A DNA stretch of 64,000 bases from a virus. Taxonomy: Duplodnaviria; Heunggongvirae; Uroviricota; Caudoviricetes. The stretch is taken from the IMG/VR virus record IMGVR_UViG_3300025887_000009. One strand, written 5' to 3'. Below the pieces are notes generated by a model. The model was given only the letters and a program-made list of their open reading frames with translations. It made no database searches and was not told the DNA's origin. Below, piece after piece: positions 1-64,000 of the stretch; position 1 is the first letter of the stretch, and each line of letters begins with the position of its first letter. The position numbers and the translations under genes were made by a program.

Positions 1-1
1 T

Positions 2-91
2 GGTATGGTAGTTTACAATACTACAACTAACAAATTTAATGGATATCAGAATAGCGGTTGGATCAATATAGACGACGGCACAGCAGCATAA
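2..91 (+). CDS. 3' end of a gene entering from the left; tail-fibre/virion-protein-like C-terminus
   Basis: Frame from nt 2 reads GMVVYNTTTNKFNGYQNSGWINIDDGTAA* (TAA 89-91), resembling the G-x-x-YN-TT-x-x-F-x-GY-x-x-x-W module of phage fibre proteins; partial. Confidence 0.6.
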   Translation, partial: GMVVYNTTTNKFNGYQNSGWINIDDGTAA

Positions 92-114
92 AAGTAGATT
101 AGTGTAGGCATTGC

Positions 115-738
115 TTACACTAATCTGTTATCCACGCTTGCATTATATAAATCTTCAATGTCTTTATCAGTGTATAATGATTTTGGTATTATATATTCAC
201 TGTCCGGGTTCCATTTAAAATTATCGTCTGTTTTGTATTCAAAAATTTGCTGCACACATCCGTCGTTTATTTTAAAAAGAATATCATTTCTTAATTTAAA
301 ATCTGTTATTGCAAAATTCTTTTTATACTTTTCGTATATTTTATTAGACTTTACTCTAAGTATGTCTTTATAAACTTTGGGATTAAACACGGTAAAATAG
401 ATTATTTTACAATTGTTTTCTTTTGCTATAGTAACATACTCTTCTAAATAATTATAAAAATTATATTGAATCTTTCTTTTTGATTTTAATTTATAATATC
501 TACAAAATCTTAAAGATGTTTGATCACCTGTGTACTTTTCCGATTTCTCTAGTGCAGCACAAGAAACAAGTTCTGTGTCATCAAATAGAATAGAAATCCA
601 ACCTTGATAATTATCTTCTTTTATATCCCGTATTACATTATATACACTTCTGTTTTGTTCTTCGTTGTATAGTAATTCAAGATATTCTAAACTATCAATT
701 AAATTGTCTTGGCTGTATGTTAACAATTTTAGAGTCAC
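115..738 (-). CDS. hypothetical protein, possibly GNAT-like fold
   Basis: ORF track 115..759; GTG at 736-738 overlaps the upstream TGA (GTGA) and is the likelier start. Beta-strand/helix pattern (WISILFDDTELVSCAAL...LRFCRYY...IIYFTVFN) is loosely GNAT-like. Confidence 0.45.
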   Translation of the reverse strand: MTLKLLTYSQDNLIDSLEYLELLYNEEQNRSVYNVIRDIKEDNYQGWISILFDDTELVSCAALEKSEKYTGDQTSLRFCRYYKLKSKRKIQYNFYNYLEEYVTIAKENNCKIIYFTVFNPKVYKDILRVKSNKIYEKYKKNFAITDFKLRNDILFKINDGCVQQIFEYKTDDNFKWNPDSEYIIPKSLYTDKDIEDLYNASVDNRLV

Positions 739-1493
739 ATGTGTCCCCAATTTTTCCAAAACATTTCATTTCGGTAATAATCTCTATCCCATTCTTTTAA
801 ATCATCTACACCTGCCACTGTTAAGATAAGTGCATAACGATCTTCGTCGGAATTATTAAAAACAGCGTGTTCTATTTTCTCGTCATGAAATTTATAAAAG
901 GCTCCGGTAGCAGGAAAATACATTTCAACAGTTTCGCCATTTATATCTTTAAATGCATTAACACATTTGTCATTTGTAATAATTGGGCAAATTACTCTAA
1001 GATTCTTTGAGCTAGTTTCATCTCTGTGAAAAGGCATTTCGCTACGTGCAGGTAATCTAACTAGACGTACTCTGCAAATTTTTATTTCAGGCTTTGAATG
1101 ATCATAACACCATGCTTCGCGTAGTTCACGTAATAATTGTTTTACTTTTAGATCACCCGTTACGTCAATGCTAAAGTTTTCTTCGTTTGTTTCTACACAG
1201 AATTTTTCAAAGTTATCTTTCAAAAAGGTATAATCATTTTGTCTATTAACTTTTTTCATAGTAGACATAAGATACTTTATATACACAGTGCCTTCTCTGT
1301 TTTTCTCTTTAGAATAATCGCACTCTTGCAAATTAAAGAACTGCACACGACAGGTGTCGTCTTTGTATACGTGTAGATAACTTTCGGCATTCTGAAATGG
1401 ACAAACAAATTTATCTTTGTTTTCATTTACTAGTTCTTTTAACAAATCAATGTTTGCTTTAATATGATACGTCTTTTGATAAAATTTAGACAT
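735..1493 (-). CDS. aspartyl/asparaginyl beta-hydroxylase-like 2OG-Fe(II) oxygenase
   Basis: RVRLVRLPARSEMPFHRD (HxD), distal EHAVFN (His) and DRYALIL (2OG-binding Arg). Confidence 0.8.
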   Translation of the reverse strand: MSKFYQKTYHIKANIDLLKELVNENKDKFVCPFQNAESYLHVYKDDTCRVQFFNLQECDYSKEKNREGTVYIKYLMSTMKKVNRQNDYTFLKDNFEKFCVETNEENFSIDVTGDLKVKQLLRELREAWCYDHSKPEIKICRVRLVRLPARSEMPFHRDETSSKNLRVICPIITNDKCVNAFKDINGETVEMYFPATGAFYKFHDEKIEHAVFNNSDEDRYALILTVAGVDDLKEWDRDYYRNEMFWKNWGHM

Positions 1494-2409
1494 TTGTTAT
1501 ACTTTCTTGTGTATTTGAATAGTACTCAAAGAACGGTGCTATTTTATAATCATCTGTTAATATTCCTCTACGGCTGCTTCCTGAATCGGGCACACCGTCA
1601 TCATCAACAGACCAATCTGTTAGCTTACCTAGCATTGGACCGTTTGATGTTTCGAATTTATACAACACAGATCTTTTCTCTTCATATCCGTCTACTGTGT
1701 TAGTAATAGTTTTTCTAATGTCAAATTTATGTATATCTGACATTATGTCTATCATTTCTTCTAAGCTGTATGTGTAAGTTTTCCTATAAAAGCCCATCTG
1801 GCCTATAGACTTAACCCGCAATGCGACCGGGTATTTAACCGTGCTAAATGCCCGACCATGCGCGGCAGCAGTGTTGACTACATAATCAATAAGAGGCGCT
1901 ATAACGTGCGTGTTTGTTGGATCCATAATAACGTTAATATGTGGCATGATATTATATTTAAAACAGTTTGACAACGCAATTGTTTTTGGCTTTGCGTATT
2001 TTCCGTTGTCGAACTCTTTATACATGTCGTCGTCAATTCCGCCGTTCATACTAATACCTAGCATATTTAATCCTGAGATTTTTAATGCTTTTGTATAATC
2101 CTCGCGGCGTAATTTTAATCCATTTGTTAACAAAGACGGACGATGCCCGTACTTCCTTGTCATTTTAATCATTTCAAATAAATTTAGATTCATTGTAGGC
2201 TCTGCACCAATGAATCTAATATCAGTTCGGCCATTTAGCCTTGATAAAAAATCGCGGAATCTATCAATATCGATATCGGGAATAGAGTCATTATTTAACA
2301 TATTTCCTAAATAACAATTAGAGCAACTTAACTGACACTTATACGTTGTTTGTATCGAAACTGTTTTAAATGTATTTTGTTCAGGTTCTATTTTATAATA
2401 ATCTATCAT
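1486..2409 (-). CDS. radical SAM protein (MoaA-like core)
   Basis: CQLSCSNC (CxxxCxxC), FIGAEPT (GGEP-like), LLTNG. Confidence 0.9.
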   Translation of the reverse strand: MIDYYKIEPEQNTFKTVSIQTTYKCQLSCSNCYLGNMLNNDSIPDIDIDRFRDFLSRLNGRTDIRFIGAEPTMNLNLFEMIKMTRKYGHRPSLLTNGLKLRREDYTKALKISGLNMLGISMNGGIDDDMYKEFDNGKYAKPKTIALSNCFKYNIMPHINVIMDPTNTHVIAPLIDYVVNTAAAHGRAFSTVKYPVALRVKSIGQMGFYRKTYTYSLEEMIDIMSDIHKFDIRKTITNTVDGYEEKRSVLYKFETSNGPMLGKLTDWSVDDDGVPDSGSSRRGILTDDYKIAPFFEYYSNTQESITNV

Positions 2410-2414
2410 ACTAA

Positions 2415-2422
2415 TACTTATA
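2415..2422 (-). promoter_or_regulatory. possible late promoter variant TATAAGTA
   Basis: One mismatch to TATAAATA; 5 nt upstream of the radical SAM ATG at 2409. Confidence 0.4.
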
Positions 2423-3547
2423 TCACTTTTTGTTGGTGATTTTTGTATTTTTTAATTGTGTGCGCCACACTGAATTTTTACCACAGGTGTGTGCACAAGC
2501 TGAAAAGCAATCACCAGACCAACTATTTTCGATAATTCTAAATATGCCAGTTGCTAATACATCTCTCACCGAACGTTTTACTACGTTATTAAAATCTACA
2601 TCATACCCAAGTTGTTTGTACACTTTTTCAACAAATGGTGAATTACTATTCCTATACACTGCTGTTTGTGCTTCGTTTGCAGTCCAGCAACACGGCCATA
2701 ATTTTTTATCAGCAGACAAATAAACACTTGAAGTTTTTTCAACCAAACAAGACACCTTGTTAGATTGTATCGACGGCATCGGCTGTAATGTGTCTACATT
2801 AAATTTGTGTATTGTGTTAAGCTGTTCTTGCAAATATTCTCTAGAATAAGTATATTCTTTTTTATTATCAGTTAAGTACTTAACTGATGATGCGGGTTCT
2901 AAACTGTATTCATAATCAAGGTTCTTATCAAATACTTTTTGATCCGATGCCCACCACCGTGTTGTGTCACGGGCTTTAAATTTCTTAAATCCGAGTTCTT
3001 TTGATAGGTCTCTGCATTTGTCAACTTGATGTTCATTATGTTTAAACACCGTCATTGCCCATGATGCGTACCCACCTGCTTCTATATATGCTTTTGCATT
3101 CTTTATAACTACATCATATCTAGTTTTTCGTCTATATAAATGATGAGTATCCTCTAATCCATCTATACCAAATTCAACTATAATATTTGGCTGTGTGCCT
3201 AACCAACTCCAGAATTCTGTTTTTAACGCGCCGCCGTTAGTTCTAATCTCAATTACTACATTTTTTTTAATAAGTTCCTCTAAGAATTCTTTAGGAGTAC
3301 TATGCTTAACAATATCACCTAAATTTCCATTTACTAGGATTTTCTTAAGATTCTTAAAAAAACTATCAGACAATACTTGTTTAGTTTCTTCTGGGGTCCA
3401 TTCTGCTATTTCTATATTCGGATTAGTATGCAGTGTGCCGTGCAATGTTCTAGGACACTGCGGACACCGTGCGTTACAATCACTCGTAGGCTCTATATGT
3501 AAATGACGAGGATACGAATTATATATACCAATGCCTAATTTATTCAT
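2423..3547 (-). CDS. radical SAM protein with C-terminal SPASM/twitch-like domain
   Basis: CNARCPQC; IRTNG; FGIDG; C-terminal SCL...WPCCW...CFSACAHTC cysteines. Confidence 0.9.
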   Translation of the reverse strand: MNKLGIGIYNSYPRHLHIEPTSDCNARCPQCPRTLHGTLHTNPNIEIAEWTPEETKQVLSDSFFKNLKKILVNGNLGDIVKHSTPKEFLEELIKKNVVIEIRTNGGALKTEFWSWLGTQPNIIVEFGIDGLEDTHHLYRRKTRYDVVIKNAKAYIEAGGYASWAMTVFKHNEHQVDKCRDLSKELGFKKFKARDTTRWWASDQKVFDKNLDYEYSLEPASSVKYLTDNKKEYTYSREYLQEQLNTIHKFNVDTLQPMPSIQSNKVSCLVEKTSSVYLSADKKLWPCCWTANEAQTAVYRNSNSPFVEKVYKQLGYDVDFNNVVKRSVRDVLATGIFRIIENSWSGDCFSACAHTCGKNSVWRTQLKNTKITNKK

Positions 3548-4427
3548 CTATTTCAATCCTGTCTATTGTTAAATAGTTAGACAAAGTGTCTACTAATTCT
3601 TGTTCAGATATTACAGTTATCATTTCTGCAACTGCAATGCTACCTATTGAGTTTTTCGGATCATTCTTTTGAAATCCTAAAGCTGTTAGATGTTCTTCGT
3701 TTTCATCCCACCATTGATTCATTCTTTCTAAAAATGCATCTACATTTGCCTGTCCACGACTATGATAGCAAACTTGAAAGTCAGAACTATAATAACGCAA
3801 CGGGCGTATGTTGTCATCACCGACTACATCGTCGCCATCAATGAACACATCGTTTAGCGGTTTGCCTACTTCGCAATAGTTAATATGTGCTTCGCCGAAT
3901 TTACGGACTAGCGTAAAATGTTGATAATCTTCTTCGGTAAGATCATAACGTATCCTGTCATTAAACGTGCAAACTATTCTAGGATACAACACTGGCCTAA
4001 TTACACTACGGTAAAAATTCTCTGCTCTGTGAATAACAATGTTAAATTTTTCAAGTGCTGCACATACTTCTTCGTCTGATGATTCCCAAAACTCAGTAGG
4101 TGATAGCACACCTCCTCTAAGATTTTCAAAATAATGATGCAAGTGATTTAACTGGTCTTGAGGCATGCCTACAAATGCATTATGATGTATTACCGTAGTG
4201 TCTTTATTAATAATTGCAATACATTCATTTAATTCAGTTACAATCTTTTCTTCGTCCCAGATGCCGTTAGGGAAATTATAAAGACGATCTTTTTCTCGCA
4301 CTTTGTTATCTTTTAGACACTGCTCTCTTAATGCATCTGCCCATCGCAACCCAAAATCTGTGTCATATGTCTTGTAATGTAATTTAAATTCATCATTGCC
4401 AGATTTAAATACTATCCAGAAATACAT
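3540..4427 (-). CDS. hypothetical protein (His-rich segment)
   Basis: ORF track 3540..4466; ATG at 4425-4427 has GGAG 6 nt upstream and abuts the previous stop. Contains HHNAF...LNHLHHYFE; no family recognised. Confidence 0.75.
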   Translation of the reverse strand: MYFWIVFKSGNDEFKLHYKTYDTDFGLRWADALREQCLKDNKVREKDRLYNFPNGIWDEEKIVTELNECIAIINKDTTVIHHNAFVGMPQDQLNHLHHYFENLRGGVLSPTEFWESSDEEVCAALEKFNIVIHRAENFYRSVIRPVLYPRIVCTFNDRIRYDLTEEDYQHFTLVRKFGEAHINYCEVGKPLNDVFIDGDDVVGDDNIRPLRYYSSDFQVCYHSRGQANVDAFLERMNQWWDENEEHLTALGFQKNDPKNSIGSIAVAEMITVISEQELVDTLSNYLTIDRIEIDE

Positions 4428-4428
4428 C

Positions 4429-5634
4429 CTATTCTCCGTAATATTTTTCAAATTCAGGAAAGACATCTATCAGACATCTATCACGAAACTTGTCAAGTGC
4501 TTTAAGATATTTTATCCCATTGTTAAAATCAGTTAATTGCCCCAATGGACTATTTAATAATTCTTTAATCTGCACAAATTGCAAATTATTATTAGGATTT
4601 AAAAATATGTTATGGTATTTATAGTTCCTTTTGTATAATTCCTTTATTTCGAGCGGAATGTTAAGCGGACGAAATACCTTAGGATAAGTTACCCAATTAT
4701 TCCAACTTACGCTATTAAGAAGGTTTGTATCTAGATCTTCTAAATAATCGTATATTTCATGCAAATATCCTATATTCAAAAGCTGTACTGCGATGTTTAC
4801 TGCTACGTCAACATCACTTTCGATAGTCTTTTTAACGTTTTCGTCAAATTCGTTCCAATTTAAATCCGATCTTATATATTCGCCTTTTTTACCAATGCCA
4901 TCAATACTAAACATAAATTTCATATTTTTAAAACGAAAAGCATTATCTAGTACATAGTTAGGTATTACTGTGCCGTTTGTAATTACAAATAATTCTAAAT
5001 TATCCACGTTATCCGAAGATAATATTGTTTCAAATATCTTTTCAAAGTTCGGATTAATAAATGCTTCGCCGCCTATCAAACTAAATCTATTAACATGATT
5101 AAGAATTTGTGTTATGCTCTTTAAATATTCATCGTTATTATCGTCATCAAATGGAATCTGTATTACTTTCTCAATCTCTCTAAATCCTGTCTTTTTAAAT
5201 TCAGCAGCAATTTTCGAAGACGAATTTTGATTACACATTATACATTTTAAATTACACAAATTTCCGAGAATTTTTAGATTCACATAACGCAGGCTAGACA
5301 AATCTAAATCAGCTAACGGATCCTTGTGTACCTGTTCGATTGCTCGATCAGCTGTATATTTCTGCGCCTGTGTTTGTCTGCGTGATTTCATTCCGTTTGC
5401 TTCATTTAACAAACAAGACTGGCATGCATGACGTATGTCATTTGTAAGATTATGATCTAACATATCCTTACGAACAGTCTTCATATAATCACTGTTAAAA
5501 TATTCAGTAGGGGTTATTGTACGGGCATTAGCAGTACTAGTCTTGTCAACTCCTGCAATGCAACATAATTGATAATGTCCTTCGGTGTTATGAGAAATGC
5601 TTATAAAAGGCTCTATGCACCAAGGTTGTTTCAT
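4429..5634 (-). CDS. radical SAM protein with N-terminal twitch/SPASM-like Cys domain
   Basis: N-terminal WCIEPF...LCC...CQSC, then CNLKCIMC, IGGEAF, ITNGT, SIDG. Confidence 0.9.
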   Translation of the reverse strand: MKQPWCIEPFISISHNTEGHYQLCCIAGVDKTSTANARTITPTEYFNSDYMKTVRKDMLDHNLTNDIRHACQSCLLNEANGMKSRRQTQAQKYTADRAIEQVHKDPLADLDLSSLRYVNLKILGNLCNLKCIMCNQNSSSKIAAEFKKTGFREIEKVIQIPFDDDNNDEYLKSITQILNHVNRFSLIGGEAFINPNFEKIFETILSSDNVDNLELFVITNGTVIPNYVLDNAFRFKNMKFMFSIDGIGKKGEYIRSDLNWNEFDENVKKTIESDVDVAVNIAVQLLNIGYLHEIYDYLEDLDTNLLNSVSWNNWVTYPKVFRPLNIPLEIKELYKRNYKYHNIFLNPNNNLQFVQIKELLNSPLGQLTDFNNGIKYLKALDKFRDRCLIDVFPEFEKYYGE

Positions 5635-6275
5635 TTAATGCCTATTTTCATATATCTAGTATATTTATTAAGTTCTAATTTGTCTAATTTGTATGTTTCC
5701 TGCATAGGAGTCATTCTGTCAAATTCTTCTAAACTTTCGGAACAGTTTACGTGTTCATCTATTTCAAAATAATTATTAGATTGAAGTATTATCATTTTGC
5801 CTGCCGGGATTGCATTATACCAATCTGAAAAGTTAGAAATATGTTCGCAGCTAGTGTTAATAATTGTATCGGGCATTTCTGTTAATTCTAAACTGCTACC
5901 GTCTGCTCTATAAGTTGTATGAGTTAAAGGATACATCATTTCTGTAATATCTAATGTACTTGCTTTGAACTGCCAACCGTCCATTACCCACGAACGATTA
6001 AATGTGTCAGCGCGTATTGCACATGATTCATCAACATCAAAGCTTCTTATCTTTTCTATAGACAATCCGCTTTCGAACAAAAAGGTTGCAAGACTTCCGT
6101 ACCAACCTGCACATATAAACACTAATCCTAATGGTTGATTTATTTCTAATAGAGATTCAACTAACCAACTTTTAGATTCCATTTGTCCTTTTGAAAACAA
6201 ATCTGACACATCTGTATCGGGAAACTTAGTTATAAATTGTCCGTAGTTCTTAAAAAAATTACTTCTGTGAATCAT
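5631..6275 (-). CDS. class I SAM-dependent methyltransferase-like protein
   Basis: Gly-rich motif I VFICAGWYG, acidic motif II RSFDVD, IINTSCEH. Confidence 0.7.
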   Translation of the reverse strand: MIHRSNFFKNYGQFITKFPDTDVSDLFSKGQMESKSWLVESLLEINQPLGLVFICAGWYGSLATFLFESGLSIEKIRSFDVDESCAIRADTFNRSWVMDGWQFKASTLDITEMMYPLTHTTYRADGSSLELTEMPDTIINTSCEHISNFSDWYNAIPAGKMIILQSNNYFEIDEHVNCSESLEEFDRMTPMQETYKLDKLELNKYTRYMKIGIK

Positions 6276-6981
6276 CGTCTATTTCCTTGTATAGTTCAAA
6301 CGGGTAGTCTTCTAATATTTCGTTATTAACATAATGATGTTCGTAAGACTTTGGGCAATACGGATTAACAACTCTAGTAAATCCATTGTCGATTAATAAT
6401 TGCTGGCAGGGTTCGCTCATTTCTATGCTCATAGCAAGTATTTTGTACTTCTTAAACGGAAACACTCTTAATACTTCGTATTCTGAGCCTTCAATGTCTA
6501 AACCTATGTAATCAATAACTGGCGGCGCTTTATACTTTTTGAGCAACCGTTCTAACGTAATACTAGGTATCTTTACCTTTTTACCTTTTTCTATTATATC
6601 TGCAACTTCTTCATTTGTTGTATTCGAACCAACTACAAATGAAGAATATGATAAATCCTGCGGGACACCTAAGAATGTTAACTTAGTATCTGCAATTACA
6701 CCAATCTGTGTTTCATAAAAGTCAACGGTACCGGTTGAACTCCATAATGCAGCTCGTTCGACATTTTTTCTACGTTGCTTAGTTTTAATTACTCTAGCAT
6801 GATGCCTGTTGGCATTTACTGCTATGCCATTCCAATCGAATTGTTTTTCTAAAACTATTGCACTATTGTTACGACCAGCAGTTGACCCGCCTTCAACAAA
6901 GTACCCATTTCTTTTAAATTTAAAAATTTCAGCAACCCATCTATCGTTGCCTTCTTCACTTTGCCAAATTATGTCTTTCAT
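6259..6981 (-). CDS. FkbM-family methyltransferase
   Basis: YFVEGGS...W.GIAVN, AALWSSTG, IDYIGLDIEGSEYEVL, AMSIE; start moved to the ATG at 6979-6981 (MKDIIW). Confidence 0.8.
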   Translation of the reverse strand: MKDIIWQSEEGNDRWVAEIFKFKRNGYFVEGGSTAGRNNSAIVLEKQFDWNGIAVNANRHHARVIKTKQRRKNVERAALWSSTGTVDFYETQIGVIADTKLTFLGVPQDLSYSSFVVGSNTTNEEVADIIEKGKKVKIPSITLERLLKKYKAPPVIDYIGLDIEGSEYEVLRVFPFKKYKILAMSIEMSEPCQQLLIDNGFTRVVNPYCPKSYEHHYVNNEILEDYPFELYKEIDDDSQK

Positions 6982-7648
6982 CAAATCGTTCCTTGAGCCA
7001 TGCAAAGTCATTTATCTTCATTAGCGCCTGTTTGTCATCTTTGTGACTAGCGCCGTATGCAGCGCCTGCATTAGCACCATCTATAGCTGCGCTACCGTAT
7101 GCACGGTCCTTGCCTACCTGGCACCATGTGCGCAGTCGTTGATCAGTCTCTGTGCTTTTTTGTCTATCTATTATCTTAGCACTTAACTTACAGCATTCTC
7201 TAAACGCGCTGCGCCAGGCGCTGAACTCGTCTGTGTTAAATGCTGTAATATTTGATACAGTATGTATTGCCTTAAATTTGGTCGATATGCTTGTAGTCAT
7301 ATCTGGCTTTGATGTATCCATTTTTATAGTCATTCGTCGAGGGAATAATTTAACGCCGCCATATCCATAAATTAAATCATTTACAGGGTTCTGACTGCGC
7401 CATACATGCACTTGATCCAATTGATGATCCGATACTATATAATCAAAATTAAAATCATCCATTATTATAGCATCAGCGTCAACTATCCAAAACATCTTAG
7501 TGAAGCATTTTTTAGCTGCGGCGATATGTGCCTGATGAATTCCTTTAACGCCGTGGACACGTTTTGCCGACGGGAATCTTGCTTTTAGCGCGGCATAATT
7601 TTCATCAGCATTCGGTTCGTCGTAACTTATGAATACTATATCATACAT
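6956..7648 (-). CDS. GT-A-like glycosyltransferase (YDEPNA family, copy 1)
   Basis: MYDIVFISYDEPNA N-terminus, AHIAAA helix, DxD motif WIVDAD; paralog of 14764..15687. Confidence 0.65.
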   Translation of the reverse strand: MYDIVFISYDEPNADENYAALKARFPSAKRVHGVKGIHQAHIAAAKKCFTKMFWIVDADAIIMDDFNFDYIVSDHQLDQVHVWRSQNPVNDLIYGYGGVKLFPRRMTIKMDTSKPDMTTSISTKFKAIHTVSNITAFNTDEFSAWRSAFRECCKLSAKIIDRQKSTETDQRLRTWCQVGKDRAYGSAAIDGANAGAAYGASHKDDKQALMKINDFAWLKERFDERHNLAK

Positions 7649-7688
7649 CTAATGTTTTAACTTCTCTAAAATAATCTTTGCACACTCT

Positions 7689-9218
7689 TTACCGGTCTCT
7701 TGCTGCGCGCCATTCATGATATAATTCAGAATATTCAGGAAACGTATCAACAAATGACAAATTTCTTCGTTTGTCATACTGATCAAAAAAGGAAACAAAA
7801 TTATCTTGTGCAATTTTAACTTCTTTTGCATTATTAATAGAATTCATATGTCGCAAGTTGCGTTTTACTTTTTCGATTTCAAAATCATAAAATCCAGCGC
7901 CGTCGCTAATATCTGAATTTTGTTCCATAAACTTTATTCCGTCTTCAATGTAATGAGAAAACTCAGCCGGAAGGATGTTTATGTTTTGCCAAGCAGGACT
8001 TGTAAGCAAGGGTATGTCAAGTCCTATTCGCTGTCTAGGATGTACTTCATAGTCTGGATGCGTTGTCCATTTATCCTCGATGGGAATTAAAATAAGTGGT
8101 TGATTCGACTTGCTATATGTCTGCCGTAATTGTAAAATATAGATCAAAAAATCTTTGAATTTAGGCAAACTCAATATGTTAAAGGTATTAATAAATGTTA
8201 TCGACGTGTTAATAGTCTCTGTTAGATAACGATGTACATTTTTATCCAATGTATCAAACGTTAGACCATCTCTAATATATTCAGCCTGTGCACCTACCGA
8301 ATCAACACTAACAAATGTAGTAAAGTTCTTAAGGGCCATATTAACATACCAATAGTTATTAGCTGCGGGATTGAATTTAGAAGTATCTTCCCAAATTTGT
8401 ATTTCTTCTAATTTTTTTAGTTTAGAAATAAACTTATTCATTATTTCCGGACGGGGTGGACAAAAATTACTAGTAATGCTTGCTTCTAGTGTAGAATTTG
8501 GATTCTTATAGATATAATCCAACACTTGATAGAAATTAGAATCTAGCAACGGTTCGCCGCCCGTTACTCTAAAGACTTCTAGATCTTTGTACAAGTCCGG
8601 CCACCATTTCCAAAAAGCTGCTAGATACGGATTATCGGCTTGACGTCCAGCAAATGGCATAGTCTTGCTATCAATAAAATATGACAAATCATTATGCTTA
8701 GATTGATCGCCCGTCTTGCCATCTGCAATAGAAATCGGACCGTGTTTAATAATATCATCTTCCCATGCAGAACTAATATGAGGCGAACAATACATGCATT
8801 TAAGATTGCATGTTTGATTAAAATTTATCTCAACGTATCTGGGATTAATGCTGCCGGTATCAAGAGTGTCTATAATATCTTTCTTCGAATTTTGGGCCCA
8901 TGCTTCTCCTGACTTATAAATTCTATCGCTGCGGTTTCCTTGGTCTTCCATTTTCCAACAATACGAACATCCTTCTGGTCTTTTTCCGGAGAGCATCAGT
9001 TTGCGCTCTTGTTTTTTTTGTTGCGTGTTATGCAGCGCAGAAGGATCTTTTTCGATTTCTTCGAGATTTACCTTATGTGCAGGAGGATGATAGCAGCTAT
9101 GCGTTAATCCGTTAGTTAAATTAATCGAAACCTGTGCCCATTTTGCAAAGCACATAGTCGGACTTAGGTTATTTAATTGGCGTTCTGCTGCGTCTGCATT
9201 TGAATTGTATTTACTCAT
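7689..9218 (-). CDS. radical SAM protein with N-terminal Cys domain (SCYHP type, copy 1)
   Basis: CFAKW...HSCYHP...CSYCW, then CNLKCMYC, VTGGEPLL, ITSN. Confidence 0.9.
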   Translation of the reverse strand: MSKYNSNADAAERQLNNLSPTMCFAKWAQVSINLTNGLTHSCYHPPAHKVNLEEIEKDPSALHNTQQKKQERKLMLSGKRPEGCSYCWKMEDQGNRSDRIYKSGEAWAQNSKKDIIDTLDTGSINPRYVEINFNQTCNLKCMYCSPHISSAWEDDIIKHGPISIADGKTGDQSKHNDLSYFIDSKTMPFAGRQADNPYLAAFWKWWPDLYKDLEVFRVTGGEPLLDSNFYQVLDYIYKNPNSTLEASITSNFCPPRPEIMNKFISKLKKLEEIQIWEDTSKFNPAANNYWYVNMALKNFTTFVSVDSVGAQAEYIRDGLTFDTLDKNVHRYLTETINTSITFINTFNILSLPKFKDFLIYILQLRQTYSKSNQPLILIPIEDKWTTHPDYEVHPRQRIGLDIPLLTSPAWQNINILPAEFSHYIEDGIKFMEQNSDISDGAGFYDFEIEKVKRNLRHMNSINNAKEVKIAQDNFVSFFDQYDKRRNLSFVDTFPEYSELYHEWRAARDR

Positions 9219-10036
9219 ATTTTACCTTGTTTTAATAGTTGATTAACTATATTTTCTGCCACAGTAATGTTAGAACTGCGGGGATGCTGCGAGTCGCGGG
9301 CGTCTTGGGACATTGTTACAAATTCACAATTCATTATGTCATCAGTTCCTGGGAAATATGTAATTTCGGCGGTTGACGATTTTCCTTTCCATAAGTTTTT
9401 AAATTGTATCCCGAGTAATTTATTTGACATATAATTATGTGCAGGAACCTGGACCGATCTGCTCCAGATTTTGTTTATTTTTTTCATTATTTTATCAGAT
9501 GCCTGACCGAGGTCGTTCCACGGACCGGTATGAAATATTCCTTGATCATTATAAATCCTATTTCGATTAAGTGCAGACCAATTAACTACAACTGCATAAG
9601 GATTAGGGAATCGCGAAGTGTACATATTATTTAGATCCATTATAAAATTATTCGAACAAGACGGTACTCCTAAATTAATCACCGGACGACCTGTAAGTTC
9701 TTGCAGTATATATGGTATAGTGTGCTCATCAGATATTCCGATACCAAACGTACACGAACAGCCAAACATAATAATGCTATTTTTCCAATCAATAGTTTCC
9801 CATTCCGGTGCTCTATATCCACTGTTATTTGTTGTGTATTTAACTGTATGATTATTGTAATACCAGTCTTTTGGTTTTGTTGATTTCATTTTGATAAATT
9901 TCGGTTCTGTGTCGGGTGACACAAACTCATTAACTATTGTACCTTCATTAATAGTAACAAACGGAATATAATGAAATGGATGTATGTCTGTGAAATATTT
10001 TATTTTTTCACATCGGCTAATTTCTTCAGGGGTCAT
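9215..10036 (-). CDS. SGNH/GDSL hydrolase-like protein
   Basis: Block I-like FGCSCTFG, INLGVPSCS, block V-like DSQHP (DxxH). Confidence 0.65.
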   Translation of the reverse strand: MTPEEISRCEKIKYFTDIHPFHYIPFVTINEGTIVNEFVSPDTEPKFIKMKSTKPKDWYYNNHTVKYTTNNSGYRAPEWETIDWKNSIIMFGCSCTFGIGISDEHTIPYILQELTGRPVINLGVPSCSNNFIMDLNNMYTSRFPNPYAVVVNWSALNRNRIYNDQGIFHTGPWNDLGQASDKIMKKINKIWSRSVQVPAHNYMSNKLLGIQFKNLWKGKSSTAEITYFPGTDDIMNCEFVTMSQDARDSQHPRSSNITVAENIVNQLLKQGKI

Positions 10037-10040
10037 TAAC

Positions 10041-11093
10041 TTAATCCTTTGTTATACTATATTTGCTACCATTTAACATTATTTCATCATGCAACAATTT
10101 GGCAAATAAATCGTGTGTTTTAACCGAAGGGTGGGCACACGGTGTTACCCAACCCTGTTGTATAGGTTTGCCAAGATATTGAAAATAATAACCATTGTCA
10201 ATGTTGCCACCTTCTCTTTTTATAAAGAGATCTGCAAACGTGGTTTCTCCGTCTGGTTTGAAGAAATTATCCCACGGTACTTGCTTTACTAGTTTCTGAC
10301 TGTTATCCGAGACGTTGCGGTCCTGTGATTCTATTACTGTTCCGGATTTGCTATCCCTTTTCACTGTAGTACTAATTGCATGGGTAAACATCTCTACGCT
10401 GTATCGACTATCAAACGCAGGAACAACAATTAAAGATGCATTGTGATATTTGCACCATAGTGTTAAGTCAATAAAATTTATTATCTGTTCTAATATATAA
10501 AATTTACTACTAGCAAGAGATTCAGCATATCCTTGCCACAACTTGCTTTTTCCAGAATTGTTGCCATGATCTCCATTTACATTAGGCCACATAGCTAAAA
10601 AATTAGGATGATCTGATGTTTGATCGTTTATAAAATCAAATCTTTCTAATCCCGTCGGACAGAATATTACAATTTTTTCTTCAGCATCTTGCCAATTTAA
10701 CGACGGATACATTTGCAATTCTTTAATTGTAGCACGGTTTCCGCAACCTCGAATTCCTAAATTAATAGGAGTGTACTCGCCACCAAAATATTTTTTACAC
10801 AGCACGTTTACAAATGCGTTATTTTGTTCTTGTCTATAAAATTTAATAGTCTGACCGAATTCATGTTTTATGATCCGAGTATCTGGATACTCAGATTTTA
10901 GGCGGGCAGTCTGTTTTTTTGTTAATTGCCAGATCGGGTCGCCGTGATCATTTGGAAATTCCCAAGGATAGGTTGTATATATTTCATTGGCAATAGCGCC
11001 CTGTCCTTCTACAAAAGAACAACCTAATGAAATAATTGCTTTTTTAGTTCTTTTTAAATCGTCATTGATTGATTTAACTGTCGAGATATACAT
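10041..11093 (-). CDS. SGNH/GDSL hydrolase-like protein
   Basis: LGCSFVEG, INLGIRGCGN, C-terminal CAHPS...H. Confidence 0.65.
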   Translation of the reverse strand: MYISTVKSINDDLKRTKKAIISLGCSFVEGQGAIANEIYTTYPWEFPNDHGDPIWQLTKKQTARLKSEYPDTRIIKHEFGQTIKFYRQEQNNAFVNVLCKKYFGGEYTPINLGIRGCGNRATIKELQMYPSLNWQDAEEKIVIFCPTGLERFDFINDQTSDHPNFLAMWPNVNGDHGNNSGKSKLWQGYAESLASSKFYILEQIINFIDLTLWCKYHNASLIVVPAFDSRYSVEMFTHAISTTVKRDSKSGTVIESQDRNVSDNSQKLVKQVPWDNFFKPDGETTFADLFIKREGGNIDNGYYFQYLGKPIQQGWVTPCAHPSVKTHDLFAKLLHDEIMLNGSKYSITKD

Positions 11094-11094
11094 T

Positions 11095-12390
11095 TTAATT
11101 AGTTACTTTCTTTATATATTGTGTTATTGTATGATAAACATTAAAATCGTTTTGCTTATTTACTAAAACTTGTTGATTGTAAATGCATATCTCGGACATA
11201 GCTGTAAACAATTTTACTTTTTCAGAAAAGCTCATTTCCTTAAATTTAATAAGCTCTTTTACAATTGCATCTAATCGATCTTCATCATCTAATTGATCGT
11301 AACTCTCATCAATGTACGGGTCAAATGTTTTGTAGCCTAACGAACGTAAATGAGCTAATGAACCTTTGCTTCCACAAATTATAAAAGGATGGCATATTTT
11401 TATACTCTTAAAAGTTTTTTCACTTAAGAAACATGTTTCTAAATCAGAAGAATATGATGCTTCGCTTATTACAGTTAACCAACTGTAATAAGGACTGTAT
11501 GTATCTATAGTAGTTAAATAAAATCCACAGTCGCCCGATTTAAAAACTTTTTTATCTTGTTTACTAGTGTTTGGTGGATACATTGGCAATAATTGCACAG
11601 CGTTTTTACAAATATGCTCATCTGCTTCATTAAAATCTGGCAGGCACGTATCATTGTACGAAAACTTGTTCATTGAATTAATGCCGTGTTTCAGCAAATC
11701 AAATTCGTACAACTTTAAAAATAATCTAGTTCTATGTGCGCGTGTCCGTTTTTGCAAACAATTGTAATCATATATCTCCGAAGGATTATTACGTTTATAT
11801 CTGATCCATTTTTTTGGACTAAATCTCGGAGTTGACATCCATCCACTTACAACATATTCAAAATGAGTATATGCAAAAACTGCAATCCTGTCTTTGATAT
11901 TATTTTCATCTGCCCATCGAGTATATAATTGATCTACATTTAGATCTCCAGTTATATAAATTATTTGAGAAGGCGGAATTCCATAGTCAATGCACGATTG
12001 ATGGAACCATTCCCATAACCATTCAGTTGAATATCCTTCATGTGATTGATCCAGTAATACAAATGCTTTTTTTTGTTGAATATTTTTGAAGTGTTTAGTA
12101 TCTAAATGAGCAAAAACATTCTTCCTTCCGAGCAATTTATCCGGACGAGTAGATGTTGCACCGCACCAATCACTAGGCGAATGACCGACGCCTATAGAAA
12201 TAATATAATTAACTAATGGATGATCGGGAATTTCTGAAATATATTTGTTAACAAATTGCTCACCGTGTAACTTTATAAACGGACTGGCTCCGAATCTTCT
12301 TAATCCTGACGAATTTATATCATTGCAGTTAATAAAATTTGTAGAATCAGGACGATAGTCGGCGATATTTTCAAAATACAAATCGATCAT
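11095..12390 (-). CDS. putative GT-B-like glycosyltransferase
   Basis: C-terminal VISEASY...FLSEKTFK...HPFIICG...LGYKTF...IDESYD, reminiscent of nucleotide-sugar-binding motifs such as the GT10 E-x-x-x-x-Y-x-T-E-K motif. Confidence 0.5.
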   Translation of the reverse strand: MIDLYFENIADYRPDSTNFINCNDINSSGLRRFGASPFIKLHGEQFVNKYISEIPDHPLVNYIISIGVGHSPSDWCGATSTRPDKLLGRKNVFAHLDTKHFKNIQQKKAFVLLDQSHEGYSTEWLWEWFHQSCIDYGIPPSQIIYITGDLNVDQLYTRWADENNIKDRIAVFAYTHFEYVVSGWMSTPRFSPKKWIRYKRNNPSEIYDYNCLQKRTRAHRTRLFLKLYEFDLLKHGINSMNKFSYNDTCLPDFNEADEHICKNAVQLLPMYPPNTSKQDKKVFKSGDCGFYLTTIDTYSPYYSWLTVISEASYSSDLETCFLSEKTFKSIKICHPFIICGSKGSLAHLRSLGYKTFDPYIDESYDQLDDEDRLDAIVKELIKFKEMSFSEKVKLFTAMSEICIYNQQVLVNKQNDFNVYHTITQYIKKVTN

Positions 12391-13388
12391 ATTAATTTAT
12401 CTTTCCATGTAACTGGTGTTTGATCTGTTAAGATTTCGAGATCAAATTTATAATTAAAAGGTTTCGGTCCTTTTTTAATTATAAATTTAATAGATTCTTT
12501 AATTGCATGATCGAGCGAAGTGTTTGTTCGATACCGAAGAAGACGTTTAGATTTATTCGAACTACATACTGCAATCTTTGCCTCGGTCGGACGGGCAGGA
12601 TAAAAAATCGGCTCAAGAGATGAATTAGTATGTTTTAACACCTTTGCAGCTAATTCATTAATTGTAACAAATTCTTCATCCGGACCAATATTAAAAATTT
12701 CGCCTGCTACATCATCAAATGCTAATTTTTCAAGACAATAAATGCAATCGTCGATATAACTAAAGCATCGCACTTGTGTCCCGTCGCCGTACACAATAGG
12801 CGGAAGACCATTTAAGATTCGGTTGATCATTATACTCAACACGTTGCGATACGGATCTTCATAATTCTGCCCCGGGCCAATTATATTATGAGGTACTGCA
12901 ATAACCCATTCCATATTATTCATCGGAGCGAGTATTTTTAAAATTTCTTCGCCTGCTATTTTAGCAACTCCGTACGGATCAATGCCAGATGTCTTCATAT
13001 CTTCAGTAAATGGTCCCGGTTGGTTGCCGTAGCGAGCCATCGAAGAACAATAAACAAACCTTTTTGCATTACTATTAATTGCCGCAGTGATTGTACTTAC
13101 ACTAGCCTGAAATACATTTTTTGTAATCATGTTAGGACTAAACACACTTAATCCTTCGTGAGCGGTTGCTGCTGTATGATAAACTATATCAACATCGTTG
13201 CCCATTGCTTCAGTGAGCAAATCTAGATCACAACAATCGACTTGATGTAACACTGCGCCAGATGGCACATTGTCGACATAGCCGCCTATTAAGTTATCAT
13301 TGCCCTCAACAGTGTGTCCCAGTTCTAACATACGGGTAGCTAAATGGCTACCTAAAAATCCAGCAATACCTGTAATAAAAATTTTCAA
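12387..13388 (-). CDS. NAD-dependent nucleotide-sugar epimerase/dehydratase (extended SDR)
   Basis: TGIAGFLG (GxxGxxG), CSSMARYG, YGVAK (YxxxK), RCFSYIDD. Confidence 0.92.
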   Translation of the reverse strand: MKIFITGIAGFLGSHLATRMLELGHTVEGNDNLIGGYVDNVPSGAVLHQVDCCDLDLLTEAMGNDVDIVYHTAATAHEGLSVFSPNMITKNVFQASVSTITAAINSNAKRFVYCSSMARYGNQPGPFTEDMKTSGIDPYGVAKIAGEEILKILAPMNNMEWVIAVPHNIIGPGQNYEDPYRNVLSIMINRILNGLPPIVYGDGTQVRCFSYIDDCIYCLEKLAFDDVAGEIFNIGPDEEFVTINELAAKVLKHTNSSLEPIFYPARPTEAKIAVCSSNKSKRLLRYRTNTSLDHAIKESIKFIIKKGPKPFNYKFDLEILTDQTPVTWKDKLI

Positions 13389-14755
13389 TTATTTTTCTCC
13401 TCAGATACTTCTTTGCACATGTTGTAAAAAGATTCCATCTCCGGAAACGTCTGAAGGAAATTAGTTTTTCTACGACGATCGTATTCGTCAAACCAGTTAT
13501 AAAAATCAGACCTACCTTGGCTGATTTTTTCCGAATCGTAAACATCTTTTTCAAAATAATTCCGGACGCGACGAAATCTTTGATATTCTAAGTCGGAAAA
13601 TTTCAACGGATCATTGTTATCCATATTATCTTTAATAAATGACAATATTTTATCAAAATACGGAAGAAATTCTTCCTTAGGAAGAATATGCATGTCATAC
13701 TGCAATGGTTCTTTAAGGTACGGAGTATCAAAATTAATAGTACGCTGCGGATACTTCTTTCGCCATTCTAGCACTTTTTCCAGAAAGTCTACAAACGATG
13801 TTACACTCAAAATGTTAAATGTACACATAACTGTAAAGTCTGCATCAGTTGTAGTAAGGAATTTGTCTAGGTTTTCTTCCCAAAGAGTAGTAGATAATCC
13901 TGTTCTTAAATATTCAGCACGGTCGCCCCAGGTGTCGACACTTGAATATAGTCCGAATTTTTTTACATATCCGTTGTCTACTACTTCTGCTACATTTTCT
14001 GCCAACTTAACAACAAGCGAAGATTTAACTCCTAAATTTGAATTAATATTCAATTCAATGTGCGGTTTTGGATCTTTCTTCAATTCTTCAAACAGACGCC
14101 AAGTACTTTTGTGCATCAATGGCTCGCCTCCGGTAATTCGCAAAATATTAAGGGTCTTTGATACCTCAGGCCACCATTCCCACCATGCCTTTACATACGG
14201 ATTTGTTGATTCTTCAAACGGATTAAACCAACTAATATCTAAATTATGATTTTTAACAGTAGTAACTGGACCGAATTTCTTAATTTCATTGTGAAAAGAC
14301 GAACTTGCCATAGGATGACAATATCCGCATTTAAAATTGCACTCATTACTAAATGCTAATTCTATGTATTCCGGATTAATATTATAATTCCAGTTATTAT
14401 TAACTATTTCATCTATCCTGGCATCAGAATATATAGACTCATTTCTAATCATTCGATCAGAAATGTGGTCATCACCTAGGTCTTCTATATTCCAGCAATA
14501 TTTGCATCCTTCTGGTTTCTCTCCAACCAACATTTCAGCACGTTCTTTTTTCTTTTGTAAAGTATTGTGCAGCGCCGAAGGGTTATTAATTAATTCGTCA
14601 AGTGGGATACTATGCGGCGACGGATGATAACACGAATGTGTCTGACCGGTATGCAAATAGATTGTAGTATGATGCCATTTAGCAAGGCAAAACGTCTTGC
14701 TAATCTTGTCAGTTTTTTCATTTGCAGTAGTAATTTGACTTATTTTATCTGTCAT
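13385..14755 (-). CDS. radical SAM protein with N-terminal Cys domain (SCYHP type, copy 2)
   Basis: CLAKW...HSCYHP...CKYCW, then CNFKCGYC, ITGGEPLM; paralog of 7689..9218. Confidence 0.9.
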   Translation of the reverse strand: MTDKISQITTANEKTDKISKTFCLAKWHHTTIYLHTGQTHSCYHPSPHSIPLDELINNPSALHNTLQKKKERAEMLVGEKPEGCKYCWNIEDLGDDHISDRMIRNESIYSDARIDEIVNNNWNYNINPEYIELAFSNECNFKCGYCHPMASSSFHNEIKKFGPVTTVKNHNLDISWFNPFEESTNPYVKAWWEWWPEVSKTLNILRITGGEPLMHKSTWRLFEELKKDPKPHIELNINSNLGVKSSLVVKLAENVAEVVDNGYVKKFGLYSSVDTWGDRAEYLRTGLSTTLWEENLDKFLTTTDADFTVMCTFNILSVTSFVDFLEKVLEWRKKYPQRTINFDTPYLKEPLQYDMHILPKEEFLPYFDKILSFIKDNMDNNDPLKFSDLEYQRFRRVRNYFEKDVYDSEKISQGRSDFYNWFDEYDRRRKTNFLQTFPEMESFYNMCKEVSEEKNN

Positions 14756-14763
14756 GTATAATA

Positions 14764-15687
14764 TTATTCCTTGTCTATAAATTGTTGTGTAACAGAACGT
14801 GATGGATTTTGGTATACAGTTTTAAAGAAATGACTTTGTTGAGGTCCAAGGGGCAATTCAGCAATTGGTAGTTCTAACTTGTTAATAAGATTAACTCCGT
14901 ATTCTGCCGATTCCTTCTCTACGTCTATTTCTGCAACGCCTGCAAAAGATTGTTTCCACAAGTCGTTTAAATATTCAAAATCTCTAACTTGTATATAATC
15001 CCAATCTGTACACATTGTCATGTACAATCCTGCTCTTGCTCCAAAGATGCCCCAGTTACCATTTTCTACATCAGCACCTACCATTAACCATATGTAAAGG
15101 CGATGTAGGTTCTTCCAATGGTTCTTTTGGAATTCCTCTTTGGACGGTTTTATTCCTCTGTCTAGCGCCATCTTGACGCCTTCTCTAAATCCTGCTCTCC
15201 ACGCTTGTTGATTAGTTGCATTGTTGTGCACATCCGAGTAGCACGAATTCATTTGAATGTATTCAAGATCCCAACAAAAATCTACTTGCGCATGTGGATT
15301 ATCAGCGGCTGCATTTTCATGCGTTTTCATGTTCAGTACGTATTGCTTAGGCCAGCATTTAATGCCGCCGTTGCCATACATTAATCCATTTATTGTGTTT
15401 CGACCACACCACGAAATAACCGAATTCTCTAAGTCAGTGTGTTCTGCAAAATCAATCTCTTGATTAAGGAACTCTGACCGCACTGTATTATCTCCGTCAA
15501 TTGTAATAAAACGATCTGTTTCAGATAATTTTGCACATGCTTTGTGTGCTGCATCACTGCCTTTTACGCCGTGCACTCTTTTAGCCCATGGAACTTTTCT
15601 ACACAAATCTGCATAATTTTTTTCTGCGTTAGGTTCGTCATAACTTAAATATATTATGTCGTAATCTAGTACTTTAAATTTACTCAT
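14764..15687 (-). CDS. GT-A-like glycosyltransferase (YDEPNA family, copy 2)
   Basis: YDIIYLSYDEPNA, AKRVHGVKG, DxD motif TIDGD, YGNGGIK, AWRAGFRE shared with 6956..7648. Confidence 0.65.
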   Translation of the reverse strand: MSKFKVLDYDIIYLSYDEPNAEKNYADLCRKVPWAKRVHGVKGSDAAHKACAKLSETDRFITIDGDNTVRSEFLNQEIDFAEHTDLENSVISWCGRNTINGLMYGNGGIKCWPKQYVLNMKTHENAAADNPHAQVDFCWDLEYIQMNSCYSDVHNNATNQQAWRAGFREGVKMALDRGIKPSKEEFQKNHWKNLHRLYIWLMVGADVENGNWGIFGARAGLYMTMCTDWDYIQVRDFEYLNDLWKQSFAGVAEIDVEKESAEYGVNLINKLELPIAELPLGPQQSHFFKTVYQNPSRSVTQQFIDKE

Positions 15688-16291
15688 TAATTACCTCAAG
15701 AGAATACGTGTCAAACTTTTTTATAGTATACACGCTAAAGTCAGTTTTGTCAATTTCAAATTTGCTGTCAAATGGAATTATATAATAGAAGTCTTTGATT
15801 AATTCCTTAAACGGAACCTTCATTAGCTTGTATAGCACGTTGGGATTCCCTTTTTCAGTTACAGAAAAATACAGTGTAGAATTAATTGACACATTATATT
15901 CCTTTAACGTAGAAAGAAAGTCTTCAGAGATATAAAACTTCCAACAGGTTGTAGCATAATCCATAATAACTTTCACGTCGGCGTCAATGACATACGACAT
16001 CTTAAATATTTTTTCTTTAATGATGTCAGGATCTTGGTATCTAAGATCCTTAACTTGATACTGTTTAATTTCCGGATTAAACCAAACTTCTGAATCTTCA
16101 AGCTTGAATTCTCCCGATAATATATTACTTACTTCGTCGTATGTTGTAGCAAATGAACCAAATCCATCTTCGCACTCTTCGGGAATACTGTTAATGATCT
16201 TTTGTATTTTGTTTGTGCTTAAATCAAAACATATATAAAATTCATTGGACACAATTTTACGCTCTCTTAATTTGTATGCGCCTATTTGCAT
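15680..16291 (-). CDS. hypothetical protein
   Basis: ORF of about 190-203 aa in the operon; GTG at 16250-16252 is an alternative start. Confidence 0.7.
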   Translation of the reverse strand: MQIGAYKLRERKIVSNEFYICFDLSTNKIQKIINSIPEECEDGFGSFATTYDEVSNILSGEFKLEDSEVWFNPEIKQYQVKDLRYQDPDIIKEKIFKMSYVIDADVKVIMDYATTCWKFYISEDFLSTLKEYNVSINSTLYFSVTEKGNPNVLYKLMKVPFKELIKDFYYIIPFDSKFEIDKTDFSVYTIKKFDTYSLEVINE

Positions 16292-17118
16292 TCTAGATAT
16301 TCCTTGTATACTTTTAACTTCTCGTCGTCAACAAACGATTTTTCAGTGTAATGAAATATGCCTGTTTGTTTGTAATTGCCTATCATTAAGTTTGTAGCAG
16401 TTAAATGAACATCAACTACTTCTTGCCACTTGTCTCTAGGTTTTTTCCAATTTTGTGCATGAGATTTCATATGAGTAAATGTCGGATATTTTGCCAATTC
16501 GTTTGTGATATCATGTTCGCAGTTGAGTATTTTTGCAGTAATTGCCGCAGTTACATCCATGCTAGGACGCGATGGGTAATGCTCTTTATGAAACTGTCCA
16601 TAGAATAATTCCCAGTTTTGTGTAATTAATTCCATCCACTTATAGAATTCTGCTGCCTGGTTAGACTTTTTAAAATAATGAACTCCTGTGTACAAGTTAT
16701 ATAATTTGTTAGCAACAAACCCTTTTCGATAATATTTGCTAGTTATTTTTTCTCCGCGATATGAATATACGTTAGTGGTAAAATAAAGGTCATACATGTC
16801 TAAGAATTCCCACCATGACGATAAATCCTGCAACACTAACATGTCTGTATCAAGCACTACTGTTTTTTCATACGGAGTAGCATGATACAGTTTCCAACGG
16901 TTCTCAATTTTCCAATCGCTAGATTCTGCATCGTCATTCCACGGTATAGGAATAATCTGATCAAAATACTTTTTATATTCTTCTGGCACAATATCATTAG
17001 TTACCAGAGACACTCGAGCATCTTTATTAGTTGAATGAATACTCATTGCACAAAGACATGCTTGTTTTACATAATCGTCTTCTGCATTCTGTGCTAACAT
17101 CAAATAACCTTGGGTCAT
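16282..17118 (-). CDS. GT8-like glycosyltransferase/nucleotide-diphospho-sugar transferase
   Basis: QACLCAMSI...VSLVTN...ENRWKLY..TPYEKTVVLDTDMLV (DxD). Confidence 0.75.
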   Translation of the reverse strand: MTQGYLMLAQNAEDDYVKQACLCAMSIHSTNKDARVSLVTNDIVPEEYKKYFDQIIPIPWNDDAESSDWKIENRWKLYHATPYEKTVVLDTDMLVLQDLSSWWEFLDMYDLYFTTNVYSYRGEKITSKYYRKGFVANKLYNLYTGVHYFKKSNQAAEFYKWMELITQNWELFYGQFHKEHYPSRPSMDVTAAITAKILNCEHDITNELAKYPTFTHMKSHAQNWKKPRDKWQEVVDVHLTATNLMIGNYKQTGIFHYTEKSFVDDEKLKVYKEYLECK

Positions 17119-17960
17119 GCTAACTCCTTGTCTATTATTGCCGATAAACTAAACTTGTTCATAACATGCACTGTTCCAGAGAATTTACAAGCTGTATATT
17201 CTCCGAGATAGTTTTCTTTTTCAAGCAAGAATTGATACTTGTCGCCTTCGAGTTTCCATAACACGTCACGGTCTGTTGTATAAAATAGTATGCCAGGCAT
17301 TGGGTTAGTAAAAGATCCCTTTTGATATCCATTCATAATATGAATTGCTATAGAAAATGCATGATCATTTCTGTACACATTGTATGTAATTTGGAAAATT
17401 GTTTTGTAGTGTTGCCAATTTTCCTGAATATGCTTTAATAGATTAAAGAATATTTCATTTTCATCTGTCTTACGAAAAAATACACAAGTTGCCCAATAGA
17501 AATCAACGCCTGCATCGCTTATTTTATCAAATTCCGAATAGTCACGGAAACCTGCCAAATCGTATGCACGTTGGTATATCAAGAAGTTGTGTTCTTGATC
17601 AAAACAGTGTATGTACTTGTTATCGCCTATAACAATGTCTGTGTCTAACAATAATGTTTCATTGTATGGTGATAATTCGTATGCAAGAGGACGTTTATCA
17701 TTTTTAAAACTCAATTGCTTTTGTACTAACGCACCGTCGTGATACCGTTTAATATTAGATGATTCCGAATACGGTACTTGAATTATCTTGTCAAATACAT
17801 TTTCATAATCAGGAAATGTTTTAACATATTCGATTGCATCTGTTACAATTGATACCGGAAGATTGAGATACTCTTTAGAACGCAAGGCCAAGAAGTATGC
17901 TTGCTTAACATAATCAACTTGTGAATTGTTTTCAGCAAACACTAATATTCCTTGGCTCAT
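17115..17960 (-). CDS. GT8-like glycosyltransferase (tandem paralog)
   Basis: MSQGILVFA...YVKQA...SPYNETLLLDTDIVI (DxD), RNDHAFSIA. Confidence 0.75.
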   Translation of the reverse strand: MSQGILVFAENNSQVDYVKQAYFLALRSKEYLNLPVSIVTDAIEYVKTFPDYENVFDKIIQVPYSESSNIKRYHDGALVQKQLSFKNDKRPLAYELSPYNETLLLDTDIVIGDNKYIHCFDQEHNFLIYQRAYDLAGFRDYSEFDKISDAGVDFYWATCVFFRKTDENEIFFNLLKHIQENWQHYKTIFQITYNVYRNDHAFSIAIHIMNGYQKGSFTNPMPGILFYTTDRDVLWKLEGDKYQFLLEKENYLGEYTACKFSGTVHVMNKFSLSAIIDKELA

Positions 17961-18304
17961 AATTCGATAATTCCTTTTACGCTACGATTCTTGCGTATTT
18001 CGTTATATCCTGTTTGGTATTCATTGGTAGCTGAGAAATAGCGATCTGTTAGTTCGTCTGTAAATTCCTCAAGATTTGTAATTTGAATAGGCGTTTTGTT
18101 ATCGTCTAGCAATACAATCTCTTCATGCCCGGCTCCTAGCATTGCTAAACAGAAGGTAATACGTCCTTCTAATGCCGTAAACTGACCGCCGCTATAATAA
18201 TAGATGATATTTTCGTTGAATTTCTCTTCAAGCAACCTAATCTGTGTGTTAAGGGTTACAGTATAATTAGAAAATTCTAATGCTTTTTCTAAACGTTCGT
18301 CCAT
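17957..18304 (-). CDS. hypothetical protein
   Basis: 115-aa ORF with GGAGA ribosome-binding site; ATGA overlap with the next gene. Confidence 0.75.
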   Translation of the reverse strand: MDERLEKALEFSNYTVTLNTQIRLLEEKFNENIIYYYSGGQFTALEGRITFCLAMLGAGHEEIVLLDDNKTPIQITNLEEFTDELTDRYFSATNEYQTGYNEIRKNRSVKGIIEL

Positions 18305-18366
18305 GCGATCTCCTAAGGCTATTATATATATATACCTTAAAATATTGCAGTTAACTGGGAATGTGA

Positions 18367-19257
18367 TTATAGCGCAACGTCGTTTGCATAGCTCGGGCTA
18401 GCAACATTTACATACAGACCACTTGGACGATATTGTTGAATTGTACTCGTAATATCGCCATCAATGTTTTCGTCAACATCTGGGTCACCTGCGTCATCAT
18501 CTCTAAACTGTGCCCTAAATTGAATTGTAGTTGCTGTCGGAGACCTAGCATTGATGTTATAATCGTTTTCTGCATACACGCCGGATCCAGTTTTAATAAA
18601 GATCTGCTGATAGGTTCCAGTTAAATCATAATTACCTATTGCACTTCCGGTGCCAGTACCGGTGGCAGAAGTATCAGTGTAATTAAATTTAATTGTACCC
18701 ATATTAGCTAACAACGTAGCCCAATCAGTGTCCTTTGAACCAACTGCACTTGTTAATGCTGCTGAGAAACGTATTTCGCCGCCTGCATTAAAAAAATATC
18801 TACGATCATTTTCGCTAGCAAATGTTACAGTAAACTCATGCGTAATTAAACCGTTCCAGCTTGTAGTTCTTGTTGACGAAATAGCAGCTTCGATAGATGC
18901 CTGACTTGCATGAATTAGAAATTTATCACCTGTGATAGTAGGAAGTAAGCCTTCAAAATCAGTATAACCTTTTGCTGTTCCGTCCGGGTTATCAGAAGTG
19001 TCTTCGCCAATTATGTTGCCTGCTGCCATGTCGGCAATTTGAGTAGGTGCTGCACCAGTCTGGTGAACCCTTGCAGCAAACATGTCGTCGTATAAATTTT
19101 GCATGTCAAGAGCAGTAACTGCCGATCCAGCAGACACTGTTGAACTTGCTAACGCTTGTCCGTAACCGTCGGTGCCCGAACCTGTTCCCATCACTGTTGC
19201 TACTACTGATTGTATATTATTATATCTTGCCGCTGTAATTAAATCACCAATTGCCAT
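18367..19257 (-). CDS. virion structural protein (tail/fibre-associated)
   Basis: Thr/Gly/Ala/Ser-rich beta-type composition; last gene of the fibre block. Confidence 0.6.
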   Translation of the reverse strand: MAIGDLITAARYNNIQSVVATVMGTGSGTDGYGQALASSTVSAGSAVTALDMQNLYDDMFAARVHQTGAAPTQIADMAAGNIIGEDTSDNPDGTAKGYTDFEGLLPTITGDKFLIHASQASIEAAISSTRTTSWNGLITHEFTVTFASENDRRYFFNAGGEIRFSAALTSAVGSKDTDWATLLANMGTIKFNYTDTSATGTGTGSAIGNYDLTGTYQQIFIKTGSGVYAENDYNINARSPTATTIQFRAQFRDDDAGDPDVDENIDGDITSTIQQYRPSGLYVNVASPSYANDVAL

Positions 19258-19263
19258 TTTTTA

Positions 19264-20736
19264 TTATACCTTTAATACACATTCAACAAGTTTTTCATTC
19301 TCATCAAGATTAGTTTCTAGAGCAACTCCAACTAACGCATTTGTTGTTAAGGTGCTACTTACACCGTCTTTCATTGCATAAACAGGTTGTCCTTTTTTAA
19401 CAGGTCCCGTTACACGAACCGGTAGACGCCCTTTAAGTCCAATATACTGACCATCTGCTTCGCTATTCATCATATAAGCTGGATCTGTTGATACTACGCC
19501 GATGCAAAATTTGCTAGCCGATGCTGGTTCAACTTCATGATCTTCATGCATACAAACCGATACTGCTGTACCAGGTGCTAGTTCTTCATTTGTTGTATAT
19601 TTTTCTGCTAAGTCAGCATAACGAGCAGACGTTGCAACACCTTCAAATAAGTTTGCAGCAATATTTCCTGTTGCGTCACGCACAACAACTGTATTAGCAG
19701 TTGCACTTTTATCTGCAGAACGATAATTCGAACCTTCTTTTAATGTATCGGCTTTTGTAGCCGTGCCGTCAAATACATCAGCATACACAGTTGCCCATCT
19801 TAGACTATCTGATCCAATATTAAACGTAGAATCTGCTACCGGAATGATGCCTGTTGAATTAATGTATGTTACAGCAGTAAGTGTGCCGGAACCATTATTA
19901 ACCTTAAACGTAATCTTATTACTCGAACCAACTGTATTAGAGATAACAGCTTCGTTGCCGTTTTCGATAAAGATTTTTATGTCTTGCGAATCACCAACTG
20001 TTAATCCTGCATCTGCAAAACTAACAGTAGATGCAAATGATGAATCACCGCTTTTTACGTAATCAGCAGCTTCAAAGCCACCTAAGCGCAATGCGTTCGA
20101 CGCTGTTCCCCAAAGCCTGTGTTCAGTGCTAGTTACACCATTAGTAGCTTCTTTTGTATTTTTAAGGGTTAAACCTTTTTTGATAACGTCAAATCCGTCA
20201 ATCTCACTTGGATCGCCTGATTTAATTGTAAATTGATCTGCTGATATAATATGTATTACTTCGTCGTCAACTACTGATGCAATAACAGAGTGGTTAATGT
20301 CTTGAGTATCTTTTAAAAGACGGCTTTGTATTTGGGTTACACCGTCGCCAGCAGCCTGTGGACCAATTAACACATAAACACTGCCATTATACACATATAG
20401 CTGATCGTTTGCAGTGTCCCACCAAAAATCACCAACTGTCAATCCTGTTGGTTCAACTGTTGCTATTTCGGATCCGCCGGTTGTTCTAAATTTAGAACCG
20501 TCGTAAAATTTCAATTTATTAGAAGAACTATCAAACCAAATCTGACCCGATAACGCTCTTGGCGGAGCATTTGCTCCTGCAAAGTTTTCTAATAAGAAAA
20601 GAAAGTTTTCGTTTTGTATTTCGCCGTAGCCTGCATAGTTTTTGCCAACAAATTTTAAGTCTGTTGTTTGATCTATTGTTCCGTCTTCAACAGTAGCAAT
20701 TAAGGAACTGTTGTATCTATTAATTTGGTATGCCAT
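19264..20736 (-). CDS. tail fibre-like protein with C-terminal ARYADLAEKY (intramolecular chaperone-like) domain
   Basis: Shared N-terminal module (VGKNY.GYGE..NENF..LLENFA...GQIWFD); C-terminal ATSARYADLAEKY...IGVVSTDPAYMMN...GLKGRLPVRV. Confidence 0.7.
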   Translation of the reverse strand: MAYQINRYNSSLIATVEDGTIDQTTDLKFVGKNYAGYGEIQNENFLFLLENFAGANAPPRALSGQIWFDSSSNKLKFYDGSKFRTTGGSEIATVEPTGLTVGDFWWDTANDQLYVYNGSVYVLIGPQAAGDGVTQIQSRLLKDTQDINHSVIASVVDDEVIHIISADQFTIKSGDPSEIDGFDVIKKGLTLKNTKEATNGVTSTEHRLWGTASNALRLGGFEAADYVKSGDSSFASTVSFADAGLTVGDSQDIKIFIENGNEAVISNTVGSSNKITFKVNNGSGTLTAVTYINSTGIIPVADSTFNIGSDSLRWATVYADVFDGTATKADTLKEGSNYRSADKSATANTVVVRDATGNIAANLFEGVATSARYADLAEKYTTNEELAPGTAVSVCMHEDHEVEPASASKFCIGVVSTDPAYMMNSEADGQYIGLKGRLPVRVTGPVKKGQPVYAMKDGVSSTLTTNALVGVALETNLDENEKLVECVLKV

Positions 20737-20759
20737 TTAGTATAACCCCTTGTTAGTGA

Positions 20760-20767
20760 TATTTATC
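20760..20767 (-). promoter_or_regulatory. T4-type late promoter (GATAAATA)
   Basis: Intergenic, 23 nt upstream of the fibre gene start at 20736. Confidence 0.65.
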
Positions 20768-20771
20768 ATCA

Positions 20772-22589
20772 TTATAGTCCTGTTGCTAAATCTGTATCAA
20801 ACACCCACGATCCGGCACCAACTGCGCCGGATTTACTGAATCTTTTTAAACCTCGTGTAACTACTGCATCAACAATACCGCTCGCCAGGTTGAAGTTAAC
20901 ATCTTGAAGGACACTTTCATTTTGTGTGCCGTTTGAATCAACAGCAATAAATGATTTATTAGTAACACTTGCAATGTCAACGTTACTAACCGTTGACCCA
21001 GAATATGAAGTAGTAGCAACAAGAGCATATGTCCCTGCTTCTTTTGTAGTAGCAGGTACCAACGATTCAATTACTATAGCAATTTGGGCATCTGATAAAC
21101 CTGTTATATCAAGTGATAAAACAACATTCTCTGTATTAAACTCCGAATCTACATAACCTTTTGTTGCTACGTCTGTAGAAATTGACGGAGTGGCAACACC
21201 TGTTATCCTTTGGTTATTAACTATAATAGTTGCAGCAGAAGTTATATTCAATCCTGTCGAAGTTGAGGTAATAGTGTTACCATTTAGATTTAAATTGTCT
21301 ACGTCTAAGCTACTTAATGTACCAACTGACGTTAACCCCGGCGCTGTTGCAATTCCTGTTCCTAATGCAGTAGACGTTATCACTGTTGTGCCATTTATTT
21401 TGTAAGTTCTACCGGATGCAATGTCTAAGTTTTCACTTGACTTCCACGACGTTGTTGCATTAACCCATGTTAATGTTTTGTCATTGCCTGTTACTCTTAG
21501 AATTATCCCGCCACCGTCAGCGGCTGCATCAGTAATAAGTGTACTGTCGTTAGTAATACCTAATTCGATATTTTTATCTTCTACCCTTAATGTAGTAACA
21601 TCAATGCTAGTAGTGTCTCCCTCAACAATTAAGTTTCCTGTTATTCTTGCATCGCCGGTAACATCTAGATTATATTCAGGTGTTGCATTAAATATACCAA
21701 CTCGGCCCGACGACGAATCTACAGTAACCGCGTCAACAATAAGGCTTCCAAATGCAGACGAACGTACACGAATTTTATAGTCGTGATCTAGTAATCCCAT
21801 TTCTGTAACTACTGATGTTCCTACAATCTTTTGTATATTATTTTGTGCTGGTCCAAGAATTAATCCTCCTGTATTCTGAATCGTAAGAGTACCGGAAGTT
21901 ACTCCATTTGAATCTGTTGGAAGGAATGAATTTATAGTCTTTATGTCACCGCCTTCGGTTACAAGATTAAGTGCATTAGTTGCTGTGCCGTTGTAAGAGA
22001 AAGACGAATTAACAGGAGTAAATCCAACTTTAATAGGCGAACTAATTCCTACAATTTCTGATCCAGAATCTGGAGTAAATTCAATGTTGCTCCATATACC
22101 AACTAGAATTCCTTGAATAAATTGTTCAATTACAACACGGCTACGTCCAAGAGTATCAAGTATTGTTACCGATTCGAATCCTGTTTTTCCTTGGCCGTTT
22201 GTATAGATTGGTCCAGCCAGTGTCCAATCTGTTCCGTCATAGAAGAATAGCTGGTTATCTTGATTATCAATAAACAATTCACCAGCAGAAGGATTATTCG
22301 GAAAACTTGATTGCACTACCGGGCCGCCGGATGCTTTAAAGGTTGACCCGTCGTACACTTCTAATCTGTTAGAATTAGTATTATACCAAAGTTGTCCTGC
22401 TAGCGGATTGATCGGTGCTGTTGTACTAGCAAAGTTTTCAAGCAACTTAATAAAGTTTTCATTTAAGTACTCGCCAAAACCTTTATAATTACGTCCAACA
22501 AATACTAAATCACTTGAATCTTCGTCAATTTCTCCATCAATAAGATCTATTAATAGAGTTCCGTCTGTTTTATTTAATCTATAACTCAT
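20772..22589 (-). CDS. tail fibre-like protein (paralog)
   Basis: Same N-terminal module (VGRNYKGFGEYLNENFIKLLENFAS...GQLWYN); fibre repeats such as LDVTGDARITGNLIVEG and VATKGYVD. Confidence 0.7.
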   Translation of the reverse strand: MSYRLNKTDGTLLIDLIDGEIDEDSSDLVFVGRNYKGFGEYLNENFIKLLENFASTTAPINPLAGQLWYNTNSNRLEVYDGSTFKASGGPVVQSSFPNNPSAGELFIDNQDNQLFFYDGTDWTLAGPIYTNGQGKTGFESVTILDTLGRSRVVIEQFIQGILVGIWSNIEFTPDSGSEIVGISSPIKVGFTPVNSSFSYNGTATNALNLVTEGGDIKTINSFLPTDSNGVTSGTLTIQNTGGLILGPAQNNIQKIVGTSVVTEMGLLDHDYKIRVRSSAFGSLIVDAVTVDSSSGRVGIFNATPEYNLDVTGDARITGNLIVEGDTTSIDVTTLRVEDKNIELGITNDSTLITDAAADGGGIILRVTGNDKTLTWVNATTSWKSSENLDIASGRTYKINGTTVITSTALGTGIATAPGLTSVGTLSSLDVDNLNLNGNTITSTSTGLNITSAATIIVNNQRITGVATPSISTDVATKGYVDSEFNTENVVLSLDITGLSDAQIAIVIESLVPATTKEAGTYALVATTSYSGSTVSNVDIASVTNKSFIAVDSNGTQNESVLQDVNFNLASGIVDAVVTRGLKRFSKSGAVGAGSWVFDTDLATGL

Positions 22590-24673
22590 CCAAATACTCC
22601 ATGATATATAATGTAATTAACTGTTTGGTACGGGTTCATTACATTTAATGCTGTACCAAGGTCTTCGCCTTCGACTGATCTATAATCGCCGCTGGCTGTT
22701 TCGCCGCCACCTAATATGCCGCCGCTTGTAGAAATCGCAGTTCCTGCACTAGCACCGGTTGGTGCATCATATGTAATCGCACTAGGATCAGTTGTCCCAC
22801 TTGATGAAATATCAGACGTTGCATAAAACTGATCACCATTTGGTGCACGCAAATCATGCTCGTGTTCTGGCAAATTAGCTTTGGTAATATCGTATTCTTC
22901 TTCACCTGATGCAGTACCAATCGAGTCTGCTGCTACACTTGTTACTCTATTTGCTGCGCCCTGGCCTGTTCCCATATCGTCAAGACCGAGAGGGAAACGT
23001 CCTCTCATATCAGGAACAGCAAACGTTGATACGCCGCCATCTGTTAATAGCAACGGATCTTTAAAATTAAATCCAATAATATCAAATAATGCAGCATAGC
23101 TAGATTGGTCATATTCGTCGCCATCGCACAAAAACCATCCTTCTGGAGCAATTAGTCCACCATAAGGAACAATGATTCCCGGCGGATTAGTTGGAATTGC
23201 CGAAAATAAGTTCGCCCTTGAGATTCGGAACAATCCTGTTGTGCCTGATCGTCTGTTAAGTAATATTTCGTCATCTGATTGCGAAATAGTAGCTAATGTT
23301 TTATTCGAAATAAATGTGTTGCTAATAGTAGTATTAAATGTTTTTGTCGCACCGCCTGATTGTCCGTCAAATATAAATTCTGGAGCACTAACATCGCCTG
23401 CGAGCCTAAAGCTAGTTGATGAAGTTAATTTATCAGCAGAGCCAGCACGTCCTGTTACTGTACCGCTTACGTTGCCAACTAAGTTTCCTCTGATAGTAGT
23501 TGCATAAACATTATTCCATTTAGCGGCTTCGGAACCTAAATCCCTGTTAACAGAAGTAATAGCAGTATCCGGTATAGTAGTACCTAATGTAACTAAACCT
23601 TCTATACGTGCGTTCCCACCAACGTTTAAGTTTTTAGCAACTCCGGCACCACCTTTAGTAATTATTGAGCCAGTACCAAACGTGTCACTTTCGGTAACAC
23701 CGTTAACAAACAAATTACTGTCTGTTTGAATATTTCCGATTACATCGAGCGATTCGTCCGGATTAACGTTGTTAATACCAATATTAGTATCCGAGTTAAT
23801 TCGAATTGCTGTCTTAACTGTTCCTAAATCATTTATGCGCAAGTCAAGGCTTGAACCTGTTGTGTTGTGCGCAATAACAGCAGTTTCGCCTTCAACTCCG
23901 ATGCTCAACGGAAGGCTTGACCCTATTATCAAGCCACTGTTAGATTTGATCCTAAATGTACTGTTTGTTGTAGTAGTAACGTCGTTTCTTAAAAAATTCG
24001 CTGATGGCACTGTTGTGTTGTTAACCACAAGTGCATCTGCTTTTTCCGATGTACCATTAAATTTCGGAACACCGTCAACAAGACTTGCATTTGCTAAATT
24101 AATACCTGGTTTAATTGTACTAAACCCAAAGATACTTGTCTTAGGTACAAATTCATCTGTTGATATAATTGCCGTTGTTAATGCATCGATTTGAAGAACT
24201 ATAACAGTATGTATTACGTTATTAATGTCAACAATTTCTGACGGATTAACGCCTGTTGTTAGTCCTTCGGAGAACTGCGGTCCAACCAATACCCAACCAG
24301 AACCTGTAAACAAGTAAAGCTGTTGATTATCTGTGTCTGCCCATAAGTCGCCTGCTAAAGAAGAACTAACCGAAGGCTGTGTTGTTGCTTTTTTAAGACC
24401 GCCTGCTGACACCCATTGAGTACTATCATATACTTTTAATTGCGTAACACCAAGTCCGGTGTCGTACCATAATTGACCCTCTACTGGATTATCAGGAGGA
24501 TTATCAGATGCAAAGTTTTCTAACATGTGAAGTGCGTTCTCTGCAATAACTGTACCAAACGCCGTAGAATTACGACCAACCAAGCCAATGCTTAATTCTT
24601 GGTTGATCGTATTGTCCTCAACCACGATGCTACCTTTGTTAGCAAAGTCTGTAAAATTGATCGTATATGCCAT
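22586..24673 (-). CDS. tail fibre protein with phage tail-collar domain
   Basis: Shared N-terminal module; C-terminal PPGIIVPYGG..APEGWFLCDG...FAVPDMRGRFPLG...NVMNPYQTVNYII is the tail-collar signature. Confidence 0.8.
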   Translation of the reverse strand: MAYTINFTDFANKGSIVVEDNTINQELSIGLVGRNSTAFGTVIAENALHMLENFASDNPPDNPVEGQLWYDTGLGVTQLKVYDSTQWVSAGGLKKATTQPSVSSSLAGDLWADTDNQQLYLFTGSGWVLVGPQFSEGLTTGVNPSEIVDINNVIHTVIVLQIDALTTAIISTDEFVPKTSIFGFSTIKPGINLANASLVDGVPKFNGTSEKADALVVNNTTVPSANFLRNDVTTTTNSTFRIKSNSGLIIGSSLPLSIGVEGETAVIAHNTTGSSLDLRINDLGTVKTAIRINSDTNIGINNVNPDESLDVIGNIQTDSNLFVNGVTESDTFGTGSIITKGGAGVAKNLNVGGNARIEGLVTLGTTIPDTAITSVNRDLGSEAAKWNNVYATTIRGNLVGNVSGTVTGRAGSADKLTSSTSFRLAGDVSAPEFIFDGQSGGATKTFNTTISNTFISNKTLATISQSDDEILLNRRSGTTGLFRISRANLFSAIPTNPPGIIVPYGGLIAPEGWFLCDGDEYDQSSYAALFDIIGFNFKDPLLLTDGGVSTFAVPDMRGRFPLGLDDMGTGQGAANRVTSVAADSIGTASGEEEYDITKANLPEHEHDLRAPNGDQFYATSDISSSGTTDPSAITYDAPTGASAGTAISTSGGILGGGETASGDYRSVEGEDLGTALNVMNPYQTVNYIIYHGVFG

Positions 24674-25281
24674 TATTCATTAAACCCCGTTAAACTTTGT
24701 ATTCTAACAGTATAATCAATTTGGATTAATCTGTTTAGACTTTTCTGTACCGGGTGAAAAATAACATGAGTTATTAAACGCCCATCGCCGGTTGGCGAAT
24801 ATGAACGCAACCCTAGTTCGTCAAAAACATAAAGACTATCAGCATCAGTTGCTGTATCAAATGCATCTTGACCGTTTGGTTCACCGTAGTCTAACAAACA
24901 GCTCACAAGTATATCAGTGTAATTAGTACCACTAACGTGTCTTATTTCTGTCTTATTACGGACCGGATCTGTGTTGTTAACGCTTCTATCATCAACAATT
25001 TTGGTATAAGTTTCGTTATATAAGCTTGCATTAGTTCCTGTTGAGTTTGGAGTTAGGTATGTAATGATGCCGGTTGGATCAACACTTGTGCCGCCGTTGC
25101 CGAAACTCATTTGATATATAAATCCCTGTCCTGCATTAGCTAAACTTTCTGCAAGAGAAATACTCATGTTCTCATAATGGATTGCGTTTCTTTTATCAAT
25201 AAGAACTTCCCCAGTTTCCGGGTTGTGTATCTTAATATAACCCTGGACTAATACGCCCGGAGATTCAAATAATTGTGTCAT
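24673..25281 (-). CDS. virion/baseplate structural protein (fibre-attachment-like)
   Basis: 202 aa; MSFGNGG...FDELGL...LITHVIFHPVQKS..RLIQIDYTVRI; has its own late-type promoter. Confidence 0.55.
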   Translation of the reverse strand: MTQLFESPGVLVQGYIKIHNPETGEVLIDKRNAIHYENMSISLAESLANAGQGFIYQMSFGNGGTSVDPTGIITYLTPNSTGTNASLYNETYTKIVDDRSVNNTDPVRNKTEIRHVSGTNYTDILVSCLLDYGEPNGQDAFDTATDADSLYVFDELGLRSYSPTGDGRLITHVIFHPVQKSLNRLIQIDYTVRIQSLTGFNE

Positions 25282-25304
25282 GTTTTTTTTTCACCTATCA
25301 ACTG

Positions 25305-25312
25305 TATTTATT
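25305..25312 (-). promoter_or_regulatory. T4-type late promoter (AATAAATA)
   Basis: Overlaps the stop of the 4991-aa gene; 23 nt upstream of ATG 25281. Confidence 0.6.
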
Positions 25313-28300
25313 CTGGAAGCGCAACTGTTTTTGCACGAATGAAGCGTCCTATGTCATTATCTGCATATCTTAGTGATACACCTTGTTCTGCCCAAATCTT
25401 ACCTACTTTTCTTACCACTGTAACGCTAACATTGTCAGCAGGAGCCTCTGCAAGTACTAAATCGGTAACTGCTGTTGAGTCATCTGCCATGTAAGATGTA
25501 AGCGTAAATTCTGCTGCCGCCGTTACATCACCTTCTGGTGAGTCTTGTGCAATAGTATTATCAAATATGCTAATTTCACCTTTGCGCAATCTACGTCCTG
25601 CAACAAACACTTCCATGTCATTTACAGAGTCTGTAACAAAATCTAGTCTGTATTCTGTTTTAATTCCGTCGGCTGTGAACGTCTGAGACAGTGCTCTGTC
25701 TGTGTACGGAATAGTTTGCCCCGGACCTTGCTCGTGCATTATTGTTCCTGCTTCGTAAACTTCCTTAACTCCTGTACCTAATGTTCCACGACGTATTTGA
25801 CGCAATGTGTTACCTTCTTTAATAAAGTACTCAATGCGCTCGCCGTCAACAAATAGAACTCCGGGAATATTTGATTCCTTGCTCGGTATTGGTAAACTCG
25901 ATGCATCTGTTAATTCAATACGCAAATCATACCAATTTAGCTCTTCTGCAAGTGTACATGCATTTGAACTATCAAGACGTTTATAATGCGTTCTATTAAG
26001 CATATCTTTAAACTGTCTGTAACCAAACGGAGTAGTACTTACATTTGCTGTAAATTGCATAAAGTCAATTACGTCGTTATCGTTAATAACACGGTTGATG
26101 TTAATGTAGTTATTATCTACAGACAGTGCATAGTCAACAAGTGGCGATAAGAATTCACCATTTAATGTAACCCAAACATATTGTGCATCAATAGCTGTGT
26201 CAAACAATTTAACAATACCGTTTGTTAAATCTTGGTATGTTGCATAATCCGCTGTTCCTTCTGTAACAGGTTCTCTTGTTACTACATTGTACGTTTTTCT
26301 CTTAATATCAAGAATGTTGTGATTAGAGAATTGCCATACTTTAATCTTAGCATCAGATGCAGGAGTTTCATTAAGTGTTAAAGTTGATCCTTCTAATGTG
26401 TATTCACCATCGTCGAGTATGTAGACAACTAATTCATCTCCGGCATTACCTACGCTGTCAAACAGCACAACTGAAGAGTTAAACGTATCCCAACGCCATG
26501 TTACAGTCTGTTCTAACTTGACACCGTTAATATAAGCTTCAACGTTGCTCGTCTGTACGGTGCCTGCTGGCATCTGCCACTGCTCTACTAAGTATTCTCT
26601 TGACTCGACTACTGTAAAGCGCTGTGTGTAGCCTGCTGACAGCATAGTACCGTCTACTTCGACTAACACGTTATAGCGCAACGGTGTATTAGTAAATGGA
26701 GCCTGTGCAAGTGTGAATGCAGTAGTCGAACCATCGCCTGTAAATTCCTCAAGTTTTACAGCCGAGAAACTGTCTGCTGTATCTTGGTATATTACACAAC
26801 GAATGTCTGTGCCTTCTTCTGGTGTTTGTAAAAAGTTGACGTCAACATTTCCTACATTGTTATACACAGTAACTACACTTCCGATCGAAGGGAAGTTATT
26901 AACAAATATTATATTGTAAACATTGTTTCCAAATTCATCCATACTAATATCAGTTTGGTAAAATTCTTCAAGTTGTTCTACTCCATTTACAAATATTTGC
27001 GTATCGGTTGTTGGATTAAAAGTAACAGTAAACGAATTTGAACCATCAGCGATAAATTCAACTTCGTTTCCTTTAACATTTTTAGTTAATGTTACTTCTG
27101 TTTCTATTCCGTCTACTAGTACATTATAAGTCAAATCGTTACTAAATCTCGCAGACGTACTAAACTGAGTAGTTGATCCGTCACCGACAAACGTTCTTAA
27201 GTCAAGTACTTTTGCACCAGCTTCGCCAAGAACTACGATATTAATTTGCGTACCTGCGCTTGGTGCAGTGTCTAATTCAACTGTGTTATTTCCCCAATTA
27301 ATTGAATACGAAGATGAATCTTGGATTGTGTTATTAAATCTAATAAAGACTGCATCTCTTGCATTAGGTCGAATCCCTAATTCATATACAACTGTTGTGC
27401 CATCTGATGTAAAGTTAGCAGTGTAAATATTCGAGCCGCCATCTCCTGTTTTGTCGTACACTTGGATATCAAGAGTATCAAGGATCTGTCCCGGAACTAA
27501 CTCTTCTGGACCGCCTGACGTAGTAGGCGTAACAAATCCGTCACCGTCTACAATAATCTGCTCTGCTGCAATACCTTTAGCTGTTGTGTATGCTAAATCA
27601 CCGCCTGACAATAGTGTATCATAAGAAGAAGGATCTGGTGTAAAAGAACCGTCCGATGTTGATTTTCTGATAATAATCACATCACCGTCGCCTGCAGGAA
27701 TACCTTTGTCCTGTAAATCAATTGTGTCAATTATGCCATCACCTGTTATTGTTTCAGTTAATGCATTTGGATTAACAAACGACGAATCAGAGTCTTCGTC
27801 GATTCTTACACCGTTTCTGTAGATGTTGTATTGAATACCATCTTCGAGCGGTTTTGATAATTCGACACTAATCGTTGATCCGTCTAGTGTAAAGATTTCA
27901 TCCTCAAACGTGGTGTCATAGGTGTCCCATGTTCCGGAATACCAAGGTTCATTGTCCCAGCCGCCTGCGCCGCTAAATCCAAACGATTTAACTTCTACGC
28001 CGCCGTAATCTATGCCGTTCATTAACTGCGACAAGTCTTTGCCATATTGTCCAGTAACTGGGTTGTAGAAGAAGTTAACTCTATCTTGTGCTTGCAACAT
28101 TGAGATATTTTTCTTGTAATTAATTACTACAGTAGAATTAATTGCAGGAGGATCTGCAAACGTTACTCGTCCTTGATGCCTATCGTACCCCTTTGAAGTA
28201 TCTAGTATGTTTTCAAATGCAAATTCACTTCTAAGTGCTTCTTGACCATTTACTAATATTTCAATTGTTGTTGTGCGCAAATCTAATGGATATTCTAAGT

Positions 28301-31300
28301 TAAATATTAATTGAGATCCGGATGCAGTAAACGACTCTGTTTCGTCGATATTAGTAACATAATAATTACCGCTTGTTCTGTCAAATTTAACAGCAATATG
28401 TGTTCCTCTAATAGGTGATCCGCCAAGAATAGCACTTGCTCTAGCAGCAGTGCTTCCTTGGACATCTTGAATCTCAACAACCGGCGCTGATGTATATCCT
28501 GTGCCCGATGCCGTTACTTCGATCTTATTAATTTTTCCAGAACTAACAAACGCTCTTGCTGTAGCACCGGTCCCGCCGCCGCCGACAAGTTTAACTACTG
28601 GACGTTGCGAATAACCGCTGCCACCATCTTTTATTTTAATTTCTGTTACTTCAAATCCAACCGCATCAAGCCATTGTTTAAACGGATTAGATCTTGTTCT
28701 GTCTGTAACACCAATTAATTCTCCGTCACGAATTTTTACATTATGCGGAATGATTTTCTTATCTGCATCACTGTATGACGGAAATAAGTCAAAGTCAGTA
28801 ACAACAGACTGCGAACTATCAAAGCCATCATACGAAGACACGTATTCGCGTATTTTTGTCTTATACGGTTTGACTTCGTTAATATATTCTTCGTAACTTG
28901 GCAGGTTATCGTTTTGGAATGTAATTTTTTGCTTTAGGTCGCCAACGTTGTGCTGTGCCTTAACAAAACTTGTCTTAAACGCCCAATCTACATAACCTTG
29001 TTCCGAGAATACATAACGCAAACTTACAAAGAATAATCTGTTATATTCAATTTCTAAATCGTTAACAAGGATCTTGTCACGCAGTATTTCAAGAATTTTA
29101 CGTGTTTCAATTACAGGCTCGCTGTCATAAAGTGTAATATCAAAGTTAGACACGTCATAACCAACCTGACCTGACGCTGGATCATAAAGTGTGCTCAGGA
29201 ATTTAATTGTCCCGTTTTGACGTCCGATTGTTTCATAGTTAACACTGTAATCAACAGTATCCTGGTTATCAATTTTTCTAAGTAATAACCATCCACCGGA
29301 GCCTACATTACGAATCTTGACAATATCGTTTATGCTGTCGTTTAATGCAGTAAGTTCGTATGCTTCATCTATAGTAAACGTAATTTGTGTAAATTCGTTA
29401 TAGCTAGCAGCATACCAATCAACATACTCCCAGTAAGCAGTTACGTCAAACTCTTGAGAACGTCTACGTTCCCATTGACGAAGTGTTTCGTTAAACGAAT
29501 AGATACTCCACTTGTCTGCAATAGTTGCATCAGAATTAACTAATGCAGAGAATCGACGTACAATAATAGTTGTCGTATTGTCATATCCGGTTCCTTGGTC
29601 TGTTATTATTACATCAGTAACTTGTCCAATTCCGTTAATAACTATTTCAAACTCGGCATCTATACCTTTGCCAATAAGTTCATACGTTGGTGTTCTAGCA
29701 TAGCCGCGACCTGCTGACACAATTTCGACGCGAATAATGCGACCGTCCTCAATAACAGGTGCTAGCACTGCTCTTTCAAGTCTTGCTGTACCAACAGTTG
29801 TTAGCTCGTCAAGCGAATCAACAGTTGCATCGAATGTGTTTGTAGCAGTAGTCGGCGCAGGATCTTGTTGATCTAGTAAACTGATATCATAACTGTCAAC
29901 TATAAGGTTTTCTTTAAGTACTGAGTTAGTGTATTCAATTACTTGCTTTAGTGCTTCATTGCGATTTACAAACCAGCCTTGACGTGGGCTGTTTAGTGTA
30001 CCGTATTTTACTTTCGGGCTTAACTCCGGGTCCGGAACATCTCTGAAGAATCGATCTTTGCCTACTAACGAATCAAACCATTTAGCTTCAATATCGCGCT
30101 TCGGCTTAGAGTCTTTTAATCCATCTGTAAGAAGTTGATATTCGGTATGAATATTCATGTCTTTGTTGTCTAGTTTCCATTTTTGGAAATTGATTACAAC
30201 ATCAGTATTTTCTAAGAATCCTTCGAGGTTGTTTATTGCAAACTTATTACCGGTTAGCAATGACACAAACCTGTATCGTTGTCCAAACGGATTAGCAATC
30301 AATGCAGCAATATCAAACACGTTAATCGAACGGAACTCTACTCTTGGTATAGTTACTTTTCCTAATACCCAGAAATAGTATTTCTCTGAGAATGTTTTAG
30401 TTACCGGATTGTATTTTGTTTTAACAGTGTAAGCAGAATTTCCGTATTTTGATGTTCCGCTTATGCCCGCAGCAAGTCCTTCGTCGGTGCCAGCTACTGC
30501 ATCCCATGCTGACGGAATTACATTACTCTCAACCCATTCATAAACATCAATCGACGCGCCGGTGAATAATTTATTCCATGAGTTAGACTGATAGATTACG
30601 TCGCCTTGGTACGGATTAACAAACAATGCTGTTGATAAGTCCCACCAAACCCGTCCGACATAATTTTCAGCCCAATGATCTGTTCCGTCTAGTGTAACAC
30701 CTGTTAAATCTGTATCTAGATTATAAATTGCTGGATCGTATTTTGTCTTATAAGTAATGTCCTGATCTGCTATTCCTGCTATCTTTCCTTGTATAGGATC
30801 AATATAATCTACCGAAGTTAGGTATTCATTTGAACGCTTATTGTACAAGAACGAGCTTTTAATACTCGAAATATCGACAGGATCAACAGGCGCTCTATGA
30901 ACCATCCAGGAATTTTCTGTTTTCGGACGTCTGTAGTCTAATAACATACCTTCAAATGCATCACTAACTAGCGCTCTAGGAATGCCAATGTAAACGTGGT
31001 TGTCGTTGACTAACACATTCTCACCAAAGAATGTTAAATCAGTTGACATATCATCAAATGCAAACGATGTTGCATGAAGAAGTGTGTCATTTATTTTTTC
31101 ATAAAGTTGCACCAAGCCTGTATCAAATTCAACTTGAGTATAACGTGTAAGTCTTTTATCAAAATATGTTGCATCACTATCAAACGTAGTCGGTTGTTTG
31201 ATATCGCCTGCAAGACTTGTTACAGCAAGTTGTGTGTTATCAAACGATAATTTATAACCAAACTTTTCTGCTTCTTCGTTACTGTTACTATAAAGTGTTT

Positions 31301-34300
31301 GAGTTAATTCAAACACTCCGTTAATTTGAGCATAAATGTAAACACGTCCTTGATCAGTTCTGCGAGTGTCGTCGTAAGGTTCGCCAACAGCAATCATAGT
31401 TCCGTTGCCTGACATTCCAACTGATTCGCCGTAACCTGTGTTGTCAGCAGTTGCAGGAATAGTCTGCGACCATACAAAATGATCGCCTATCCTACGGTAA
31501 ACTTCAACGCTTGATTGCTTTACACTATCGTTGCCCGTAAGTTTCGATGATACTGCAAGTACGTCGCCTTTATCAGATACATCAAAATCATATGCAAAGT
31601 TTATTATGCCGCCGCCTGGAGAGAATACATTATCGTTGACGTTCTGTGCTGGATTATTTGGAATAAATCCTAAGTATGAAACATCGCCAGTAGTTATTTC
31701 CCAATCAGTTGTATCAAATTCACTACCGGACGCAATATTTGTAATAGCACGATATATGCTTGATTCAAATTCAACAAGTTCGTCTTCTTTATAGAAAACG
31801 TCATTCTTAAATTCTCCACGATAATTACGATCCTTGCCTCTTTCCCAACTATAAGTTACGCTATCGCGAGTTCCGTTAAATATATAATGTATTTTTCCCG
31901 AGTTATCAATTGTGTCATTGCCGCCGGATGCAATAAACGCAGTGTAAAGATTGTCGTGTTTGGTTATTTTGATTTTTTCACCAAAGCGAGAATCATCAAC
32001 TGAATCAACAGTAGTGTATGATCCTCTGTAGACAAAGGATCCAATTGAATCTTTTTCATAAACAGAATACATACCTTGATTTGTGTACGTGCTTGCTTCG
32101 CCAAATTCAGTTACTTCAACGTTGTATACTTGTTCCCAATCGATGTTATTTGACGAAGGAATATTAGGCAATCTTGCAACACCAGATACATTAAATAGTT
32201 CTGTGTAGAACCAATATTCTTCACCAATTAATGCATCAGTTGCAGGTACTTCAATATCTACAAGAGTATCAACTACTATTAATTTACCAATGGTATCATT
32301 TGCTAGAGACGTTTGTAATATTTCTCCCATAATTCTGTCAGGAGAATCTTGACGAATAATTTCTGCCGTGTTGCCAAACACGCTGCCATTGCTCCAATTA
32401 CCAGTTACTGATTTTACATAGATTCTAACATTATCAAACACTCTTTCGTAATGTGTAATTTCGGCAGTTGCGCCTGTTACTGCGTCTCTCACTACATCAT
32501 TAATACTTGGTTCGTAAGGATCACCGATTGTTGTATCACCGTCTGTGTCAATTGTTTGGAATTTTGTAAATTTAAAATCAATATATCCGTCCCACACATC
32601 ATTAACAGTTAATTCGTTATCGAAATATGTAGGTGAAAAATTAAGTGATGCAATATCGGCTGTGTCGTTAATAAACAATCTAAATGTATCACTTGCAGAA
32701 AGCGAATCTCCGGGCACCGTACGAATTACCCAACGAGAATCTAATTGATCTGTTAACGTAGGAGCATCGCCCGGGTCGCCCTGATGAGAAAGTACTGCTA
32801 AGAATGATGCTTCTTCGTTTTTGTTTACAGGTGTTCCGATGTCTCTGACATTTTCAAGAATGTTGTAATAGAAATTAGTATCTCTAATTTCGTCATCTTT
32901 GATTATATCCTGGAATATTAATCCTCTACCTTCGTCGGTGTAACTATCAGCTGTGTTTACGTAAGACGGAGTTGTAATTTGGAAATAGCCGCCTAGTCCA
33001 GCGCCTGCATCGTAATTAGGTATTATGTAATCACCGATAACGGTAGTATCATTAATAAATAATTCTCCAACTTCGGAGAAAGTACCACTTAACGTATTTA
33101 AATATATAGTTGCTGATCCGTTACTTTCACTTATATAGCTAATTGTACCGCTTGCTTCAGATGAAGAAACAGTATCTCCAACTTCAGGAAGATTAATCCA
33201 CGCATCTAAATAAACAATATGATCAATCTTTGCTTGCACTTCATGCAAATCATTTATAAAGCTACTATCAATAACATTAATTTGATTATCAAATGGTTGG
33301 AATTCTACAGCAGCATCATTAAATGAATTCGAGTAACGGTTCCAATGCAATGCCAACGAATCGCCAACTGCTACACCTTCGAACATATCAAAAGGCATCC
33401 TAACAAGAATATGGTCTACCGTAGTATCAGGAAGATTATAATTGCCCAATGTTAACAGATTAATTACAGTAGAATCTGATCTTGTAGAAATGTCTTCGTA
33501 ACTATCAAATGTCGAGAATAGGATATTATCAGTTGCACCCTCGATTTTTGTTCTAGCTTTCCATAGACTTTCTAAATAACTTACTACTTGATTTTTAGTA
33601 TAATCGCTAGTTTCATCGTAATCGCCCGTATACCGTGTCTTAATATTAGAAGCATCTGGCGAACCTACTAGCAACCACTTGCCGTCAGGTGATACTGCCA
33701 CTGATGCACCAAATCTAGGAATACCTGATATTATATTAGGTTCAGGCGTTAATGCTTCTTTGAAGACTAAGTTGTTGCTATCTGAACTACGGGTATAAAT
33801 TCGAACAATTTCTGATCCAGGTGCACCAACTGCCATGATCTTATTATCTGCACTAGAAGATATAGCTGTTGCAAATCCGTCGTCGCTGCTGTCAATTTCA
33901 GCAGGATTGATTATTACTGTTTGCTCTACATGCTTTTTAGAATTCTTAAATACTGTCCAGTTGTTGTTAAATGCATCATCAATCCAGACGATATCGCCAT
34001 CCGTTAAGCCACGCGATTGTAATGCAGTATTTGCTTCTTGTATATTTGCAAATCGAACTTTTTCAAATTTAGAAATAAATCCATTACTTACTTTTTGCTG
34101 CTCTTGCGGCGCAGAAGAATCTCCAAATGTTTGTGCCGGACTGTATGCATCAACGGGTGTTAGATTGTCCGAGATAACAACAAGACTGTTTGCCACTACA
34201 TCCGTTACTTCATAAAAACCTTCGCCGGTTGTTACATTCATTATACCAATAATATCACCTTCTTCAAAATCAGAAGATTTATTAAGTGTAATTCTCTTTT

Positions 34301-37300
34301 CTGAATTTGACCCGGCACTAATTGATTCTATTTCGTATTCAGTTGAAATATACTTGTAAATATTCCATGTAGTCGGATCATCTCTGCCAACCCATACATA
34401 ATGCCCGCTTTGAAGTAAGTTAAACGGAATATCAAGAATGTCCTGATATTGAAATACTCTAAATTCTGCATCATCTGTGTGAACATATCCCGCCGTCGGA
34501 ACAAATTCTTCCACTTTTTGCATAGTAACAAACGGAACGTGATCGTAATCTTTGCTCTCAAGATATGTTTCGCCTTCTTTAATTTTATAAACAAGACGTG
34601 TATCTTCGGTGTCAACTACATTAGTCAATTCTATCGGCTGCGGCGACAATGTAAATTTAGATTCATCTAATGCATATTCAAATTCGTCGTATTTGTCTAC
34701 AGCACCTATTTGTCCAACTCTTAATGCCCATTCTTCATAGAATTCTAAGCTATCTTTGTCTGCCGCTGCAAGTGCATCAAATAACTTTGTAAGACTGTTT
34801 GCTGATCCTTTGTCTGCAATAAATCCTTGATAAAATTTATATTGACTAATGTCGTCATTAATAATGTTCTTTAGGTATTCTCTATCTTGATAACCAATAA
34901 GGTGTTGTGCAAATCTTTGCTGTTCGTCATCAAAGTTGTCGCTGTCTAAGCTATAGAAATCAGCAAATTCACTTATCTTAAAGTCAAAGTTAGTACGAAG
35001 TTTTGATTCAGGACGCTTAGATAATCTGCTCCAGTCGCTTGCAACAAATGTGTCGGACCCTGAAATCTTGTTATTTGCTGAATAGTAAAATTCTTTGTAC
35101 TTTACAAGATCACCGATTGCATAATCTTTGTTTTCTTCCCATTGGGTAGTTCTTGCATCATCGTAGATGAAACCAGGAATGTTTAATCCGCCTGTCCAAT
35201 TATCTGAACGGTAGCCTACAACCTTAATTCTTTCTTGACGGTAACCTGCTTCTGGATCATAAATGATGTCATTAAATTCAGTACGGTTGTCAAGCAGCAA
35301 TACATGTTCTTTTTGCACAAGGGGCAGCTTAATATTAAACACGCCGTCTTCCGTAGCACTAGGCAATAAGATAAATTCGTTTTGATTAGTGCGAACACGG
35401 TTAGTAAAGTCTTCAATAAGTTTCTGACCATCTGCCTTATACACACTGTAATCATAAAAGTTGTCAAAGATGTCATCAACAACAGAGAATTTCGATTGCA
35501 TCTTAACCTGAAATGCGCCAGGGCTTAATGTAATAACAGAACCTTCTTGCCAGTTTTGTGTCGTCCAGAACAAGAATTCCTTAGAAGACTGCAACCAGTC
35601 TTCAGTAACAGAGATGTCTGAATTAAAGTAATCAAATTTGAAACCTTGTTCTTCAAGGTACTCTTGATATCCTAATAAAAAGTCAACAACTTCTTGAATG
35701 CTGCGCAATAGCGTGCCATATGGCAGACTTTGCTCTCTTCTTTTATTAAATTTCTTGCGCACAAATACAGTTTGGCCGCCTTCGATGGGCAGTTCAGCTA
35801 ATTTAGCAAACTTGTCATCATCAAAATTAGTGCTACTAGTATGTGCTATTTTTGTTCTGTAATACAATCCTGCATATCTTACAACTTGTCCAACAACATA
35901 CACTTTTCTCTCGGTCCAATCTGAAAACGCTGAGGAAATGCCGCCGATGTTAATAACCGGGTCGTTGTCTAATTCGTAAGCTTGATAATATTTAAATGCA
36001 GGTGCATTTTTGTCATAGCCTCTAATAATATAACCCGCGGCGCGTTTTTCAATAATTGCGCCAGAGTAATTTACTACCTTAATAGGAGAACTTGTATTTA
36101 GGAAGATATTATAGTTTTCCTTTGGTACAAGAACATTGCTTTTGTTAAATGGTGTTTTAGAGTCAAGTACTAATTCAAATTTTGACTTGTCTGTAAATCC
36201 ACCTATCTTAGCTGCCATTTGGTTAGTGATAGATGTTAGATTATTTTGGTATGTTGTGTAACTTAATAACACAGAACTAGCTAGGTAGTTGTACATGCAG
36301 TTTACTAAGCCAGATGCTAATATTCTTCGATCTGCTTCTACGTTGTTAGGGAATACCAAATCACTCAAACGAATTTGTTCTTGAGACGGAGTATAAACCA
36401 AGTGTCCTGCAATATCGCGTTCGATTCTTGAAATATCAAAACCTACACCGAACATCTTAGTCGGCTGATTAATAACCCAAGATGTAATTAAACTAAACGG
36501 ATACTCAGATGAACGTCTCCATGCAGTTTCAGTCGGTGCTTGGTCACCAAAAGTATAATCTGATACAACAAGATTTGAAATATAACCTCTTGCATAACTA
36601 GATTCCAACGGGCTCAATAAACGACCTTGGTCGTCTACGGGAAGGTGTTCTAATATTCCTGGACGGGCATATTTTTCTAAGTATCGGACAGGCATGCCGG
36701 GTTGTCTAACGATTCCTTGATCAATGTCTTCCCATAGCACAAGGTTGTTGCTAGTGTAAGGCGCCGGTCCGTATACGTCTTGCCACCAAGATGGCATGAT
36801 TGTAAAACCAAGCATTTCCCAAGGATGAGAATGAGGACGGTCGGTGTCATATGCATCTTTGTAAACAGCACGCCAAAAGCCTGGCAACGGGTTGCCGCTC
36901 GGAGATGCCATATATTTGTAGTTGTACGTAAATGATGCAGAACGCTCAAAATATGTATTTGATGTAAAGTCTGCACTTCCGACAATATCAAGCCACTGCG
37001 TAAAATCGTAAACCATTGCATCTTCGCGAGTTTTACGCGAATATGCCGATTCGCGGAATTCACTTCCGACAAAATCGGTTAAATCTAATATGTCGGTGTT
37101 GTATGACTGCTTTAGGTTGTTATAAATTCTAGTTTCTAATTCAAGAAGCAAGTCATCACGATAGTCATCATACGCAACAATAATACTACCGTCGTGACCT
37201 TGAATTACTGTTTGTGTTTCTTGGTAAGTGTCGTCGTTAAATATCGACGGGCGGTAAGCCGGATACAATCCTAATTTTGTAGGAGTCGGCGGCATGTAGC

Positions 37301-40283
37301 AACCGTCTGTTGTTTCGTATTCGCAAATATCAATTATATCATTTAATGATTTGTCAGCTGTAATAACACAGAAGCCGTCTTCGTTAAATGTGTAATCTTT
37401 GCCGTGCACAAGCTGCACACCGTTAAGGTATACTAGAACTGCGTGAGAAGATAGTTCATTTAATGTAAACACTTCCGACAATGCAAAGAATTCGTTTCGT
37501 GGATCAACTACTTTGTATTCTAATTTCTTCGCAGATCCTGTAGGTACCATATCCGAGAAGTAAAACGGCATTGTATTTGTTTTACTTTTGTTCATTTCTG
37601 CAAGAATTAAATCTACGTGAGTACGAGTGTCGCCATCGTAACCTAGATCAAACGCTGTTTGAAAAAATACTCTCTTAAATTTAGCGTACTCTGCTCTACC
37701 ATAACGAAGAGCTTTAACCATGTTGTGCTCTTTGCTAGTAATATGATAGTTTGCAAGGTTTACAGGACCACTGTGCTTCACAAATAACTTGCCGTATTGA
37801 TCTACTTCGCCTAAATCACGAAGGTTTGATGTTCCTAAAAATACGCCGTCAAATCCAATTGCTTCTTCGACAATGGAACTTACATGGTCATTAACCTCAC
37901 CAAGAGTAAATTCAGTTAGGTTATTATTAAGAGGATTGCGTTCTAAGTTAGCAGCAATTTCGTAATAGCCATTTTCATTCTTTGGAGTTGCACTTGTAGT
38001 TTTAATAACAATTCTATCATCTGCTACTACATCTTCAAAGAACTTAATAACCGCAGTTTGATTAACTCTATTAATTTCATAATCTTTTTCAAAGAATTGA
38101 ATAGCGTTGTTCTTATATACCCAAACTTTTAGATCATTTAAATCACCTGATTTATCGTAAACGTCGACTGCAAAATCGTTTGTTTGTTCTGTACCAAAAT
38201 ACTGACGTACAACTTTTTGTTTGCTTAGTTCTTTACCTTTTGTCCAGCCATTAACATACGAAAACTTATCTAAGTCAGTATACTTTCTAATATAAGCTGT
38301 CTTACTTGCTATTTCAACTAATCTGTTGTTTGACGAATAATTGTATGTTTCATTTAACAGGTTAAAATCAAATGTAATGTCGCCTATGTTTTCAAACGCT
38401 CGATAACTTAATGAAAATCCTAGTTCATTATCTACAATTCCTGAACCTCTTTTATAAGAATAGATAGGGTTGCCGCGGAAGTTAGATGCAATATAAGTCG
38501 TTTCATCGGAGAACGACACACCATCTTTATCAAATAAGTCAAACAACGGATCTTGATTAACTGACGTTTTCTCTTGTCCTAATACCCATGTTTCGCCATT
38601 AAAGTAATAGATCTGTCCTGCGTTTTCTACGCCGTCTCGAACTAATACTGTTTCGTTTGTAATAGGATTAGAATCGTCAACTTCTATAAGTGCAATTTGA
38701 GTATTGTTATTTTCTGTAATAAAACGTACTTCATAAATTCTATTACGAACTAAAATATCTGTGTCAGCAGTAAACAAAATTCTTTGTCCTTCTGATACAG
38801 TGACTCCATCGATATTATAACCTATTGACCCTTCAATTGTAGAAAACACATCTTGTGTAAAATTGTCAATTAAATCAATATCTTCTTTTGCTTTAGAACC
38901 AAATTGAAACAGCTTTAGGCCTGCTTCGAATTCAATAATAGGACGTTTTGCTCTTGCCGATTGATCTATTTCTGCTATAGTACCATTAACTGTGGCAGAT
39001 GTTTCAATAACACTTCGGTGGAACCAACGGTTATAACGTGTCCATGCGTTTCTGTCAAGGCTGGCACGGTTAATTATAATATAATCTTTTATGCCTGCAT
39101 AAGAACTAGAATTACCAAACGGTAACGTATCAAACCCTTCGGTATCAAAAGGAACTAAGAGATCCTCAGAATAAGCAGCAGGAATTTCAAGATCCTTTGT
39201 ACTAATAAGTACAATCTTTGATCCTACTCCTTCAACATACCATTCTCCGGTTGCATATTTTTCAGGAGTAACATCGCCTTGGAAATAAACTTTCATTCCG
39301 TTTGACAATGCATAATTTGCAGAAGTAGTATACGAACTCTTGCCTAGTATTTCTGCTTCTACATCGATTTCTGTATTTTCTTCAATGTCATAAAGAGTAA
39401 CAAAGCCACTTATGTTTATGTCATTCTTTGAAATGTAGTATAGTTTATCAGGTGCATTCTCTGGCACAGTGAATTCGATAACTCCGTTTGTTACATAATC
39501 ATCATCAACTTCGTTCATGTCAACATCAAATACTTTTATACCATCACTGTAAAGTGTTGAAACATTTGTTAGCTCTTGACTAAATTCAGGAGAAGGATTG
39601 GTTGGAACAAATGATCTACTTGTAGAAAAAGTAAACGGATGACCCGGTGTGTTGATTTCAAATCTATAAGTCTGACCTTTGTACAATTTAAGTGTCGGAT
39701 TAGGAGTAAATCCGTTTGGAGAAAAGATGTAAGCTAACGAATCGGTTTGGTCTTCTAATGTCACTGAATAAGTGCTTTGTACGTCTCTGCTTTGTCCTGC
39801 TACAGAAACTGCCTGAGGACCGTTTGGCAACCAGTAGTATTCACGGAAATTTGTAAACTTGTCCCAATCAATTCCAGGGTTCCATGCATAAAATTCCTGT
39901 GCGTTAACAGTGCTATGATTACTAGTGTTTGAATTAAACGCTGTAAGTTGATTCATAAAATCTTGATAATCTTTGAAGAAATTTACATTACCAAGATCAT
40001 CTTTAATTACAGTCGCAGGCTCAAACTGATAATCAGTTCGTTGCTTTGTAGCAGCACCAACATAATTATCGTCTGCTATTCTAGCTTTAGACACCTGGCG
40101 TCCGATGTAACCCGAAAGCTTTTCGGCTACTCCGGGTTGAATCATTTGATCTAACGTCGATTCTAGAAATTTTTCATTCGTAGGTGTGCGGAAAAATCTA
40201 GGAAGAAATTGCGTAGATTTTACAGTTTTCTTATTTGAGTCTGGCTCAATTGGAAATTCTTTTTGGTCATCGTTATATGCCAT
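25308..40283 (-). CDS. giant 4991-aa virion structural protein (baseplate wedge/fibre, gp7-like position)
   Basis: Uninterrupted 15-kb ORF directly after gp6; FG-GAP-like repeats, CBM5/12-like W/Y-x5-Y-x-x-G motifs, GGSGY...GGGG.GA.A.A repeats and F.GDG.T..F.L repeats. Confidence 0.8.
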   Translation of the reverse strand: MAYNDDQKEFPIEPDSNKKTVKSTQFLPRFFRTPTNEKFLESTLDQMIQPGVAEKLSGYIGRQVSKARIADDNYVGAATKQRTDYQFEPATVIKDDLGNVNFFKDYQDFMNQLTAFNSNTSNHSTVNAQEFYAWNPGIDWDKFTNFREYYWLPNGPQAVSVAGQSRDVQSTYSVTLEDQTDSLAYIFSPNGFTPNPTLKLYKGQTYRFEINTPGHPFTFSTSRSFVPTNPSPEFSQELTNVSTLYSDGIKVFDVDMNEVDDDYVTNGVIEFTVPENAPDKLYYISKNDINISGFVTLYDIEENTEIDVEAEILGKSSYTTSANYALSNGMKVYFQGDVTPEKYATGEWYVEGVGSKIVLISTKDLEIPAAYSEDLLVPFDTEGFDTLPFGNSSSYAGIKDYIIINRASLDRNAWTRYNRWFHRSVIETSATVNGTIAEIDQSARAKRPIIEFEAGLKLFQFGSKAKEDIDLIDNFTQDVFSTIEGSIGYNIDGVTVSEGQRILFTADTDILVRNRIYEVRFITENNNTQIALIEVDDSNPITNETVLVRDGVENAGQIYYFNGETWVLGQEKTSVNQDPLFDLFDKDGVSFSDETTYIASNFRGNPIYSYKRGSGIVDNELGFSLSYRAFENIGDITFDFNLLNETYNYSSNNRLVEIASKTAYIRKYTDLDKFSYVNGWTKGKELSKQKVVRQYFGTEQTNDFAVDVYDKSGDLNDLKVWVYKNNAIQFFEKDYEINRVNQTAVIKFFEDVVADDRIVIKTTSATPKNENGYYEIAANLERNPLNNNLTEFTLGEVNDHVSSIVEEAIGFDGVFLGTSNLRDLGEVDQYGKLFVKHSGPVNLANYHITSKEHNMVKALRYGRAEYAKFKRVFFQTAFDLGYDGDTRTHVDLILAEMNKSKTNTMPFYFSDMVPTGSAKKLEYKVVDPRNEFFALSEVFTLNELSSHAVLVYLNGVQLVHGKDYTFNEDGFCVITADKSLNDIIDICEYETTDGCYMPPTPTKLGLYPAYRPSIFNDDTYQETQTVIQGHDGSIIVAYDDYRDDLLLELETRIYNNLKQSYNTDILDLTDFVGSEFRESAYSRKTREDAMVYDFTQWLDIVGSADFTSNTYFERSASFTYNYKYMASPSGNPLPGFWRAVYKDAYDTDRPHSHPWEMLGFTIMPSWWQDVYGPAPYTSNNLVLWEDIDQGIVRQPGMPVRYLEKYARPGILEHLPVDDQGRLLSPLESSYARGYISNLVVSDYTFGDQAPTETAWRRSSEYPFSLITSWVINQPTKMFGVGFDISRIERDIAGHLVYTPSQEQIRLSDLVFPNNVEADRRILASGLVNCMYNYLASSVLLSYTTYQNNLTSITNQMAAKIGGFTDKSKFELVLDSKTPFNKSNVLVPKENYNIFLNTSSPIKVVNYSGAIIEKRAAGYIIRGYDKNAPAFKYYQAYELDNDPVINIGGISSAFSDWTERKVYVVGQVVRYAGLYYRTKIAHTSSTNFDDDKFAKLAELPIEGGQTVFVRKKFNKRREQSLPYGTLLRSIQEVVDFLLGYQEYLEEQGFKFDYFNSDISVTEDWLQSSKEFLFWTTQNWQEGSVITLSPGAFQVKMQSKFSVVDDIFDNFYDYSVYKADGQKLIEDFTNRVRTNQNEFILLPSATEDGVFNIKLPLVQKEHVLLLDNRTEFNDIIYDPEAGYRQERIKVVGYRSDNWTGGLNIPGFIYDDARTTQWEENKDYAIGDLVKYKEFYYSANNKISGSDTFVASDWSRLSKRPESKLRTNFDFKISEFADFYSLDSDNFDDEQQRFAQHLIGYQDREYLKNIINDDISQYKFYQGFIADKGSANSLTKLFDALAAADKDSLEFYEEWALRVGQIGAVDKYDEFEYALDESKFTLSPQPIELTNVVDTEDTRLVYKIKEGETYLESKDYDHVPFVTMQKVEEFVPTAGYVHTDDAEFRVFQYQDILDIPFNLLQSGHYVWVGRDDPTTWNIYKYISTEYEIESISAGSNSEKRITLNKSSDFEEGDIIGIMNVTTGEGFYEVTDVVANSLVVISDNLTPVDAYSPAQTFGDSSAPQEQQKVSNGFISKFEKVRFANIQEANTALQSRGLTDGDIVWIDDAFNNNWTVFKNSKKHVEQTVIINPAEIDSSDDGFATAISSSADNKIMAVGAPGSEIVRIYTRSSDSNNLVFKEALTPEPNIISGIPRFGASVAVSPDGKWLLVGSPDASNIKTRYTGDYDETSDYTKNQVVSYLESLWKARTKIEGATDNILFSTFDSYEDISTRSDSTVINLLTLGNYNLPDTTVDHILVRMPFDMFEGVAVGDSLALHWNRYSNSFNDAAVEFQPFDNQINVIDSSFINDLHEVQAKIDHIVYLDAWINLPEVGDTVSSSEASGTISYISESNGSATIYLNTLSGTFSEVGELFINDTTVIGDYIIPNYDAGAGLGGYFQITTPSYVNTADSYTDEGRGLIFQDIIKDDEIRDTNFYYNILENVRDIGTPVNKNEEASFLAVLSHQGDPGDAPTLTDQLDSRWVIRTVPGDSLSASDTFRLFINDTADIASLNFSPTYFDNELTVNDVWDGYIDFKFTKFQTIDTDGDTTIGDPYEPSINDVVRDAVTGATAEITHYERVFDNVRIYVKSVTGNWSNGSVFGNTAEIIRQDSPDRIMGEILQTSLANDTIGKLIVVDTLVDIEVPATDALIGEEYWFYTELFNVSGVARLPNIPSSNNIDWEQVYNVEVTEFGEASTYTNQGMYSVYEKDSIGSFVYRGSYTTVDSVDDSRFGEKIKITKHDNLYTAFIASGGNDTIDNSGKIHYIFNGTRDSVTYSWERGKDRNYRGEFKNDVFYKEDELVEFESSIYRAITNIASGSEFDTTDWEITTGDVSYLGFIPNNPAQNVNDNVFSPGGGIINFAYDFDVSDKGDVLAVSSKLTGNDSVKQSSVEVYRRIGDHFVWSQTIPATADNTGYGESVGMSGNGTMIAVGEPYDDTRRTDQGRVYIYAQINGVFELTQTLYSNSNEEAEKFGYKLSFDNTQLAVTSLAGDIKQPTTFDSDATYFDKRLTRYTQVEFDTGLVQLYEKINDTLLHATSFAFDDMSTDLTFFGENVLVNDNHVYIGIPRALVSDAFEGMLLDYRRPKTENSWMVHRAPVDPVDISSIKSSFLYNKRSNEYLTSVDYIDPIQGKIAGIADQDITYKTKYDPAIYNLDTDLTGVTLDGTDHWAENYVGRVWWDLSTALFVNPYQGDVIYQSNSWNKLFTGASIDVYEWVESNVIPSAWDAVAGTDEGLAAGISGTSKYGNSAYTVKTKYNPVTKTFSEKYYFWVLGKVTIPRVEFRSINVFDIAALIANPFGQRYRFVSLLTGNKFAINNLEGFLENTDVVINFQKWKLDNKDMNIHTEYQLLTDGLKDSKPKRDIEAKWFDSLVGKDRFFRDVPDPELSPKVKYGTLNSPRQGWFVNRNEALKQVIEYTNSVLKENLIVDSYDISLLDQQDPAPTTATNTFDATVDSLDELTTVGTARLERAVLAPVIEDGRIIRVEIVSAGRGYARTPTYELIGKGIDAEFEIVINGIGQVTDVIITDQGTGYDNTTTIIVRRFSALVNSDATIADKWSIYSFNETLRQWERRRSQEFDVTAYWEYVDWYAASYNEFTQITFTIDEAYELTALNDSINDIVKIRNVGSGGWLLLRKIDNQDTVDYSVNYETIGRQNGTIKFLSTLYDPASGQVGYDVSNFDITLYDSEPVIETRKILEILRDKILVNDLEIEYNRLFFVSLRYVFSEQGYVDWAFKTSFVKAQHNVGDLKQKITFQNDNLPSYEEYINEVKPYKTKIREYVSSYDGFDSSQSVVTDFDLFPSYSDADKKIIPHNVKIRDGELIGVTDRTRSNPFKQWLDAVGFEVTEIKIKDGGSGYSQRPVVKLVGGGGTGATARAFVSSGKINKIEVTASGTGYTSAPVVEIQDVQGSTAARASAILGGSPIRGTHIAVKFDRTSGNYYVTNIDETESFTASGSQLIFNLEYPLDLRTTTIEILVNGQEALRSEFAFENILDTSKGYDRHQGRVTFADPPAINSTVVINYKKNISMLQAQDRVNFFYNPVTGQYGKDLSQLMNGIDYGGVEVKSFGFSGAGGWDNEPWYSGTWDTYDTTFEDEIFTLDGSTISVELSKPLEDGIQYNIYRNGVRIDEDSDSSFVNPNALTETITGDGIIDTIDLQDKGIPAGDGDVIIIRKSTSDGSFTPDPSSYDTLLSGGDLAYTTAKGIAAEQIIVDGDGFVTPTTSGGPEELVPGQILDTLDIQVYDKTGDGGSNIYTANFTSDGTTVVYELGIRPNARDAVFIRFNNTIQDSSSYSINWGNNTVELDTAPSAGTQINIVVLGEAGAKVLDLRTFVGDGSTTQFSTSARFSNDLTYNVLVDGIETEVTLTKNVKGNEVEFIADGSNSFTVTFNPTTDTQIFVNGVEQLEEFYQTDISMDEFGNNVYNIIFVNNFPSIGSVVTVYNNVGNVDVNFLQTPEEGTDIRCVIYQDTADSFSAVKLEEFTGDGSTTAFTLAQAPFTNTPLRYNVLVEVDGTMLSAGYTQRFTVVESREYLVEQWQMPAGTVQTSNVEAYINGVKLEQTVTWRWDTFNSSVVLFDSVGNAGDELVVYILDDGEYTLEGSTLTLNETPASDAKIKVWQFSNHNILDIKRKTYNVVTREPVTEGTADYATYQDLTNGIVKLFDTAIDAQYVWVTLNGEFLSPLVDYALSVDNNYININRVINDNDVIDFMQFTANVSTTPFGYRQFKDMLNRTHYKRLDSSNACTLAEELNWYDLRIELTDASSLPIPSKESNIPGVLFVDGERIEYFIKEGNTLRQIRRGTLGTGVKEVYEAGTIMHEQGPGQTIPYTDRALSQTFTADGIKTEYRLDFVTDSVNDMEVFVAGRRLRKGEISIFDNTIAQDSPEGDVTAAAEFTLTSYMADDSTAVTDLVLAEAPADNVSVTVVRKVGKIWAEQGVSLRYADNDIGRFIRAKTVALPE

Positions 40284-43200
40284 TAGTAGCTATAACCTCC
40301 ACTGGTTCTATTATTAGTAATTAGCGCACTACTTTGAATGCCTGTATTCGGATCAACCGAAGCTGTTAATACTTTGCCGCCTGCTTGTAATTTAGTTGCT
40401 GTAATAGCATCGATAATTTCTATGTCGTCAACTGATGCACCTGATACAAATACTTCATCAGCTTCTGAACGTATTTCAAACATGCTACCAAAGCTTTGAT
40501 TTGTTTGAACTGGAACTATTACAACAGATACAAGATCAGGTGATACTTGATTCATAATGTATGTTGACAATTCACTAAAGTAAAAAGTTTCTCCGAATTC
40601 CCAATTTTCTAGAGCAAAGTATTGATTAATTGCGTTAATAACTCTTGCCTTTACGTCGTTGTCATTAACAACTAGGTCACTGTTTTTAACTATTTTAAAC
40701 ACTGCTCTTAAATCTTCTTTCGCATTTGTGCCAAAAAGCACTTTGTATTTTACTGGATGGTAGACAATTTCGTCACTTACTGACTTAATAGTATTTAACG
40801 ATTTTCCAAAGCTGCGGAATAGCTGATCTGAACTAGGAGGCAACGGTGGTTGCTCCGTTGTGCCATTTAACCATCTGCGATATTCCACGTCATATCTACG
40901 TGTTAACATATAAGTGTCAATGATATTACTAACCGAAGGATCAATCCTTGAATTAGAATCTGCCGAGTGAACGTAATAGAATTTTAGATTATCTCTGCCA
41001 ACATACGCTCTATAAAGAGATGTAACTTTAAGCTCTAATGCAGTAAGATCTAATACGCGGAATGTATCACGGTCAACAATATAAAATACTGTACCATCTT
41101 CGTACTGACTGTAAGCGCCGATATCTCGTTCAATAGAAACAATATTAATATTTTCTGCATCTTGATTCACATAACGGAAATCATCTACTCCGTCTGACGT
41201 AATATACGACTTTTGGAAAATAAACTTTTCATTAGTATTTTCTAATTCGTTAACAATTTGGTCAAAGACATCTATGTCATCAACAATTCCGTCATCGTCT
41301 GAATCAAAGAAACTAATTTGTATTTTCTTTGTGTCAACATAACCTTCTTTGTCTCTAAACTCTTCAACAACCTGCCAATCATAATCTATAGTAAACGGTA
41401 ATGTACTGTCCGGTTGTGTATTAATAGACATAACTTGAATTTTGTCTTTAACAATTTTTCCTGTTTTGTTATTGTAGATTGCATCAGAAGAATCATAATA
41501 GAATTTAATTTCTTCATCACTTTCGAACACATAACGAAGGCCGCGATATGTCATAGTATAGCTTTCGCCATTTGTTTGGAACAATATTAACCAACTTGCA
41601 TCAAGGTTTTGATTACTAATATCGCCTGCTTTGCCAGTAGAAAAATTGCTAGCAAGATCTATATTAGTATTTGTAACTAGTCTCCAGCGTCTTGTTGCTA
41701 CGTCATATCTCAATCCAAAAGTATTATACGAGAATGTTTGGTCAACGATTTGTGTTTTTACGCTATCCGTTATGCTTGTAGAAAGCTTTGGTCTTACTTC
41801 TGACAAAATAGCACCGGTTGGAATTATGTCATTAAACGCAACCGGGCCGGTGCCGTTTTCGTCTACTGTAATGCCGCGTCCTTCGACGCTAACTACTTTA
41901 GTCCATTTGTAGAGACGTGCGCCCGACGTAGTTCCGTCACCTTGTAACATTTCTCCTTTGGCATTAAAATAAAAACCAGAAGGTGGTACAAATTTACACA
42001 ATGTTCCTGCTTCGATGTTCTTCAAGCTATTAGCAGTAAATGATCCAACTGTGTACGGAACATCGTCAACGTCTTTAAAATATCCTGTTGAGCGATTTGT
42101 TTCGCTAGTAGATTGTTCCCAAGTTGCTGCTAAGTCAAACGTAAATATCTTTGGAAAATTACTGTAATAAAAATTAAGCATCTTGCGACTTTTGATAAGC
42201 GGCTCGATTGTGTTAAGAATAATTCCTTCAATATCAGTCTGTGTTGCAAATGTAAATGTTTGCTTTTCTTTAAGTGGCTGTTTAAAAATAACACCATCGA
42301 TTCCATAAAGGTTAACTGATGAATATTTTCCTGAGGTATCTATTAAGTCAAAGTAACGGCTAATACCGCTTGACGTCCTGTTAACTGATTTTACTTTAAC
42401 AACTTCCTGACTAACACTCAGAGGAGCAACATTGTAGTCTTCTCCTGTAATCATTCTGTTTTGAGTGTAATATGTCGACGGAGCGTTGTTTTTAATGCTC
42501 TGACTTGTTTCTGTAGTCGTACCGTTGTCAACAACAGCACGTAAAGACATTGTAATGATTAAATTTTCAACTGTTCCATTTCTGCCTAAATAAGGTACAG
42601 ATACTGTTATACCTTGCATGTCAGATGTTTGAATTACTACCTGACGGTTTGCAGAAGTACGGTAATAAATTCTGTATGTCCCTTTTGGTAGATCTCCAAA
42701 AACTCCATCCGAGAAAATTAAGTTAATTCTATCGTCTGCTCTTGTTAGTACAGAATAAATATTACGAATGTTTTTGTTTAAAGAATTGTAGATAACATTG
42801 TTACCTTCAACAGATTCTACTTTAGTCCAGTAATCTGATTCATTTCCTTGATCATCTATTTTGTAAAGCCAAACATCTGTGTTGTTTACATTTGACGAAT
42901 TGATATCGATTACTTGGTTCGGAACAGGACTGTCAATGTTAAACGTTCCGTTCTCTAATGTACCTTGGCGGAAGTGCGCAAAGAATCCTGTATTAGAAGA
43001 TCCTGCGCCTCTGCCGTCGTCGCGATATAAACAAGCAAGACTGTTTGCTCTTAAAGGAATTTCTTCTTCTATTGCACCATCATTAATGTCTGTTGAAACA
43101 ATCTCAAATGTTGTTGATACACCTTCGACTGATTTGTTAAATTTGTAAACTGGCACGTCTGTGTTAATAGCGTTAAATCTGTACTGCTCAGTAGGAATTC

Positions 43201-43741
43201 CTGCTACAGTATCTTTTTTAACAGGACGCCCAAATGTTCCATTAACCGGAAGTGCAGCATTCATTACTTTTGTAAACTGTTCAAACCAATCTGTGTTGCT
43301 AGGATCATTCCAAAAAATTGCCTTACCGGCTAAGTTTCTATTATTAGAATCTACAATAGCTTCTGTTGTTGTTACAGAGTTGAATTTAAGTAACCCGTTT
43401 GCTGCTTGGTTTCTCTTAACGTTATATGAAAGCAACCGTGCAAGGCGCAACACAGACTCACGTCTGTCCGCTAGTTCAAGAAAGTTTTCACGAGCGTTTA
43501 AATCAATTCTAAAGGAAAGGTTTTGTCCAAGGAACGCAATCAAATCAATAAGCGCAAGGTATTCCGAGCTTTCAATATAGTCATTGAAATCTTCCGGATA
43601 GTTCTCTCGCAAGTAATTAATCATTGTACGGCGAAGGTTATCAAAGTCATAACTTTGAAAGTCTGCGTTCTTAAATGATTGGTAAACTCGCTTCCAGTCC
43701 TCTGCTACTAGAAGACGATTTTGACGATCGGTAGCTGACAT
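40283..43741 (-). CDS. gp6: baseplate wedge subunit, T4 gp6-like
   Basis: DFQSYDFDNLRRTMINYLRENYPEDFNDY...LIDLIAF...ENFLELA.RRESVLRLARLLSY.VKR; YTQNRMITGEDY; ATG at 43739-43741 with AAGGA 8 nt upstream. Confidence 0.85.
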   Translation of the reverse strand: MSATDRQNRLLVAEDWKRVYQSFKNADFQSYDFDNLRRTMINYLRENYPEDFNDYIESSEYLALIDLIAFLGQNLSFRIDLNARENFLELADRRESVLRLARLLSYNVKRNQAANGLLKFNSVTTTEAIVDSNNRNLAGKAIFWNDPSNTDWFEQFTKVMNAALPVNGTFGRPVKKDTVAGIPTEQYRFNAINTDVPVYKFNKSVEGVSTTFEIVSTDINDGAIEEEIPLRANSLACLYRDDGRGAGSSNTGFFAHFRQGTLENGTFNIDSPVPNQVIDINSSNVNNTDVWLYKIDDQGNESDYWTKVESVEGNNVIYNSLNKNIRNIYSVLTRADDRINLIFSDGVFGDLPKGTYRIYYRTSANRQVVIQTSDMQGITVSVPYLGRNGTVENLIITMSLRAVVDNGTTTETSQSIKNNAPSTYYTQNRMITGEDYNVAPLSVSQEVVKVKSVNRTSSGISRYFDLIDTSGKYSSVNLYGIDGVIFKQPLKEKQTFTFATQTDIEGIILNTIEPLIKSRKMLNFYYSNFPKIFTFDLAATWEQSTSETNRSTGYFKDVDDVPYTVGSFTANSLKNIEAGTLCKFVPPSGFYFNAKGEMLQGDGTTSGARLYKWTKVVSVEGRGITVDENGTGPVAFNDIIPTGAILSEVRPKLSTSITDSVKTQIVDQTFSYNTFGLRYDVATRRWRLVTNTNIDLASNFSTGKAGDISNQNLDASWLILFQTNGESYTMTYRGLRYVFESDEEIKFYYDSSDAIYNNKTGKIVKDKIQVMSINTQPDSTLPFTIDYDWQVVEEFRDKEGYVDTKKIQISFFDSDDDGIVDDIDVFDQIVNELENTNEKFIFQKSYITSDGVDDFRYVNQDAENINIVSIERDIGAYSQYEDGTVFYIVDRDTFRVLDLTALELKVTSLYRAYVGRDNLKFYYVHSADSNSRIDPSVSNIIDTYMLTRRYDVEYRRWLNGTTEQPPLPPSSDQLFRSFGKSLNTIKSVSDEIVYHPVKYKVLFGTNAKEDLRAVFKIVKNSDLVVNDNDVKARVINAINQYFALENWEFGETFYFSELSTYIMNQVSPDLVSVVIVPVQTNQSFGSMFEIRSEADEVFVSGASVDDIEIIDAITATKLQAGGKVLTASVDPNTGIQSSALITNNRTSGGYSY

Positions 43742-43764
43742 ATACACGTTCCTTTGTTATAATG

Positions 43765-43772
43765 TATTTATT
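43765..43772 (-). promoter_or_regulatory. T4-type late promoter (AATAAATA)
   Basis: Intergenic, 23 nt upstream of the gp6 ATG. Confidence 0.65.
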
Positions 43773-43799
43773 CATCTAGGAAATGTGCGTAGTTAAAAG

Positions 43800-44246
43800 T
43801 TAACCAATTAAGCTATTATTTTGATCAAATCTTAGCTGCATTGATTCAGAAATATTATAAGGCAAATATGTTAGATCGCATTCAATTTGAATCCCTGATT
43901 CGTACGAATCTACAGTAACTTGATTGACTACAATTCTAGGATCATAGTTAACAATTGTAGTTACATTGGTTGCTATTGCTTCTTTTAAGTCGTCAGTTAA
44001 CGGTTCAAAAATTACATCCCATATAATAGTACCAAAGTTAGGATTTTCAAGTTTCTCTCCTTGGCGTATATGAAAGTGGTTAATCAAATCTTGTTTAATT
44101 AATTCCAAGTCATAAAGGCGAAAGTTTTTACGATCGTTATCTACAGTACTAGTGCCGCGATAGGCTCTACTAGAAATAACTTCGGTTTTTTGTCTCGGTC
44201 CCGAAACTGAAACTCGTTTGATTAGATTTTTTTCAATAGCTGTCAT
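43800..44246 (-). CDS. gp25: baseplate wedge subunit, gp25-like
   Basis: IKQDLINHFHIRQGEKLENPNFGTIIWDVIFEP...IVNYDPRI; likely start MTAIEK at 44244-44246. Confidence 0.88.
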   Translation of the reverse strand: MTAIEKNLIKRVSVSGPRQKTEVISSRAYRGTSTVDNDRKNFRLYDLELIKQDLINHFHIRQGEKLENPNFGTIIWDVIFEPLTDDLKEAIATNVTTIVNYDPRIVVNQVTVDSYESGIQIECDLTYLPYNISESMQLRFDQNNSLIG

Positions 44247-44251
44247 AGTAA

Positions 44252-44259
44252 TATTTATC
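44252..44259 (-). promoter_or_regulatory. T4-type late promoter (GATAAATA)
   Basis: 5 nt upstream of the likely gp25 ATG (near-leaderless). Confidence 0.55.
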
Positions 44260-45559
44260 ACCTAGCTCTATTGCGAACAAACGTTTGTCCTTGCGGTGCA
44301 GTTGTTGGTTTTGACGTACCTGTAAACCAAGTCGTTTGGTCGCTTGCAAACAAAGGTACGTCTGCGTCAGCTGGTACTTTCCAATTTCTTCTTAACGACA
44401 AGAAACGCATGCCTACTCTCGAAGAACGGCTTAACGAGATGGTAGTTTCGTTTACACCGCCATTTATATTTCCAGCTAAGATAGTAACAGTATTTGCGCC
44501 CGGATCAATCTTTCTTACAAAGCCGACAATTCCGACAGGTGCAGAACTTTTAAATATAGCAAGATCATTTCTTCTAATATCACCTAGCATGTTAAAGTTT
44601 ACAGACTTTCCATAAGAAGCATATGCAGATGCGCTAATTGTTTCAATATAAGGTAATCCTGCATATTTTAGAACGTAATTTACAAAAGGTGCATTCCAAT
44701 TAAGAATGCCTTCGTTGCCATCGCTGTCATTACTACGGCCACTTAATCCAAATGCTTCGGCATGTAACGGATTAGCCGGAGATCCCTGAGATGCCCAATT
44801 TTTCGATGCAGCACTAGATATAGACGATTCGAGTCTGTTGTATGCATCCTCTTCGGGAGCATCGCTATCAGGATTCACATTAGCAAAACTTTTAACTAAT
44901 TTTTTAAAATTGCCGTCATTGTTTTTGCCACCTATAGCATCATCAAATCCAAAGCCTACGTCAAGTAATTTACTAAATTGCCCTAGTCCTTCTGAGCTTA
45001 AGAAGTCGTCTGCTGTTTGTTGCAATTGACCAACTAATTGACCTAGCGGACCGTATGATCCACTTGTAATTGCATCTGGCAAGGAAAGGTTGTTGATCGA
45101 ATCCATCGGTAACACATCAAGCAAGTCGAACTTTCCTAACAATGGTCCAAAAGTTCCATTTCCTGCTGAACTAATCAATTCTGTAAGTTGCGGAGTTCCT
45201 AACAATTCTGACAAATTAGTAGTAATGTCCGCAAATTCAACACTGCTCATTTTTTTAACTACGTCTAATGCTCCACTAGACGATATCAAGCTTTGAACAT
45301 CGATTGTTTGCTTTAGAATATCATTGCCTAAAGAGTTAATAAGGTCAGCAGGATTAGCAAGTTCGGATATTTCTTCCTCGCCTATATCTTCTAATTTTTT
45401 CTTGTATTCTTCTGCAATATTAGTTAATAGTAATTCGATAACTGATGGCTTGTTTAATAACTCTACTGATTGCTGTTTAGTAAGTTTAGCAATCGAGTTA
45501 ACTTCAGTGTTTAATAATTCTGCAATTTGTTCATCTGTTAATCCTGTAAAATCTAACAT
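44258..45559 (-). CDS. baseplate-associated protein with C-terminal NlpC/P60 (TIGR02594-like) domain lacking catalytic residues
   Basis: WNAPFVNYVLKYAG...NDLAIFK...GIVGFV...TILAGN aligns by eye to WCAAFV..VL..AG...GDIVVF...GHVGFV...ILGGN. Confidence 0.6.
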   Translation of the reverse strand: MLDFTGLTDEQIAELLNTEVNSIAKLTKQQSVELLNKPSVIELLLTNIAEEYKKKLEDIGEEEISELANPADLINSLGNDILKQTIDVQSLISSSGALDVVKKMSSVEFADITTNLSELLGTPQLTELISSAGNGTFGPLLGKFDLLDVLPMDSINNLSLPDAITSGSYGPLGQLVGQLQQTADDFLSSEGLGQFSKLLDVGFGFDDAIGGKNNDGNFKKLVKSFANVNPDSDAPEEDAYNRLESSISSAASKNWASQGSPANPLHAEAFGLSGRSNDSDGNEGILNWNAPFVNYVLKYAGLPYIETISASAYASYGKSVNFNMLGDIRRNDLAIFKSSAPVGIVGFVRKIDPGANTVTILAGNINGGVNETTISLSRSSRVGMRFLSLRRNWKVPADADVPLFASDQTTWFTGTSKPTTAPQGQTFVRNRAR

Positions 45560-47226
45560 TATTGCTGTAATCCTCTTCTTGATGCTTGGTCAACCCATCT
45601 TAATTTATTAACACTTCGGCCTCCTGAGCCCCACACTACTAAATTAGGACCACGAAGGTCAATATGCATTCTAGTAGGTCCCATATAGCTAGCAGAGTGT
45701 CCGATACCGCGGCATCCGTAAAAAACACAATATGTAATAAATTCAGCTATCTTTGCTTTCCCGGCTGCGTTATTTGAGTTTTGTATTTGTCCATTTACAT
45801 ATATGTCAAGGTCCGCAGCCCATCCATTGTCGTGTCTAGTACTCCCAACGCGACGGGTTCCTCTGCCTTTTTGATCTTGACCGCCTGAAAATATTTGTAC
45901 TTCTGACAGACCGCAATCCCTAGCAGCTCTATTAAGTACATTACGCAAATTAGGATTAATCGGCTTATTGCGAGTTTTGTAGTGTTTACCTACATGCGGT
46001 TCTGTTACTACATTAGGAGCACCGCCCGATCCGGGAGCAAATCCGCCAGGCATAACAGGCACCTCTGCTCCTGTCGCCGCGCCGCCACCGGAACCTGCAA
46101 CGGTCCTTCTGCCTTTTGAATCAACTTGTGCAATAACTGTAGTCGAGCCGCCTTTAAATTCAAAGTTGTTTAAGACCTGGTTTAAAAATGAAACTGCAAG
46201 CTGTTGTCTTTTTTCTCTATGAGCGCCAGAAGAACGTTCAAAGTATTGATCAAAAATTATAGCACTATCGGCAGCTATTTTGTATTTTCCTTGCACATCT
46301 CCATTTTCAGGATCCTTAAGAGCCCGTATCTTTCTATTTGCAGTTGTACTTCCACCGGTTTCATTTTCTAATTCCCACTTAATATAATCTAACTGTTGTT
46401 CAAAATTTGATCCAACTAACGGTGTTCCGATTATTTCTAGAAATTTATCTACTCTATCTAAAGAATATTTTCTATTCCATTGTGCAATACCGTGGGCGGC
46501 ACCACTGTCGCCTGTAGCGTTTTCATTAAGTTCTACCCCGGATTCTGCTTGCAAGTTTCCTATAATGCCCGCCGCTTGCGCATCTGTAAAGCCCACTCCT
46601 TTAAAAAATTCAAAAGCTTGTTTCGCTCTTGCAGTGTCTGTTTCATCTTCAAATGCTAGGTCAGTTTCAACAGTCTCAGTTTCGTAAACTCCTTCTGAAT
46701 ACGACCCGTTACTATCTACTCTGCCGCCATTATTTGTATACGATGTTCTTGGCTGGCCACCTAATACATCACGGGTATATTGAGCAATATTATTAAAAGT
46801 ATCAAAATCTGATGTATCAATAGAATCTGTCTGTTGCAATCCTGCTCTAGTAAATTCCGGAGTGTATGCTAACGGGTTAAGATGTTCGTGCTGCGTCCAT
46901 GGTTCTCGCATCGGAACTCTTACTGCCATCGGAGATGAATTACCAGAAGGCATTTGGCCGGGACTACTGTATCCTTGTTCAGCAGGCGATGATCCTGCAG
47001 GAGCACCTTCGCTTAAAAGTGTTTCGTCATCTGTAGTTGCATTAACTTGCCTAACTTGTGCTAAAATATCTTGAGTAGCTTTATTAGTATTTCCAGATCG
47101 ACTACCGTCATCTGGTCCTAATCTTTTCGGAGCCAATTCTTGTGGTCCTGATCCGTCGTCTGGTCTTGATGACAGATTTTTATCATTTGCTGCTGATGAA
47201 AGATTTGTTTCTACTTTTGAGTTCAT
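45559..47226 (-). CDS. virion peptidoglycan hydrolase: phage-tail lysozyme domain plus M15-type Zn peptidase domain
   Basis: GFTDAQAAGIIGNLQAESG...AHGIAQWN (tail lysozyme); STRHDNGWAADL (HX6D) and MHID (Zn ligands). Confidence 0.8.
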   Translation of the reverse strand: MNSKVETNLSSAANDKNLSSRPDDGSGPQELAPKRLGPDDGSRSGNTNKATQDILAQVRQVNATTDDETLLSEGAPAGSSPAEQGYSSPGQMPSGNSSPMAVRVPMREPWTQHEHLNPLAYTPEFTRAGLQQTDSIDTSDFDTFNNIAQYTRDVLGGQPRTSYTNNGGRVDSNGSYSEGVYETETVETDLAFEDETDTARAKQAFEFFKGVGFTDAQAAGIIGNLQAESGVELNENATGDSGAAHGIAQWNRKYSLDRVDKFLEIIGTPLVGSNFEQQLDYIKWELENETGGSTTANRKIRALKDPENGDVQGKYKIAADSAIIFDQYFERSSGAHREKRQQLAVSFLNQVLNNFEFKGGSTTVIAQVDSKGRRTVAGSGGGAATGAEVPVMPGGFAPGSGGAPNVVTEPHVGKHYKTRNKPINPNLRNVLNRAARDCGLSEVQIFSGGQDQKGRGTRRVGSTRHDNGWAADLDIYVNGQIQNSNNAAGKAKIAEFITYCVFYGCRGIGHSASYMGPTRMHIDLRGPNLVVWGSGGRSVNKLRWVDQASRRGLQQ

Positions 47227-49073
47227 TATTGAGCACCTCCTGTATCTGTATTATAAGACGGGGCACCGCTAACAGCAGGACTTGCATTTGGTCTCGAGCT
47301 AGCAGTTCCTTCTAAAGGCAACCCTGGAGGTCTTGCTCCAAGAGCTTCAAATGCATCTGTTAAGTCTCCAGCAGCACTAATGCCCGGATTAAGTTCTACA
47401 GTTGCACCTTGTACATTTGCAATTCCGCTTGCAAAGATATTTGCCTCGCCGCCGATAGCTTGGAATGTTGCTGTAGCGCCTGCGCTAGAAGTTAGATTAG
47501 CACCGGATTGCATCACTGTATCGACTCCTGAAGTAAACAGCATGTTATTGGCGGATTTTAAGCTCACTACGTTGCCACTCTCAATTACAACGTCGTTAGC
47601 TGCCTTAGCGTTAATCTCGCCGCCTTGTGATTCTATTTGAACGTTGTCAGAAGCACTGATATGCACTCTTCCGCCTTGAGCTCCTAGCAATAACTCTGCG
47701 CCAGCGCGGATATGCATGTCGCCTTCTGCGCCAATTCTAAATGCACCTTTACTAGCAAAACTGATATCCTCTTGTGTAACAAACGAAAAGCTTTTTGCAG
47801 ATGATAAAGATACTGCATCTGTTTCGGACACAATGCTAACACCTTCTCTGCCTGTAATAGATACTGTAGAATTTGAGTTAAACTCAATGCTTTGTGGGGT
47901 TGTAAATGATATAGGCTCAGAAGAAACAATACTAACTTTGCCGCCTGTGGCTTGGTTTGTTCCTGAACCCGAGTTCATGTTTATGCGCTCGCCGGCTGTT
48001 AAGTTAATATCTCTATCAGCAGTAAAGTTGATATCATTTTCGCTGTGCACACTCATACTATCCGCACAGTAAATATCAATCTTTCCGTTTGATGTAAATT
48101 CTAACCATGCTGTACCACGTGAGTTAGCAATGTAAATTAAGTCTTCTGTGTTGTGCAACAAGATTTGGTGTCCTGTTCTTGTTCTAATCCTAACAAGATC
48201 GTTGTGAGGTAAAGTTGGATCGCCGCCGGTGTCTCCGTTTTCAACGTTAACATATTCCATTGGAGTATCTTTGGCGTGACCTTTTCTAACAAATTTGTCA
48301 TCACCGTCGTCCATTACAAAACTAGATCCGCCTAGTCTACTAACCGGTTGTTCTACTCTAGAATCGTAAGGACCCAATGGCGCTTTTGGTCCTGTTTTAT
48401 CAAGCGGTCCCGGTGTGGAAATACCAAACACACTCGAAGGTGCTTCTCGTCTAGCACTCGAACTAGTTGGTCCGCGAATATCGTCGTCGATTAATCCTTG
48501 CTCCATTAATGATGTAGCAAATCTTTTATGAACTGGCTTTGTGAACGTTGTTGGGTTTTTAGTAGTCTGTGATCCTACACGGGTTTTATTGTATTCTGAC
48601 ACAGGAAGTTTTTTGCCGTCTAGTGCTCTCGGAAAATCTTCGTCATCTGTTTTAACTAATTTTGTAGCAGCGTTACCAGGCATCATAAAGTTCATATATG
48701 CATCTTGCACACATCCGAACCAAAATCCTTGTCCTGAATTGCCTTCTACGAAAAGAACAAGAACTCTATTACCTACGTCAGGTGGGACCATCCACATGCC
48801 ATAAGACGATTGTGAATTTTCATATCCTGCTTGATCTTTTAGACCAGCTTGAGAAGTTACTCCGTAAAAAGGTGACAGATACTTTACTTCAAAAAGCATA
48901 CCTGTTCTTTCAGGAACGTTCCCTGACGAGTTACTTTTTAAAAGTTCAACTTGCAATGTTCCCATGTACGTCGGGTCTAGATTTGAAACAACAATTGCTT
49001 CATACGGACCCGGGTCCATCTTTGTAGGAGCCGAAACTGATCTTTTTAGTTTATTTCTTCCTGATCGTGCCAT
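47226..49073 (-). CDS. baseplate hub spike, gp5/VgrG-like (OB-fold plus beta-helix, no lysozyme domain)
   Basis: DPTYMGTLQVEL...MWMVPPDVGNRVLVLFVEG; RIRTRTGHQILLHN; long beta-helix-type repeats in the C-terminal half. Confidence 0.8.
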   Translation of the reverse strand: MARSGRNKLKRSVSAPTKMDPGPYEAIVVSNLDPTYMGTLQVELLKSNSSGNVPERTGMLFEVKYLSPFYGVTSQAGLKDQAGYENSQSSYGMWMVPPDVGNRVLVLFVEGNSGQGFWFGCVQDAYMNFMMPGNAATKLVKTDDEDFPRALDGKKLPVSEYNKTRVGSQTTKNPTTFTKPVHKRFATSLMEQGLIDDDIRGPTSSSARREAPSSVFGISTPGPLDKTGPKAPLGPYDSRVEQPVSRLGGSSFVMDDGDDKFVRKGHAKDTPMEYVNVENGDTGGDPTLPHNDLVRIRTRTGHQILLHNTEDLIYIANSRGTAWLEFTSNGKIDIYCADSMSVHSENDINFTADRDINLTAGERINMNSGSGTNQATGGKVSIVSSEPISFTTPQSIEFNSNSTVSITGREGVSIVSETDAVSLSSAKSFSFVTQEDISFASKGAFRIGAEGDMHIRAGAELLLGAQGGRVHISASDNVQIESQGGEINAKAANDVVIESGNVVSLKSANNMLFTSGVDTVMQSGANLTSSAGATATFQAIGGEANIFASGIANVQGATVELNPGISAAGDLTDAFEALGARPPGLPLEGTASSRPNASPAVSGAPSYNTDTGGAQ

Positions 49074-49124
49074 TAATTATTTCCTATTATTATCCGAAAA
49101 ATCGGCTGGTTACCTTTGTATCCA

Positions 49125-51695
49125 TTATTGCGGGCCGGGTTTTGAAAAATCATAATAAGGAGGAGCACTTGTTCCTGCCCGTGCCATAATCTGATCAAGA
49201 GGGCTGCTAGTGTTAGCATCACCTTTACTGACCGCCGCTGTGTCTGATCCTTTGCCTTCTGTTTGGTTAGCATACCGAAGAAGACTTAGGCGTTGAGTAA
49301 ACATTCCTTGATTTATTAAATTAGTAACTGTAATAACTCGGTACAATCCGCTAAAACCTTCTACTATGTCACTGTCCTGTCCGGACTGGCCAAGAAAATC
49401 CATAGTACCATCATCATTATAATCAATAGGCGTTCTAAAAATTACATTAACTAATACTTCACCGTCTTGATAATTCATCGAACCACTTTTCTTTATATTA
49501 GAATTTGAAGAGTTTTTTTCTATAAAATTTCCAACTCCGCTGTCTGGAATATAAAATGGATCTCCGAGAATAGTTAAGTCTAATTGAATTAACTCAACAC
49601 TATTTAAGAATGCATTATGTATGTCCTGCGCAGCTTGCTGAATTGACGATTTAGAAGAAATACCAGCAGTAACTCCGCCTATGTTGTTTATTTCTTGAAT
49701 TCTGCCTGCACCCTCGACCGGAATGCTATTTCCAGCTTGTGCAGTTTTTACTTTTTGACTTTCTTGTATTTCTGCTTTATCTGCACCAGTCTTTCTTTCA
49801 CCAGAAACAGTGTTGCCATATCCTGCTGTCATTGATTGATAGTAACTGTAATTAAATTCAAGATTAAATTCAAGAATGTCTTTGTTTTGACCTGTGTAGA
49901 TATATTGGTATTGCTTTACTGCATTTGCTTTTAAAGTTGCTAGACCTTTAGTAGCAGCGGTTGGAGATTTTAGTTTAGAATGAGAAATTTGATACGGAAC
50001 AACACGGTATACATACACTCTTGGATATTTTCCGCTACGTTTAACTTCTTTAGGATCGTTAATATAATACACGCAGGTTTCGATTCTAAACCAATCAATC
50101 ATTCCATTTTCAGGAGGATTTTCTATCTGATCCATTAATTGTTTATGGTAATCACTAAACAGTATTATGTTTTGAATTATTGTCTCTATCTTTGTTCCGG
50201 CAGTAAATGTAAATTTTCTTTTGTCTTCACTTATTTGGAAATTTGCTTCAAATCTAATATTTGTATTCGTAGCAGCATCGTGCACCACCGACGGCAAGGC
50301 AAAAGGAACATTGCCGCTGTCTTTAAAATCTTCCGTTAACTTAAATTTTCCAAGATAACTAACATTTGTCTTTGCATCACTTTCTATAGTGCTTATTACG
50401 TCGCTAGTACTTCCTGAAACATACAATGTGCTTGTATCTGTTTTTTGTTGATTAAATCCAGCATCATTAACTGACGACAAAGGACTCGAGCCTACTTGTA
50501 TAGGACCAACGCCGTCAAAATTTAAAAAACTGCCATTGGCTATTGCTTCGTTTATCTCTCCGGAGTTTGCTAATTCTCTGCCAGAGCCTTTTTTTGCCAA
50601 GACGTTTGTTTTAATTTCTTGAGATGCACTATTGCTGTTATCTTGAGTGAAACTTGTTTTATTACCAAATCTATCACTATATAGATTCTGAGGTATTGAT
50701 ATTATTACTCTATCTGCTTTTGAAACTGTGTCATCATTTTCAAGCTGTAACATTCGTTCATTAATTTTTGTAGCAAGAGACTCGGGACCTGTTTGTAATA
50801 TCTCAATTACATCTTTTCCTGTAATTGACAGATCGTTTTTAGTTGACTGGATTTCATCAAACATAGCTTCACCGTTAGACGCAACTCCTGAAACAAAGTA
50901 TTGCGAACCGCTTTCATTTACAGTTACGCTCATATCAGTAATTAGAAAAGGAATCATACGAGAAGAATTTTCTGCGGTAAAAGAGTTACCATCGGCATCC
51001 CATCCAATAAAGTCCATACCTAATAACATAGGAGCACCGACATGATTATTTACAAATCCGGCTTGATTACATGCTATTTTAATTGTTTGCAAAAACATGC
51101 CTAAGCTATATGGTTCAAAAATTGTAAATTTAAGACTGATTGCTGTTGCTATTCCATTAACATCGCTTGGTGCAACTAGACCTTCAATTTCTACATCATC
51201 TATATAATACTCTACTCTACCTTTTGATTCAAAAGGAGTAAGAACTTTATCTTTGCCGCCGCCGCCTGATTTTAGAATTACATTTTCAGGTCCATTAACT
51301 CTATAAGAATTATCTGGAAAATTATGTTCGTCGGCAGTTAATGCTGCAAGAGTAAATATTGTATTAAATGACGAATATTCGTGTAAAGTGTTTGGTCGTA
51401 AAGATCCCGGGCCTTCGTCTAATCCAGTCGAAGGATCAATTAATCCAGGAAATCCACTAAACGCAAAAGCTGATATTGCGCTAATTGGATCAGATAAAAT
51501 TGACGCTAATGTCTGGCTTGATCCAAAATTAAGAAAATTATCAAACTTTTTAACTTGACCTGCTAAATCTTGTCCAAACCCATTTACTATGTTAGACGCA
51601 GCATCGCCAAATATCCCCGGCAGAGATCTATCTGCAAAGCTAGATAACGATTTCGTCTTTTCAGAAATAAATTTAGACAGCGAAAAAAATGACAT
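49125..51695 (-). CDS. baseplate hub protein (gp27-like position)
   Basis: 856 aa between the gp53-like and gp5-like genes; LKFTIFEPYSLG, LDLTILGDP, FSGLYRVITVTN...GMFTQRLSL. Confidence 0.6.
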   Translation of the reverse strand: MSFFSLSKFISEKTKSLSSFADRSLPGIFGDAASNIVNGFGQDLAGQVKKFDNFLNFGSSQTLASILSDPISAISAFAFSGFPGLIDPSTGLDEGPGSLRPNTLHEYSSFNTIFTLAALTADEHNFPDNSYRVNGPENVILKSGGGGKDKVLTPFESKGRVEYYIDDVEIEGLVAPSDVNGIATAISLKFTIFEPYSLGMFLQTIKIACNQAGFVNNHVGAPMLLGMDFIGWDADGNSFTAENSSRMIPFLITDMSVTVNESGSQYFVSGVASNGEAMFDEIQSTKNDLSITGKDVIEILQTGPESLATKINERMLQLENDDTVSKADRVIISIPQNLYSDRFGNKTSFTQDNSNSASQEIKTNVLAKKGSGRELANSGEINEAIANGSFLNFDGVGPIQVGSSPLSSVNDAGFNQQKTDTSTLYVSGSTSDVISTIESDAKTNVSYLGKFKLTEDFKDSGNVPFALPSVVHDAATNTNIRFEANFQISEDKRKFTFTAGTKIETIIQNIILFSDYHKQLMDQIENPPENGMIDWFRIETCVYYINDPKEVKRSGKYPRVYVYRVVPYQISHSKLKSPTAATKGLATLKANAVKQYQYIYTGQNKDILEFNLEFNYSYYQSMTAGYGNTVSGERKTGADKAEIQESQKVKTAQAGNSIPVEGAGRIQEINNIGGVTAGISSKSSIQQAAQDIHNAFLNSVELIQLDLTILGDPFYIPDSGVGNFIEKNSSNSNIKKSGSMNYQDGEVLVNVIFRTPIDYNDDGTMDFLGQSGQDSDIVEGFSGLYRVITVTNLINQGMFTQRLSLLRYANQTEGKGSDTAAVSKGDANTSSPLDQIMARAGTSAPPYYDFSKPGPQ

Positions 51696-51997
51696 TAAAA
51701 TCCTAACCTTGTCTTTAATTTACTCGATTTCGGTATATAAATTTTTGTTCCTGGCGTCATATCAAATATAGGATCTTTTATAATATCCATGTTGCGTTGT
51801 GCAAATACCCACCATAATTTCGGAGTACCGTACAAATCGTACGATAGCAGATCGGGACGTAAATTATATTGCGATTCAATTTCGTATAAAAAGTCATCTG
51901 GTTCTGCAGGAATAGGACGTATCTTTAATATATCAAGATACGGTCCGATTATTGTTTTTGTATCTGCCCACGGACTAGTTTTTTGATAATCTGCCAT
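51695..51997 (-). CDS. baseplate wedge protein, gp53-like (LysM-like)
   Basis: YEIESQYNLRPDLLSYDLYGTPKLWWVFAQRN...PGTKIYIP. Confidence 0.8.
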   Translation of the reverse strand: MADYQKTSPWADTKTIIGPYLDILKIRPIPAEPDDFLYEIESQYNLRPDLLSYDLYGTPKLWWVFAQRNMDIIKDPIFDMTPGTKIYIPKSSKLKTRLGF

Positions 51998-52833
51998 TAG
52001 ATAAATCCTTTACCATTTTCGACATATTTCCCTGCGACAAAATCTGTAAGGTTAAATTGCGCTGTTGTTTTTCTTGAATATATTGGTTGAACTGATACTG
52101 AGAAAACACTCTGCGCCGGTACACGAGTAGTAGAATCGCCATTTTGTAAGCCTTCGCCGTTACCGCCAATACTTGCTTCTATGTAATCAACGTTAGGTTG
52201 CAAATCAACTGTAAATGCAGTAACTACAACCGGAACGTTGTTAAACACATAATCGCCATATCCATTTAATTTTACAACAGGTGGCGGCGCACCGGCATTT
52301 GAATCTGATCCATAAAACATCTTTGTAACTGAACGCAAGTAATGCAATACAGCAATCCAATACTGAGCTTCTTTTGCATTTTCTACTGTAAATTCACCAG
52401 TTAATGTAATTATATCTGCCTGGCTGCTAACATAACTTTGAAAAGCGTAATTAGTATGTGTTGGACTTGTGCTAGTGTAGTTTGCAGTATGACTAAGTAC
52501 AACTGTAGGAGTATAAGGAAAAATCATTCTATTTCCAGTTTCAACCAATGGTGATAAAATAGGACTGTTAAATCCATCTAATGACGGTACGGATAAACTA
52601 ATTCGCCAATCTTTAGGTCCTTGTGAAACAACAGTTGCACTAGTTAATGACCGCTGGGTTGGTTCGCCACCTGTTGGAAGATTAGCTGATCGTATCGTTG
52701 ACATAAACGTGGCAGGATTTTGTATTGCATCTATTGCAATTTGTGCCGACTTCGACGACGATCTAATACCGCCAACTATATCGTCAACGATGCCTTTTTT
52801 AACCGAGCTTATAATTCCTGGAATAAGGGACAT
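51997..52833 (-). CDS. baseplate tail-tube initiator-like protein (gp48/gp54-like)
   Basis: MIFPYTPTVVLSHTANY...ITLTGEFT...HYLRSVTKMFYG...PPPVVKLNGYG...VPVVVTAFTVDL. Confidence 0.6.
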   Translation of the reverse strand: MSLIPGIISSVKKGIVDDIVGGIRSSSKSAQIAIDAIQNPATFMSTIRSANLPTGGEPTQRSLTSATVVSQGPKDWRISLSVPSLDGFNSPILSPLVETGNRMIFPYTPTVVLSHTANYTSTSPTHTNYAFQSYVSSQADIITLTGEFTVENAKEAQYWIAVLHYLRSVTKMFYGSDSNAGAPPPVVKLNGYGDYVFNNVPVVVTAFTVDLQPNVDYIEASIGGNGEGLQNGDSTTRVPAQSVFSVSVQPIYSRKTTAQFNLTDFVAGKYVENGKGFI

Positions 52834-52854
52834 TTTCTTTTTCTCCTGTGTACG

Positions 52855-52861
52855 TATTTAG
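52855..52861 (-). promoter_or_regulatory. late promoter variant (CTAAATA) for the baseplate operon
   Basis: 21 nt upstream of ATG 52833 with an AGGAG RBS; directly abuts the -35 of the divergent gp55 promoter. Confidence 0.5.
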
Positions 52862-52890
52862 TTGACAAAAATAACTACGTACATTATAAT
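52862..52890 (+). promoter_or_regulatory. consensus sigma70 promoter for gp55
   Basis: TTGACA 52862-52867, 17-nt spacer, TATAAT 52885-52890. Confidence 0.9.
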
Positions 52891-52908
52891 AGTAACAGAG
52901 GAGTTCTA

Positions 52909-53754
52909 ATGAGACCTAAGAATTATTTAAACAACAAAGATATTTTAAAAGAAATACACAAGTCAAAAGGTACATATTGCAGCTACGTCGATAGTCAAAA
53001 CGATCATCAATTTGATATCATTTTATTAGACATTGATAAAATTAATATTCGAACTATTGCAGAAGCAAAGCGCAATCAAGCAAAACGTCTAGCAACCGAA
53101 CGTTTCGATGCTGCCAAAGAACGTGGAGAAAAAGTAAAAGCTGCACAGTTTGAAATTGATTACAAAACTATTCTAAAAACAGATCTTGTTTTTAGAATTA
53201 TGACATTTGATCATATCCCCGAAGAACCAGGACGTAAAAAGAATCCAAAGACTATAGCTGATACTAAGACAAAGCTAAATTTCCCGCCTTTTAAGCATTA
53301 TAAATTTAACGACGACGATGAACTAATTTGTGTCGGAAAAAGCCACTGGGTTGGCGGTATGGAGAACGGACACTTTTCAAAGGATCACGGTCGAGCAACA
53401 AATAAATTAGCTATGATGTGGATGAAACTTTGTGATCGGTATGCTACCCGTGGCAACGTTCGTGGTTATACATACAATGACGAAATGCGCGGACAAGCTA
53501 TTTTACAGCTTTCACAGATTGGATTACAATTTGATGAATCTAAATCAAACAACCCATTTGCTTATTACACAGCCGCAGTTACAAACAGTTTTGTTCGTGT
53601 AATCAACATAGAAAAACGCAATCAAATGGTTCGTGACGACATTCTCGAAATGAACGATATGTCACCGTCTTACACAAGACAACATGCAAACGAATGGGAT
53701 TACGCAGTGCAACGTAATGCAGACGATGCAGCAAAGAAAAAGAAAAAGACTTGA
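52909..53754 (+). CDS. gp55: late transcription sigma factor, T4 gp55-like
   Basis: NYLNNKDILKEI matches the gp55 N-terminus; NVRGYTYNDEM...FDESKSNNPFAYYTAAVTNSFVRVI; start at 52909 with GAGGAG 52898-52903 (the ORF-track start 52720 is spurious). Confidence 0.85.
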   Translation: MRPKNYLNNKDILKEIHKSKGTYCSYVDSQNDHQFDIILLDIDKINIRTIAEAKRNQAKRLATERFDAAKERGEKVKAAQFEIDYKTILKTDLVFRIMTFDHIPEEPGRKKNPKTIADTKTKLNFPPFKHYKFNDDDELICVGKSHWVGGMENGHFSKDHGRATNKLAMMWMKLCDRYATRGNVRGYTYNDEMRGQAILQLSQIGLQFDESKSNNPFAYYTAAVTNSFVRVINIEKRNQMVRDDILEMNDMSPSYTRQHANEWDYAVQRNADDAAKKKKKT

Positions 53755-53778
53755 CTTTTTTCGCAGATAAGTTACAAT
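53751..53778 (+). promoter_or_regulatory. sigma70-like promoter for gp47-gp46
   Basis: TTGACT 53751-53756 (overlaps the gp55 stop), 16-nt spacer, TACAAT 53773-53778. Confidence 0.6.
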
Positions 53779-53797
53779 AAAATCAATAGGATAGCAA

Positions 53798-54811
53798 ATG
53801 TTTAAAAAAGCAGCCGTTTTTACAGACCTGCACTGCGGGCTAAAATCTAACTCTCGAACACACAATCATGATTGTGAAGACTTTGTTGATTGGTATATCA
53901 GCGAAGCTAAGTCACGCGGTTGCGAGACAGGTATATTTTGCGGCGACTGGCATCACAATAGAAACGCCCTTAATTTAACAACAATGGATACAACAATTCG
54001 TTGCTTGGAAAAGTTAGGGGCTGCTTTTGAGAATTTTTATATGTTTGCCGGCAATCATGATTTGTATTACAAAGACAAACGTGATGTTAAAAGCACACAG
54101 TTTGCAAGACACATTCCCGGAATTACAGTTGTTGACAAAACCTTTGTCGAAGACGATGTTGCACTAGTTCCGTGGCTTGTAGGCGACGAATGGAAAGATA
54201 TAAGCAAAATTAAAGCAAAGTATCTTTTTGGGCATTTTGAACTTCCTAGCTTCTATATGAATGCTATGGTAAAGATGCCCGATCATGGAGAGTTAAAAGC
54301 AGAACATTTTGAGAATCAAGAATATGTGTTTTCAGGTCATTTTCACAAACGCCAAACCAACGGCAAAATTAATTATATCGGAAATGCTTTCCCGCATAAT
54401 TATGCAGACGCTTGGGACGACGAACGCGGCATGATGGTTTTAGAACACGGCGGTACGCCTGAATTTATCAATTGGACCGACTGTCCTAAATATCGCACAA
54501 TTACCTTGTCAAGATTAATTGACGAAAAAGATGAAATTATTAAAAGCAAGATGTATCTACGTGTTACACTTGATATCGATATTAGTTACGAAGAAGCATC
54601 ATTTATTAAAGAACAATTTATTGACGGTTATAACTGTAGAGAAATTGTTCTAATTCCGTCTAAACAAGACGAAGAAATTAACTCAGATATTGATATTACA
54701 AAGTTTGAATCAGTCGATCAAATTGTCTCTAAGGAGATAACTGCAATCGAATCAGATAATTTTGATACTAATACATTGCTGGGTATTTACAAGGATTTAG
54801 ACCAAGTATGA
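53798..54811 (+). CDS. gp47: recombination endonuclease subunit, gp47/Mre11/SbcD-like
   Basis: Phosphoesterase motifs TDLH, CGDWHH, GNHD, FGHFE, SGHFH. Confidence 0.95.
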   Translation: MFKKAAVFTDLHCGLKSNSRTHNHDCEDFVDWYISEAKSRGCETGIFCGDWHHNRNALNLTTMDTTIRCLEKLGAAFENFYMFAGNHDLYYKDKRDVKSTQFARHIPGITVVDKTFVEDDVALVPWLVGDEWKDISKIKAKYLFGHFELPSFYMNAMVKMPDHGELKAEHFENQEYVFSGHFHKRQTNGKINYIGNAFPHNYADAWDDERGMMVLEHGGTPEFINWTDCPKYRTITLSRLIDEKDEIIKSKMYLRVTLDIDISYEEASFIKEQFIDGYNCREIVLIPSKQDEEINSDIDITKFESVDQIVSKEITAIESDNFDTNTLLGIYKDLDQV

Positions 54812-56583
54812 TTAAAATATGCGACATGACCGTGAAGAATTTCATGTCCGTTGGAAACCAGACGCAAGCTGTTGATTTTGACAAAGATCAGCTAACTCTT
54901 GTGCTTGGTGAGAACCTCGACCAAGGCGGCGACGACAGCGGATCAAGAAACGGTACAGGAAAAACAACCATCATAAATGCGCTTTCTTATGCGTTGTTCG
55001 GACAGGCTCTTACTAATATCAAACGCAATAACTTGATTAATAAGACGAATAATAAAGGCATGTTAGTTACACTTAACTTCGAAAAAGACAACGTAAAGTA
55101 TCGTGTCGAACGAGGTAGATCTCCTAATATTTTGAAGTTTTTCATCAACGAAGAAGAAGTTGTTGAAGACGAAAGTCAAGGTGATTCAAGACAAACTCAA
55201 AATGATATTAACGTATTGTTAGGCATGTCGCATGATATGTTTAAACACATTGTTGCGCTAAACACATATACAGAACCTTTCTTGTCAATGCGAACAAATG
55301 ACCAAAGAGCTATTATCGAACAGCTTCTTGGTATTACTTTGTTGTCACAAAAAGCAGAGATGCTAAAGCAACAGGTTCGTGATGTTAAGGATTCTATTAC
55401 TGAAGAAACTGCAAAAATCAATGCAACAGAATCAAGCAACAAACGTATTCAAGAAACTATTCAATCGACAAAATTGCGTCAAAGTGCATGGTCACAAAAA
55501 CAAAGTGAAACTATCACTAAACTTGAAAATTCTTTAAAAGAGCTCGAGCAACTTGATATCGAAAAAGAGCTATCAGATCACGAACTACTTGCTAAGTGGT
55601 CCGAACATAATGACAAGATACGTAATTTGCAAAAGGAAAAAGGCACATTAGAAAGTGCTATTTCGCAAGCTGATCGTTCTGTTGATAAGATTCAAAAAGC
55701 GCTCAACGAACTTGATACTGCTGCTACTTGTTATACTTGTGGACAAGCCCTTCACGAAGATAAAAAGCAAGAAATTCTAGAAAAGAAAACAACGGAATTG
55801 ACCGACGCATTTGCATATCAAACCGAAGTTGATACTAAGTTGCAAGCAACTGTTAAGAAGCTTGCAGAGATTGGTGACATTAACGGACGTCCTACTACTT
55901 TTTACGAATCAGCAAAACAAGCATACGAACATCAGAATAATTTAATTGCTATCATGAACGCACTAGATGACAAGAAAAGTGAAGAAGATCCATATGCTTC
56001 GCAGATCTATGAACTTGAAAATTCTGCAATACAAGAAATCAAATGGGACACAGTAAACACTTTAATCAACTACAAAGACCATCAAGAGTTTTTGCTCAAG
56101 CTGTTAACTAATAAAGATTCATTTATTAGAAAGAAGATCATTGATCAGAATTTAACATATCTAAACAGCAGACTAACATACTATCTTGCAAAGACAGGAT
56201 TGCCACATTTGGTTAAATTTCAAAACGATCTATCAATTGAGATTACTCAGCTAGGACAAGATCTTGATTTTGACAATCTAAGTAGAGGCGAAAGAAACAG
56301 ACTTATTTTAGGTATGAGTTGGGCGTTTCGTGATGTCTGGGAAAGCTTGTATCAAAAAATCAATCTTCTGTTTATTGACGAATTAATTGACAATGGATTA
56401 GACGCTGCCGGAGTTGATAACTGTTTGACTATTCTAAAGAAGATGGGAAGAGAAGGCGGCAAGAACGTTTATCTTATCTCTCACAAAGACGAACTCGTAG
56501 GACGTGTTAACAACGTGCTCAAAGTTATTAAAGAAGGAGGTTATACTTCTTATGAAAACGATGTTGAAATATTAAATGATTGA
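54808..56583 (+). CDS. gp46: recombination ATPase subunit, gp46/Rad50/SbcC-like
   Basis: Walker A NGTGKTT, coiled coil with Zn hook CYTC, signature LSRGE, Walker B LFIDE, ISH. Confidence 0.95.
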   Translation: MIKICDMTVKNFMSVGNQTQAVDFDKDQLTLVLGENLDQGGDDSGSRNGTGKTTIINALSYALFGQALTNIKRNNLINKTNNKGMLVTLNFEKDNVKYRVERGRSPNILKFFINEEEVVEDESQGDSRQTQNDINVLLGMSHDMFKHIVALNTYTEPFLSMRTNDQRAIIEQLLGITLLSQKAEMLKQQVRDVKDSITEETAKINATESSNKRIQETIQSTKLRQSAWSQKQSETITKLENSLKELEQLDIEKELSDHELLAKWSEHNDKIRNLQKEKGTLESAISQADRSVDKIQKALNELDTAATCYTCGQALHEDKKQEILEKKTTELTDAFAYQTEVDTKLQATVKKLAEIGDINGRPTTFYESAKQAYEHQNNLIAIMNALDDKKSEEDPYASQIYELENSAIQEIKWDTVNTLINYKDHQEFLLKLLTNKDSFIRKKIIDQNLTYLNSRLTYYLAKTGLPHLVKFQNDLSIEITQLGQDLDFDNLSRGERNRLILGMSWAFRDVWESLYQKINLLFIDELIDNGLDAAGVDNCLTILKKMGREGGKNVYLISHKDELVGRVNNVLKVIKEGGYTSYENDVEILND

Positions 56584-56821
56584 AGACGATGACAACTTTG
56601 ATGACTTAATTGACACAGAGACACACGATCTGCTTGTACAAGCTTATCTTGATTACTTTACAAAGATAGAACAGTACAAGCGGCGCCGTAGCCATCGTAC
56701 TGCAATCCACGCAAGAAAATCACTTACAAAGATTTCACACCTTGTAAGAATACGAAGAAAAGAAATTACAAACGACCACAGGCAATACAAAGAAAAGGCC
56801 AGAAATAAGAAGAAGGAATAA
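56576..56821 (+). CDS. small basic protein, possibly Hc1-like histone-like DNA-binding protein
   Basis: AIHARKSLTKISHLVRIRRKEI resembles the A..ARK.L..(I/L)..L...RK motif; acidic N-terminus and basic C-terminus. Confidence 0.5.
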   Translation: MIEDDDNFDDLIDTETHDLLVQAYLDYFTKIEQYKRRRSHRTAIHARKSLTKISHLVRIRRKEITNDHRQYKEKARNKKKE

Positions 56822-56842
56822 TAGCATTGCATAACTATCTAC

Positions 56843-57298
56843 ATGCAATGGACTTACCAAGGAGACGTAGTTAATGAGCTTCCGGAGGGATGCGAAGGCT
56901 TTGTTTATTTGATAACAAATCTTACAAATCAACGTAAGTACATAGGCAAAAAATTGGCTCGATTTAAAACAACCAAACCACCACTTAAAGGCAGAAAAAA
57001 CAAAAGGCGCGGAACAAAAGAAAGTGATTGGAGAACCTATTGGGGATCTTCGGATAATCTACTAGCTGATGTTGCTGCGATAGGCACAGACAAATTTACT
57101 AGAGAAATTTTATATTTTTGTAAAGGCAGGGGCGAAATGTCCTACATAGAGGCAAGAGAACAGTTTGATAGACGAGTACTCGAATCTGATGATTACTATA
57201 ACGGTATTATTAATGTAAGAGTAGGCGGGAGCAATAAATTAAAAAAGGCGCTGTTAGAACATGGCACGAAAACTAAATTGGACAAAGGCACGATCTGA
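56843..57298 (+). CDS. GIY-YIG family nuclease (minimal, single domain)
   Basis: GFVYLITNLTNQRKYIGKK (GIY-x10-YIG variant), R and E residues (EMSYIEAREQ), YYNG. Confidence 0.85.
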   Translation: MQWTYQGDVVNELPEGCEGFVYLITNLTNQRKYIGKKLARFKTTKPPLKGRKNKRRGTKESDWRTYWGSSDNLLADVAAIGTDKFTREILYFCKGRGEMSYIEAREQFDRRVLESDDYYNGIINVRVGGSNKLKKALLEHGTKTKLDKGTI

Positions 57299-57569
57299 TA
57301 CTATTAAAAGTGAACTTATTAGTTCACAATTACACGAATCAAATGCAAATTCCGACAAGTACTTTAAATTTAAAGCTAATGTAACAACACAACACAAACT
57401 GTTAGAAGAAGGCATTTGGCCTACTGGCAAACATACAGGCACTAAGATATCTAAACTAAGCGAAAAATATTTGGTATGGGCTGGATTAAATTTAAAATCT
57501 AAACATATAAAATATGCTGCAAACAAAGAGCTACTTAGAAGATATCATTCAGGCGAAATCAAACTATAA
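57261..57569 (+). CDS. hypothetical protein with DUF3820-like motif
   Basis: WPTGKHTGTKISKLSEKYLVW resembles the MPFGKYKG..I..LP..YL.W motif; overlaps the GIY-YIG gene by 38 nt. Confidence 0.55.
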   Translation: MARKLNWTKARSDTIKSELISSQLHESNANSDKYFKFKANVTTQHKLLEEGIWPTGKHTGTKISKLSEKYLVWAGLNLKSKHIKYAANKELLRRYHSGEIKL

Positions 57570-58010
57570 ACCTTAGGCAAAACAATCCAACACATAAGGT
57601 TAGCGGGCCAGATTAGAAATACCGCCGTGGAAAAAGCTCTCGTATAGAAGCACACGTACATACTGATGGACCTATCTACAAACTTGGGGTCTCCGTTGGT
57701 ATAGATTGATTGTTGGCAATTGAGAAACACAAACACAGTTCATAAAAACCCTTTAGCATCAGGAACGAAGCGAGGGAAGCAGTGTTAGTAGTTATTACTA
57801 TCTGAATGTGATTAGAAATAAACATATTCAAATAAAAATAACTGCTGACATTGTATGTCGACGTAGGTTGGGAAAGGTCAGAGCCCATTGAACTTTGTGT
57901 ATAAACAAATACCTATTTCCGTATCTCGGCTGAATAAGACTCACATGAAGTTTTTTGAGAGGGGCGGGACCGTAACAGGTTCCGTCTGACCAAAACGATC
58001 TACATGAATA
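57569..58010 (+). ncRNA. candidate large structured ncRNA
   Basis: ORF-free region with many stems containing G.U pairs on the + strand: 57783-57796/57837-57850 (14 bp, 2 GU), 57803-57810/57823-57830, 57863-57868/57911-57916, 57963-57971/57978-57986 (GUAACA loop), 57663-57668/57757-57762; possible pseudoknot GGUCAG 57876-57881 with CUGACC 57986-57991. Boundaries approximate. Confidence 0.65.
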
Positions 58011-58019
58011 TATCACTTC

Positions 58020-58042
58020 GTTATTACGCATCGCGTAATAAC
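58020..58042. repeat. perfect 10-bp inverted repeat
   Basis: GTTATTACGC-atc-GCGTAATAAC. Confidence 0.9.
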
Positions 58043-58108
58043 TACGTTAGGTTTGTACAAGTAAAGTATTAACTGTTTGTATAGAGTAGTTTAAAGAAAA
58101 GAAATTAT

Positions 58109-58149
58109 GTATTGAGCGATAGCGAAATACAGATGTACGTAGTACATCT
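58109..58149. repeat. two adjacent hairpins
   Basis: GTATT-gagcGATAgcga-AATAC (58109-58130) and AGATGTAC-gta-GTACATCT (58131-58149). Confidence 0.85.
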
Positions 58150-58209
58150 AACATAATTGCTTGTATACCTTAATAGTCTTAAATGCCTAATCACGAATAG
58201 TGCATCTGA

Positions 58210-58217
58210 CATAAATA
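58210..58217 (+). promoter_or_regulatory. T4-type late promoter (CATAAATA)
   Basis: 26 nt upstream of ATG 58244. Confidence 0.6.
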
Positions 58218-58243
58218 CTTTTGATGATTAAGGATTTGAACGA

Positions 58244-58975
58244 ATGAAAGTTAATGAACTGAATGAGATTGGCATGCCTGCATTTACTGCTAGACAAAAA
58301 GCAATGAAAAAAGGCAAGCAAGAAGTAGCTGACAAAGTTAAACTTATGACTAAGCACATCTATATGATGATGGGTAAAACTAATACTAAAGAATTGACTT
58401 ATGGAAAGCTTGGTGCTTTCCTAAAGAACACACCTCATTACGCTAAGTTCCTTAAAGATCCTGATGTAGCTGGTGTTGTTGCAAATGAGTTTAGTGGTAA
58501 TGCTGCTTCGTCTGGTGATGGTGATGCTACAGATCCTGCTTTTAAATCGTCAAGAGGTGCAGGCAAATTTAAATCAAGTCGCGGTGCTCCGAAATTTAAG
58601 TCATCAAGAAATCAACCAGAACAACCTCAATTTAAATCTCGTAGAAATAATATTGTAGATAAAAACTTTGACAAGAGTCAAAAACTTTCAGCTTATGGAA
58701 AAGTTGGCAATGAATCAATTGTGCACGAAGCAGTAGATCCTAATACTCCTGTTGACAAGAAGCAGTTACAAAAAATAGCAACTATGCTAGTTCAAAAGTC
58801 TTTTGAAGATCCAGATGGGCCTAATGGTTTGGCTGGAGGTACTAAAAAATCCGGTTCGAAAAAGATTCCTAAGTCTGTTTCAAAAGAACCAATGGATGAT
58901 CCTAACGTGCAAAAGGCAGTTAAGATTTTAAGAAAAGCAGGCATAACTGGCGTAAGAATACTTCCAGGAGATTAA
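58244..58975 (+). CDS. hypothetical basic protein with FKSSR repeats; possible internal head protein
   Basis: Late-type promoter CATAAATA 58210-58217; MKVNELNE N-terminus; four FKS(S/R)R repeats. Confidence 0.7.
   Translation: MKVNELNEIGMPAFTARQKAMKKGKQEVADKVKLMTKHIYMMMGKTNTKELTYGKLGAFLKNTPHYAKFLKDPDVAGVVANEFSGNAASSGDGDATDPAFKSSRGAGKFKSSRGAPKFKSSRNQPEQPQFKSRRNNIVDKNFDKSQKLSAYGKVGNESIVHEAVDPNTPVDKKQLQKIATMLVQKSFEDPDGPNGLAGGTKKSGSKKIPKSVSKEPMDDPNVQKAVKILRKAGITGVRILPGD
58541..58645 (+). repeat. coding tandem repeat FKS(S/R)R x4
   Basis: FKSSRGAGK FKSSRGAPK FKSSRNQPEQPQ FKSRR; codons differ between copies. Confidence 0.9.
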
Positions 58976-59202
58976 AAGAAACTGAGTCCTGACTTCTTTG
59001 TAGTCTCGAGATTTTCTTCAACAATTTTTCCTATGATTTCTCGGTCTTCTGGACCCATAGCAAACGCTTCGTCGACAGATACTGCACCGCGCATAAACCA
59101 AGACAGCTTGTAGAGGTCATGTTTAAGCTGCTTGGTCTGTTTGTCTAAATTATCAACTTCTTGCAAAATCTGTTCAACAGACCAAGTTAGGATTTTGCTC
59201 CG
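58972..59202 (-). CDS. tail-assembly-chaperone extension (gp51/gpGT-like), probably reached by a -1 frameshift from the upstream gene
   Basis: The -1 frame is open from the slippery site at 59202 (RSKILTWSVEQILQEVD...SWFMRG...KKSGLSFF*); only a TTG start with no obvious RBS otherwise. Confidence 0.7.
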   Translation of the reverse strand, partial: RSKILTWSVEQILQEVDNLDKQTKQLKHDLYKLSWFMRGAVSVDEAFAMGPEDREIIGKIVEENLETTKKSGLSFF

Positions 59203-60062
59203 AAAAAATTTGATGCATCAAAGCTGATTGGCACCTCATATTCATCTGGAGCACCTGCTTCTCGCTCTTCTTCGGTTGTTATAACCTTCATTGGTTTAAT
59301 GGTGTGAAGATCTCGTTGATGTTCGAGATGATCTATAATAGCGCCGTACAAATCTTTGTCAGCGTTTGCTACAAATTCTTGTAAAAAGTTTTGATCACTA
59401 ACGGTTTGTCCGTCTACTTCGATGCTAGCAATACCTTGTGTAACTGTGACTACAGTAATGTCAGTTAGCTTTTTAAATGAAGTAGCAAAACGCTGTAGTT
59501 TTTCGCTTTCGTCCATTTTCTCATCGTTTACTAACGAAAGTATGCGTTGCTCTTCAAAAGTCTTAAGTGCAGTCTTTGTAAATTCTCTATACGAAAGCGG
59601 ACGAATATTAATCTTCATTCCTTGATAGTTTATGCTATCTACATATGTGTGACTGCTAACTTGCTCGAGTAAAATTCTTAGATCTAAACTAAATGTCTTT
59701 TCGATATCTGTTCCCGGAACTTTAACTTCAAGTTCTAAATTCTCGCCATATGTTGCAATTCTCAACGCAATCATTAATGCATCCATGTCGATGCTAGGCA
59801 TTGCCCATGCATCTTTGATATTTGGAAAACAGCTTTGTATAACATCTACTGTTGCTTGCCCGTTAAGCAATGCATCAGGAGTTTTAAAAGTTAATTCGTC
59901 TCTTGCTGTCATAGAATATACAGGATATTCACCACTTTCGGTTGTTTCTAATGCACCTTCTGGATAGAAGCGTCCGTTGCTCGGCAAGCTAACATATAGC
60001 TTCGGCTGTCTAAAATATTTGTGCAGCGGATTCTGATTAACTGTTGCATCTTGTTTTTCCAT
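59187..60062 (-). CDS. baseplate hub assembly chaperone, T4 gp26-like
   Basis: NPLHKYFRQPKLYVSLPS.G.FY...VYSMTARDELTFKTPDALLNG...IDMDALMIALRIATYG; start at ATG 60060-60062. Confidence 0.75.
   Translation of the reverse strand: MEKQDATVNQNPLHKYFRQPKLYVSLPSNGRFYPEGALETTESGEYPVYSMTARDELTFKTPDALLNGQATVDVIQSCFPNIKDAWAMPSIDMDALMIALRIATYGENLELEVKVPGTDIEKTFSLDLRILLEQVSSHTYVDSINYQGMKINIRPLSYREFTKTALKTFEEQRILSLVNDEKMDESEKLQRFATSFKKLTDITVVTVTQGIASIEVDGQTVSDQNFLQEFVANADKDLYGAIIDHLEHQRDLHTIKPMKVITTEEEREAGAPDEYEVPISFDASNFFGAKS
59202..59208 (-). other. -1 ribosomal frameshift slippery heptamer U UUU UUC
   Basis: AAT TTT TTC GGA in canonical X XXY YYZ phase, 4 codons before the stop; 8-bp inverted repeat 59191-59198/59163-59170 just downstream. 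Confidence 0.7.
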
Positions 60063-60073
60063 AGTTTCCCTTC

Positions 60074-60081
60074 GATAAATA
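60074..60081 (+). promoter_or_regulatory. T4-type late promoter (GATAAATA) for the tape measure/portal genes
   Basis: In the 72-nt divergent intergenic region. Confidence 0.55.
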
Positions 60082-60101
60082 CTTCTAGTATATACCATCT
60101 G

Positions 60102-60109
60102 TATTTATA
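60102..60109 (-). promoter_or_regulatory. canonical T4 late promoter TATAAATA for the gp26-like gene
   Basis: Exact TATAAATA on the minus strand, immediately preceded by TTAACTACGCA. Confidence 0.7.
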
Positions 60110-60134
60110 TGCGTAGTTAAATGGAGAATAGATC

Positions 60135-62639
60135 TTGGCAGAAGAAGTAGAAATTGTAGGCGTAGACGGCGGTCCTGCTGCTGAAGCCACTCTGCGAAAG
60201 CTTCTTGTAGAAATGCAAAAGAAGAATGGAACTGATGTCAACAGTGCAAAAGTTCAAGAGCAATACAACAAGGCTAAAAAAGAAGGAACAAAAGTTCTTG
60301 ATGAATTTGGTAATGAAGTAGAAGAAGCAACTTCTGCTGTTGCAAAATTTGGAAGAGCAACCGGCGGATTAATCTCAACTATTTACAACGGGCTTATTGG
60401 AACAATTAACTTTACTATAGATGTTTTTGGTAATTTAGTTACGGCGTTTGCTGACGGTGAAGGCAAGCTTGCTGATTTTGCTGCGCTGATTCCTTTTGCT
60501 GGTGGAATTTTAAGCAGTGTTATAAGCATATTTGAAAACACATTAACAACATTCCAGTCTCTTGCTACGACAGGTGCCGGTTTTAATAACACGTTAACAA
60601 CTTTAAGAATTTCGGCAGCTCAAGCTAGAGTTTCATTAGATTCGTTTGCAGAATTAGTTGCAACAAACACCGATAGATTAGTAGCATACGGCGGCACTGT
60701 TACAAAAGGTGCATTGATGATTGGAAAATTAAACAATGCCTTAGGTAATGATTTTAGAGATCAGCTTATGGGAATGGGATTAACATTTGAAGAAATTAAC
60801 GAAACCTTAGTTGATTATATGTACTTAAACAGAGCTGGTGCTAGAGCTAACAAAAGACAAACAGCAGAATTAGCAGAATCAGCAGCCGGATATGCCAAAA
60901 ATCTAATGCTTCTTGCTAAATTGTCAGGCGAAGACATTAAATCTCAAAGAGATAAGCTCGCAAACGCAAGCATGGATATTGCATTCCAGAGAAAAATGGC
61001 AACGTTAAATATTCGAGAACAAGACAAGATGCACCTCTTGTTAGCTGACACGTTAGCGTCCGGTGGACAAATTGCTGTAGATGCACTTAAAACTGAATTT
61101 CTTGGCATGCCTCCGTTAACTCAAGCGTTGCAGATATTCTTTGCAACACAAAGTGAAAATGCTATGCTAATAAGAGACAACTTAAAGACAGCACTAAACA
61201 CTTCGGTCGGATTAGATAAATGGAATAGCACACAGACTACTCGTTTAGCAGACTATGTAGAAGCAAGAGCAAAAGCAGGCGATAATTTTGATACTATTTT
61301 AAGAGCAGCAGCAAGCGGCATGGATGGTGTGTCGGCTCAAATACTTGAAAATATGAGTCAAGGTGGAATGAGTTACGAGAAATATCTAGACGAATCTGGA
61401 AGATTCTTAAGAGATAAGTTTGAAAACGACTACAATGCCGCAGTAGAAGAACAAAAGAAAAGAGACAAAGTAGTTACTGGATTAAATGATTTTTATCAAG
61501 TTATTAGAGGCATTAAAGAGACTATTGAAGAAAAAATTATACTACCTTTAAGTAAAATTATCGGACCGTCCTTGGTGCGATTTGGCGAACTATTAGGATC
61601 AGAAAAAGTTGTTGGAGGAATTAAAGAATTTAGCAAAGTTATTACTGACTTTGTTAATATGATATCCGACGACATTAACACCTTAGGATTAAAAGATGCA
61701 ATCACACATTGGTTAGGAGAAATTAAAAATATTCTTATCGATGGCATGAAAGGTATGCTCTTCGGAACCGTTGGGCAGCAACGAGAAAATACTATTAATT
61801 ATGGTCCAGACGACGGAAGCCGCCCTATGCCTCCGGAACTAGTAGCTGCTAGTTCGGGTATTTTAGGAGACTTTCTTCCTAACATAGACAATGCTAAAGA
61901 TTGGGCAAAATTTCTCGGTACATCTTCAGTTGGATTTATCGCATCTCTAGGCGCTTTAGGTGTTGTACTAGCAGGCTTTGGTCTTGCGGGCGGTCCTATT
62001 GCTATCGGTGTTGGTCTACTTACAGCATTCTTAACAGGATCTGCGTGGTCGTTTGATAAAGCCGCAACCGGCTTTAGCAAAGTTGCAGATTCGATTGTAA
62101 AAATTAGTACCGGTTTAACAAACATATCCAATCTTGACTCAAAAAAAATTAATGAAGCTTCTGAATCATTAGGTCCTTTAAGTCTCGGACTTACTAAACT
62201 TGCAGGTAGCGGAATTTTAAATCTGCTGTCAGGCGAATCAAATCTTGAAAACTTAGCAACTTCGTTATCTAATTTAGGAAACGTAGATTCGAAAAATCTA
62301 TCACTATTAACAGATCAAATGAAAGATTTGCAACAATTAGAATTTAACTTAGATGCATCACCTATTGACACATTTAGAGAAGCAATAGATGAACTTAGGC
62401 AGTCGCTTGATAACTTAAATGACGAATTAGCGCAAGATAACAATGGATTCTTTGGTAACAAACGGGCAGACGCAGGCCAATTACTCGAAGGACTTACTGC
62501 AGGGTCCAGCTCAGGCTCTAATGACGAAGTAAAACGCTTAAATACAACAATGATGCGAGTTGTTGGTTTGCTTGAAAAGAATCAAACACAAAACACACAA
62601 ATAATAGACGGACTTAAAAAGGTTCGAGGAGAAATATAA
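60135..62639 (+). CDS. tape-measure-like protein
   Basis: 834 aa, Ala/Gly/Leu-rich alpha-helical with hydrophobic stretches; TTG start with GGAG 60123-60126; divergent from the chaperone gene. Confidence 0.7.
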   Translation: MAEEVEIVGVDGGPAAEATLRKLLVEMQKKNGTDVNSAKVQEQYNKAKKEGTKVLDEFGNEVEEATSAVAKFGRATGGLISTIYNGLIGTINFTIDVFGNLVTAFADGEGKLADFAALIPFAGGILSSVISIFENTLTTFQSLATTGAGFNNTLTTLRISAAQARVSLDSFAELVATNTDRLVAYGGTVTKGALMIGKLNNALGNDFRDQLMGMGLTFEEINETLVDYMYLNRAGARANKRQTAELAESAAGYAKNLMLLAKLSGEDIKSQRDKLANASMDIAFQRKMATLNIREQDKMHLLLADTLASGGQIAVDALKTEFLGMPPLTQALQIFFATQSENAMLIRDNLKTALNTSVGLDKWNSTQTTRLADYVEARAKAGDNFDTILRAAASGMDGVSAQILENMSQGGMSYEKYLDESGRFLRDKFENDYNAAVEEQKKRDKVVTGLNDFYQVIRGIKETIEEKIILPLSKIIGPSLVRFGELLGSEKVVGGIKEFSKVITDFVNMISDDINTLGLKDAITHWLGEIKNILIDGMKGMLFGTVGQQRENTINYGPDDGSRPMPPELVAASSGILGDFLPNIDNAKDWAKFLGTSSVGFIASLGALGVVLAGFGLAGGPIAIGVGLLTAFLTGSAWSFDKAATGFSKVADSIVKISTGLTNISNLDSKKINEASESLGPLSLGLTKLAGSGILNLLSGESNLENLATSLSNLGNVDSKNLSLLTDQMKDLQQLEFNLDASPIDTFREAIDELRQSLDNLNDELAQDNNGFFGNKRADAGQLLEGLTAGSSSGSNDEVKRLNTTMMRVVGLLEKNQTQNTQIIDGLKKVRGEI

Positions 62640-62642
62640 TAT

Positions 62643-64000
62643 ATGTCATGGCGTAAACATTTTACCCCCGTTAACACAGACGGAACACAAGGTAGCAACT
62701 ATGGTCCGATTAGTGGAAGCGGACGCGGTCGCCTTGGTGCCGGACCGGCAAGAACTAATTATTCCTCTTACCTGCCAGACATTTATGTCGGTGCTCCAAA
62801 CCGCGTTGACAGATACGGTCAATATAATTCAATGGATATGGATTCAGAAGTAAATGCTGCACTTGATATCCTTGCAGAGTTCTGTACACAAAAGAACGAA
62901 GCGAATAATACTCCATTTATGCTTGATTTTTACAAAAAAGCAACTCAGTCAGAAACAACAGTAATCAACCAATACCTTAAGCAATGGTGCAAGCTTCAAA
63001 AGTTCGAAACACGTATGTTCCGTATTGTAAGGAATGTGTTTAAGAACGGTGACGCCTTTTTCCTTCGTGATCCACAAACAAAAAAGTGGTTTCACATTGA
63101 TCCGGGCAACGTAGTACGCATTATTGTCAACGAAAGCGAAGGCAAAGAAGCAGAACAATATGTTATCAAGGACGTTAACCTTAATTTTAAACATATGGTA
63201 GCTACAAACCCAATTCAAACAACAGGCGGCGTAACAGGTGGCGGCTCAGCCGGCGGTTTCCAACAACCGAACAATCGTCAAATGACCGGATCGCCAGGTG
63301 CAGGCAGCACTGGTTCGCGTTTCCAAGTAGAAGACGGTGAAATTTCAATTGATGCAAAGCATATTGTGCACCTGTCACTAAGTGAAGGCCTAGATAAGAA
63401 TTTTCCTTTTGGAAATTCATTGCTAGAGACTGTATTTAAAGTATACAAGCAGAAAGAATTGCTAGAAGATGCGATCATCATTTATCGTGTACAACGTGCG
63501 CCTGAACGTAGAGTCTTTTACGTTGATGTAGGTAACATGCCAACCCACATGGCTATGAGCTTCGTTGAGCGCGTAAAAAACGAAATACACCAACGACGTA
63601 TACCCAGTCAGACTGGCGGCGGCCAGAGTGTTATTGACAGTTCTTATAATCCGTTGTCAATTAATGAAGATTACTTTTTCCCGCAAACTGCTGAAGGACG
63701 CGGATCAAAGGTTGAAACGCTTCCAGGCGGTACAAACCTTGGTGAGATTGACGACTTGCGTTACTTTACTAATAAAATGGTCCGTGGTTTGCGCATTCCT
63801 TCGTCGTACTTGCCAACAGGTGCAGACGACTCGGCAGCACAATACAACGATGGTCGTGTTGGTACAGCATATATTCAAGAATTACGCTTTAACACTTATT
63901 GTGAGAGACTACAAAGTTTGCTCACAGAAGCAATCGACACAGAATTTAAGCGTTACTTGTTAGAAAAAGGGTTAAACGTTGATACATCAATGTTCGGACT
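62643..64000 (+). CDS. gp20: portal protein, T4 gp20-like (partial, runs off the window)
   Basis: Not in the ORF track; ATG 62643 reads MSWRKHFTPV...LLEDAIIIYRVQRAPERRVFYVDVGNMP...EDYFFPQTAEGRGSKVETLPGG...LRIPSSYL. Confidence 0.95.
   Translation, partial: MSWRKHFTPVNTDGTQGSNYGPISGSGRGRLGAGPARTNYSSYLPDIYVGAPNRVDRYGQYNSMDMDSEVNAALDILAEFCTQKNEANNTPFMLDFYKKATQSETTVINQYLKQWCKLQKFETRMFRIVRNVFKNGDAFFLRDPQTKKWFHIDPGNVVRIIVNESEGKEAEQYVIKDVNLNFKHMVATNPIQTTGGVTGGGSAGGFQQPNNRQMTGSPGAGSTGSRFQVEDGEISIDAKHIVHLSLSEGLDKNFPFGNSLLETVFKVYKQKELLEDAIIIYRVQRAPERRVFYVDVGNMPTHMAMSFVERVKNEIHQRRIPSQTGGGQSVIDSSYNPLSINEDYFFPQTAEGRGSKVETLPGGTNLGEIDDLRYFTNKMVRGLRIPSSYLPTGADDSAAQYNDGRVGTAYIQELRFNTYCERLQSLLTEAIDTEFKRYLLEKGLNVDTSMFG

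What the first reader, a model, noticed from the sequence alone, without database searches (positions are those of the whole stretch)
57569..58010. Candidate novel large (about 440 nt) ornate ncRNA with pseudoknot
Seen: the only long ORF-free stretch in the window, and packed with helices: AACCTTA 57569-57575/TAAGGTT 57595-57601; GCGG/CCGC 57603-57625; CTGATG 57663-57668/CATCAG 57757-57762; a 14-bp stem 57783-57796/57837-57850 enclosing an 8-bp stem; GTAGGT 57863-57868/ACCTAT 57911-57916 enclosing TGGG/CCCA and TTTGT/ACAAA; TCTCGG/TTGAGA 57924-57960; a 9-bp GC-rich stem with GUAACA loop 57963-57986. Loop GGUCAG (57876-57881) is exactly complementary to CUGACC (57986-57991). Imperfect pairs are repeatedly G.U on the + strand (A.C on minus), which favours selection on + strand RNA. 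ACATGAA occurs twice near the 3' end. Known: phages carry large ornate RNAs of unknown function (GOLLD, ROOL). I cannot assign this one to a family.
Basis: partly seen in the sequence, partly recalled or inferred. Interest (0 to 1): 0.85.

Follow-up and report, generated by a model that had tools for sequence, protein, structure and literature searches.

The report
New pseudoknotted RNA of aquatic jumbo phages
This gap holds a real, previously uncatalogued RNA gene of about 430-475 bases, folded into many helices and at least two pseudoknots. It is conserved in more than 150 uncultured freshwater and marine giant-phage contigs, and its function is unknown.

Summary
Window 57575-58008 (+ strand) is the only ORF-poor gap of 400 nt or more in the window. 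It folds far better than shuffles on the + strand only (z -4.4 against +0.5).

It is conserved at one syntenic site in at least 150 IMG/VR contigs. That site lies after gp47/gp46 and a small nuclease gene, and before a hypervariable island.

Comparative analysis of 74 sequences below 93% identity supports about 85 base pairs:
- 93% of cells are canonical.
- There are 166 two-sided compensatory events, against 6-20 when the partners are slid.
- The 19 best covarying pairs out of 66,430 column pairs all lie in the model.

Two pseudoknots are proven by covariation: 57587-92 with 57711-16, and 57727-42 with 57889-900. The two ACAUGAA copies covary perfectly.

No Rfam 15 family matches the window or ten relatives. 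There is no conserved ORF, no tRNA or tmRNA, and no match in GenBank phages.

Other first-stage readers of this scan flagged the same family on other DNA.

Best reading: a new class of large structured phage ncRNA, read through from the upstream operon and acting in trans. The mechanism is inferred, not shown.

The parts
57575..58008 (+). Conserved body of the ncRNA (type A: 5' domain 57587-57721, linker, 3' core 57727-58008)
   Evidence: nhmmer hits E down to 1e-129 in 165 loci. Alignment A1. No conserved ORF and no 3-periodicity.
57587..57592 (+). PKa 5' strand CCAACA. It pairs with UGUUGG 57711-57716, the loop of P5, to form a pseudoknot.
   Evidence: 443 of 444 cells canonical (73-74 of 74 per pair). 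Variants CCAACA/UGUUGG, ACAGCA/UGCUGU, CUAACA/UGUUAG, GCAACA/UGUUGC. 18 two-sided events.
57601..57627 (+).
   Evidence: GCGG/CCGC changes to GCCC/GGGC, GUGG/CCAC and GCAG/CUGC.
57627..57655 (+). P2.5 (57627-29/57653-55) enclosing P3 hairpin (57636-41/57647-51, bulged C57639)
   Evidence: 57628/57654 is U-A in 66 and A-U in 8. P3 57636/51 and 57637/50 show 6 and 9 two-sided events.
57660..57702 (+). P4: conserved base 57660-66/57696-702 with a tip of variable length
   Evidence: 29 two-sided events in the base. 57668/57694 shows 10 events.
57704..57721 (+). P5 hairpin (57704-08/57717-21). Its 8-nt loop AUUGUUGG carries the PKa 3' strand.
   Evidence: 15 two-sided events. RNAalifold.
57727..57742 (+). 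PKb 5' strand (ACACAAA 57727-33 plus GUUCA 57738-42). It pairs with 57889-57900 (UGAAC plus UUUGUGU) inside the P8 junction to form a pseudoknot.
   Evidence: 57738-42/57889-93: 27 two-sided events, 96-100% canonical per pair. 57730/57897 is C-G in 41 and G-C in 19. Type B has UAUGCUAC/GUAGCAUA and L024 has ACGA..CCCC/GGGG-UCGU. RNAalifold picks it too.
57749..57776 (+). P6 hairpin (57749-53/57772-76, 57756-57/57770-71) with 12-nt loop AUCAGGAACGAA. GGAACGA is invariant.
   Evidence: 20 two-sided events. Invariant columns.
57779..57854 (+). It ranges from GCGAAAGC to about 75 nt in relatives.
   Evidence: Closing pair 57780/57853 shows 15 two-sided events.
57855..57862 (+). Invariant junction AUGUCGAC, containing the palindrome GUCGAC
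   Evidence: Invariant columns. The only variants, GUCGAU and GUCGGC, keep self- or alternative pairing.
57863..57916 (+). P8 (GUAGGU 57863-68 / ACCUAU 57911-16) closing a junction. The junction holds P9 (UGGG 57869-72 / CCCA 57884-87, loop AAAGGUCAGAG) and the PKb 3' strand.
   Evidence: 57864/57915 is U-A in 67, G-C in 4 and C-G in 3. The alternative GUAGGU/AUCUAC is not compensated.
57924..57960 (+). P10 (57924-29/57955-60), with GGCUG bulge, optional inner helix and invariant 12-nt loop ACUCACAUGAAG (57939-50)
   Evidence: Variants GUCUC/GAGAU, GUCUU/AAGAU, GUCUA/UAGAC, GUCA/UGAC.
57963..57986 (+). P11, a 9-bp hairpin with loop GUAACA
   Evidence: 57971/57978 is C-G in 66 and U-A in 8, with many G.U exchanges. 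69-74 of 74 canonical per pair: 74 of 74 for the six inner pairs, 69-73 for the three basal pairs.
57986..57991 (+).
   Evidence: Never broken in 74 or 102 sequences. Only G-C to G.U changes, and C57879U gives U.G. No two-sided change.
58002..58008 (+). Second ACAUGAA copy in the 3' tail. CAUG 58003-06 may pair with CAUG 57944-47 (PKd).
   Evidence: A57945 and A58004 both become G in 3 lineages and never change singly.
58020..58042 (+). 3' hairpin (GUUAUUACGC / GCGUAAUAAC). Relatives have a covarying hairpin capped by UUCG or UACG at this place. It is the likely 3' end or stability element.
   Evidence: The simple terminator scan did not call it.
56843..57298 (+). GIY-YIG nuclease gene (151 aa, catalytic domain only), the conserved upstream neighbour
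   Evidence: PF19835 at 5.6e-34. Orthologs 66-77% identical lie directly upstream in 152 of 153 loci.
57261..57569 (+). 102-aa ORF inserted between the nuclease gene and the RNA in this window. It is absent from the relatives examined.
   Evidence: Weak phrog_3628 match.
58112..58127 (+). TTGAGCGATAGCGAAA motif followed by a hairpin. It is conserved downstream of the RNA in relatives.
   Evidence: single copy in the window.

Best explanation
Window 57575-58008 (+), probably running on to the hairpin at 58020-58042, is the gene of a new class of large structured non-coding RNA. It is carried by an uncultured clade of aquatic jumbo phages whose nearest isolates are PA5oct, Phosso and Atu_ph07.

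Shown:
- The + strand RNA folds into a 5' domain (P2-P5). This domain is locked by a pseudoknot between CCAACA and the P5 loop.
- It also folds into a 3' core (P6-P11). The core is locked by a bipartite 12-bp pseudoknot that crosses the P8 junction.
- Four invariant loops or junctions are left unpaired: GGAACGA, AUGUCGAC, AAAGGUCAGAG and ACUCACAUGAAG. So is an invariant 3' tail.
- The 3' core is shared by a second subfamily (type B) that has a different 5' domain.

Inferred:
- The RNA has no promoter of its own. It is read through from the gp47-gp46-nuclease operon and ends at, or is protected by, the 3' hairpin.
- It then acts in trans as a stable folded RNA rather than as a leader of the next gene. 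Its invariant single-stranded loops would be the working surface.
- The most likely mode is binding of a protein partner or of further copies of itself, in the manner of other phage-borne ornate RNAs. Catalysis is a smaller possibility.
For: Homologs and position:
- Homologs were found in 165 loci. They sit at the same position and on the same strand.

Structure:
- 85 modelled pairs are 93.2% canonical, with 166 two-sided events. Slid partners give 35-39% canonical and 6-20 events.
- The top 19 of 66,430 column pairs all fall in the model.
- RNAalifold predicts 45 pairs, 24 of them compensated.
- Folding is strand-specific.

Not coding and not catalogued:
- There is no conserved ORF and no codon periodicity.
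- There is no Rfam hit.

Not a leader of the next gene:
- The downstream genes differ between relatives.
- A covarying hairpin separates them from the RNA.

Read-through from upstream:
- In relatives the nuclease stop codon lies inside the conserved 5' block.
- In this window a 102-aa ORF is inserted between the two, yet the block AGGCAAAAC... is kept.
- No promoter-like site exceeds chance.
- Contigs from RNA libraries bridge the upstream ORF and the RNA: X19 record 12 and X32 record 16.

Presence in RNA libraries:
- Pieces of the core occur in 4 laid RNA libraries, among them a 1.17-Mb 454 marine library.
Against: - No transcript ends, strand or abundance could be shown. All runs were contigs.
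- In X18 the flanking genes are covered at about the same depth, so DNA carry-over or plain read-through is not excluded.
- The 3' hairpin lacks a U-tract and was not called as a terminator.
- Nothing tested here tells binding, oligomerisation or catalysis apart.
- A nuclease gene always precedes the RNA. That could mean a functional coupling which this reading ignores.
Confidence: 0.6

Rival explanations
1. The RNA is the cofactor or guide of the nuclease encoded just upstream. That nuclease is a catalytic-domain-only GIY-YIG enzyme without a DNA-binding module, and the RNA would give it target specificity or regulate it. The layout resembles TnpB with its omega/reRNA, which overlaps the 3' end of the nuclease gene.
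For: - GIY-YIG lies directly upstream in 152 of 153 loci.
- Its stop codon lies inside the RNA's conserved 5' block.
- The protein is only about 150 aa.
- In L024 a different nuclease (PD-(D/E)XK, PF24608, 1.6e-27) takes the same place.
- Sequence after the conserved 3' tail is variable.
Against: - All loci are one syntenic site in one phage clade, so co-occurrence is not independent evidence.
- A 71%-identical GIY-YIG ortholog sits in cultured Methylophilales phage Melnitz-3 in another gene context, and no RNA homolog occurs anywhere in that genome.
- The PF19835 / phrog_447 family is common in cyanophages and coliphages.
- In this window a 102-aa ORF separates the gene and the RNA.
- The variable 3' part forms a hairpin, not a free guide.
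- GIY-YIG and PD-(D/E)XK nucleases fit equally well as the junction-cutting member of the gp46/gp47 recombination module, or as homing endonucleases parked beside a conserved target.
Confidence: 0.1
2. It is a cis-acting part of the operon transcript. It could be a 3' UTR structure that blocks 3' exonucleases or sets mRNA decay or termination for gp47-gp46-nuclease. Alternatively it could be a sensor that controls read-through into the variable island.
For: - It lies at the 3' end of a + strand operon with no promoter of its own above chance.
- Bridging contigs occur in RNA libraries.
- A hairpin follows it.
- GUCUGAC has three exclusive invariant partners, which would suit a switch.
Against: - About 430 nt, with at least two pseudoknots and over 100 invariant positions, is far more than known 3' stabilisers or terminators need.
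- No riboswitch family matches.
- The downstream genes are unrelated between relatives.
- The insertion of an ORF upstream is tolerated.
Confidence: 0.15
3. It is a ribozyme, either self-processing out of the operon transcript or acting on another RNA.
For: - It has a pseudoknotted core with many invariant unpaired nucleotides, as in RNase P, group I introns and glmS.
- It seems to need release from a longer transcript.
- GGGAAAGGUCAG followed by a long-range helix loosely recalls RNase P CR-I/P4. This resemblance is from memory only.
Against: - No match to any ribozyme model at E<=10.
- No tRNA genes in the 187-kb contig.
- No interrupted host gene.
- No cleavage site can be inferred.
Confidence: 0.08
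4. The conservation acts on DNA. The element could be an origin of replication, a recombination or packaging site, or just the recognition site of the neighbouring homing-type endonuclease.
For: - It lies beside recombination genes and a GIY-YIG gene that looks horizontally mobile, being 71% identical in an unrelated phage.
- It borders a hypervariable island, and many contigs break there.
Against: - Compensatory changes that keep pairs, G.U tolerated on one strand only, and folding that is strand-specific are signatures of RNA, not of a DNA site.
- The cumulative GC-skew minimum lies 4-5 kb away, at the strand switch.
Confidence: 0.03
5. It is a very divergent member of a known family (RNase P RNA, group I intron, tmRNA, GOLLD, ROOL, HEARO/omega RNA, phi29-type pRNA), or a decayed protein gene.
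For: - Large phage RNAs such as GOLLD and ROOL exist.
- The - strand has stop-free runs with a median of 79 codons.
Against: - cmscan of 4227 families gives nothing at gathering score for the window and ten relatives. At E<=10 only miRNA or snoRNA noise appears, on the AU-rich hairpin.
- ARAGORN finds no tmRNA.
- The - strand open runs fall in all three frames (29/29/16) with shifting limits, and variability is equal in the three codon phases.
Confidence: 0.03

Closest known systems
GOLLD and ROOL RNAs (large ornate RNAs often carried by phages or prophages; shown by cryo-EM in 2025 to form RNA-only homo-oligomers, PMC12286853)
   Same: - It is a large, highly structured, multi-pseudoknotted RNA carried by phage genomes with no known biochemical function.
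- Many nucleotides in loops are invariant.
- Palindromic invariant single-stranded motifs (GUCGAC, CAUG x2) could mediate self-association. That last point is inference.
   Different: - No sequence or structure match to either model.
- It is smaller (about 430-475 nt) than GOLLD or ROOL as I recall them (about 800 and about 580 nt; sizes from memory).
- No neighbouring tRNA genes.
- It has a fixed syntenic site after a nuclease gene.
- It is found in aquatic jumbo phages.
- Oligomerisation was not tested.
TnpB/IscB omega RNAs (HEARO family for IscB)
   Same: - A structured RNA of some hundreds of nt is encoded next to, and overlaps the 3' end of, a small nuclease gene.
- Variable sequence follows the conserved scaffold.
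   Different: - The nuclease is GIY-YIG (or PD-(D/E)XK in L024), not RuvC.
- There are no transposon ends.
- It is single-copy.
- The HEARO model does not match.
- A close ortholog of the nuclease exists without the RNA.
Bacterial RNase P RNA
   Same: - Similar size class.
- Long-range pseudoknot helices.
- A GGAAAG-type motif leads into a long-range helix (resemblance from memory).
   Different: - No RNase P model matches at E<=10.
- No tRNA genes in the contig.
- The helix order is different.
Group I introns of T4-type phages with GIY-YIG homing endonucleases
   Same: - A GIY-YIG gene lies beside a pseudoknotted RNA of some hundreds of nt in a T4-like gene module.
- The pseudoknot topology A..B..A'..B' is shared.
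   Different: - No interrupted gene.
- The flanking sequence downstream is variable and non-coding.
- The Intron_gpI model does not match.
- The nuclease ORF lies outside the fold.

Membership tests
Any Rfam 15 family (includes GOLLD, ROOL, OLE, HEARO, raiA, RNase P, tmRNA, group I/II introns, pRNA, IMES and other marine motifs) | Covariance-model score at or above the curated gathering score | tested here: not met
   0 matches in the 64-kb window and in 10 diverse relatives, 89 kb. At E<=10 only miRNA or snoRNA noise appears on the AU-rich hairpin. A type-B member gives nothing at E<=5.
Group I intron | Interrupts a host gene whose exons join to one reading frame or one RNA | tested here: not met
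   The upstream ORF ends at or before the element. The downstream 230 nt is non-coding, and the next genes are unrelated between relatives.
RNase P RNA | Conserved regions CR-I to CR-V with the P4 pseudoknot, in a genome that carries tRNA precursors to process | tested here: not met
   No RNase P model matches at E<=10. ARAGORN finds no tRNA gene in the 187-kb contig. The contig is only about half the genome.
tmRNA | tRNA-like domain plus a tag reading frame | tested here: not met
   ARAGORN finds none in the window or the contig. No Rfam tmRNA match.
Omega/reRNA of TnpB- or IscB-type RNA-guided nucleases | Adjacent RuvC-type nuclease within a transposon, with a guide segment next to the scaffold | tested here: not met
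   The neighbour is GIY-YIG (PF19835) or PD-(D/E)XK. The element is single-copy. The variable 3' part is a hairpin.
Ornate large phage RNAs as a functional kind (GOLLD/ROOL-like homo-oligomeric RNA) | Self-assembly into defined RNA-only oligomers | not testable with these tools
   The only hints are the invariant palindromes GUCGAC and CAUG.
Conserved structured RNA (general test) | Significant covariation supporting helices on one strand, and no coding signal | tested here: met
   for covariation. for strand. for the absence of an ORF.
Intrinsic terminator at the 3' end | GC-rich hairpin followed by a U-tract | tested here: inconclusive
   A covarying hairpin is present in nearly all relatives. 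The window's copy (58020-42) has no U-tract, and the scan called nothing on the + strand.

The most novel reading that the evidence does not exclude
The RNA and the minimal nuclease encoded just before it (GIY-YIG, replaced by PD-(D/E)XK in one lineage) form one system. In it the large pseudoknotted RNA targets, activates or restrains a nuclease that has no DNA-binding domain of its own. That would be an RNA-dependent nuclease of a kind not described so far.
Probability: 0.08. Interest if true: 0.95.

Novelty: categorically new. Interest (0 to 1): 0.82.

Why it matters
Large, intricately folded bacterial and phage RNAs are rare. Each class found so far (RNase P, group I/II introns, tmRNA, OLE, GOLLD, ROOL, HEARO/omega RNA) has turned out to be a ribozyme, an RNP core, a guide or a self-assembling RNA.

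This one has unusually clean comparative support, with two proven and two candidate pseudoknots. It is widespread in marine and freshwater metagenomes. It sits in giant phages that have no cultured member.

It is a ready target for synthesis, chemical probing and cryo-EM, and for testing against the neighbouring nuclease. It would also add a family to Rfam that marks this phage clade in metagenomes and metatranscriptomes.

Tried and rejected
**Homolog searches that found nothing**
- blastn of 57500-58300 against 50,697 GenBank phage records: no match.
- The search for related loci with the downstream 243-aa protein: no relatives. That gene is not conserved.
- PA5oct and Phosso have gene-poor gaps at the syntenic place. 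nhmmer and BLAST find no homolog there, nor in the whole PA5oct and Melnitz genomes.
- The four PA5oct ncRNAs of Lood et al. 2020 (PMC7318152) lie elsewhere.

**Pairings tested and not supported**
- GUAGGU/AUCUAC, the RNAalifold alternative for P8, is broken wherever 57864 changes.
- AGCC/GGCU (57882-85/57928-31) shows no compensation.
It cannot be tested because GAGCCCA is invariant.
- 57769/57991 covary weakly (3 events). This was not pursued.

**Other ideas**
- Origin of replication: the GC-skew minimum is at the strand switch near 53 kb, not at the RNA.
- Own promoter: sigma-70-like hits are not above chance.
- Paralogs in the contig: none.

**Sequencing runs**
- In the one metatranscriptome that holds this same strain (X18), no contig covers 57568-57695 or 57952-58207. 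This says nothing either way.

**Literature**
- Searches for a description of this RNA found none.

- I did not type a dot-bracket string into the count of structure pairs. The same counts and controls were computed in Python instead.
- No covariance model was built.
Full report
**What is there.** The finding lies in a 674-nt gap (57570-58243). The gap sits between a 102-aa ORF and a 243-aa ORF on the + strand. It is the only stretch of 400 nt or more in the window without an ORF of 90 aa or more.

The window is part of a 187-kb IMG/VR viral contig that CheckV rates 53% complete. By its gp46/Rad50-like protein the nearest isolates are the jumbo phages PA5oct, Phosso and Atu_ph07, all below 50% identity. 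One 335-kb contig in a MAG carries the same element.

The gene order around the gap is:
- late sigma factor
- gp47-like phosphoesterase
- gp46-like ATPase
- an 81-aa ORF
- a 151-aa GIY-YIG protein (PF19835, 5.6e-34)
- a 102-aa ORF
- the gap
- the 243-aa ORF
- a baseplate hub on the other strand

**Is it more than chance?** The + strand of 57569-58010 folds to -123.9 kcal/mol, z = -4.37, and none of 100 dinucleotide shuffles does as well. The - strand gives z = +0.49. Of five ORF-poor gaps in the contig, only this one shows a strand-specific excess of folding: -4.6 against +0.7.

**Homologs.** Eighty loci were fetched with the gp46 protein. It also found three MAG contigs.

A profile search finds the element in 165 loci, always on the same side and strand. 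There are two subfamilies:
- Type A is like the window, about 430 nt.
- Type B shares the 3' core of about 250 nt but has another 5' domain.

GenBank phages hold no match. The element is single-copy in its contig.

**Structure.** I worked on 74 type-A sequences below 93% identity (alignment A1). Changes were counted on a FastTree tree by parsimony.

*Pseudoknot PKa.* CCAACA (57587-92) pairs with UGUUGG (57711-16) in the loop of P5. It is canonical in 443 of 444 cells. It occurs in four fully compensated versions, with 18 two-sided events.

*5' domain.* P2, P2.5, P3, P4 and P5 are all compensated. P4 alone has 29 two-sided events.

*Pseudoknot PKb.* A bipartite helix joins 57727-33 plus 57738-42 to 57889-900, which lies inside the junction closed by P8. 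It therefore crosses P8.
- The five inner pairs have 27 two-sided events and are 96-100% canonical.
- Type B has UAUGCUAC/GUAGCAUA at this place.
- L024 has yet another compensated version.

*3' core.* P6, the base of the variable hairpin P7, P8, P9 and P11 all carry compensatory changes. So does P10, judged from anchored extraction.

*Controls.*
- Of 66,430 column pairs, the 19 with the most two-sided events all lie in these helices.
- The 85 modelled pairs are 93.2% canonical with 166 two-sided events. With partners slid by 1-3 columns the figures are 35-39% and 6-20.
- RNAalifold independently predicts 45 pairs, 24 of them compensated, among them PKb.

- Confirmed: GCGG/CCGC, the long hairpin, GUAGGU/ACCUAU, UGGG/CCCA, UCUCGG/UUGAGA, the 9-bp stem, the strand, and the repeated ACAUGAA.
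- Not conserved: 57569-75/57595-601, 57663-68/57757-62 and 57894-98/57905-09.
- The pseudoknot GGUCAG/CUGACC is pairable in every sequence but shows only one-sided changes to G.U. It stays a candidate.
- The same GUCUGAC segment can also pair with the invariant junction GUCGAC and with the base of P11, so a switch is possible.
- The two ACAUGAA copies do interact in some way. A57945 and A58004 both become G in three separate lineages and never change singly. This fits a CAUG/CAUG contact or one factor reading both copies.

**Not coding, not a known family.**
- The longest open runs on the - strand fall in all three frames (29/29/16) with shifting limits.
- Variability is equal in the three codon phases: 0.176, 0.181 and 0.183.
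- Rfam 15 gives nothing at gathering score for the window or for ten diverse relatives. At E<=10 it gives only miRNA or snoRNA noise on the AU-rich hairpin.
- ARAGORN finds no tRNA or tmRNA in the contig.
- Four literature searches found no description.
- The ncRNAs reported for PA5oct lie elsewhere in that genome (PMC7318152).

**Context.** A GIY-YIG ortholog (66-77% identity) lies directly upstream in 152 of 153 loci with enough sequence, and gp46 lies before it. In relatives its stop codon lies about 22 nt inside the conserved 5' block. In this window a 102-aa ORF has been inserted between them, and the block is still kept.

The genes downstream differ from relative to relative. Many contigs end inside the element. 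Both observations fit a very conserved segment at the edge of a hypervariable island.

In L024 the place of GIY-YIG is taken by a PD-(D/E)XK nuclease (PF24608, 1.6e-27).

A 71%-identical GIY-YIG protein is encoded by the cultured Methylophilales phage Melnitz-3. It sits there in a different context, and no RNA homolog occurs anywhere in that genome. So the nuclease family does not need this RNA. The gene may be mobile, or it may be the junction-cutting member of the gp46/gp47 recombination module.

**Expression.** Words of the element occur in DNA runs labelled freshwater and marine. Core words occur in 23 RNA runs of 18 studies. Only four of these runs were laid:
- A metatranscriptome with the identical strain covers the flanking genes and parts of the RNA at similar low depth.
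- A 1.17-Mb 454 marine library holds one contig of a relative's core.
- Two RNA-library contigs bridge the upstream ORF and the RNA 5' end.

All of these are contigs, so strand, ends and level are unknown.

**Reading.**
- Shown: a conserved, + strand, multi-pseudoknotted RNA fold, and independence from the downstream gene.
- Inferred: read-through transcription from the upstream operon, a 3' end at the covarying hairpin (58020-42 here), and action in trans through the invariant loops.

I rank the readings as follows:
- a stable trans-acting RNA that binds protein or itself, with catalysis as a smaller possibility: 0.6
- a cis-acting operon element: 0.15
- a cofactor of the neighbouring nuclease: 0.1
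- a ribozyme as the main function: 0.08
- a DNA-level element: 0.03
- a divergent known family or decayed gene: 0.03

**Novelty.** No curated family and no paper that I could find contains this RNA, so I file it as a new RNA class. In kind it is closest to the large ornate phage RNAs GOLLD and ROOL. It shares neither sequence, nor size, nor context with them. Other first-stage readers of this scan flagged the same family in at least seven other windows. Those notes are unchecked and were used only as leads.

Noticed in passing
window 56843-57298; L201 3498-3938: The 151-aa GIY-YIG protein is 71% identical to a protein of cultured Methylophilales phage Melnitz-3 (Kyanoviridae). The gp46 protein of the window has no GenBank phage match at 60% identity or above, and its best listed matches are PA5oct-like jumbo phages. 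This suggests horizontal transfer of the nuclease gene.
   Followed up: partly
L024 6939-7454: In one relative a PD-(D/E)XK nuclease (PF24608) replaces the GIY-YIG gene directly upstream of a type-B copy of the RNA. This is a non-orthologous nuclease swap at one site.
   Followed up: partly
window 57261-57569: A 102-aa ORF (weak phrog_3628 match) is inserted between the nuclease gene and the RNA. It overlaps the nuclease 3' end by 38 nt and changes the nuclease C-terminus. It is absent from the relatives examined.
   Followed up: partly
window 58112-58150; relatives downstream of the RNA: The motif TTGAGCGnnAGCGAAA(A)C followed by a short hairpin recurs downstream of the RNA in many relatives, often after AACGAAGT. 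It is single-copy in this window. It may be a promoter or regulatory cassette at the start of the variable island.
   Followed up: partly
loci L016, L018, L027, L028, L036, L040, L044, L050, L065, L067, L073, L079, L080, L081: Many metagenome contigs end inside or right after the RNA. This is an assembly break-point, as expected where a near-invariant segment meets strain-variable DNA.
   Followed up: no
L199 7517-9031 (PA5oct); L200 7910-8925 (Phosso): Both jumbo-phage isolates have a gene-poor stretch of 1-1.5 kb in a region that follows gp46. In both, the stretch lies next to a Holliday-junction resolvase gene; in PA5oct it also lies before the baseplate hub. Neither shows sequence similarity to this RNA, and neither was tested for structure.
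   Followed up: partly
window 25308-40283 (- strand): A single ORF of 4991 aa, followed by one of 1154 aa, among structural genes. It was not examined.
   Followed up: no
genome contig C1 4983-6024 (outside the window): Another ORF-poor gap of 1 kb folds somewhat better than simple shuffles on both strands (z -1.9 and -2.9). It was not examined further.
   Followed up: no
L196, L197, L198: Three contigs binned into bacterial MAGs (Crocinitomicaceae, and Neomarinimicrobiota at 335 kb and 153 kb) carry the RNA. They are probably phage contigs binned with cells, and are weak host hints at best.
   Followed up: no
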